From Balamuthia mandrillaris (taxonomy: Eukaryota), in the NCBI GenBank assembly GCA_031835245.2, contig JAVKOQ020000100.1:1-64000 (forward strand): DNA of 64,000 nucleotides, in the 5' to 3' direction. Under the pieces are notes generated by a model. It made no database searches. It was given only the letters and a program-made list of their open reading frames with translations, and was not told the DNA's origin. The position numbers were made by a program, and so were the translations under genes. This document shows positions 1-64,000 of the stretch, piece by piece (positions within the stretch are counted from its first letter, which is position 1; each line of letters begins with the position of its first letter).

Positions 1-144
1 AGTTGCATCTGGTAGTAGAAAGGAAAGACAGCGACGAGCTCCTCCGGACGCTCCTCCTCCAGCGGTAATCGGATACGATGAGAGACGACGAGATAATGCA
101 CGAAGCGAGGCCGTCCTCCGCCTCCTCCACCTCCTCCTCCTCCT

Positions 145-176
<32 letters not shown>

Positions 177-539
177 TCCCATCGTTGTTGCAATATCTTC
201 TCCTGGTTGGGTGGCAGAAGAAGTGTCGAAGGGAACGATAACAGAGAAAGTATCGCTTCCCACGGTAATGTAGACCGGGACTTCGAAGGGGAAGCGCTCG
301 TCGAACTCGCACGGGATGGAGACCAGCTGGCAAGCTCCTGGCATCAAGGGCTCAAGCTCTGCTGGACCGACGTCCACTGTGATCGAGGCTTCCACTGCAA
401 GAGCGTTCACCACGATCACCGCGCACTCGTTCTCAGAGGGTGGCTGAGTTTCTGCTGTTGGTTGGGGTTGAGCATGCGTGATAGTGGCGGTCAAAAGAAA
501 TGCCGCCAAAACAACGTGAAGAAAGAATGGGCCTTTCAT
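1..539 (-). CDS. Secreted/surface protein of unknown function; 5' part only, runs off the window start
   Basis: Minus-strand ATG at 539 opens a stop-free frame MKGPFFLHVVLAAFLLTATITHAQPQP... with a signal peptide, a beta-rich Cys-containing segment, a long poly-Gly and then ...VFPFYYQMQ. It is missing from the ORF track because there is no stop in the window. Confidence 0.7.
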
Positions 540-985
540 TTTTTCTTCTTCAAGCTTGTGTTGTTGTTTTGTGTTGTTGTGTTAGTTTTTTTTGAAGAGC
601 TTTGATGGTGGGACTCTATTTATGTGTGCTTGCGTGAAGAGAATGAAATGAAATGAATATGAGTGGTTCATTCAAAGAAAAGAGAGGAAACAGGGGACTT
701 ACTTTACAAGTTGGTCGTTCGCCAATCATCAAACGGAGAAACACTGAAAACAGAGAGATAATCCACCGAAAGGTTGCGAGTCAACTGCAGATGGGGGATC
801 AGGGGGTCAGCAAGTCAAATGAAAGTTGACAACGAAAACAAAAGAACAACACATCATTAGTACTTGAATGCATTGGCTCGCTTGACTGAAATTTGAAAGC
901 AACACGCGTCTTGAAGAAATTCGATGCCTGCATTACAATGACATGTGTGACCATACGAACGGGAAGATATGAAGCACCACGGTGC

Positions 986-3839
986 TCATGTGTTTCTTTC
1001 TTCTCCCCTTTGTTCTTCTGTTGGGCATGAGAGTAGGCTGCCCCATCGTTGGCCTATTGAACGACGGAACACAAAAAGAGGAGAGGAAGGATAGTTAGAG
1101 AGCGAGAGACGAGCAAAGGGAGTAAGACATAACGAGAAAACCAACGAGAGAAGAAAGAGCTGATAGTAAACACAACAAAGAGAAGGGAAGAGAAGAAAGC
1201 AAGAAAAAAAAAGTTCGCAAGAGAATACCATATTTCGCGTTAGTGGGAAGAGGAACACTCAGTTTCACAGCAGACTCCATTACATGAACAACTTCCCTCT
1301 TTGTTTTTGTGGTTGGGAATAAAAACATAAGAACGAAGAACGAAGAACGAAGAAAGGAGAACGGCACTTTACCTTTACGGCATCAAACTGAGAAGAAGGC
1401 ACTTCTAACAAAAGTTCGTCATGAAGCTGAACGAGCACGTGGACAGTGTTGCCATATCCCAGCTGCTTTAGCCTCCTCTGCACTTTTATCATTGCCACTT
1501 TTACCAGATCTGCTGCACTTCCTTGACATATGGTGTTTACTGCCTTTGTATAAAATGTTACGCGACAAGAAAAAGAAAATGGAAACAAACAGAAGCAATG
1601 AGACCTGTCTTTCAGCAGCGGATCGTACATGGTAATCCTCAGAGTTGATTTGTGGCAGGAAACGTTTTCTGCCTAGCAGAGTCCGTACAAAGCCAAGTCT
1701 TCGGCAGCGCATCAACGTCTTTTGTACAAACTGGAACACCCTTTTGTTTTTGTGAGAAAATGAAAAAGAAAAGAAGAAAGAAGCACGACGGAAGAAACCA
1801 AGGAAAGAAAGGATAATGGAGAAACGAACCCAACAAACTTTCCCTGAAACGAACGAATAAACTCAGCAGCCTCCTCCTTCGTCACACTCAACTCCACGGC
1901 CAATGAAGCCGCTCCTCTTCCATAAATAATGCCATAAATAATATGTTTGGCTCTGTTCCTCTCCTCAAAAGTGACTTGACTCTCTTCCGTTTTGTCCAAC
2001 CAACGAGCAGCCAAACTGCGAAACAAGTCACTTCCCTTTCTTTTGAGAATCGGGAGTAAGACGGAGTCCTCCGAGAAATGAGCCATCAAACGGAGTTCCA
2101 GTTGAGCGTAGTCCACCGAGAGAAGAACATGATCGCTGGCTGCAATGAAAGCGTTACGAATGGAGACAGTGAGAGCTTCTCGCTCGTTCAGATCCATTTG
2201 TAAGACAAATGAGTCGTTTTCATTTTCGGCTTCATTTGGAGAAGGATGAAGATGATAACTTTTGCTTTCTCTAGTTTGTTGTTTTTGTTGTTGATAAGAA
2301 GCAGAAGCAGAAGAGGAAGAGGAAGCAGAAGATAGCGGTAAGAAACGGACATCGTGAGCGATAGATTGAAGATTCGGATCGGTGAATGCAAGGCGACCAG
2401 TTGCAGCCGCCGTTTGAAGGATGGTGGAGTAGATGCGATGCATTCCGTTAAAGCGGGTGTCCTCAAAGGCAAATGGAGGCAAGGCTTCAATGTAAGTATG
2501 TTTCAGATGTGATAACTTTCGATGCTCCAAAACGATGGAAGGCAGACGATGGAGGGGTTGAAGCTGGAAGAGAATGTCAGAGGCGGTGCTTTTCTTTTTT
2601 TGGGCTAGTTTGCGTTTTGAGGACTTGGGGAATTGTTGTTTTTTCGACTTGGAGAATTGTTCTATTAAGTTTCGTTATGAAAAGAAGGTACGTTAGTATT
2701 CTTGATGTTGCCATACTAAAGCAGAAAGAAGAAAACAAAAACACACCAAGAGAGAGAAGCAAAAGGTACAAGTGTAAAAAAAAAAAAAACAGGACAAAGA
2801 TAAAAGCATTAGTAATACAAACCGCCGGGATAAGGAAGTTGTAAAATGTCGAATAGCATTTCAGCCACATCGGAGGGGTTTTCCAAAGATAATGGACGTT
2901 GCCGGGAAGAAGAGGATGATGAAGAAATTGAGGGAGGAGGGAGCATAGAAGGTTGGCCTCTTGCTGCGTTGCGTTTTTGTCGATGTTCGTCTATTAAACG
3001 ATGAGCTTCGGTCTCTAAAAATTTTAGCTTTTCGTTGATTTGATTCTTATGAAGAGAGAGTGAAGCGGCATCAAAGCCGATCCCTCTATACTCCATCTTT
3101 GCCTATAACCAAATAACATCAGAAAGAAAGACGCAAGGACCGAAACGATAAAAAGAAGATGCGCATACCAGAATTGGAAGGAGTGGCATTTCTACTTGTT
3201 TAAAGAGATCGTTTTGTGCCTTATCAAGTTCCAGTAAAGGTTTAATTGCTTTCATCAATGCCCAAGACCCATAAGCCTTTCGTTGTAGTTGAAATTTTAG
3301 CAAGTGAAACAAAACACAAGAGTCAACACGAGACAGAGAGAGAAACCATGGAAATACAGTCGCTGATAGAAAGAGGAGTGATAGGTGTTACAGAAGGAAG
3401 AAGATTGTTTTGGCCCCAAAAAAATCGACTTCCAAGTCCACGAGAGGAAGAAGTGGAAGTTGTTGTAGCGGCGGAAGCTGACGAAGAGGCGAGAAGAGCT
3501 TTTTGAAAGTTGATGTTGGTTTGAGCGAAAGATGACCAAACGTATGTTTCCAAGAGGTCATGTAATGATCGTTCTTTGTTTAAGTCAGGATCCAGCACCC
3601 AACAACCTATTTTAGGGTCTGCCAATGCACCTTTCACTATTTTTTTTTTAAATGTGAGCATGAAGGAAGAAAGCAACACAAACAAAGAACAAGAAGGATA
3701 AGGAAATAACCTTGGATAGCGTATGCAAGGAGTATTTTCAGCTGCGGCTTCATGAAGAAAAGCACCTTCTCGGAATCGGATGCTTCCAACAGTTGCTTCA
3801 GCAATCCAAATCTGTGATCGTCCCATCTATCAGTTTTTG

Positions 3840-3890
<51 letters not shown>

Positions 3891-6431
3891 CCTCTCCTCC
3901 CTCTACCTCTCCTACTCCTTCTCCTTCTCCCTCTCTAATCAAATACCTTTGATTTAACGGAGGAGAAGAAGGATAGCAATTCGTCAACGCAATACCCGCA
4001 AATGGTTGGTGTTGATCTTTTGGTGATGCTGATGATGAAGAGGAAGAAGAGACATCCTTTACATTTATCGCCCCAACAAGATTCTCTTTGATGGGGGATT
4101 GCGAGTTACTGTTGCTCTTATGGTTAGCGCTTTTGTTTCGTGAGTTGTCAGAGAGGGCGATGTAATAGACTTCGCGATCGTTCCAACACACACAAATGCC
4201 GTCGATAGTATGTACATTCGGAAGAAAATTGTAGGCATAACTTTGCCATTTCTATTGATACATATGTAAGAATCAAAAGCGGAGAAGAACATAGAAGGAG
4301 AAAAGGGTACCAAGGCAAGAAGAGTCATTCGAGAGCAAAGCAAAGACCAAGCCCACGAAGGCTGTTCCTTCCACTCCGCTACAAACGCCTCAAACACAAC
4401 GTGTGAGCAAGTCACCTCATAGCAAATCGGCTCCTCTTTCACCAACTTGGCCTTTGAATAGTCAACCGATGTTGATGAAGAAGCAAAAAGAGGCGGCAAA
4501 TCCGTCAGCTGTCTACAATAATGCCGCCAACTGAGTTTATCTAAAGGTGAAAGTGAAGAAGAAGGAGTGGTTGTGTCGATCGCTTGAGTGAAAGGGCAAG
4601 GTTGCTCAGTGACGCTCTCGTCACTTGATGGGGAAACAGTTTTGAGTGGTAGTGGAGGGAGAATATCTGGAAAAGACGGAAACGAAGTAACAGAAGGAGG
4701 TGACATGGTCTTTGTAGGCAATGTCGCTGTTAAGCGTGGTTTGTTATCATCAGAAAGAAGAGATGAAGAAGTAAAAGGAGGAGGTTGAGGAGGAGGTTGG
4801 AGAGGAGGTGGAACATGCGGAGGCGGAAACGTAGATCGTTCTGAGTTTAGTTCCACTTTTTGTGCTGGTGCGAAAGAATGATGAGAATAAGATTGTTGTT
4901 GTTGCTGTTGTTGATGGTGTGGATATTGAGAAGAGAGTTGCTTTCTTAATGTTGTTGATTCAATATCTTCCATCTCTTCAAACATTCGTTTTTGTGGCGG
5001 GTGCAACAAAACAGAAGGGTCAGCGATGAATGTAAAAGATGATGAAGAAGTAGATGGAAGGAAGGGCTGAATTTGTTGTACAACTGAGGATGAAGTAGGT
5101 TGTTGTTTTTGTTGCTCCAACGATGGAGGAAGAAACAAATCATCCGTGAAAGCGAACTCCGCAACAGCTGCAGCAGCCAAATGCAACGAAAGATCGTCCA
5201 CCTTTGGAATGCACAAGGAAGAAGGAGGAGATGGAGAATGAAGAGGAGAAGAAGGCGAAAGAGTGTAAATGGCTGTTTTAGGATTGTTTCGTTTGTGAAA
5301 AGCTACTGTGGAGAGTTCTGCACAAAGAGGAATGTCGGTGGCAGGAAGAAAGAAGGTTTGTCCATTGACTTGACGCAACAACTCCTGCACTCGCGACAAC
5401 AAAAGTTGAACGTGATGAAGAAGATGTCGTTGATGTTGCGAGGAGGGATTTCGCTGCTGTTGCTGGAGTAAGGAGAACGCGGATTGATCGCTGAGGAACA
5501 GAAACGTTCTTTTGACGGAGTGATGTTTGGCCCATAATAAAGCTGCTCATTGATTGACAACCGTGCATGTGAGAAAAAGTAAAGAAGGGAAGAGGGAAGA
5601 AGAAGGAAGAAGGAAGGAGAAGAACGGATGAATGGAAAAGAAGTAGGGAAGAAGAAGAAGAAGAAGAAGAGAATGAGAGATACTACAGGAAAGAAAGAAC
5701 AAACCTTGCTCACAAGCAAAAAGTGACGTCGCTCTCAAACATAACGACCTCTCCTCCTCCTCCTCCGCCTTTTCTTCCGCCGCCGCCTCCTCCTTCGTTC
5801 TGTAAGGCCGCAGCAGACCATAGTCAAAGGCCAAAGCACCCAGCCTCGTCTCCTCCAACGCCAACCACGACCAGCAGCCATAACAACGTTCCGCCTCCTC
5901 CGCTGTCTGCCCTCGACCCACAACTTCTACGGAGGAGTGAACGTAGAGGCAAAGCTTTTGATGTTGTGAAAAAGAAGAAGAAGAGCAGCTGTGACCACGA
6001 CCACCGCCGCTGCTTCGGAGACTCCGAAGTCTTCTCTTTCTTCTCTGTGGTTTGGTTGGGTTTCCGCCGCTTTCTGCCGTGGAGGGAGTAGCAGCGAGTA
6101 GCGGTGGTGGTGGTTGTTGAAGCTGAAGTTGTTGCACTTTGTCCTCCACTTCTTTGGACGAGAGGAGAGCAAGGAGCCAATCCTCGCCTTCGCCTTCCCC
6201 TTGGTCCTCTTCTTTTGATTTTGTGGATGTTTTTTCGGCGAGGAGGGCTGCGGCCAGTTGGAGGTATTCGTCGTCCTCATCCTCAGCGCGGTCGTGGTGG
6301 TGGTGGTAGCCATGAAAAACTCCGGAGGGGATGTTTACATGCTTGGAGGGCGGAGGAGGAGGAGCGACAGGGGACAAAGAGGGCGTCAGTGCAGACGGAG
6401 AAAATGGTTCCTCCTTTCCTCTTCTTCTCAT
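986..6431 (-). CDS. Family A DNA polymerase, Pol theta/Pol nu-like with no helicase domain; multi-exon
   Basis: Contains TAAATGRLAFTDPNLQSI, motif A LLSVDYAQLELRLMAHFSED, motif B RNRAKHIIYGIIYG, AVNTICQGSAADLVK and motif C VQLHDELLLEV. A degenerate 3'-5' exonuclease-like region (ADPKIGCWVLDPD) and thumb (MEYRGIGFD) are present. The last exon GQRWGSL... stops at 986. Confidence 0.88.
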
Positions 6432-6769
6432 CGGATTTTTTTTGTGTTGCGAACATTGTTAATTTCCTGAAATAATTCCTGGAAATATTTTGAACCATGT
6501 CTGCATAAAATTGCTGGAGAGACACGAAAACAGTTGCATTCCCTGCGGAAACTTGTCTTCCTTTACACTAGTTCCTGGTGTACCCCTCCATAAGGACATA
6601 TTTTGACCGTGTGCTTTTCATTCACGAGGAGGTGGTTCGGTCAATCATTTTCAGCGGTGATCATTCGATATTTTTACTATATTTGTATATTTGTAGACAA
6701 TTATTGAAAAATAAAACGAAAATTATTTTTTTTTGTTGGAGAGAAAGAAAGAAAAAAAAGTGTTTGTGT

Positions 6770-7858
6770 TTACAGCAGCTTCTTGTGGTGAAAGTATTGC
6801 TTGAGGTAGAAGATCTGCCACACACCAAGGCCAATGAGGATGACCAGAGAGAAGACGCTCAACCACACCACGCGAGAGTTTGTAGACTCTGTTTTTTTTT
6901 AATGTTATCAGTGAGAGGCAAAGAAGAGATAAGAATGAAGAAGAGAGTTACCATTGGTGCTTCTCATCTTTTCCTCGCGACGTCTCATGTACTTCATCTC
7001 CTTCAAGACGTCAGAGATGCTGTCCTCCATCCTTCGGACCTCCACCTCCATCTTGCTGAGGTTCTCACGGCTGGCAACCTCTTTGTAGTCCTTGGCCTCC
7101 GTTCCTGTCTTCAGCTCCAGAGAGACTCTCTTGGAGTAGCCACGAGGAATACGAACGCCTTTTTGTTGGATTTGTTCGTAAGGTTGTTTTTTTGAGGAAG
7201 AAAGAAGAGAAGAAGTAGAAAGGAGGACGAAGCACGAAGGAATGCACAACAAGAAAGAGAGAAAAAAAAGATAAAGAAATGAGAAGACAAAGAGAAGAAA
7301 GATGGAAACAAGAAAGAAACGGCAAGAACGTCCAAAGGAGCAGAAAGCAGAAGAGGTGAAAAGAAAGAAGCAAGAAGTGGAATGAACCTTGGATGGGAGT
7401 GTCCTTGAAACAGAATTCGAATTCGCCACCGTCCTCAGTGGTGAAAGCAAAGTGTCCCTCCTCTGCCGTTCTTCCCCAAATAAGTTGCCCCATGGGATCT
7501 CTTATCTACAAAAACCAAACATCAACACACACAAAAAAACAAGATTAAAAAATCACTCCAAAAAAAAAAAGAGGGGAAAAAAAAAAACAAACAAGCAAAA
7601 AAGAAACAAAGAGGGAGCTGGAGTGTATGTATGTACATCAAAAGAAAGGGTCATGGCAGGTTCACCAGCAGGGGTGGTCTTGGTGGAAAAGTCGCCCGTC
7701 ACAAGGACGTCCCTCGAGAGCTCCTCCTTGAAGCACTTGGGCTTCACGTGCTCCAGGTCGAACTTGATGGCCGAGACCACAAGGGAGGAGCCACACAACA
7801 ACACGAGCAGCGTGAGCGCACCGAGCCAGCTTTGCCAAGAAGAGCAGAGTGTCCTCAT
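6770..7858 (-). CDS. TMED10: p24/emp24/gp25L family cargo receptor (TMED10-like); multi-exon
   Basis: Signal peptide, then GOLD domain (KCFKEEL; GHFAFTTEDGGEFEFCF), coiled coil (YMRRREEKMRSTN), TM helix and C-terminal YFHHKKLL dilysine tail. Confidence 0.85.
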
Positions 7859-8313
7859 TGTTTTTTTTTTGCTTTGCTTTACTTTTGATTTGTTTTTCTT
7901 TTCTTTTTTTTTGGTGTTTTGTTTTGATATTTTTTGTAGACAATTTTTGGACACGTCACCCGTATTTCAAATCTATCGCGATAAATTCAAAATTTTCAAT
8001 GACTTATCAAAATTTTTGATGTCGTCGCAATCTATCCAAGAAGTTGAATAGTTGTCTTATTTATCACGATAATTCTGCCACGAAGAATAAAAATAACAAA
8101 AGAAAAAGCTTGCTGTCGAAGCAACTGCGGGAAGAATCGTTAGCAGTGGAGCAGGCCTGTACGTTCCTCTCTTCTTCTTCCTCTTCTTCTGCTTCCTCTT
8201 TTTTTTTCCCACACTTTGTTTTCAAAAAGAAAACAGCAGAGAGCAAAAATAAAATAAAAACACTACACAATGCATTCTTGCTCTGTTTTTTTCAACAACA
8301 ACAAAAACTAAAC

Positions 8314-10989
8314 TCAAAACAATTTGGCCTCTACCATCAGGCTGACCACGGCGGCCATGCCTCGCACCGAGTAGGCCAAGCCGCCCCACGTCTGAGGCGT
8401 CTGCACCCTCACCGTCCTCGCCGAGGCCGCCAGCTTCAGCTGCATGGAAAAGTGCAGGGCGTCCTGCAGGCAGACCAGGAGCTGCTCCGCCAGGCTGTCA
8501 TCGCTGGTGTGGTGGGAGGTGTTGAGGGCGATGGTGGCTATCTTGGAGACGCAGCTGGCGAGGGCGCGGCTGTGCCTCATCATCTCCCCACCGTTGTTCT
8601 CTTGCTTCAAGTTGTCTTTCAGAATGAGGATTTCTTCCATCTTTTTTTTTTTTTTGGTTAGAACGAAAACACAGGGAAGTTAAAGAAATAGAATGGAGAA
8701 AAAGAAAAACCAAAATAGAAGAAAGAAGAGAAAGAAGAGAAAGAAAGAGAGATAAAGAAACAAAAAAGCAAAACAATGAAGCAAACCATTTCACGTGCAA
8801 GCATGAGGACCTGCTCCTCTCTCTGTACCGTTGGTGGTGCATTGGGGTTCTTTTCATTGTACCTTGCCAGCGCCGCCGTCAACTGCTTAAACGCCGCATT
8901 GAACTGCGCTGTCTCATCCATCCGCTCCGGCATGACCGCATGCGCTCCTCGCATCCCTCCTCCGCCTCCGCTGATGGCGGTGACCAAGTCAGTAAGTTTG
9001 TGATACTGCTCGGCGAGAGTCTTGGCTAAAGTGGCCAAGTTGGAGCGAGTAGAGCTGTCACCGCCAGTTCGGAAGACTGTCTTGGCGGTGATGATGAGGC
9101 CTTCCGTAGCGCGTGCGATGAGATGGCAGTGCTCTGCGAGCTTGTTCTGAACGTCGGCGCTCTGGACGTCTAACATTCTTGCATTAGCAAGCTTCAATAG
9201 CTTTTGTTTTGATGTTTTGTCAGTAGTCGTTTTGAAAACAAACAAACAACAAACACAGTTTTAAAATAGCATGTACGTGAATGGTGTTAGTGGCGGTCAA
9301 GCGAGCACACTTGAGCAAGGCCACGTCGGACTGTCTGGCCAAGCTAGCTTTGACCAAGGCCTTGGTGGCCAGAGCGACATCCTGTATGGTTTTCACTACA
9401 TGTTCGTTGGGCACGTGCGCCACGCAGAGCGTGTAAAAGTAGTAGGCCGTCTGTACGAGCTTCTTGGCGATCTCCAGCATGGTCTTGTGAGCTCCAGGGT
9501 CACCGGGGTCATCGTTCATCCTTCGCACAGCGGGAGCCAGGCCTCGAATGGAGTCGGAGACGTTCTGCGCCGCCACCTGGAGGGCTCGCTGCTTGGCAGG
9601 CTCCATGGGGGCCAGATCCATGGCGAAGCCATCCACCTTGGCCAACATGTTCTTGAAGGCCAGGGACATGGGTTTCAAGGAGGCGTTGATTATTGCCATT
9701 TCCTCTTGGGTGAAGACGGGAGCAGCGGCGCCGCTAATGTACATGGAAACAGCCTCGGTGAGTTCATCCAGGTTGATGGAACGGACGTTCTGTTGTTGGG
9801 GCTGTTGAAAAGCCTGTGATGTTGTAAATGATTCGGAAGTGGAAGAGGAGGCAGAAGAGGAGAAGCCTTGTTGAGGAGGAGGAGGAGATTGAGGCTGTCG
9901 AGGGGAAAGAGGAGCAGTTGTGGAGGTATAAGAAAAACCACCAGCAGGAGCGGCAGAAGCAGAAGAGGAAGACGAGGTGGAAGAGGAAAGAGAAGGAGAA
10001 GAAGGGGAAGAGGAGGAGTAAGAATCTGTTAGCTTGACCGGAGAAGGAGCTGGCATGAGTGGAGGCAGGTGTTGCACTGGTGGGCTGCCACTATCGTTCG
10101 AGGAGGCGAAAAATGTGGCAGCTGTGGCGGCAGAAAGAGTGGCAGGAGTGGAAGTTTTGTTGGCGTCGCTTGATGGTACAGAAATAGTTTTGGTTCCCCA
10201 TTTGATGGTGTCTTGAGTTGGTTCTACGTAGGCGTACACTCGTGGTTTCCGATTAGCTCTTTGTATCGCTGCCTCACCTTTTGGAAGAGAGAAGAGAAGA
10301 AGAACATGTTAGAAGGCGGATAAGAGGAGAGAGAGAGAGAGAGAGAGAGAAGAGATAAGAGAAGCAAGAAAAAAAAGAGATGAACAAGGACAAGAACAGA
10401 GTACTAGAAAACAAGAGAAACAGCATAGAATAGAGAGCAGAGGAAAGAGAATAGGAGAGCAAGTACTTTTCATGCGTGCAACAGTACTCCTAGGCAGCAA
10501 AATATCGGCTTTCTCCCAAACGCTCACGTCGTGGTTGGACAAAATATCGGGGTCAGCGCCTTGCTTCAACAGGTAGAAGGCCATATCTTCCTTGCAAGCC
10601 AACACACTGCGAAGGAGCGCCTACGCAGAAAGTTAGAAGAAGAAGAAGAAGAAGAAGAAGAAGAAGAAGAAGAAGAAGAAGAAGAAGAAGCAGTAAGGAG
10701 GTACCGTCATGCCATGGTTGTCTTGGGCGTCAATGTCTGCTTTGTTGTCCAGAAGGAACTGAGCGGCCGCCATATTTCCGGCTTCAGCCGCATGGTGGAG
10801 AGCAGTCCTTCCTTCCGAGTCTTTGCCTTGAATCCCAACACCCTTTTTTTTGTTCGGTTTTATTCTTAATTCTCTCAAATCAAAAAAAAAAAAAATAAAT
10901 AGATAAATGTAACGAACCTTGTTAAGAATCTTTTTCATTGCTTTTACATCGCCCTTGCGGGCCGCTTTACACAGTTTTAGTTCAGCCAT
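8314..10989 (-). CDS. Ankyrin-repeat protein with a Ser/Pro linker and talin/vinculin-like helical bundles; multi-exon
   Basis: N-terminal ankyrin repeats (GRTALHHAAEAGN; ADIDAQDNHGMT; GADPDILSN) followed by several Ala/Leu-rich amphipathic helical segments typical of talin rod bundles. Confidence 0.7.
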
Positions 10990-11175
10990 CCGCGTTTATT
11001 TTTTTTTGAAAAAAACCGCAACAAAACTTGACCGAACAAAAAAAAAAAGAAAGAAAACGATCCACACCGCTGCTTGTCTTCTTTCTCCTTGGCTCTCTCC
11101 TTTGTCAAATTGCATGACATCATCATGTTTGTCTACAGTAATTATCTTTTTGTCGACCCCATTTTCAGACTCTGG

Positions 11176-11195
11176 TGACGTCATTTCCCGCCAAA
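11176..11195 (+). promoter_or_regulatory. CRE-like palindrome next to an E2F-like site upstream of GINS4
   Basis: TGACGTCA immediately followed by TTTCCCGCCAAA, about 70 bp upstream of the ATG. Confidence 0.55.
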
Positions 11196-11267
11196 CATGA
11201 CCCCCAAACCAAAGTAAACAGGAAGCCACCGACAAACACACGCGTGTGCAGATACGTATCCAGCGCA

Positions 11268-12524
11268 ATGGAAGGCCCTGGAGCAAGCAGCAGCGATGGA
11301 AGTGCCGCGAGCGAATTCCCGCTATTCCGCAGCAGAGAGGAAACGAAGGGGGAGGAGGACGTGAAAGGCGTGTCCCTCAACGCGGACATGGGCCTGCTTC
11401 GACAAGCCTTCATCAACGAGGTCTATGCCCCCGAGATCCTCGCCTTTCAGTCGGAGGTGGTCTCGCGGCTGAAAGAGCAGTTTGAGGCTCAGGAAAACAA
11501 CGTTGCGGAGAGCACCCCGCAGGACGGGCGTGACCGTCTCGTGCATCATATCCTTTGGATGGATTTGAATCGAGTGAAGTATCTTTTGGCAGGTTATCTT
11601 CGCCTTCGTTTGGAAAAGGTTTATTTTGTTTTGTTTTGTTCTCTTTGAATTCTTTGCTTAGTTAGTGACCTTTTTTTTTTGTCGTTGTGTTGCATCAGAT
11701 TTGTAAATATGCCTTATTTATTGAACGTGTGTCTGAGATACAATCCCTTCTCTCTGCTAATGAACTTGAGTTTTTCGAAAAGTACCACTATTTCATACAT
11801 TCTTGTTCTTGTTCTTGTTCTTCTTGTCACTCGCTTTCTTCGAGTCTCTTGTCGTTGCTTTTCTTTTGAGAATTCTTGTTCTTGTTCTTCTTGTTCTTGT
11901 TCTTGTTCTTGTTCTTGTTCTTGTTCTTGTTCTTGTTCTTGTTCTTGTTCTTGTTCTTGTTCTTGTTCTTGTTCTTGTTCTTCTTCTTGTTCTTCTTCTT
12001 CTTCTTGTTCTTCTTCTTGTTCTTGTTCTTGTTCTTGTTCTTCTTGTTCTTCTTGTTCTTGTTCTTGTTCTTGTTCTTGTTCTTCTTCTTCTTCTTCTTC
12101 TTCTTCTTCTTCTTCCTCCAGCTTTGTTCTTCTTTCTCATTACTTCCTTTCTTCTGTTCTCTCTAGGTATGTCAAACAATTGCACGCACATTTCGAGGAG
12201 TCCTTTCTTCGCCATTTGCCAGAGAAAGTGAAACACATGGAGGAAGAGAAAATGGGTAAAGTCTCTCTCTCTCTCTCTCTCTCTTTTCTCCTGTTGTTTT
12301 TTCAACATCTTCTTCTCTTAATGGTTTTGCTTTTCCTGCAAACATCCACAATAGTGGTGGAGCCACCGCTCGAGACCAATGTTGTGATAAGGGCCAAGAA
12401 GTCGATGGACTGGCAGGCGGAGGAGGATGGGGACTACATCACCTTGGAAGAGGGCCACTTCTACACCCTTCAATACGCCTCTATTCGGCCGCTCTTTGAA
12501 GAGGGCATTGTTGAACTCGTTTAA
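11268..12524 (+). CDS. GINS4: GINS complex subunit 4 (Sld5); multi-exon
   Basis: LRQAFINEVYAPEILAF, MDLNRVKYLLAGYLRLRLEK, LSANELEF and C-terminal YASIRPLFEEGIVELV are characteristic Sld5 motifs. Confidence 0.92.
11800..12115. repeat. (TTCTTG)n/(TTC)n microsatellite in a GINS4 intron
   Basis: Visible tandem hexamer and trimer repeat. Confidence 0.95.
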
Positions 12525-12659
12525 AAACATTTCAAAGAGAAAAAAAAAGGTTTTTTCTTCTTCTCCTTCTCTTCTTTGTTCTTCTCTCGTCATCTCATCC
12601 TTCTCTCCCCCTCCCTCCCTCCCTAGCTGGTGGCTAACTGCAACAACAGACCAACGTTC

Positions 12660-12711
<52 letters not shown>

Positions 12712-13237
12712 TCTCTTTCTTTCTCTCTCTCGTCTCTCGTCTCTCTCTTTCTTCCCTCTCTTGTCTCTCTCTTAGAGGTCTCTCTCGTCCTGGCTCATGT
12801 CCGCTTGAGGGTGCGTCCTATATTTGTGATCTCTTGTCCTCTCTCGCTGTCTTCTCTTTTATGTCGACATCTAATTTTGTTTACCAAAAAAAGGCCAACA
12901 ACGACTCTTCAGCTGAAATCAAAAAAACGAAAACAACAATTATAGAAGAAGAAGAGAACAATAACAGAAGAAGAGAGGAGGACCTACAGCAACACAAGAG
13001 AGAGAAGAAGCTTTGGATCCGAACAAAATAAAGTGACAACCGATACCGTGAAAAAAAAAGAAAGGATCCAACAAAGGGGGACATAAAACCTGCAAACAAA
13101 ACAACCTAATCAGATGTGTGCGTACTCTGTTGTTGTTTGAAGTCTTAGAAACAACAACAAGACTCCAACAGTTTCGGTTGTTTTGCACCTCTGTATATTT
13201 TCTGTAATCCTTTTTTGTTTGTAATATCATACCAAAC

Positions 13238-25765: not shown

Positions 25766-28700
25766 TTCTTTTCGTTTTTTTAAGAGGGTGAACAACAAAA
25801 TGATGACAAAACCTTATCACATTACATTCAAAACTGAGCTTTTTGCTCTGCTGATCTTCTGCAATTCTGATTTTGTTCATCCTCTCTCCTTCTCTCTCTC
25901 TCTCTCTCTTCTCCTGTCGCTTTCACTAAATCTTTTATTTAAAAACAGGTCTCACAGATGACTTTTGGGATCCTCGTATTGTTGCGATGAACTTTGTGTT
26001 AGACTTGATCGCCTTGCGTGGCAAATCCTATCTTCCAGTGGTGGCCGGTCACGCCATTGAAGTACTGAAGAACTATCAACAAGCGGCCCCCGAGCAACGC
26101 AACCTGAGAGAGAAAGACGGCGCTCTTTACGTTTTAGGAAATCTCTGTGCCAAACTGATCAAGTCAAAGGCGTACAAGCCTCATTTGGAGAACTTTTTGG
26201 TCAACCATGTCTTCCCGGAGCTGGAGAGTCCTTATCCTTTCATGCGCGCTCGCGTAAGTTTCTTTTTCTTTGTTCTGTTTAATCTTTTCTCTTCCCTCGA
26301 CCTCGTTCCCATTGCTAATGACCAAGCAAAAAAGGCATGTTGGGCATTTGCACAATTCTTTGAGGTCAAATTCACAGACGAACAAGTGTTCCTAAACGCA
26401 CTTCGACGGGTTCTGGAGTTGATGAAAGACAAAGATCTGCCTACTCGAGTGAAAGCCGCACTTTCTATCCGCTTTCTGTGTCTTAATCCCATTGGTACAT
26501 TTCTCCTCTCATTTTTCAACTATAAAGAGAGAAAGAAAAGAAAAGAACATTTTAAGTTAATTGCTTACACTCACCCTTCATATTGTTAGCTCTTGAGCCT
26601 CTCAAGCAGATTCTCCCTCAATTGCTGGAAGGTAACTATTTTCCCCTCATTCTCATTATCCTCTTCACCTTTATCGCGAACGAAATCTTACAAAAAACAA
26701 GCCTACCTTGGTTTGATGAACGAAATCGAGAACGACGACCTCGTCAAAACGTTGCAAGTCATCATCAGCCAATACCACACCGAAGTTGGTCCCTTCGCCG
26801 TCGCGCTCTGCCAACGTTTGGTGGAGGCATTCACTCGTTTGTCTTCTGACGAGGATGACGACAGTAGCGCCATGGCTGCAGTCGAGTGTTTGGGTGCCAT
26901 TCAGACCATTCTCGACAGCGTAAGCTGCTCTCCGGATCTTTACAAACAAATCGAGCCTGTGCTCATGCCTTTGCTTGTGGATCCTTTGCTTCAGCCTGAT
27001 GGAGTTGGTACGTATTTGTTTGCACTCTTTATTAACATCTTTTCTTCTCCTCTTTCTTTTCTTTTTCTTTTCTGTTACTACCATAAATAAATAACTTGAC
27101 ATACAAATTAACAGAGTATTTGGAGGAGACCATCAAGATTATCTCGTTCCTTACATTCTACTCTGAGAGCATTTCCGAAAATTTGTGGGGCCTCTTCCCT
27201 CTTCTCTACCGAGCCTTCGACGGATGGGCCATGGACTGGATGGATAGTACGTCGCTCACACACACTCTCTCTCTCCATTCATCTTTTTTGTAGGTTTGTT
27301 TTTTTTCTTACCATGATATCCTTCAGACTTGATCATTCCTTTGGATAACTACATTTCTCGGAGCACAGACGTTTTCTTGGGAGATAGCAGATACCTCGAA
27401 ATGATTCTTAGCATGTACAAGAAGGTAAACCCCACTGTGTCTTCACTTCTATTTCACTCGTTTACATATCTTAACTTCTGTTCATGCGTTTGCTTCTTTA
27501 CCTTGTTCATGCAGTTGTTGACAACGCCGGGAATCTCCCAAGTGGACAGCGGCGAAGGAGCACAACTCATTGAAGTGGTCCTGCAAAACTGTAAAGGTGG
27601 AGTGGATGCTCACATTCCCTTCATAGTGGAATTGGCCGTACAAAAGCTGTTCTCGGAGGAGACAACCTCCAAAGCGCTGAAGGTGTTGCTGTTGGAGGTC
27701 ATTGCCAATGCGCTCTATTACAACCCGCTGTTGTTGCTGCAAGTGTTGGAGTCACGCGGTTGTACCAACCAGGTCTTTTCTTTGTGGTTCTCTCTTCTAC
27801 CTATGTTCAAGAGGTTTGTTGCTTTCTACTCTTTGTTTCTTATTGTCTTCTCTGTCATTTGTGAACTTTTTGTTCTTCAAATTCTAACTGAACGATAATT
27901 AAACAATAAATAGGTTGAAGGATAAGAAGCTGGTCATTTTGGGACTTAGTTCAATGCTTTCTTTACCAATTGGCCAGCTTCCCCAAGCTGTCCAGTCTTC
28001 CGTAAAGGATATGATCTCTGCTCTTTTGCACTTGTTGCAAGATGTGGAGAAACAGAAACTAGGTACCATTCTTTTGCTGTGGCTTGTTCTTGTTCTTTCT
28101 CCTTTCTTCTTCTTCTACTACTGTTCTTGCTTTTCTACTTGTACATAATCGTTATTTAACTTATTTCGTTGCAGCTTTGAATGATGCAGGAGATGAAGAT
28201 GACTATGACGAAAACGAGGACGAAGACAGCGAAGAAGAAGATGTTTACGAAGATGACGAGAACGTTGATGGAGATGCTCATTCCATTCATCGCCTTGCCC
28301 TTTCTGTAAGTTCTTTTACTCTCTTTGTTTCACTTTTCTCTTTAGAAGACAAGGCGATGGGCTAACATTTATTTGAAACATCGAAAGGCTGCTGAGTACA
28401 GTTGGAGAGCAGGAGACGATGACGATGAAGATGACGGCGATGTGCATGAAGTAGCTGGCGTTGTTACCTCTCCGCTGGACAATGTTGATGAGCGCAAGTT
28501 CTTCTTGGAACACATCATGGTACTTTCTCTCTCTTCTCTCTTCTTTCTCTCTTTTTTTTGTTCTTTTGTCTTATTTCTTCTTCGTCTTTTCATCGCTTCT
28601 CGCTTCTCTCTTCTCCTCTATCCTTTGCGATATTAACAAAACAACAAAACAGGTCTTTCGAACAGAGAACCAGAAGTGTACAACAACTTGATGGGCGCCT

Positions 28701-28768
28701 TGTCCGCCGAGGAACAAACCATCTTCAGAGACCTCGCCGCAAGCATTCAACAATCCGAACAAAAGTAA
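23718..28768 (+). CDS. IPO7: Importin-7/8 family karyopherin (Nmd5/SAD2-like); multi-exon
   Basis: IBN_N start (RNAAEKQLE; LSAAVNFKN), FPEGWPEL, WKLKKW, WQEDPAE, REKDGAL, VFPELESPYPFMRARACW, PLDNYISR and an acidic C-terminal loop. Confidence 0.88.
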
Positions 28769-28854
28769 AAACACAAACCTTTTTATATTTTTCTGCAACA
28801 AACAACAACATAAACAAAACGGTTTTTAAATGTTTTTGTGTTTCTTTTTTTTTT

Positions 28855-29008
28855 TTACTTGGAAGGAGGAGGGGTGAGGATTTCCTTGTCCCCTCCGCAC
28901 GTTTGAACTTCCATTCTCGGATAGTAGGCCACCACGTTGATGCACATCTTTGGCGGTGTGTTATCCGTGAGAAATAAAGAAATATAAAAATAACATAAAA
29001 TACTAAAA

Positions 29009-29043
<35 letters not shown>

Positions 29044-31332
29044 AATAAAATAAAATAATTCACCAAGTACAAAAAAACAAACCTCACAAGCGGTGGCTTC
29101 ACAGCCATTCGTGACGGCCGCTCGGGAGGTCGAGTCCCAAGTGCAAGTGGTCCGCAGCCTATCTCCCCCGTCCACCACGACGGGCGGGATCAACGGCACG
29201 AACTCCTGGTCGTTGTAGTCGAAGTTGGCGTTGCCGAAGGTGCCCTTGGGCCGCCCGTCGGCGCTGAAGTGCTCCGTTATGACCTTGCGCCCGATCTGGT
29301 GCATGTGGGAGAGGTAGGCGATGACGGTGGCGACGTTGGCTTGGTCGGAGGGCACCTCGCAGGTGTCGCGTTGGACGTATTCGGGCATGCCTGGAGGGAT
29401 CGCCAAGTCGGTCACCGGCCCTGTTTGCTGAAAGCGTAAGAAGAGAAGAAGAACGAGAAGAGAGAGAAGAACAGAATAGAGACAAAAGAAGTGAAGACAC
29501 AGAAGGTAACGAACATACCAAGATACAGGAATCCACATTCCTGCTCTCTCAGCTCGGTGGTATAGAAGATCTCCACGCCGCTGCTATCCACTATATCGGT
29601 CCTCCCTCCCGGATTGTTGTAGTGCACCTGCAACACCCCGTAGAGCGAGTCGGTTCCAGCTCCGAAGCGAACGCCGACGTCATCCGGAGGGATAAAGTCC
29701 TCTCCTCCTGCCGCCCAGCCCCACATAAAGTCCGTCCCCGGAGGCATCGAGGAGCATTCAAAGACTTCCGGATAGCCGGTCAGCTCGGATTGGGTCCTGT
29801 AGAGGATCATGTGGTGAACGACGAGAGATTGGTCCACGTATGGCTTGAAACGGACGCCGTCGTAGGTGTCGTCGGAAGGAAGCGTTACCTTTTCGTTATA
29901 TTTGTTTTCGTGAGAGATGGGAAACAAAGATGGAAGAAGGCATAGGCGAGTGAAAAGCAGAGAAATGAGAGAAAGAGAGAGCAGAGAGAAGACAGAAAGG
30001 GGTTAACGGCAATAAGAATCCTACCACGGTACACATATACTGCGTCTCTTCCTCGCCCACTTGATACTCTGGCATTGCAATCACAAAGCTCTCACAAGAG
30101 CCATCCTTCTGGCACGGCACCTCATTGGAGCCCTCCACGCTTTTCACCACGAACACCCCTCTCTCCTTCTCTCCCAACTCCAAAGACTCCATCAAGGCAT
30201 TCATCATCACCTCCTCCAAGAAATGAGCTTTCAGCGTGTCCAACACGATCTCCAACCTCCATTTCTTATCCTCTCCCTCTCCTTCACACGAGGAAGGCTC
30301 TCCGAAACGCAGCTTGATGCTTCCTCTGGTGCTTCCGTGATAGTCGAAACTGAGCTCCTCCGTTATTATGGTAGGGTTGAGTTGCGTGTTGGTTGCAAAG
30401 ATGACCCAAGTTTCTTCGTTGGGATCGATAGAAAGGTCTTCGCTTTCGTTCTCTTCCGTGGCGGTCAACTTTCTGCTCACCTCCAAGGTCAGCCTCTCCC
30501 CATCTCGCGCCGCCGCTTGCAGCTGGACGTTTTGTTCGTGTTCGTCCATCTTCGGCTGCGCCCTAACAAAAGTGTGGCAGTCATAAACGCAGCCATCTAA
30601 ACACTGGTCTCCTCCATCCTCTTCGTCGTTGAGCCACCCGACAAGCATGTCGGAGGCGACATCGGGGTCGGACCCGCTGTTCATGGTGCCGTCGAGGGAG
30701 ACGCCAAGGCCGAGCCATCCTCTGGTGTTGGCCTCCAAGGAGAGGTGAAGGAGGTCCTCCTCGGCGTCGACCGTCCAAAAGAGCTTGTAGTCCACCTGCG
30801 TAGAGGCAGCAGCGTCGTCGAATGCCAAGCGTTTGCAATTCTCATAGGAAGTCTGTCGTTGTGGATGGTAATGGTAGCCGTGTTGATGTGGGTGAGAGAG
30901 AACGGGTTCGTGGTGAGCGGAGAAGCAGGCGAGGAAGAGAATGAGGGCGGCGCAGAGAAGAGCAACGTTGGAAGAACGAGAGCGGAAAGAAAGTGGAGAG
31001 ACGAAGAAGAAGAGGGAGAATAAGAGGAAGAAAAGAGAAGAAGTAATAATTCTAGAGGAAGAAGAATTCTCTCCTGTTACGTCGCCATCGCCGTCACCAT
31101 CGTTGGTTGTTCCTTCAAAGACTTTCAACGAGAGAATGGGATAGTACAAGTCCAAGGTGCCCTCCTCAAAGCGTTGCTGCACAGCGCTGGCAATCGCTTC
31201 CGACCCGTCCCCTGCCTCGATCTCCAATTCCACGGTCACCTCGCCCTTGGCCACCGCGAGCAGCGCGAGGCAGCTCCACAGCAGCAGGAGCAGCGTTACA
31301 GGGTCACGACAAGCAGCTCTCATGATGTGCAT
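28855..31332 (-). CDS. DOMON + copper type II ascorbate-dependent monooxygenase (DBH/MOXD1-like); multi-exon
   Basis: DOMON motifs (GWLGLG...M..SDMLVGW; YHG) and copper ligand motifs VVHHMILY, LQVHYNN, SHMHQIG and spliced EMCINVVAYYP; DSSG motif also present. Confidence 0.88.
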
Positions 31333-31508
31333 TTTTTTTTATAGTTCTTTTTTATCTTCCGCAATGAGCGAACAAAGAGGAAATCAATTCATTTCCTATA
31401 AAGGTGTCGCGTGATTGGCTGACTGGCGTCATCAAATTTCTCGTGTTGTCTGCAATAATTATACATGTCTACAATAAAATCACCCGCCATTTTTTTTTGC
31501 TGCAAATT

Positions 31509-31546
31509 TTTCCCGCCATTTTTCGGTAGGGGAGGAAGTCCAACGG
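31509..31546 (+). promoter_or_regulatory. E2F-like and MSA/MYB-like sites upstream of the kinesin
   Basis: TTTCCCGCCA at 31509 and TCCAACGG at 31539. Confidence 0.45.
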
Positions 31547-31566
31547 ACACCTCAAAGGTTGCAGAG

Positions 31567-31607
<41 letters not shown>

Positions 31608-31851
31608 CTTTTTTTTTTTGACTTGGTGTTTTTTTTTTTTGTGAGTGAGTCTTCTCTCAGTATAGAAGAAGAAGAAGAAGAAGAAGAAGAAGAAGAAGAA
31701 GAAGAAGACGAGCATTTTTTATTTCTGAAAAACAAAAGTGTTGACTCTCTTTGCTTTCTTTCTCTTCTTCATAGGCCAAAGAAAAGAAAAAAGAAAAGCA
31801 ATATATTTTGAAAAAGAAACCAATCAAATAGTTTGATTCCCAGCACTTTGG

Positions 31852-33129
31852 ATGGAAGAGGTGGTTCAAGTGGTGGTTCGAGTGAAACCGTTCACGGCCG
31901 ACGAGTTGGACGCGGGGGAGTCCTCCTGCGTCACCGTCCTCGACGACGGTCGCTCCCTTCAGGTCACCCCTCCCGCCAACAACGCGGAAGCTCTCGGGGA
32001 CCATCCTTCCTCCTCTTCCGCCCTTTCCACGCCCAACAGCGGCTGCACCACGCCCACCGGCCGTCGCTCCGCCAACACAACCCCTTCCTCTGCTTCTTCT
32101 TCTTCCTCCTCTCGTTTTCTTCGCAGCACACCGCGTACGCCGTTGGACCAAAGCGCCCGAGCCGTTCGCAAAGCTCTCTTTGGCGGCTCCTCTGCTTCGT
32201 CCTCCGCTTCGGCCCGTCCCTCTCCCTTTGCCATTCGATCCGCATTGGCCCACACGCCTCTCTCCTCCTCGGTCCAACGAGCCAAGAAGAAGGCCCCTGT
32301 GCCTCGCCTGCAGCCGACGAGCAGCGAGGCGACGGCCACCGCACCCAAGGCGTTTACCTTTGATAGAGTGTTTGATGGCGGCGCCACGCAGAACGATGTC
32401 TACGAGGCGGTGGGTCCCTTGGTTGAGGCCTGTTTGGAGGGCTACAACGCCACCATCTTTGCTTATGGGTGAGCCTTTTCTCCTGAACTGTTTTCTTTTC
32501 TATTCTTGCTTTCTCTCTGGCTGAGTACTGCAAACCAAACAGACAAACGGGATCGGGAAAGACACACACAATGATGGGCACACGACATGACCCCGGCCTC
32601 GTCCCCCGCGCCATACAACAGCTCTTCACACTGGTTGACCAACGTCCTGACACCCTCTTCCACATCCAATGCAGCTTTGTGGAGCTGCACATGAACCAGT
32701 TTATGGACCTCTTGGACCCGGACAATGATCCTCGTTTGCGTCGCAAGCACCTGCCTGGATGGAAGCCCCGTCGCATCGACATTCGCGAGGACTGCTCCTC
32801 TGGCTCGGTCTTTTTGGTCGGCTCGGAGACGTTGCAGACGGTGGTGACCAGCTATGAGGAGGCAATCGGCTTGGTGGAGAGAGGCCACCGAACGAGAACG
32901 GTGGCTTCCACCTGCTCGAACAGTAAGAGCAGCCGCTCGCACGCTATCATCACGTTTCAGGTGGAGAGCAGAGATGCGGCCAACAAGGAGGCGGCCGTTA
33001 CTGTGGGCAAGTTGCATATGGTTGACCTGGCAGGCAGCGAGCGGTTGAGCAAATCTTTGGCGGAGGGAGAGACAAAGAAGGAGACTATGTCAATTAACTC
33101 TTCTTTGACTGCTTTAGGTTGGTTTCATG

Positions 33130-33181
<52 letters not shown>

Positions 33182-35248
33182 TCTCTCTCGTGCTGTTTTT
33201 TCAGTTTCTGAAATTCTCTTTCTTTGGTTTGGTTTACTAGGCGATGTATTGTCCGCTTTGAGCAGTCAAAAGGGAGGGTTGATACCGTATCGCAACAACA
33301 AGCTGACGAGGTTCCTGCAAGACTCCCTTGGTGGCAACTCAAAGACCTTTTTCGTGATCAATGTACAACCAGCTGTTAGCCACTGGCGAGAAACTATGAT
33401 GAGCCTTCAGTACGGGCAACGCGCCAAGCTCATTCGCAACTGTGTGGTACGTTCTCCATTCCTTTTTTCTGCTGTCTTCCTGCCTTGTTCTTTCTTTGCT
33501 AATCATTTCCCTTTGCTTTCATTCAACAGAGCGTAAACAGAGACTTGGTCGGCAGTTCCGACTTGCAAGCCCTGAACACCGAAATAGAGAACCTCAAAAA
33601 CAGACTGGCCCAACGAACGCAACAATACGAGGAGATCCGCAAGCAGCAAAGTCTGGTCGGTCGCGAAAACAAAGAGCTCAAGGAAAGGCTGGAGGCTCTC
33701 TCTCGCCTCAACATGGAGGAAAAGGAAGCTCTCGAGCACCAAATGCATGCCGTCATTCACAGCAAGGAAGGCGAGATGGCGGAGCAGAAACATGCTTTCC
33801 TCTCCTTGCAGGCCTACTTGGATGAGAGGGTGAAGAAAACGCACGACCTCAAAGTAAAGCTTGCTTTGGAGGAAGGAGAGTTGGAGGAGCTTCGACAAAA
33901 GGTACTCTTTCGTTATGATAAGCCTTCTTTCTCTTGTTGAAGATTTTCCTCATTTTACTAACATTTAACCCTACAGCATAAGAGCCAGCAACACGAGATC
34001 ACGCGTTTGAAGGCGGAGAAGAAAGTGGCGCTTCAGCGCAACCAAAAGCTGCTCAAGAAACTGGAAACAGTTCGCCTTCTTTGGGAGGAGGATCGCAATA
34101 ACATTCGCACCCAAGTTTTGAACCTCGAAACTCAGCTTCAACAAGAACGAATGCAAATCTTGGAGCTAAGACAGCAGCTTGACCTGGCGAAGAATAGCAA
34201 GGTAGCAGAGAAGGAAAACGAAGAGGAGAAGGATACAACAATTACCGAAGCGGAACTGGAGTTAAAGAAGCAGAAACGACTGGCCAAAGACGCGCAACAA
34301 AAGGTTAGAATCGTTTTGTCAGAGTTGGAGAAGCAGAAGAACTTGACCCAGGAACAAGACCAACTTTTGGAGGAGCAATGCGCTCGCATTACTGAGTTGG
34401 AGAAAGAGTTGAAGCAAAGAGGTGCGGAGAGCAAAACCGACAAACGAACCATTCAGCAACTTCAGAAAGAGATCGAGTTGCTTCAACAACAACAATCAAA
34501 CCAGAAGTCGAATGGGTTCGAAGAAGAGAGGGAAGAAGAAGAAACGGTGGTTGCAAAGAAGAGAACGAGCAGAAAGCGAAGAACGATTGATGAAGATGAC
34601 TATGTAGGTGAGGGAGAGGAGAAAAAAGGAACAAAGAAGAAGAGCAACAAGACGAACGCTACTTCTGGGCGAGCGCGAAAACGAAGCAAGAAACAAGAAC
34701 AACAAGAAGAGCAAATCGAAGAAGAGAAAGAGAAGGAAGTCGAAGATGCGGCAACAACAACAACAAAGAAGAAACAACAGCGAAGCAACACCAGCAATGG
34801 ACCAAAACGTCTAAGAGGAAAGCGTCAACTAATCTCTGAGACCGAGTTTATTGACAACGAAGCTTCTCTTGAACCTTCTAATTCTTCTTCATCAACTCAA
34901 ACTCAAACCAACAAACCTTCTCCTACAAACAACACCACCAACAAAAAGAGCTTCTTTGCTTCCTCTGCTTCAGCCACTCGTTTTGGAGGCTTGACAACTC
35001 CCTCTTCCTCCTCCGCTTCATCTTCTTCAGCAGCAAGTGTACTGATGTCCGGAATGATGGGGCCGATGACCCGTGCATTGTTGAAGAAGAGAGGAAGTCG
35101 GCCGCTCTCCTCCGTAAACAGCAACAAAACCGGTTCACTCTCGGGTGCCTCCTCGTCGATCAGCGAGCTGGTGAAAGTGGGACAGTTTCGTCCACCCCAG
35201 TTGATCAACAACAACAACAAGCTGAAAGAGAAGGAGAACGTGTTTTGA
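31852..35248 (+). CDS. Kinesin with N-terminal motor and long coiled-coil tail; multi-exon
   Basis: [71 protein letters not shown], then coiled coil and a C-terminal KEN box (KENVF). Confidence 0.93.
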
Positions 35249-35554
35249 GGAAGAAGAGGAGTGGAATGAATGAGCAAGCAACAGCATTCTCAAAGTTGGA
35301 TAGTATCTTATTTTGAGGATGTTTTTTTTCTTTTGGCATTTTGTAAAAAAACAAAAAACAAAAAACATAACTTCATCGAACTGAAAAGCCCATGAGCTTC
35401 CAAGGCTGAGGTAGTAATGGGCCGGTCGAGCGTCTTTCACCAGACGACTCGCACAGATAACTTCCGACGGAACTTTGGCAGTTCATTACTGTGGTTCATT
35501 AAGAAATACAGAAAGAATGGTTCGTATAAAGAATATACATTTCAAGTGAATAAC

Positions 35555-38023
35555 TTAAGAGCGGAACACATTGCTGGGCTTTGGCGGGATAGGTGGGGCG
35601 CTGGCCTTTGGAGTGACGGCGGAAGGCGTGGTTCGTGGGGATACTGCCGGGGCACCAGCCCTTGCAGGAACTGCAGGAGGAGCAGCTCTTGGAGAAACGG
35701 GTGAAGGACCGGCAGTTGAAGACACAGCCGATGGAGAGGCCCTTGGAGACGCTGGGCCGGCCTTTGGAGGAACTGCCGGGGGAGCCCTAGGGGAGACTGG
35801 AGGAGCGCCAGTCTTGGGCGGAACTGCTGGGGGAGCCCTAGGGGAGACTGGAGGAGCGCCAGTCTTTGGAGGAACTGCTGGAGGAGCCCTTGCAGAAACT
35901 GACGGCGCAGCGCCAGTCTTTGGAGGAACTGCAGGAAGAGACTTTGGAGAAAGTGGGCCTGCCCTCGAAGAACCCGCCGGGAGCTTCTTTGGAGTAACTT
36001 CTGGAGCAGGCGTCTTTGGAGGGATTGTTGGAGCAGACCTTGGGGAAACAGGTAGAGCACCAGTCTTCGGAGGAACGGCTGGAGGAACAGTTGCAGCTCT
36101 GTTCAAACCGTCTTCAATTTCAATGCTCCTGGGGCTCATCTGTTTCGTTTCCATTGGTGTCGTCTTCGCAAAGTTGGTATCGAACTGGGCTCTTATGGCT
36201 AACTTCTGTCGTCTTCTCAACAGGAACAAACCAACGGCAAAGAGGATCATCGTTACTAGAGTAAGCACCGCAAAAAGCGTTCCAAAGAAGAGTCCAGCTA
36301 CCACACCCCCAGGTACACCCTCTCCATCACCGTCATCTTTAACACCGCCTAAACGAGTGCTAACGCGAGAGGCAACCATGGAGGCTGTGTTGCAATACTC
36401 GTTGTACGTGATCCGCTGGTCGCCGTTCTTGTCCAACCTTGCAAAGATCTCCTCCAGGTGACCCTCTCTTCGGATCCAATGCTTCATGAGCTCCATCCAA
36501 CGAAGCTTCCCGATGGTGCCTCCTTGTTTGGGGTTGGCATACTTCTCCCAGTCTCCACAGAAACGCACCTCAATGCTCTCCGCTTGATTTCTCTCCAACG
36601 AGGTGAGGAAAGGGTTGATGTCGGTGGTGGTGTTGGTTTTGGCTCCAGTGGGGTCCAGCGGATCGTAGCTCCATGATGGACAGCTGTCGCAATAGGTTGC
36701 GGGCTTGGACGTGCTCATACAGGCCCTACGAGCGGAACACCAGCCACATCCGTTAGTTTCCTCGCATTCTTTGAAGGTTTCCAGCCGACTGCATTCATCC
36801 ACTATAACATTATTTCAGTTTCGGGTGTTAGCTGGGAAAGAAGCAGAAAGCAAAGCCCGTGAGGGAAAGGATAACAGAGAGCAAACTAACCAACGCCAAT
36901 GGTGATACAGGAGAGTTCGAAAGTGTCGTGGTTCAATGGAGTTTCCAGATCAATCACCGGACAGAAAGAGATGCCAGGGAGGCTCCAAATAATCTTCTGC
37001 AGGCGGAAGCAAAGCTCATGGGGGAAAATAAGCCCGTGCAGTATAGAGGCGCACAAGTTGATACTGTGTTCCTCAAAGTCGAACTTCAGCTTCAACGTCA
37101 CCTTTCCCAGCTTCCATTCTTGTTCATATTCTTTGTTGCAGGAGAGATATTCTTTGTGGATAGATATCAGGAGTTAGTACCGATATAGCTGAGAAGAGAG
37201 GATGGAGAATGAGGCAGGAAACACAATGAAAAGGAACGGTAAGTAGCTTACCAGCCATCCCGATGGTAACGTTGAAGATGGGCTCCTTGCCAAGTCCCAT
37301 GAACAAATTCAAAGTCTGAGAACAACAGGCATGTTAAAGGCCTACTGGAAAAATGAACAGAGGAAACATCACAACAGAGCCCGAACCTTTTCACATGAGA
37401 GCAGAGCCGCGGACACGCAGAGAGTGCTGTCCGGTGAAAGCATGTAGTTGAAAAGCAATTTGTTCGAGTTTGGCGCCGCCCCCAAGATATCTATCACGCC
37501 AGTCGGCCTGGGAAAGAGAATGTTCTCAATGGAGAGAGGCACCACCAGGTCCCCTATGAACTGTCCCACTGGGCCAAGTTTGCTGACGGGAACGGTCACC
37601 TCGAAGGAAGGAACGTTTTCTAGTAGGTCGTTGAGGGCCACCTGGACCTTCGTCAAGTCCACCCACTTTAACAACATCTTCGTGTGTTGCGATAAAGAAA
37701 AGGGAATACAAGCTTTGTGTTGTGTTCAAAGAAAGAGGGAGGTCAAAAGGGCAAAAATAGAGCGGCAGGCCAGGAAAGTTACCTTTGCACTCCCGACGTT
37801 CGTTCACCTTTGGGTTTGTGCAGGTCCAGGACGGAGAGGAGCTCCCGGCGGGTCCCCCTATAGTGAAAGTAGTGTTCATTGGGTTGCCTGCCCTCGTGCT
37901 CAACCCCCGAGAAGCCTCTCGAGCCGTTGCATCCCCTAGGGACACCAACAGCAACAATAGCAAAACGAGATATATCGAGCGAAGTCGGCCGAAGGCGGCC
38001 GTGTTCCGTTGGCGCTCCTGCAT
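35555..38023 (-). CDS. Pair 1 gene A: type I membrane protein (SP, Cys-rich DUF4773-like, PSI-like, EF-hand, TM, Pro-rich tail)
   Basis: 5 exons. Signal peptide; ACIPFSLSQHT exon; ISFCP...LSCITIG; CGWC PSI-like; EF loop DKNGDQRITYNE; TM VVAGLFFGTLFAVLTLVTMILFAVGLFLL followed by RRR; PAVPPK/VSPR repeats. Confidence 0.8.
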
Positions 38024-38338
38024 CACTTCGCTTCCGCCGGGCCAACCGATTTTTTGTGGAATGTTCCCAGAGAGCGGGCAAAAAGGCTTAGGAGGAGAGC
38101 AGCTGCGCGTTCAAGTCAAAGCGGAGGGGCCTCTGACGGTTGGGCGGTGGTTATAAACGCCCGAATAATGTCCTTATAAAGGGGCCTTCAAAGGCGCGCT
38201 GGCCTTGAAAAGGAAAGGCTGCCGTCTCTTGAGGCCGGCCGCCTGCCCTGGAACACCACCGCCGCTTTCTTTTTCTTACCGGTTCGTGTGCCCTCTTCGC
38301 CCGAAGCGCAACAACTCCGTTGGAAGAGGGAGCGGAAG

Positions 38339-40393
38339 ATGGGACGTTACCTCAGGCTCGGGTGGCATGCTCTCATCCTGTTGGCTTTGGCGTGGTCGGC
38401 GGCTGCGCAGCTTAGGCTCAGGGCGGAGGGGGACGCGCAGGAGTATGAGATTGGAAGCGAGGGGGATGGGTGGAAGTGGTTCGAGATGAGAAACTCCTCC
38501 TCTTTTAGCCAAAGGGAGAACCAACAGCGTGCAGCTGGATTCTCCGGTAGATGTTTCCGGGACACAAACGAGTATGGCAACTTCATCTATCGATGTAGCG
38601 GTATTGTATAGCGGTTTCGGTTTAAAATGTTTGTATGCTTTTGCTGGCTCACATGTTTGGCGTTGGTTACAGCATGCTTTGACCCTATGGGCGCCATATT
38701 TCACCTCGGAAAGTTTGCTGGTATTATTCTCGCTCGTTTGTTCTATTTTCCTCTGTCATTTTTTAGTTCTTACGCTTCTTTCATTTTCTCCTTTGCTTCT
38801 ACCACTTCCTCTTCCTCTCCCTCTTTTGCTTCTACCCCTTCACTCCTCCTCCTCCGCCACTCCGATAACGTAAACAATCCGCGTAGAGACATTCGGTATC
38901 AACGTGGATGTCTCCAAGTTGGGAGGGATCTTTACCGCCTCTGTGCCCGTTCCCCACATCTGCGTGGATGTGTGCGAGGGCAACCCCCATATCGGTCATC
39001 GTCGCGAGGACGAGGAGCCGCTCCCTGAGGGCCCTCAGGACGAAGAAGAAGCAGATGGTGAAGAAGCCGTTGAGGTCCAACGCTTCTTTGACGACATTGG
39101 GGACTGGGTGACCGATGGCGCGGACTTCGTGGCAGACGTGGCCGACGAGGTGATTGACACGTTCTGTGACCTGGGGGAAATCTGCACGCCGAGTAGGGTC
39201 AGCCTGGAGCTTGCTCTGACCATGCTTCTGAGTGGAGGTCCAACTGGCTTGATCGCTGGAAATCTGAAGAAGGCAGCAGTACGTTTTTCTTTCCGTTGCT
39301 AACGTCCTGCTCCCTCCACCAGCATTATTATTCACCGGCATTGCAGCTTAAACAAGCCACAGGAAACCCAGACGCTGCAGTAGCCCCATTTCCAGGGGCT
39401 CCTGAACTGTTTGGAGAGGTGTGCCTTACGCTTGATATTCCGTTGTGTGAGTTTGTACGTATGATGGGCGGAACACCCACAAATATCCCATCCTTTTCCG
39501 AGTTACTTATAGCAAGCGGCATCCGTGTTGTCTGTGACAACAACAGGACATCCGAGCTCAGGTCACCTACGCTGGCCTTGCGATACTAGGTGCTGCATTC
39601 GAAGACTGGGGACCTGGAGAGATAATGGATAGCTTAGGTACGAAGAGCTGCTTGTTTGTTGAAACTAATTCATTACCTCCTCTCATTCTTTCTCTCTCTC
39701 TCGCTCTCCGTGAAAAAAGATGCGTTAAGGGAGGCTACATGCAGAAGGAGAGCAATCAACAACTCTCAACAAAACTTCCAAGCAGTTACAAATACTGGCA
39801 CTTACCGCAGCTGCCGAGTCATTGATGTTCCAATGCTCAAGGGCAAGAGTGTTTGCATCGAACTGCGTGAGCTGGTCATCTCCGCTCAAGGGTTCCAGGC
39901 CTGTCTGGCCGTTGAAATTGGTACAAGAGTAGACCTAGGATGTCTTCAAGTAGGAGATGGTACACTCTCTCTTTCGCTCTTTAACTTTCTGCGGGTTTGT
40001 TTAACCAAACGGAACAAAAAAGTGGATGAATGCAGTCAAAACGATTGCAACACATGCCTGAAAAACGAAAAGTGTGGCTGGTGCCCTGTTACCAAGCTCT
40101 GCATGCCCCGACTGATGAGCGTGGTGAATCCGTGCAACCAATGCCCCATTCCCGTCAAGACCGAAAACCCAGCCCTAATATGTGGGGGGTTGAAACAGAA
40201 CTACGATCAATGTGTTTCAAGCTTTAGGAAAGCTGATATCGACAGAGACTTTCTGGTCACGAAGGAGGAGTTTCTCTTCGGGCCTGGAAAGTGGTTATTA
40301 GAGGGCGACATCACTGAAGCGTACGACTATCTGGATGGGGACGGTGATGGTACTCTACAGATGGAAGAGTTTTGTCTTTATTCAGCAAACTGA
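38339..40393 (+). CDS. Pair 1 gene B: secreted protein (SP, Cys-rich DUF4773-like with acidic amphipathic loop, PSI-like, 2 EF-hands)
   Basis: MGRYLRLGWHALILLALAWSAAA signal; GFSGRC; RFFDDIGDW; VCIELRELVISAQGFQACL...DLGCL; CGWCP; EF loops DIDRDFLVTKEE and DGDGDGTLQMEE; no TM. Confidence 0.8.
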
Positions 40394-40567
40394 TGCTCTT
40401 TTGTCGTTATGTACATCAAAATAACACATGAAAAGGAACAGGAGCAGAATTAAGCAAAAGGATAGAAGAAAGAACGAAGCAGAAGCAGAAGAAGAAGAAG
40501 AAGAAGAAGGAGAAGAAGATGATGATGATGATGAAGAAGATCAAGATGAAGAAGAACAATTTACAAG

Positions 40568-42669
40568 CTAAAGTAAAAATGGAGGCAAGACTTTAACAGC
40601 GCCAACCTTCCAAGGGCCGCCAGGATCCGCTTCTCCTGTAACCGAAACATCCGTCTCTTCTCCTTCTTCAGGAGTACCGTCCGTCGCTTTGGTTGCCTCT
40701 GTCCTATTCTTTAAGTTCACATGGTTGCTGGGTTTCTCCTTATTTGTCTTGCTTCTGTCTTTTGCTTTGGGAACTGAGATGACCATCGCGCTCAACCTGC
40801 TCTTCATCTCAACTTTCCTTCTGCTCCTAGTCGCCATATAAACCACAAATGCAACCACTCCACAAGCCAAAACACATGCTCCGATGGACCCTATAATGAT
40901 TCCTATCATCACACCGTCCTCCAAATCATCATCTCCTTCGCTTCCTTCCAGCAAACCTCCATAACGGTAGCTCACTTCCGCTGCTATCAACGAAGCTGTC
41001 GTGCAATACTCTGTGTAGGAGATCTCGCTGTCCTCATTTCGGTCCAGGCGGTAGAAAGCATTCTCCAGGTTTTCCGGTGTGGGAATCCATATGTTCATAA
41101 GGTTCACCCATCCATCCTGGTCGATTGTTCCTCGTTCTGTGTTGGTGTACTTGCTCCAGTCCCCACAAAACCGAACTTCAATGCTGTCTGCTTGGTTGCG
41201 GTCCGTCTTCCGAAGCTCATGCAAGAAGGAAATTGTATGTCGATCATTGCTACTTGGTGTTACTTCCTCCGCTTCTCTTTGTTCCGGCATTGCTCGATAA
41301 TCCCAAGAAGCACATCCTTCGCAAGGAGAAGGAGGAAGAGATGAACTCATGCAAGTTCTGGATGAAGCGCACCATCCGCAACCTGCTTTTTGGTTGCAAG
41401 CCAACTCTGTCCTCACTGCTCCGCATTCGCTCACTTGGTCGTGTTAAGCCATCACAAAGGTGATGACGAACGTAGCCATGAGAGTGAGCCGTTGAGAATA
41501 TACCGGGCCAAGACTCGGTAAGAAGCAAGAAGGACAACACACTCACAATAGAAGTACACTGGAAAGATGAACGCACCTGAACCCAGGCTGAAACAGGAGT
41601 ACGCTAGAGTGTCACGATTGAAGGGGGTTTTCAAGTTTATCGTAGGGCAGAGGGATATGCCACTGGCCGTCCAAACGACATCGTCAAACTTGAAGCAAAG
41701 ATCATGAGGAAGGACGCGTCCTTTCAAGATTTGTGTGCAAAAAGAGAGGGACCGTTCCATGTAATCCATCTCCAACCGTCCAGAGTCGAGTATCTGTTTC
41801 TTGTTTGCACACCCGATGAATGCTTTTTCATTCGTTAGCTACAAAACATACCAACAATGAAAGAGAGAGAGAGAGAGAGACCTCCGAGGTGAAAGGTTAT
41901 GTCGGCGAAGGGTTCGTTTCCATTTGTTAACGTCAGTTGCACAGTCTGGACAGATATCCGGAATATAAGTGTTCATTTGGTGAAGACCATAAGACGTGGA
42001 AAAAGAACTGAAGGTAAAACCAAAGGAGTAGAAAATGCAATTCGTACCTCCTCGCAGGGACGGAGCCGCAGTGAGGCACAAATGACCCCATCGTTTGATA
42101 ACATGTGATGATACAACAAAGTGCGATCATCGTTCAAGTTCATGAGGAGGTGGTCCACCTTCGCCTTCTGGTCAAATGTGATCTCGTCGATGGTGACAGG
42201 AACATCCAAGTCCCCTGTAAGCGCCCCCACAGAACCCAGCTTACTGGCCGGAACGGTAATATTGAAAGACGAGAGACCCATTAAAAAGGTACCCAAATCC
42301 ACTTGGAGCTCCGAAAAGTCCACCAGCTCGAACAGGTGTTTTGTTCGCTGAGTTAGCCTGTATGGAAAACAAACTGTTGCGTATAGTGCTTTTATTGTCA
42401 GCTGCAAGATGTTTCCCAGTCCAGATGAGGGAAATGAATGACCAACCTTTGCACTCCAAAAAATCTTGTTGGGAGTCGGAACACTCCCACGCCGAAGGTA
42501 CGTTCTGTTGGCTTGCAAACGTAAAACTCATTGCATTACTGCTACCGGGTGAGTCCCTGCGCGGTTCTCCGCAACTGCCTTCCACAAGCACCAACGCCGC
42601 TAGCATCACCACAAATAGATCAAACCGCCGGAAAGCTCCTCCTCTTCCTTTCCCTCTCAACCGTTTCAT
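40568..42669 (-). CDS. Pair 2 gene A: type I membrane paralog
   Basis: Same exon order as A1 (WECS..FLECK | VCFPYRLT | TVQLTLTNG | ISLCP..YSCFSLG | CGWC, FCGDW, DRNEDSEISYTE, TM) with a short basic tail. Confidence 0.8.
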
Positions 42670-42892
42670 CCTCCTCTTCTTCCAACTCCACACTTTTGCT
42701 TCAGTTTCTCGAAAGGGCACAATTGTGTCGACAGTTGTTTACTATTTATGGAAAATCGCACACACTTTTTGATTTATCATTGGTTGATGATCATCTTCCG
42801 ATCGTATCGCTGCATCGAAAAGTGCCGAAGAAAGAAGAAAGCAAAGAAGAAGAGGCGTCTTCATCTTCCGCACGTAGTCGGGGGGGAAAACC

Positions 42893-43181
42893 ATGAAATG
42901 GGGCGATGGCGTGGTGTGCATGTTGTTGTTTGTTGTTGTCCTGGGGAACGTTTGCGGTCATGAAGCGGTGCTGATGAAGGAAGGGTTTGTTGTCAGCAGG
43001 CGTGGGGAGGACTGGAAGTGGTCGGAACGAAAGGAGGCGGTGGGCAGCTTTCCTGGAGAGTGTAGACGTTATACCGATGCGAGAGGACACAAGGGCTACA
43101 AGTGCCAAGGTGCAATCCCAAACAAGAAAATGGAAAACATAACTCTATGATTTTAACTCGTTCTGACTCTCTCTCCCTCAC

Positions 43182-43223
<42 letters not shown>

Positions 43224-45023
43224 CTCTCTCTCTCCCCTCTCTTCTTCCTTTCCCTCATTCGCTTCTTTCTGTAACAGCTTGTTTCGATCCTGCAAACTCT
43301 GTATTTCAAGTTGGCCGTTTTGTTGGTGCAGATTCTTCGCTGTTATTTTAGCCTTTTTACCTGCAACAAACATTCCTCTTTCCTCAAAACAAAAAAAAAA
43401 AAAACAGAGGAACTGAAAGTGGACGTGGACTTGACGAAGTTGGAAGGTCTTGTTAGAGCTTCCGTGCCACTTCCTAAGATCTGCGTGGACCCTTGCAAAC
43501 AGAGCCGCAGGTCCAATGAGACAGAGCGTCAAGCGAATTGTTTGTCCGTTTGTACGCCGGAGCGGGTGGATCTTGACCTTTCTTTGGAAAACCTTCTCGG
43601 AGGGTTTGGCGTCGTCACAAGGAGTCTAAAAGAAACAGCGGTTATATTCTCCTCTTTCTTCTCCTTCTTCTTGTTCTTTTTTTTCTTGTTCTTGTTCTTC
43701 TTCTTGTTCTTCTTGTTCTTGTTCTTGTTCTTGTTCTTGTTCTTGTTCTTGTTCTTGTTCTTGTTCTTGTTCTTGTTCTTGTTCTTGTTCTTGTTCTTGT
43801 TCTTGTTCTTGTTCTTGTTCTTGTTCTTCTTCTTCTTCTTCTTCTTCTTCTTCTTCTTCTTCTTCTTCTTGTTCTTCTTCTTTTTCTTCTTCTTCTTCTT
43901 TTTCTTCTTCTTCTTCTTCTTCTTCTATCCTCTGTACTCTCTTCTTGCTGACTTATGTCTAGCTGAAAGAGTTGGGATGGGTGGATCCCCTATTTCCGGG
44001 CGCAGCGGAGATGTTTGGGGGAGTGTGCCTCACACTAACTATTCCGTTATGTTCATACGTCAGTTCTCCCATCATTTCAGCCTCTACTATCGCTTATCAC
44101 AACTTCACTTGAATTTATAGGACATGCGGATGGAGCTAACATATGCTGGTGTAACGTTACACGCGACCTCTGTGAATGTCTTACAGACAAGTATTACCAA
44201 ATCTCCTGGTTCGTGTAGCCTGTGTCTTGATCTGCTTCTTCATTTTACATCTTCTAGAACTAAGGACCTGCTTGTTCCTTTTTCCTCCATTCTTCCAAAG
44301 CAGATGCTATTGGAGAAGCTAGTTGCAAACACCGACACGCTCCTTTGGTCTCGAGCGATATAGACGTAGACGCGCATACTAAATCCTTCCAAGCGTGCTC
44401 TGCCTTCAGCATGCCATTGCTCACTGGGTTGCAGGTCTGCTTAAACGTCAGCGACCTCGTAATAACTGGGACCGGTTTGCAAGGATGTGTTGCGATACAA
44501 ACAGATGACAGAACCCAAGTCGGCTGTTTGAGTGTTGGACAAGGTTCTCTTTCTTCTGCTCTGTGTCCTCCTCTTCTTCTGTATCTTCTCTTTTTTCATC
44601 TCTCAGCTAATAGCTCTATTCAACTGACAACGATAAGTGGAGGAATGCAACCCGAAAAACTGTTCTGTATGCATGCTTGACCCAAGTTGCGGCTGGTGTC
44701 CATCCATCGGCCTGTGCATGCCTCACACTCCCTCTCTCTTGCAACCGTGTGCTGAATGTCCTGATGGAATACTACAAACTGAACACGCAGAGTTCGTTTG
44801 TGAAGGCAACCCAGAACAGTATACCAACTGCGTTAAAACGTTTCGAGAACTGGACAACGACAAACGGGACTTTCTCATCTCTCGGATAGAGTTTCGTTTT
44901 GGACCTGGTAAGTTCTTGCACAAAGAGGACGCCGTACAAGTGTTTGACTCTTTGGACGAGAATGGAAACGGTGTGTTGGAGCTGAGCGAGTTATGTGCTT
45001 ACACTCCATTTATTGAAGTATAA
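42893..45023 (+). CDS. Pair 2 gene B: secreted paralog lacking the acidic loop
   Basis: Splices in frame across 7 exons (SFPGEC; ACFDP; ICVDPC...VCTPER; GGVCLTLTIPLC; VCLNVSDLVITGTGLQGC; CGWCP; DENGNGVLELSE). Confidence 0.8.
43670..43925. repeat. (TTCTTG)n/(TTC)n microsatellite in a pair 2 gene B intron
   Basis: Visible tandem repeat. Confidence 0.95.
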
Positions 45024-45119
45024 AACGTGTTCCTGCTTCCAAAGACTGTCAGTATTTACAACAAGTTTTTCTGCTCCTCCTCTTCGTTTTACAACGACGA
45101 ACGTTGCTGCGAGCTCGAG

Positions 45120-47102
45120 CTACAGCCGCCTGTCTGATGACCCAATGTTATCATCGTTCTTGATGAACGAGGACGCTACGAAGGTATCATTCTTTATGAT
45201 ACTCCCCGGCGCGGTCACCTGGATCTTTAACGGGTTGTTCCTGGGGGAAGTTATCTCCACGGTCATTCCAGCGTTGGGTTGTCCTATCGCATTCAGCTCC
45301 AAGTGGAGGTGGTGGTTCTTGTTTTTGCCTCTCGGCGCTGTCGCCGTGGAAACCGGGGTGGAAGAGGTGTTGCTGTACTGGAGCTCCTCCACATCCTCCG
45401 CGGAACGAATGGGGGCCAAGGAGTTGGTCACATGCAGCCTGGCCTGCAAGACGATCGTCCGGCGATGACGGTAAGAGAAGTAAGCCGCCACTGCCACGCC
45501 AACGCTGAGAATGGAACAACCTACAATCACGGACACGACGATGCCCACCACTTCTCCATCGCTCAACTCGTGAGGTTCTGCCTCCAACAAACCGCCAAAG
45601 CGGCTCCTAACCTGAGCCGCTGCTTGGGAGCTCATCGAACAGTACTCGTTGTAGGAAACCTGGTTGTCATTGTTCTTGTCCAACCGAGCAAAGACGTTCT
45701 CTGCGTGGCCCGGCTTGCGAAGCCACACGCCGGCGATCTTCATGAAACGTTCTTTGCTGACCTTTCCTGTATTCTTGTCGGCCCAACGAAACCAGTCGCC
45801 ACAAAAGTTTACCTCGATCTCTTCCGCTTTCACCTGGCCTTGCTCTCTGGCCAGCTGCTCCAAGTAAGGGATCCTGCTTCGTTGGCTGCTTCTTCTTTTT
45901 CTCTCCGCTCTGGCTGCAGGGGTCTCGGCCGGTCCGATGTAGTCCTCAGCTTCCCAGCTGGGACAGCCGTCGCAGTGACCTTCAGGTGTGGAACGGCTGG
46001 CACAGTGCCGGTAGGTGCTGCACCAGCCGCAACTTTCCTCGGACTCGCAGTCTTTGAAATTGTCCAGCCGGTTGCACTCGTCCACTTTGAATGTGTGAGG
46101 CAACAGAAAATGAGGAACACGAAGAAGAGAAGGAGATGGAGGAAGGAGAAAGAAACAGGTGAGTGCAGGTGACAGAAGAGAACGACAGCTGGTGGGGAAC
46201 GTTGTACCAACTCCCATGGTGGTGCTCGGGAACTGGAGATGCTCATCCGTAAACGGGGTGCTCAAGTCTAAAGCGGGGATGAAAGAGATGCCCCTGTACG
46301 TCCAAATGACCTCTTCCAGTAAAAAGCAGAGGTTGTGCGGCAGGATGAGTCCCTTCATGATCTGCGCACAGACGGAGATCTGTCGGTTTCCATAGTCAAA
46401 GGTCAGTTTTATATTTACTTTTCCAACATTCCACTCGAACTCTTGTTCGCTGTGGCAGCCGAGGTAATCTTGGCAGAGAAGAGCAACTGGTTAGGCCATA
46501 AACAAAGAAAGAAGAAGAAGAAAGAACAACAAACAAACAAACAAACAAACAAACAAACAAACAAACAAACAAACAAACAAACAAACAAACAAACAAACAA
46601 ACAAACAAACAAACAAACACACACACACAAACAAACAAACAAACACACAAACAAACACACACACAAACAAACAAACAAACAAACAAACAAACAAACAAAC
46701 AAACAAACAAACAAACAACACACAAACAAACAAACAAACAAACAAACAAACAAACAAACAAACAAACAAACAAACAAACAAACAAACAAACAAACAAACA
46801 AACAAACAAACAAACACACAAACAAACAAACAAACAAACAAACAAACAAACAAACAAACAAACAAACACACAAACAAACAAACAAACAAACAAACAAACA
46901 AACACACAAACAAACAAACAAACAAACACACAAACACACAAACACACAAACACAGCTTGTTACGACAAAAACAAATAAGAACAACAGAGACTTACTTCCA
47001 GCAGAAAGGGTGAGGTTGTAGATAGGAGATCCGCCGTGAGTCAGCGCGAGTTCAAACTCCTGCGCAGACGATGAGCTCAGGGAAACCACTAGGCAGAGGC
47101 AC

Positions 47103-47145
<43 letters not shown>

Positions 47146-47730
47146 ACATTGTCACAGGACCTTCTTGTGATAGACAAACAAAATGTGCCGTCGTCGGAGA
47201 GCATGTACTGGTAGAGCAGATTCCGCGGCACTTGCTTGTTAGTGACTGCGCTCTGGAAGTCGAACGTGGTGTCAGGGAAAAGGAGGGACTTGATGTCCAG
47301 GGGAATGTCGATGTCGCCTATGAACTCTCCGATAGGACCGAGATCGCTCATGGGGATGGTGATGGTCGTGGAGGGGAGGGAACCGAGCAAGGAACTGAGG
47401 TCCACGTCCACTCCGGACAGGTCCACAAGCTCAAAGAGTTTCTCGGTGTGATAGGACAGAGAGAACGGTATGCAAACTGTCGTGTGTGAGCGCTGTGTGA
47501 GAAAAAATAAAAACACACAACAGGAGGCATGCAGTACCTCCGCATTGCATGGTCTCAGACTGCGGATGCGAGCAGGTCCATTCTCCCTCATCCGCCGACC
47601 CCAAATGGAAAGTGGTATCTGTCTTGGGGCTGTCCCCGCGCGAACACACCGCCGACAGGCAGATGCAAAGCAAAACCGCAAGCAGCCAGCAACGGCCGCC
47701 CGGTGAACAAGCAGGTTGTTGCCCCACCAT
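45120..47730 (-). CDS. Pair 3 gene A: type I membrane paralog
   Basis: Signal peptide, WTCSHP, VCIPFSLSYHT, CGWC, FCGDW, DKNNDNQVSYNE, TM VVGIVVSVIVG...AYF followed by RHRR. Confidence 0.8.
46525..46952. repeat. (AAAC)n microsatellite with AC interruptions in a pair 3 gene A intron
   Basis: Roughly 430 bp of tetramer repeat. Confidence 0.95.
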
Positions 47731-48106
47731 TCTCTTCCCCTTTCCCCTCTAGCCCTGGAACGCGGGTGTGTGTGGGTCCAACCTTTAAAAAAAAAAATAC
47801 GGAAAGCGTTGGTTCTCAGTTTCGGCCGAGAAGCACGAGCGGCGGCCGGTCCGGAGGCGAACGAACACTGCTGCTCTATCCGGAAATACGCCTATCGAGC
47901 CAGTTATTCCGCAACAGGCAGAAAGAACGTGGTCCAGGGGAGGGGTTGGTCTGGAAAAAGGCAAGAAAACGGTTCGCAGTGGAACTAAAAGGCCCTCCCC
48001 TGGACCGAAGAACGAAAAAACAAGAACCCCAAAGAGGTAAAGAGGAACTATTAAAAGGCCCCTTCTGGGCAGTTCCACGAAAAGAGGTAAAGATGAACTA
48101 TTGATC

Positions 48107-48149
<43 letters not shown>

Positions 48150-48182
48150 CGTGTCTGGAAACGGAACACAACAGAGACCAAA

Positions 48183-50303
48183 ATGGAGGGAGCAAGGTGG
48201 ACGGTGCTGCTGGTGATAATGATGGCCCTATTGGCTGTAGCGGCAGCCCGCGGTGCTCGCTACAAGAACCAAACGGACGAATATGTGGTCACCAGAAGTG
48301 GAGACATGTGGAAGTGGTTGGAAAGAATGGAAAAGATAAACCAGAGGGACTTTTTGGGTTTCTCAGGGGACTGTACCCATGAAAAGGATGAGGACGGCGC
48401 CTCAATATTCTATTGTGAAGGTTATTTCTTGTCGTTTCAGCAACTCATCGTTTCTTTATTAACAAATCTTTGGTCGTTCCAGCTTGCTTTGGTGCTAAAG
48501 AAGCCGTGTTTCAACTGAAGAGTTTCGTCGGTACTGATCTTTTTCCCTGCTCTCCAATCGTCCAAGTCTCTTCTATGGCTACTCTGTTTGTCTCGCTCTC
48601 TCTTCTTGCTATGCACTCTCCATGTGTATTTGTTTCTTCTGATTTCGTTCTGGGGTACCTCCGACCTCTACTCCTCCTGTGCTCCGGTAGATGATCTGCT
48701 CGTTGAGTTTGACGCGTCAAACCTGGACAGCATCCTCTCGGCCTCCGTCCCCATTCCGCACATCTGCATCGGCCCCTGTGACTTTGACGTCGGCGGGCTA
48801 GGCTTCCGCTTCTTCGATGACATTGGCGATTTCTTTGACGATGTTGGGGACGCCATAGCGGACGTTGTAGATGATGCTATCGACATCATCTGCGACCTTC
48901 CCGATATCTGCACGCCGGATAGGTTGAACATGGAACTGGCGCTGTCGCTGTTTATGGGACCCACCACCTTTGTTACGAGCAATATCAAAGATGCATTTGT
49001 ACGGGTTTTGCAGTCCATATGTGTTGGCTTATCTCGTTTCGTTTGTGACGACCTTCTCTGCCATCTATCCCAGCCCTTACCTGATCGCTTCTTTGCTTTC
49101 CTTCGGTGGTGCTCCATCAGGTTGAGGAAGTTTTGGATGGCCTACCGGACTGGGCAGCGGCCGCAAATGATCCTCCTTTCCCTGGCAATGCTGAACTGTT
49201 GGGAGATGTTTGCCTGACCCTCACCGTGCCTCTTTGCGAATTAGTACGTTGGGGCCATCCAAACTCCTTGCTTCCATGCTAACGTACATTTATGAACCGG
49301 CCTTCCTTTATACCAACTGTTGCGTTTGGCATTGCTATGGCGGAACAGGACTTTACTGTTGAGCTGACGTACGCGGATATGGTCCTGAGTTCCTTCACGG
49401 CTTCAGACTGGATTGGAGAGGCCCTCTATGATCTGATAGGTATTTTTTTGCTTATCATTTTGGTTGCAACATTTATTGTTCTCTGCAGCTTCTGTATGCC
49501 CCTTTCTCTCTCCTCTCTCTCTCTCTCTCTCCTTCTCTTTCCTTCATGCTCTAAACCTACGCAAACATAACACAAGGTGAATTCACGGAGGCCCAATGTC
49601 GAAGGAAGAGCTACCGAAACAAGCAAGAGAGGGAGTTTGATGTGGATCCTGCAACGGGAACGGTGAGGGTATGTACCCATGTTGAACTTCCTCTCTTGAA
49701 GGATCAGCAGATTTGCATTGTTCTCTCCGACGTTATTATCTCCGGCAGCGGCGTGCATGCGTGTCTGGAACTTGTTAAGGGTTTTTCCATGGACCTGGGC
49801 TGCTTGGACCTTGGAGAAGGTACGGCTGGCACCCAGATATTTCTTCATCCTCACACTTTCTTCCCTTCTTGCGTTGCTTTCCTTTCTTCACCGCATTAAC
49901 ACACTAATTGACCTTCAACTTGATAGTGTCCAGTTGCAGTGAGAAAAACTGCGAGGAATGCATGGAGGACAGCAACTGTGGCTGGTGTCCTCCCTTAAAC
50001 CTCTGCATGTCCAGTGCCAAATCGTTGACCCATCCATGCTCAGCTTGCCCAGGAGGGGTTTTCACGGAGGACAAAGAACTGGTTTGCGGTGGCAATAGCG
50101 AGACTTATGAGGAATGCGTTGCCACCTTCCGAAGCACAGACTTCAGGAAGGACTTTGAAGTCTCAAAAGAGGAGTTTCGGCTGGGACCTGGAAAGTGGAT
50201 GCTTTGGGGAGACGTGGAGGAAGCCTTTGACTTTTTAGATGACAACGAGGATGGCATTTTGGAGTTGGATGAGTTTTGTTTCTTTTCGGCTGAGGAGAAG
50301 TAG
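48183..50303 (+). CDS. Pair 3 gene B: secreted paralog
   Basis: Signal peptide, FLGFSGDC, RFFDDIGDFF, GDVCLTLTVPLC, ICIVLSDVIISGSGVHACL..DLGCL, CGWCP, GPGKW, DDNEDGILELDE. Confidence 0.8.
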
Positions 50304-50515
50304 GGCCTGCAACGATCGTCTTTTCTGAAAGTTGTTTTTCATCGTATATAAAGTTTTTTCTGTTCTTGCTTTTGCCAGTTTCAGAGAGGGAGAGAAACCG
50401 AGCAAGAGAGAGTGGAGAGAGAGAAAGTTAGAGGCAGAGGATAAATCACATTGATATCATGGGAGCAACTGCTTGTGGATATGTACACACAGAACGTATG
50501 GAAAAAAAAGGAAGA

Positions 50516-51776
50516 CTAGATCACAACTGCCCTGGGTACTCTTTCGATATCGTCTTGACGTTTCGGCAAAGTAGAAGCTCCTGTAACGAAGGGGGTGTTG
50601 GAGCGGATACTATCAGGAGCGTCCACCTTAAGCCGAAGGGGTTTCCGACGTGGAGAGGTAACTCTCAGAGCTAAACCCATATACCCCCCTCCTTCTCGCT
50701 CCTCGTCGCTTGAAAGTTGCTCCAGAACCAGCTTCGATTCTTTCGTAATATCTTTCAATCGGTTTTCATGGCCCTGGGTACTCTCGTCGTTGCTGAGGAA
50801 TACTCCTGCTCGTGTCACGAAGGGGTTGTTGGAGCTGATTCCATCTGGCGCCTCAACCCGAAGCTCAAGCGGATTTCGACGGGCAGAGGAGACTCTCGCA
50901 GACAAGCCCTTAGTCCCTCCTGTTTCATCTTGTTGCTGTTTCTTCAGGTTCAATTTCGGTACTCTCCTCGCCTCTGCATCCTCCCCTTGTGCTTGATCCT
51001 GGTGTAAAGACTGATCTTCGTTGTTGCCTCGTAAGTTGTAGGTCAAGTCTCGTATGCGCATTGTCGCTTGCAACGAGATGGCCCGTCGGTGACGCCATCC
51101 AAAGTATCCTCCCACCGCCATCAAAACAACCAACAAAGTTGCAGCCAGCAAAGTGCTTACCACAATCCCTGCCACCACCTTGTCCTCCGAGTCGTCTTCA
51201 TCGTCGTCCTCCTTCAGTCCTCCGTATTCCAAATCGACATGCTTGGCTCCCAGCGCAGAGACAGAACAGAACTCGATGTATGTAATTAGGCCATCTCCGT
51301 TCTTGTCCAACTCATTCCACGCCTTCTCAAGCTGTCCCGGTTTCCGCAACCACCTTTGCATGCTCTTCATCCATGTCTCTTTGCTGAGAGTGGCGGTGTC
51401 TGTGTCCGAGTACCTGTGCCAGTCACCACAAAAGACTTCTTCAATCCGATCTGCTTGTTGTTTATTCTTCTTTCTCAAGCTGTCGATGAAAGGAATAGAA
51501 TTGAGACCAGGTGTTGAGGTGCCTTCCTGCCTTCTTTCGGTTCCATCCTCTTGGTTCTCGTAGTTCCAAGAGGGACACTGCTCGCATGCCGCAGAGGGTT
51601 TGTTGGTGGTGCTCTGACAGTACCTTCTAGCGGGACACCATCCACAGCCCTCCGTTTCTTCACATTCTTTGAAGGCTCTGATGCGATTGCAATCATCAAC
51701 TATGTTACGTTATATGTTCCCTTTAGTTTTTTATATGTATGAAACGAGTGACCAGGAAAGGAGCGGGAAGATATGC

Positions 51777-51822
<46 letters not shown>

Positions 51823-53004
51823 GGCAAAACAATTGAAAGAATAAGTCTTAAGTTACCCTTGCCAAATGTGATGCAAGAAAGCTCTATCTTATCATCATTG
51901 AACGGAGTCGTGAGATGGAAGTTTGGACAAAAGGAAAAGCCTTCCATCGTCCAAACGATATCGGCAAGGTTGAAGCATAGGTCGTGAGGAAGGACGACGC
52001 CCTCTAGGATCTGAATGCATATAGAGAAGGTGCGCTCCTCAAAGTTGAATTTCAGTTTTAAACTGAGAGGTCCCCGCGCAACGGACGTTTCGATTTCATT
52101 CTTACAGCGAGTAAACGCTGTTCCAGTAGAGCGGGAGGCAGGAGAGACAGAAGAAAGTGGTGTGAATAGGACGAGGTGAAGGTGGAAGGTAGAAATAAAG
52201 GAAGAAGGATATAATAAGAGATGAGCGCAAACCTCCTAACTGCAACGGAAGACTGTAGATGATATCCTCTCCTTGTGTCAACTTAAGCTCAACAGTCTTT
52301 TCAAAGAGACAATCATCAGTACAATGTACATTTTGGAAGATCTCTCTCTCTCTCTCTGCTCCTCCTCCTCCTTCTCCTCCTCCTCCTCCTCCTCCTCCTC
52401 CTCTTTCAACACGTACGTTGTCGCAAACAGAACGAGCAATTACAGCACACAGCTCACCATTAGAAGAGAGCATCTTATGGAGGAACAAGTTTTTGTTTCC
52501 GCCTCTGTACGCTAGGATGGAATTAAGCGGTGTTGAGGGGAACATTGCAGTCCTGAGCACGTCTTCCACCGGGACCGAGATGCCGATGTCACCGATAAAC
52601 TCTCCGATAGGACCTAGTTCACCGATGGGTATGGTAAAGTCCAAGTCCGGTAAGTCAGGGAGAAAACTATCTAACGCAATCTGCAGGCTGGAGATGTCTA
52701 TCCAGTCGAATAACTTGTCCGTTTCTTTCGTCATTGCAAAAGGAAGGCAAACTGCAACAACACACTGTTCAGAAAAAAAGAAGATGCAAAGCATTGACAC
52801 AAAAAACCAGGTACCTTTACATTCCATGAAAGAGGAGGTAGGGTTAAAGCAAGACCATCCGCCTTTGGGAGGAAATATTGAGAAACTTGCAAGGTCTTCT
52901 CTTTTTTGTAGCCGCAGGGCCGAGACGCTGGTTAAAAATAACAAGACTCCCACAGCAACCAGCCGGAACATAGCAGCGCTCTTGGGCGGTCGTGACCGTG
53001 CCAT
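50516..53004 (-). CDS. Pair 4 gene A: type I membrane paralog with duplicated tail motif (start could be the ATG at 52971)
   Basis: Signal peptide, WSCFNP..MECK, VCLPFAMT, FSFCP..LSCITFG, CGWC, FCGDW, DKNGDGLITYIE, TM followed by RHRR. Confidence 0.8.
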
Positions 53005-53316
53005 CGAAGTGGTATGTCCCGCTCTTTCTGGTTTCTGCAAGGGAGCACGGCGAAAAAAGCCCCCCGAGTAATCTTGCACCTTGCAGAGCTACGCGCTCTC
53101 TTCCTCCTGGCGTTTCGAGCTCGAGCAAGGAGACGAAAAGGAAGCCAGACCGATCCCAGTTTGCCTCCTTGGGCAACGTAAGTTCGAGAAAATTTGCTTA
53201 ATAAGGATAGGATAGTGTCGTTTCGAGCAACTGTTACGCCTGTTCTTTTAGACTTGGTGGGGTAGATATATCTTTTTCCTGTTTCTTCCTTCCCACACAG
53301 GAGGAAAGAAGAAGAG

Positions 53317-55664
53317 ATGACACGCCTTTTGACAGTGGTTGGTTTTTTGTTTTGGCTGGCTATGGCGGTCAGCGCGGAGCGATGGTACTCTAGGAGTTAC
53401 AACACAACAAGCGACGATTATGTCGTTACTGCCAAAGGTGCCGGTTGGACCTGGTTTCATCACAAGGAACAGTTAACTCGGAATGAGTTTTTAGGCTTTT
53501 CCGGGGAATGTGCTAAAGAGGAGGATGAAGACGGAAACATAATTTTCACCTGTTCTGGTTGGTAATCATCGACTGATCGGCAAACCTATCTGCTTCTTTT
53601 CTCTTGCTTTCTGCCTCCGTTAAGTCTTTGAATACACCCACTTCATGAAACAGGTTGTTTCAATCCGCACAACGCCATCTTCCAAATCCCAAGATTTCTA
53701 GGTAAAAGTTTTTGGTCCTTGTCTCCATTTTATCGTTCATTTACATCCTTTTCATCCTGTTCTTCCTCTTCCTCTTCCTCTTCCTCTTCCTCTTCCTCTT
53801 CCTCTTCCTCTTCCTCTTCCTCTTCCTCTTCCTCTTCCTCTTCCTCTTCCTCTTCCTCTTCCTCTTCCTCTTCCTCTTCCTCTTCCTCTTCCTCTTCCTC
53901 TTCCTCTTCCTCTTCCTCTTCCTCTTCCTCTTCCTCTTCCTCTTCCTCTTCCTCTTCCTTTTATACTCTGTCTGACTTACAATATCTGTTACCATTCGCT
54001 GCTTATAGAGAGTCTTGGGGTGGACCTCGATCTGTCCAAGTTAACGGGATCCATTACCTCAAAGCTTCCCATTCCACAGATCTGCATTGATCCATGCGAC
54101 TTTGACTTTGATATCTCATTCAGAGGAGAGCAGGAACAAGTGAGGACAGAGGAGGGGCGGCAAAACAAGGAAAGATTTTGGGATGACATTGCTGACTGGG
54201 TCGACGACGCTGTCGATACTGTGGTGGATGAGGTCACAGAGCCTATATGCGATTTGTTGGATGTTTGCACCCCCGACTTTGTGGACATGAGCCTGAGCTT
54301 GTTTGACCTTTTTGGAGGGTTGGGCATTGTTCCAGCAGACCTGAAGGAGGTGATGGTTTGTCCTTTTGGCGGCTGCGAATGTTTTCTTTCATCCCTTCCA
54401 CTCGTATTGATCGCTTCTTTCCTATCCCCTCCAAATGAACTTGTGCCCCATTGTGACGGGAAGCGGGATCAATTCGGAGACTGGATGCCGCGGGATGCTG
54501 CCCCTCCCTTTGAAGGTGCCTTCGAGCTGCTCGGCGATGTATGTCTTATCGTAAAAGTCCCTCTTTGTCAGTTTGTACGTCAACCTCTCCATTACAACGG
54601 TTTAGACTGTCATACAAACAGACACTGCTTTCTCTTTCTTTTTAAAAAGGACGTTCGAGTGGACTTGACGATGGGGGGTATTACTTTGTTATCCGTCGGT
54701 TTGGAAAATACTCGACTAGGCGACTTTATGGATAAACTCAGTAACATCTTTCTCTGTCTTCTGTTGAAAATATCTTTTCCTTCTCACAAACCAAACACAC
54801 AAACAAAAGATCTGGCCAGAGAGCTGAAGTGCAGAGCAGACCAAGTGAACGAGCAGGCTAAAAACGGTGAGTTAACCAGCGATCGTGATAGCGGCACGTT
54901 GGAGTTTTGTAACAGCATTGGGATGCCACTGTTTAGCTCAGCCGGGGCATGCGTGAAGCTAAACGATATTGTTTTGACCGGCAAAGGTTTTCAAGCTTGC
55001 ATGAAAGTGGATTTTGGTGAAGGCATTGACCTTGGTTGTCTTCGTGTTGGAGACTGTAATGCTTCTTCTCCTCTTCTTTCTGCTTCTCCTTCTCCTTCTC
55101 CTTCTCCTTCTCCTTCTCCTTCTCCTTCTCCTTCTCCTTCTCCTTCTCCTTCTCCTTCTCCTTCTCCTTCTCCTTCTCCTTCTCCTTCTCCTTCTCTTTT
55201 TTCTTCATCTCCAGCCTTTCCATTCGTTCATAGCACTCGTTCTGAAGTTGTCCTGCAACTTGCTTCGATACTCAGTAACGGACTGCTCCGCTTTTGACTG
55301 CGAAAAGTGCATGCAACAAAGTTCCTGTGGGTGGTGTCCTTCCACTAGCTCCTGCGTCACCTCCGACCTCATGGGACCGGAAAAATGCTCCGAGTGCCCC
55401 GGAGGAGCCTACACCGAGAACGCGGCTCTGGTGTGCGGCGGAAACTCAGAAACGTACGAGGAATGTTTGGCCTCGTTTAGAACGGTAGACTCGTTGGAGC
55501 GGGACTACCTCGTTTCCTTCGAAGAGTTCTTCTTGGGACCTGGAAAGTGGTTGCGTTATGCCACGGCGGAGGAGGCTTTCGCTTTCTTGGATGAAGACAA
55601 CGATGGCATTTTGGCGTTCGAAGAGTTTTGTGCTTTCTCTGGTGAAGACGAAACAGGGGAGTGA
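53317..55664 (+). CDS. Pair 4 gene B: secreted paralog
   Basis: Signal peptide, FLGFSGEC, RFWDDIADW, GDVCLIVKVPLC, ACVKLNDIVLTGKGFQACM..DLGCL, CGWCP, GPGKW, DEDNDGILAFEE. Confidence 0.8.
53761..53958. repeat. (TCTTCC)n microsatellite in a pair 4 gene B intron
   Basis: Visible perfect hexamer repeat. Confidence 0.95.
55085..55195. repeat. (TCTCCT)n microsatellite in a pair 4 gene B intron
   Basis: Visible hexamer repeat; the GT-AG intron removes it from the CDS. Confidence 0.9.
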
Positions 55665-55843
55665 TGCTGTTGCCTCTTGTACATAGATAGATAATAGCAA
55701 CTGCCATACGTTGAGCTGGTTGGTATCCAGTGAAACTGAACGATGAATGTAACAAAGTGACAAAAGAAAACGAACTTGATCGTTTCCTTCTCGTCTTCGT
55801 AATAATATATCTACAAGAACCGACCAAAACAACAAACAGATGC

Positions 55844-57087
55844 TCACAAGTCTCTAAGCCCTCCTTTCTGAAGGTTGCTCAGTTGTTGCTGGTGGAGCTG
55901 AGCTCTTTTCTTGGTATGAAAGGCAGGGGAGAGAGGCTCCGTCGGCACAAAGTTGGAGCCCAAAGGTCTCATCATCGGTTTGACCTTCGGCACTGGCAAA
56001 GGCTTGTGGACTAGCTTCTTCCTCAGCTCCTTGATTTCCTGCTCCTCGCGGAGTTGCTGCTCTAGCTCTCTTGCCTTGCGAGCCTCCTCCGCCGCTCTCT
56101 CCTTCTCTCGGAGCTTCGCCTCAAAGGCCATTCTTTGCAAGGAGCGTTCGTCCGTGTAGAGGTTGAAGTCGTCCACCTCGGTAAGAGGCTTGGTCGACTT
56201 GGAGACCTCGAAGGCTGGTGTTGGAACGCTGGTGTCACTACAGTCAAAGAAAACCAAGAAACTTTACGTTTAGCAAATAAAAAAGAGAAAGAAGGAAGAG
56301 TGAAGAGTGAAGAATAAAGCATGAATGAACAATGAACAAAAAGCTAGAAATAAAGAGATAGAAAGGATACAATTGACGGGCATGAAACTCGCGCATGCGA
56401 CGGGCGGCCTCCTCCTCCTCCTGCACCTTCCGCAACCACTGCGCCCTCTTCTCGGCTCCCCTCTCCTCCGTTTGCAAGGGAAAGCCCAAAGGGGCGGTGG
56501 GAGGATGCTCTGAAGGAGCCGGCACAAAAGGCTCCACTTCCAACATGTCTCTGGCCTTAAACTCGCGCCGCCGCCGCTCTTCCTCCTCCTGAGCCTGCAG
56601 CCGTTCTTTCTCCCTCTGCTTCTTCTTGGATCCTCTCTCCTCTGTTTTCAGGGGAAAGGGAGCGAGCTCGGTGAGAGGGCCTTGATAGGGTTGTGGTTGG
56701 AAGGGTTCAGCGAGGGGAAGTGGTCTGGCTTTGAACTGGCGAGCCTCTCGCTCGCGTTTGGCCTCCTCTTCTAAACGTCGTTTGAAGGCCTCCTCAGCGA
56801 TGCCTCCTCTCACCTCCGTTTGAAGTTGGAATGGTTCTCGTTCTCTTCGTTTCTTTGTTAGTTGTTGTTGGTCCTGTTGAGGCTGTTGTTTGTTGGGATT
56901 GTTGTTTTCCTTGTCGTTGTTGTTTGTCTCAAAGGTCTTTCTCTTGCGGGTGGCGCATAGAAAGTTGAACTCTTTGGGTTGGGTGAGAGGACGTTTGCTG
57001 ACGCAAGGAATGCCCAGGTCTCCTTTGCTCTCCATTATCTTAGAGGAAATAATAAGCAAAACCAGAAACGAGAGAAGGACAAGATAA

Positions 57088-57122
<35 letters not shown>

Positions 57123-57766
57123 ACCTTTTTGTCAAGAGGAAGTGCTTTAAACTTGGGAATCTTCGCTAGTTCCAGCTTTTCTCTCTCTTCTGATGTTATA
57201 AAGCTATAGAACACAAAGTGAGTACAATTCAAAAGAGATAGAGAGAGAAGCGATAAGAGAGAGGAAGAAGAGGAGAAGAGAGGAGGGACGAACCGAACGG
57301 GTCTTCTTCTGGTTTCCGTTTCAAAGTGAAACTCTTTGGGAATGGTCAAAGTACCTCCAGAACGAACCGGGAACGCAGAAGAAGCAGAGGAGGAAGAGGA
57401 AACGGAACAGTCTTGAGAGGAAGTAGTGTAGTCCGTCTCCGGAAGTGACCGAGGGCGAGTCTTGGAAGCAGACTCAGTGCGGTTGCGAGCGGACCTACCG
57501 TCATCATGGCTGGTGTTGTGCTTTTGTTGTTGAACTTTGGCAAAGGCAGCCTTGGCCTGTGCGGCCAGAGGTATGTGGTGGTACAACGACGAAGTCCTTC
57601 GGTCGAACCACGGGTCCGAGGGATCTTCCACCAACGAGTTTTGCTCGGAGAGGGCGGCGAGATCACAGTATTGCGGCGCGTTGATGTGATCGTAAATCTC
57701 GTTGCCGTTCAAAAAATCGTCGAGAGAGGAGGAAGGAGCGAGCTCCGCAGCAGTGCTATCGGTCAT
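55844..57766 (-). CDS. TPX2: TPX2-like spindle assembly factor; multi-exon
   Basis: N-terminal Aurora-A-binding-like segment YDHINAPQYCDL...DPWFD, LTIPKEFHF, repeats of P-F-x-L-x-T-E-x-R-G and FKARP, and C-terminal IKELRKKLVHKP..PTEPLSPAF. Confidence 0.85.
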
Positions 57767-57911
57767 TCTTCTAGAAGATCTACTCTGTCGTCACGCGAGA
57801 ACTGGCTTACACGGCTTTTTTATTTTTGCTGTATGACTAGGAAAAAAAAAAACAAAAGAAAACTAAAGAAACGGAGAAACAACGTGCTTGAATTTTTTTT
57901 TTTTTCGTTCG

Positions 57912-57953
57912 GCCGTTAAACTAGCCGTTACACGAATACTTTGGGCGGGAAAA
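57912..57953 (-). promoter_or_regulatory. Two MYB/MSA-like sites and an E2F-like site upstream of TPX2
   Basis: Minus strand reads TTTTCCCGCCC then TAACGGC twice. Confidence 0.5.
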
Positions 57954-58348
57954 AATCGGTACCGGTTCGACACGCATTGCGGACACTTTTGTTTTTTTTG
58001 TTGTCCAGATGGAAGGAGCAACTTTATCTTTTTTTTTTTTTTTGCTTGGACTAAGTTGAGAAGAGTGACGAGAGTGAGGCTGGGTGGATAAGGCACGAGA
58101 AAGGAACAAACACCCAGAACAGCGCTGTCTTTGCGCTGTCCGTCGCATCGGGGTTGGCCTTCTGCCCCTTGTTATTTCTGAAAGTTTAAAAAAGGAGACC
58201 CGATTTCAAATACAAACGAATTGGAAGATGGCTTGCACTTGAGCCCAGCAGCTGGGTCACGCTCATGCGATGGTGATAGCGAGCGCATCAGCGACAGTGA
58301 TATAGCGGTGCCTTTTCTCGCCGCGTTTCGTTCTTCATCTCTCCATGG

Positions 58349-59590
58349 TTAATAGAGAGAGCGTGCATCGAGGGGTAAAGCATCAAGCCACAATATAGGC
58401 GAGGAAGCGGAGGACGAGAACCGCGAAATGATCTCCTCTTTGGTCGACGGGCTGTCCACTTGAACCAACGCTTGGCCTTTGTTCCTCTTTCTGTTGTTAT
58501 AGGCAGAGGAGCTCTTCTGATGCGCCACCGGATCCCTGAACCGGTTGACTCGCACCTCGATGGCGGCGATTTGTCCTTCCGCGAGATGAAGAGGATCGCC
58601 CGTCAACCAACTCTTTATCTCTTCCACGGTAACAGTTTCTGGGAAGCCGTTGATAACTATCTTTTGTTGCTCTCTGTTGGGTTGTTCCATGTTAGTTCGT
58701 TCGTTTTTGCTGTCGGGATGAAAACAAAAAATAAAGGGAGAGACTTACCCGAGAGCTAACGGAGACGCTGGAAAGTGAGTGGGGGTGACCTCCTCATCGC
58801 TGCCAAGCGGTATGGTGTGACGCACTTGGTAGTTGCCGGTTTCGGTCCTGCTGATGATGTAGATTTCCTTGACGAGGAAGGCGATGGTCTGCCAGTCGCG
58901 CTGATAGAGCTCCTGGTGATAGTCAAGTTCCTCCTTTTTGTTTTGAGAGTACCAAAGTCAGAGAAACGAACAAGATCGAAAGGAAGAAGATGAATAAGAA
59001 GAAGAAGAAGAAGAAGTAGAAGAAGGAGAAGAACAAGATGAAGACCAAGAAGATGATGAAGAACAAGAAGAACAGGAAGAACAGCAATAACAATAACAAC
59101 AAGATGAAAGACTGAGGCGAGAGAAAAGAGCAGGAACAAAGTACAAAAGTGCGGAAGGAACCCATTGACAGGTGTGGTTGGAACTTTGGAGGGCAGGTCT
59201 TTTTACAAACGTCATCACAATAGGGGTACTCCTGAACGATTCTCCGGTTGAGTTCCATCAAAGCATCTGAAGGCTATTCAAAAGAAAAAAATATGATAAG
59301 AACAATAGAAAAAACTTTACCAGACGAAGCAAAAGAGGAAGCAACAAACAGTTGTTTCGGGGCAGAGGAAGAGAGTGTTGTTGCGTTTCTTCTGCTTGAA
59401 AGAGCCGAACCGGCTCAACTCCATCTGAAACGGAGCAAAGTCTTTGAGGTTGTTGCGAAGCACCCGTGCGGCCTCCTCTATTTCGTCGTAAGGCACAAAG
59501 GGATAACTCCTACATATCGAGAAGTTTGAGGAACAGGAAAGATGAGAAGAGAGGACGAAGAGAAGAGAAGTGAAGAGAATGATCAAGAGA

Positions 59591-59622
<32 letters not shown>

Positions 59623-59866
59623 AGAATTACAAGGTGACATGAGGGCCGCAGCGAAGAAAAGGAAATATGTGTTTCTCTCGTATGCGTTGTATGGGAGGCC
59701 AATGCTCCGGCGGCACCAAAACCACCACCGAGGTGGTGTACACTTTATCCCCGGTCACGCATGGCCCCTTGTGTTTAAGCTTCTGCTTGCCGTTGCGCGA
59801 TTGCGAAGCCGCAGCAGCAGTGTTTTTGTCTGGACAGGAGGTGCCCGCAGAAGAAGGAGCCTCCAT
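58349..59866 (-). CDS. 2H phosphoesterase (2'-5' RNA ligase-like) with C-terminal RRM-like domain; multi-exon
   Basis: Two Hx[T/S] motifs (GPHVTLSYPF and FQPHLSMG), then KIVINGFPETVTVEEIKSWL...KGQALVQV resembling RNP2/RNP1. Confidence 0.75.
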
Positions 59867-60171
59867 TTATCTTCTTTTACTTGCTTGGAAGGGTGATGTT
59901 TTTATGAATGGGTTCTGTTTGTGCATTCTGAAAGTTTTTACATGATAACGGTTCATCATGAATTAGTTTCAGCGATACTCTATATTTCAGCAAAGATATT
60001 CGATTGATTTCTGATTGGGTGTTTTGAAATCATAAATCAAACGCCCAATCATGAAGGATGCTGTGTCAAGAAAAATAAATCAAACATCCAACCAGGTGAT
60101 AGTTTAGGCTTTATTTTTATGATTTTTGATTGGAGATTTGAATTTATTGATACAAAAAAAAAGAAAGAAAG

Positions 60172-60640
60172 ATGAACGGCAAAGAGAGAGAGAAACGCAA
60201 GGCCAAGGGAAAGGCCAAGGCTGAGGCCGCGTGCGGCGACGTTTGGGAGGTGCTCCCGTGGGAACTCAGCTTTAAGATCTGGAGCGATCATCTGTGCCCG
60301 ACCGATTTTTACTCCCTCTCCCTCGTTTGTCAATCTTGGCATCGCCTCGCCTCGCGCAACGACGTTTGTCATCCCTTTCTTTCGTTTTTTCTTCCTCTTC
60401 TGCTGCTTCTTCTTCTTCTTCTTCTTTGTTGTTGTTTTATTGAACCAAAAAAACAATAATAGATTTGGAAGCAATGGTACCTGCTACGCTTTGGGAAGTT
60501 GAAGATGACGAAAGGAGGAGGAACAACAAAAAAAGAGGAAGTGGACTACAAAGAGCTGTACCGAGCGACCCTCGACCTACCAGTAAGAGAGATCAAGGTC
60601 GTCGTTGTTGGCGACGAAAGAAGTTTCAAAACCAAGTTTC

Positions 60641-60676
<36 letters not shown>

Positions 60677-61904
60677 CTCTTTCGCTCTTCCTTTCTTCTT
60701 GTTCTCCCTCTCTTCTCTCTCTCTCATCTCGTTCTCTCTATTCTTTGGATTAACATTTCTTGCCACTTGAAACTAGGTTGTGCCAACAGATGGCGTTTGG
60801 CATGATACACACTGGCTATCTGCCCACCATATTTAACACGTATGTTTAGATGGAGAGAGGAGAGAGAGAACGAGAGGAGAAAAGCGAAGAGAGAGAGAGA
60901 GAGAGAAAAAGAGAGAAGAGAAGAGAGGGAAAGAGAAGGAGAGAGGGAGAACACAGCGCAGAGATGATGGGAGTAACGAAATGGAAAAAGAGAGTCATGT
61001 TTAACTTGAAGTCGTGTTGGTTGATAGGTACATGACAACGGGTGTTTCATCACATCGTGATAGATATCGAGTATATCTGTACGTTCTGCAGTTTTTTCTC
61101 TGTTGGTGTTCTTCTTTCAATTTTTTCTTATAGTTTTGCCTTGTCTGTTCAATTGTTGGCAATCGGCGAGACAGCTGGGACACAGCTGGCGCTGAAGAAC
61201 ATGTCAGATTACTACCACTGGCTTACAACGCCAAAGATGGTATTCTCAATTTCTCTCTCTCTCTCTTCAAGTTGCATATACTCATCGTTGCATGTCGTTC
61301 ATGCCAGTCATCCTCATATGCTATCGAGCGGAGGAGGAAGGCAGTGAAGAGCGTGTAAAGGAAAAGTGGGTTTCAGAAGGTACGTCACCGCTTTGCTTTC
61401 CAAGTTTTTAAAAATAATTTATTTCCTTCTCATTGTCTCCCTTCTTTTAACTTAGTTCGACGTTACATGCCGGACATACCAATTATCATTGTTGCGCTCG
61501 CCTCCAAGGAAAGTGATTATGAATCTCCTCAACAATTTCAAACTCTTGGTATAGTATAAACACTCACTTTTCATTTCATTCTGTTTCATGTTTTTAAGTT
61601 AACATATTCCATGCTTCACGATAGGCAACTTATTCCCATTTGTTTGCAATGTGGTAACAGGAGAAAACATCGACCGTTTGTTACAAATCATTGTTGATAC
61701 GCATGCTGAAAGGTGGGGCCAAATGCATAGCGTGAAAAAGAAGTCTAGCAAGAATCGATTTCAAGTGATTCTTTCGAAAAGTTAGTTCTCTTTTTATTCC
61801 TCCTGTATTTCTTTGTTTTAGTGCCAACAATTTTTTTATTCCTTACGCAGAGCTCAAACTAAATGCGGAGGATCTCCCTACTGGTCTAGCGGGTAAGTTC
61901 TCAC

Positions 61905-61935
<31 letters not shown>

Positions 61936-62343
61936 GTGACATAGCGCCTTCGTGCAATAAGTTTAACTGTTTTTTTTTTTTAAAAAGATGTCAAGCCAGA
62001 ATACGAAGTGACACTGGCGGATGGCGATCTTCATTCCCTTCATTTCATTGCTGATCCCACGCAATGTGTTGCTGACATTGTACAACCATCTCTGGCTTAT
62101 CAACAAACCGCGCTTCAAGTTTGGTTCCTCTTTTTATGATACTCTGCTTTCGTTTTTAACCATTTCCTTCAGTATTTTGAAATGCAAAAACATGACGTAG
62201 AAAAGTGGAAGAAAACAATCACTGCTCCTGAAGAGATTGAGACCCAAACGATCGAGTATGCCACACTCTTATGTTCATTTTTCCAAGCTATTATTATCTT
62301 CAGTGCTGGTTTGTTTCTCTATTTCTCGCCTCTCTGCGCTTTG

Positions 62344-62385
<42 letters not shown>

Positions 62386-63630
62386 TTCCTCTCTTCTCTT
62401 TCCCTGGCCTTACGAACTCATGAAAGCAAAAAACTTTGTACTTTTGTGATTTGCACCGGCCAAAAAACAACAAGTGAAAGTATTCACTCGCATAGTGTTG
62501 GAAAGAACTTATCTCTTTCATTCGCTGCTAATCCCAGCTATTTATTACTGAGAGAAATATCATCCGGATGCTACACATTACACTTCTACTCTTTACTCCT
62601 TTTTCCTTCAATTCAAAGTGTTAACAATGCATCAATAATAGATGGCATAGTACAAATGGCATGTAAGAAGTTGCTCAAGGACAAAGGCAAAACGGTTGCT
62701 TGGAGCAAGGATTTGGCCACCACAAACCTTCTCATCCAACTTTTGTCATTTCTCATCGAATTCGATCTTTCTACAGTTCGTCTATCTCTCTCCTCCCACC
62801 TATTATTTTCCTTCGTTCTGTTTGCCTTCTTCCGATAACTAATTATAACTTCTTCCTTCTACAAAGGCACCATTGCATCTCATCAACGCATTAGCAGCTG
62901 CAATTTCTATCGGCGCCCTCGATCTCCTCTCCCAACTGTGCAACGACGATGGTGAGTTACCTGACTCCGAGTCGCTTCACCATGTGCTTATGCATCTGTC
63001 CGAGCCGATGCCTCTCTTCTCCAAGTTTACAGCTGGCATCGACCAGCGACAGCAACGAACTGGTGTTGGTCCTCAACATGATGATGGAGAGGCCGTGTTG
63101 ATGGCTGCTATGGCTAATTTATGTTTGGCTGCTTTGCACAGTCCTCAAACGTACTTCTTTTCAAATTCTTCTTCTGTTCTCTTTTCTCCATTCTTCTCTT
63201 GCTTGAGTGCTCACCTCATCTATTTTCTCTCTTCTATTTTTCGCTTTTGCTATTTATGTTTTTCTTTCTTCTCGCTTCTTTCTGCTTTGCTGATGATAAA
63301 CAGCGGAGCGACTTCTCAGCAAAGAAGACGTTATTGTCGTGCTATGACTGCAGCCGTTTTGTATCACAACAAGTGCAATCGGGAGCGAAACACTTTTGAT
63401 ATGAAAAGATCTCCTATCCAAGTACGACCTGCCTTTCGTTTTTTCTCTTTTGTTTGTCTCTCCTTTTCGCTCATGCTCTCATCAACCGACAGATTGTGCA
63501 ATGCTTGGAAATGCTGAGACGTCAAAGGGAGACGAAGCTGCTGGACCTCATCCTATCTTCCATCCCTCGTCCTCAATGGCAACACCTGTCCTTTGACCTC
63601 CAAACCTTCCTCCTCCACCACAAATTGTAA
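60172..63630 (+). CDS. F-box protein with degenerate Rho-like GTPase domain and C-terminal helical region; may instead end at 61785 with a second gene downstream
   Basis: F-box LPWELSFKIW...LSLVCQSWHRLA; Rho-like IKVVVVGDERSFKT, YLPTIF, ETAG, KEKWVSEVRRYMPDIPIIIV. Further in-frame exons run to ...LLHHKL-stop at 63630. Confidence 0.65.
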
Positions 63631-64000
63631 AAGAAAACAGTTTTTGTTTTTTGTTTTTTGTTTTTTGATTTCCAATTGGTGATGCTTGTGGATCGAATCA
63701 GAGATTAGATCAAAAATTCAAACAGATCGATCGACTCGGAGAAATAGTGAAAGTATCCGCGGAGAAATAATTAAGGTATCACCTTACCTTAATCCGTAAC
63801 TTAAAAAAAAAAAGAAAGGAAGGAAGGAAGACAAAAGAAAAGGGGCTCGTGGTCGGTTCAAGTACCTCTGCTTATTTATTTATTTTTATTGTTGGTTACC
63901 TCTCTGTCTCTCTCTCTCTCTCTCTTTTTTTCTTTTGTTTTTTGTGTGGAGTGTTGATTTATTTTTGATTTCTGGTGCAAGCAAACACGATGAGCGGTTC

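What the first reader, a model, noticed from the sequence alone, without database searches (positions are those of the whole stretch)
35555..55664. Four tandem head-to-head cassettes, each pairing a membrane receptor-like gene with a secreted partner: candidate undescribed self/non-self recognition or toxin-immunity system
Seen in sequence: the order is <-A1|B1-> <-A2|B2-> <-A3|B3-> <-A4|B4->. Start codons within a pair are only about 220-450 bp apart, implying a shared bidirectional promoter. Every A is SP + Cys-rich beta region + PSI-like (CGWC) + EF-hand + TM + cytoplasmic tail. Every B has the same ectodomain plan with no TM. Intron positions are conserved among the A genes and among the B genes. 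The frames I spliced are intact, yet the paralogs are highly diverged outside the Cys, Gly and EF residues, so the duplicated unit is the pair itself. Established knowledge: Dictyostelium tgrB1/tgrC1 allorecognition genes are an adjacent divergent matched pair, but they are Ig-like and unrelated to these; linked receptor/ligand pairs also define plant S-loci. Inference: each A binds its own B, as ligand-receptor, obligate heterodimer or toxin-protector, in a Ca2+-dependent way.
Basis: partly seen in the sequence, partly recalled or inferred. Interest (0 to 1): 0.92.

Follow-up and report, generated by a model that had tools for sequence, protein, structure and literature searches.

The report
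Four paired amoeba surface-receptor subunit genes
The brain-infecting amoeba Balamuthia carries four back-to-back gene pairs, each coding a membrane-anchored protein and a secreted sister protein of one apparently undescribed family, which likely join through a disulfide bond into a two-part cell-surface receptor; a role in self-recognition is possible but untested.

Summary
The layout is real: eight intact spliced genes, four head-to-head A/B pairs, start codons 223-452 bp apart. Five models equal NCBI Balamuthia mandrillaris proteins letter for letter, and a second contig repeats the order.

A and B are ancient paralogs (profile probability 99%, three identical intron positions). Both have a signal peptide, a Cys-rich DUF4773-like beta region, a PSI-like module and an EF-hand pair; only A has a transmembrane helix and tail.

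All 10 Balamuthia members have an odd ectodomain Cys count; the PSI-like module has one Cys more than RON's. Best reading (0.45): each pair makes a disulfide-linked A-B surface heterodimer on the same cell.

Against over-reading the layout: unrelated neighbours also sit head-to-head 278-519 bp apart, a fifth A and B are not adjacent, and A ectodomains are more conserved than their tails between the two copies. A2 is the exception and keeps allorecognition open (0.15). Toxin-immunity has little support.

Undescribed family, known kind of arrangement.

The parts
35555..38023 (-). A1: signal peptide, beta region, PSI-like module, EF pair, TM 473-491, Pro-rich tail with 8 PxxPx[KR] motifs; 5 exons, 712 aa
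   Evidence: identical to P0002 (QOT17_011134)
38024..38338 (.). A1-B1 spacer, 315 bp (possible bidirectional promoter, not shown)
38339..40393 (+). B1: secreted paralog, 7 exons, 503 aa, two canonical-looking EF loops, no TM
   Evidence: identical to P0010 (QOT17_011135)
39084..39158 (+). B1 acidic amphipathic helix directly after an Arg, inside a loop flanked by two Cys on each side (also in B3 and B4; absent in B2 and B5)
   Evidence: hydrophobic moment 0.55, p=0.001 against 2000 shuffles, net charge -9
36680..36691 (-). A1 second CxxC of the PSI-like module (C335/C338); one of the two is the inferred spare Cys
   Evidence: RON PSI pairing from PMC3405059
40133..40144 (+). B1 equivalent CxxC (C418/C421); one of the two is the inferred spare Cys
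40568..42669 (-). A2: 5 exons, 574 aa, TM 465-483, short tail; the fastest-changing beta region between the two copies
42893..45023 (+). B2: secreted, 7 exons, 435 aa, lacks the amphipathic insert
   Evidence: identical to P0004 (QOT17_011137)
45120..47730 (-). A3: 5 exons, 603 aa, TM 461-479; has lost one Cys pair of the beta region
   Evidence: identical to P0021 (QOT17_011138); model
48183..50303 (+). B3: secreted, 7 exons, 475 aa; amphipathic insert at 48810-48884
   Evidence: identical to P0009 (KAL6064070.1); model
50516..53004 (-). A4: 5 exons, 677 aa, TM 458-476, tail with a motif shared with A3
   Evidence: P0003 (QOT17_011140) is its C-terminal 608 aa
53317..55664 (+). B4: secreted, 7 exons, 490 aa; amphipathic insert at 54176-54250
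   Evidence: no database record retrieved

Best explanation
The eight genes are paralogs of one secretory-pathway family, split into a membrane-anchored type (A) and an anchorless type (B), and each head-to-head pair likely encodes the two subunits of one disulfide-linked, Ca2+-binding cell-surface receptor or adhesin assembled on the same cell. Shown: homology, architecture, duplication of the pair as a unit, an odd Cys count in every Balamuthia member. Inferred: an ancestral disulfide-dimer gene duplicated in inverted orientation, one copy lost its anchor, and the roughly 5-kb pair was then copied in tandem; co-transcription from the short spacer gives matched amounts; the spare Cys of the PSI-like CxxC links A to B in the ER; the two curved beta sheets together form the ligand site (a lipid or other hydrophobic ligand is hinted at, weakly); the EF pairs stiffen the complex in extracellular Ca2+; the different A tails (SH3-type Pro-rich motifs in A1, other motifs in A2-A4) couple each dimer to a different output inside the cell. 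The ligand would be environmental, prey or substrate, not necessarily a kin cue.
For: A-B homology: hhalign probability 99.1%, E 7e-19, 233 columns; 3 of 4 A introns share column and phase with B introns, and the fourth lies 3 columns away in the same phase. A and B each form one clade (100/99 and 100/100). Ectodomain Cys counts are odd in 10 of 10 Balamuthia members: A 19, 19, 17, 19, 19; B 25, 25, 25, 25, 23. Cys change in pairs (16 rows): PSI C2 and the last PSI Cys are both absent in 5 of 5 A and both present in 5 of 5 B and 6 of 6 environmental rows, matching the C533-C567 bond of RON PSI (PMC3405059, passages); one beta-region pair is lost together in A3, P0012 and P0016. Against RON's 8-Cys pattern one extra Cys remains in all 16 rows. 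Gene counts known are 5 A and 5 B. Order is kept on a second contig (KAL6058793-99, 6 of 7 members seen). Precedents: paralogous semaphorins form disulfide-linked heterodimers (PMC6695400, passages); COL4A paralog pairs lie head-to-head and co-assemble (PMC12141075, passages).
Against: An odd Cys count fits homodimers, a buried free thiol or a redox CxxC (the MET PSI has isomerase activity; PMC9604360, abstract) as well as an A-B bond; it is one inherited trait, not ten observations. P0014, the only environmental member with an intact N-terminus, has an even count (20). The fifth A and B lie 16 locus tags apart, and two further B5 accessions and one A5 accession belong to other contigs. Short head-to-head gaps are background and the spacers share no 7-mer. 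A and B trees both prefer ((1,3),(2,4)), but the AU test rejects none of the three topologies. The models are low in confidence (pLDDT 56 and 62), and the FABP-like matches are weak (E about 8e-3, rmsd 6-12 A).
Confidence: 0.45

Rival explanations
1. A and B act separately, as membrane-bound and secreted homodimers (or monomers) of one family. The alternating layout is history: one inverted duplication followed by tandem copying of a 5-kb block in a compact genome.
For: Unrelated divergent pairs have gaps of 278-519 bp. No shared spacer motif. A5 and B5 persist without adjacency. The spare Cys is also present in the PSI region of the environmental members, so a disulfide dimer may predate the split and could have stayed homomeric.
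Against: All eight genes are intact at 34-44% paralog identity, and no cassette has lost a partner in the window or, for the six members seen, on the second contig. The A and B counts are equal.
Confidence: 0.27
2. Each B is a secreted cue that binds its own A on other cells, giving allele- or paralog-specific self/non-self recognition (kin discrimination, fusion or encystment control), in the manner of tgrB1/tgrC1.
For: [quoted passage not shown] Between the two copies the A2 beta region differs at 50 of 252 sites against 35 of 465 in A3+A4 (p=3e-6), while EF divergence is equal (4/70 vs 8/140); changes spare columns invariant in the other paralogs (1/39 vs 49/213, p=0.002; B2 0/41 vs 29/237, p=0.01). 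Pair 2 also has the longest branch in both trees.
Against: Pooled A ectodomains are more conserved than tails (p=0.002), and A1, A3 and A4 beta regions are 92-96% identical. The A2 result is one case picked from four after the fact, on two sequences, without DNA for dN/dS, and it is no faster than A2's own tail (p=0.76). A spare Cys in both chains suggests joining in the ER of one cell. A review of Balamuthia had no occurrence of 'fusion', 'aggregat' or 'sexual' (PMC8579774, word search only).
Confidence: 0.15
3. B is a secreted membrane-active effector, cut after the Arg in its Cys-closed loop to expose an acidic amphipathic helix, and A is its tether or protector.
For: B1, B3 and B4 carry an amphipathic helix (moment 0.55-0.63, p<=0.001, charge -9 to -10) directly after an Arg, in a loop flanked by Cys; B2 and B5 have basic pairs in the same loop.
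Against: 2 of 5 B lack the helix. No toxin, pore-former or enzyme domain appeared in Pfam, NCBIfam, PDB sequence or fold searches. A is a full-length paralog with varied signalling-type tails, unlike an immunity protein. Cleavage is not shown.
Confidence: 0.06

Closest known systems
Dictyostelium tgrB1/tgrC1 and the tgr family (PMC13648343, passages)
   Same: Amoebozoan surface proteins in duplicated head-to-head pairs of one gene family; some members are unpaired or lack a TM.
   Different: Tgr proteins are IPT/Ig-repeat proteins, both canonical partners are membrane-bound and bind between cells, with extreme polymorphism. Here no Ig/IPT hit was found, B has no anchor, and each chain has a spare Cys.
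Type IV collagen gene pairs COL4A1/2, 3/4, 5/6 (PMC12141075, passages)
   Same: Paralogous secreted chains in duplicated head-to-head pairs that co-assemble; the closest model for the genetic logic proposed here.
   Different: Unrelated proteins; the collagen pairs lie on three chromosomes; co-assembly is proven there and only inferred here.
PSI-domain receptors and ligands: RON/MET, plexins, semaphorins (PMC3405059, PMC6695400, passages)
   Same: A CGWC-centred Cys module whose covarying Cys fit the RON pairing; disulfide-linked homo- and heterodimers of paralogs occur in semaphorins.
   Different: No sema propeller or IPT domain; Pfam PSI scores (best 17.7 bits) are under the 23.1 cut-off; there is one extra Cys; the module is followed by an EF-hand pair.
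DUF4773 (PF15998)
   Same: 5 of 7 exons coding the end of the beta region hit the same C-terminal half of the model (E 0.01-0.08), P0017 hits at E 0.003, and the ESM Atlas lists a DUF4773 cluster at 0.78.
   Different: Best score 18.4 bits against a cut-off of 27; no DUF4773-type animal protein was among the 17 hits of the profile search; the function of DUF4773 is itself unknown.
Vibrio VtrA/VtrC co-component sensors (PMC9214523, abstract and passages)
   Same: Adjacent genes for a membrane signalling subunit and an extracytoplasmic partner that form an obligate heterodimer around a lipocalin-like barrel.
   Different: Bacterial, partners are not paralogs, output is a transcription factor; the barrel likeness here rests on weak FABP/CRABP matches only.

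Membership tests
Tgr allorecognition pair (TgrB1/TgrC1) | Head-to-head pair of related surface-protein genes | tested here: met
Tgr allorecognition pair (TgrB1/TgrC1) | IPT/Ig E-set repeat ectodomain | tested here: not met
   No TIG or Ig family at E<=0.1 in 15 full-length proteins or at E<=0.5 in 14 exon pieces; other domains occupy the chain
Tgr allorecognition pair (TgrB1/TgrC1) | Both partners membrane-anchored | tested here: not met
   0 of 5 B have a C-terminal hydrophobic helix
Tgr allorecognition pair (TgrB1/TgrC1) | Exceptional ectodomain polymorphism | tested here: inconclusive
   Two copies only, protein level: pooled ectodomain more conserved than tail, A2 beta region elevated; no flanking-gene background
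Tgr allorecognition pair (TgrB1/TgrC1) | Allele-specific binding between cells | not testable with these tools
   needs binding assays
DUF4773 (PF15998) | Score at or above Pfam gathering cut-off (27 bits) | tested here: not met
   best 16.8 bits and 18.4 bits
DUF4773 (PF15998) | Remote homology to the domain | tested here: inconclusive
   repeated weak hits on model positions 50-115; Atlas lead 0.78, not repeated with P0014
PSI domain (PF01437) | Pfam cut-off 23.1 bits and 8-Cys pattern | tested here: inconclusive
   best 17.7 bits; Cys covariation fits RON pairing, with one extra Cys
EF-hand pair | Helix-loop-helix pair with a canonical acidic loop | tested here: met
   B1 last exon 29.9 bits over 25.4; Z 10.4, rmsd 2.9, 71 aligned for B3; Z 8.8, rmsd 3.1, 79 aligned for A3; the first loop is degenerate in A
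Toxin-immunity pair | Recognisable toxin domain in the secreted partner | tested here: inconclusive
   none listed; the beta region was poorly modelled in B3
Toxin-immunity pair | Partner is an unrelated protective protein | tested here: not met
   A is a paralog of B
Head-to-head paralog pair encoding a hetero-oligomer (collagen IV type; works-like) | Products co-assemble | not tested
Head-to-head paralog pair encoding a hetero-oligomer (collagen IV type; works-like) | Co-expression from the shared spacer | not tested
   RNA runs did not cover the stretch

The most novel reading that the evidence does not exclude
A matched-pair self/non-self recognition system in a solitary amoeba, built independently of Dictyostelium Tgr from a DUF4773-like/PSI/EF-hand family, with cassette 2 as the fast-changing identity determinant and the cleavable amphipathic loop of B as a triggered membrane-contact element.
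Probability: 0.15. Interest if true: 0.9.

Novelty: new variant of a known kind. Interest (0 to 1): 0.58.

Why it matters
The surface proteins of Balamuthia, an amoeba whose brain infection kills over 90% of patients (PMC10471605, introduction), are hardly known at the molecular level; a review names only a galactose-binding protein and matrix binding (PMC8579774, passages). This locus offers a defined family of predicted surface heterodimers, with no animal, Acanthamoeba or Dictyostelium record among the search hits, which suits diagnostics and adhesion studies. It is also a clean natural case of a homomer turning into a heteromer of paralogs held in a duplicated cassette, and may give a first handle on DUF4773-like domains. 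If cassette 2 proves polymorphic and allele-specific, kin recognition would extend to a non-social amoeba.

Tried and rejected
Own-genome search: no genome is held, so copy number rests on protein databases. Expression: no RNA holder listed; laying 4 runs on 35300-43110 gave 0, 3 and 1 reads in three runs and 21 mostly short contig pieces in the fourth, one of them a 169-base exact match to B2 exon 1, which is no test; the second lay, with housekeeping genes as control, laid nothing. A3-B3 complex prediction: not available, so no verdict. Environmental loci: two metagenome scans found no confirmed relative (43 and 276 pattern matches, 0 confirmed), so linkage outside Balamuthia is unknown. Word-index homolog searches returned 1, 3 and 3 proteins; two were saturated at about 8000 candidates. 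Fold searches: no E<=0.001 match in PDB or BFVD; the wide searches were filled by EF hands, so the beta region was barely tested and no new fold is claimed; 2kw1 (Z 6.3, rmsd 3.2, 86 aligned) could not be identified. PDB sequences: only E 0.07 and 0.47 hits for the beta region, EF-hand proteins for the full profile. Internal duplication of the beta region: not supported (probability 1.9%). Shared spacer motif: only purine-rich 6-mers; no 7- or 8-mer in all four. Source names 'Ras association...' (P0001) and 'Multiple EGF like domains 8' (P0009) rejected as likely transfers from the Pro-rich tail and the CGWC module (inference; no such Pfam domains). P0020, a repeat protein at E 4e-4, was dropped from all counts; the fragment P0015 was left out of the Cys table and the tree. 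Giant-virus origin: Atlas leads of 0.85 and 0.80 lie in the chance range and BFVD gave nothing. Three look-ups of earlier findings were empty. Print searches Balamuthia+EF-hand+plexin and Balamuthia+QOT17 found 0 papers; DUF4773 found 3, seen as listings only; subscription journals are not covered.


Full report
OBSERVATION. All 40 introns are GT-AG. Start codons within a pair are 315, 223, 452 and 312 bp apart, and cassettes are 4.5-5.2 kb long. Database records name the organism: my A1, B1, B2, A3 and B3 equal NCBI Balamuthia mandrillaris proteins letter for letter, and A4 equals its record apart from the N-terminal 69 residues. These records are gene predictions too, so they back the models, not expression. 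Their accessions fall at KAL6064065-71 (6 of 7 seen), and a second contig of 125,132 bp holds KAL6058793-99 in the same order (6 of 7 seen). Whether that contig is an allele or a segmental copy is not settled. Balamuthia is an amoebozoan in Discosea. The flanks are ordinary: kinesin and a DOMON/copper monooxygenase on the left, a TPX2-like gene on the right.

A AND B ARE ONE FAMILY. Identity is 36-44% among A, 34-42% among B and 19-30% between them. Profile comparison of A with B gives probability 99.1%, E 7e-19. Three of four A introns sit at the same column and phase as B introns, and the fourth is three columns off in the same phase. In a 22-row tree A and B are each one clade (100/99, 100/100). 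So an inverted duplication made the pair, B lost (or never had) the anchor, and the pair was then copied as a block. The separate A and B trees both prefer ((1,3),(2,4)), but no topology is rejected, so congruence is not shown.

ANATOMY. Signal peptide; a Cys-rich beta region; a CGWC module; an EF-hand pair; in A only, a TM helix and a tail. The EF pair is firm; B has two acidic loops and A one. The CGWC module scores under the Pfam PSI cut-off (best 17.7 of 23.1 bits). The end of the beta region hits DUF4773 weakly but repeatedly: 5 of 7 such exons tested, E 0.01-0.08, 1 of 15 full-length proteins, and one of two Atlas searches as a lead. AlphaFold2 models are modest (B3 pLDDT 56, A3 62). In A3, residues 160-440 are mostly 65-88 and show an antiparallel meander of about nine strands; residues 72-158 are mostly under 50. 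Foldseek's best matches for A3 are fatty-acid and retinoic-acid binding proteins at E about 8e-3 and rmsd 6-12 A, a hint of a curved sheet and no more. B1, B3 and B4 carry an acidic amphipathic helix directly after an Arg inside a Cys-flanked loop; B2 and B5 lack it. A tails differ: A1 has eight PxxPx[KR] motifs (SH3-ligand type, recalled), A3 and A4 share a 44-residue motif, and A2 is short.

THE SPARE CYSTEINE. Ectodomain Cys counts are odd in all ten Balamuthia members. Across 16 rows Cys come and go in pairs. PSI C2 and the last PSI Cys are both missing in 5 of 5 A and both present in 5 of 5 B and 6 of 6 environmental rows, which is the C533-C567 bond of RON PSI (PMC3405059, passages). One beta-region pair is lost together in A3, P0012 and P0016. 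The EF pair of Cys is present together in 12 rows, absent together in 3 and half present in 1 (P0014). Measured against RON's four bonds, one Cys of the second CxxC is extra in every row. A conserved unpaired Cys in a secreted protein most simply makes an inter-chain bond (inference); semaphorin paralogs form such homo- and heterodimers (PMC6695400, passages). This does not tell A-B from A-A and B-B, it is a single inherited trait, a long-range intra-chain bond could move the free Cys elsewhere, and a redox role is possible (PMC9604360, abstract).

RANGE AND LINKAGE. A profile of the beta region against 1.84 billion representatives gave 17 hits: 9 Balamuthia, 7 family members of which the 5 looked up are unnamed Logan or JGI records on contigs of 1.0-1.4 kb, and 1 repeat protein that I dropped. 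Four of six environmental proteins scanned have a TM; two have none but may be cut short, and these two group weakly towards B (81/87). B4 was not among the hits, so counts may be incomplete. Balamuthia has a fifth A (no cytoplasmic tail; GPI anchor possible, inferred) and a fifth B. On a 54,618-bp contig they are 16 locus tags apart: linked, not paired. Short divergent gaps are ordinary in this window, 278, 504 and 519 bp for three unrelated pairs (start codons read from ORFs), and the four spacers share no 7-mer. The layout therefore shows block duplication. Only the retention of both partners in all four cassettes, and the equal counts, argue for functional coupling.

TEST OF THE RECOGNITION IDEA. 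Identities between the two copies are A1 95.6, B1 94.2, A2 81.8, B2 89.4, A3 90.0, A4 89.5, A5 98.1 and B5 94.1%; B3 and B4 could not be compared. Pooled A1-A4 ectodomain cores are more conserved than tails (1262/1380 vs 531/612, p=0.002), unlike tgrC1, whose polymorphism peaks in the 5' Ig domains (PMC13648343, passages). A2 is the exception: 50 of 252 beta-region sites differ against 35 of 465 in A3+A4 (p=3e-6), with equal EF divergence, and the changes avoid family-invariant columns (1/39 vs 49/213; B2 0/41 vs 29/237). That is a kept core with a fast-changing remainder. It fits diversifying selection or relaxed surface constraint, was picked after the fact, and lacks dN/dS and a flanking-gene background.

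MECHANISM AND RIVALS. Most likely (0.45) each cassette encodes a covalent A-B heterodimer made in one cell: A anchors and signals, B completes the ectodomain, Ca2+ stiffens it, and four versions give four specificities or outputs. It would work like the collagen IV pairs in its genetics (PMC12141075, passages) and loosely like VtrA/VtrC in its logic (PMC9214523, abstract and passages), without belonging to either. Rivals: independent homodimers with a historical layout (0.27), trans self/non-self recognition (0.15), effector plus protector (0.06). It is not a Tgr pair: the Ig/IPT and two-anchor features were tested and not met.

NOVELTY. No described family covers the architecture in Pfam or NCBIfam, and two print searches found nothing on it. 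Of PMC10471605 I read part 1 of 5 and a word search; of PMC8579774 a word search; of PMC8569187 only the supplement list. Unseen supplements of these papers could hold expression data for the genes. The family appears undescribed; the arrangement is of a known kind. Interest 0.58.

Noticed in passing
window 35598-36087 (A1 tail): 51-nt (17-aa) Pro-rich repeats; the second copy P0001 has one more unit than the window's A1, so repeat number varies.
   Followed up: partly
window 13238-19938 (+): Myosin-head exons followed by a long ORF and a DEP plus RhoGAP ORF on the same strand; possibly a myosin-RhoGAP fusion. Not checked whether it is one gene.
   Followed up: no
window about 28700-31332 (-): Secreted DOMON plus copper type II monooxygenase gene (dopamine beta-hydroxylase-like), head-to-head with a kinesin 519 bp away.
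   Followed up: no
introns of the cluster, e.g. acceptors before 39720, 40023, 41822, 54650, 54810: Many 3' splice sites are AAG ending an A-rich run, not a pyrimidine tract; several introns hold long microsatellites (43656-43924, 46525-46952, 53761-53959).
   Followed up: no
P0011/P0023 and P0013/P0024 (other contigs): Fifth A lacks a cytoplasmic tail and ends in a short hydrophobic stretch (GPI signal possible); fifth B has three accessions in the collection against two for fifth A.
   Followed up: partly
P0004 residues 25-312 and P0014 residues 20-255: Both Atlas searches put an unnamed 166-aa cluster labelled viral (commonest Nucleocytoviricota) and unnamed mollusc clusters on top (0.78-0.85), in the range of chance hits.
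   Followed up: partly
window 1712-12524: DNA polymerase family A exons (-), an ankyrin-like gene (-, motif recalled) and GINS SLD5 (+), the last two head-to-head 278 bp apart; NOL10 and an importin-beta-family gene likewise 504 bp apart near 23213-23718.
   Followed up: partly
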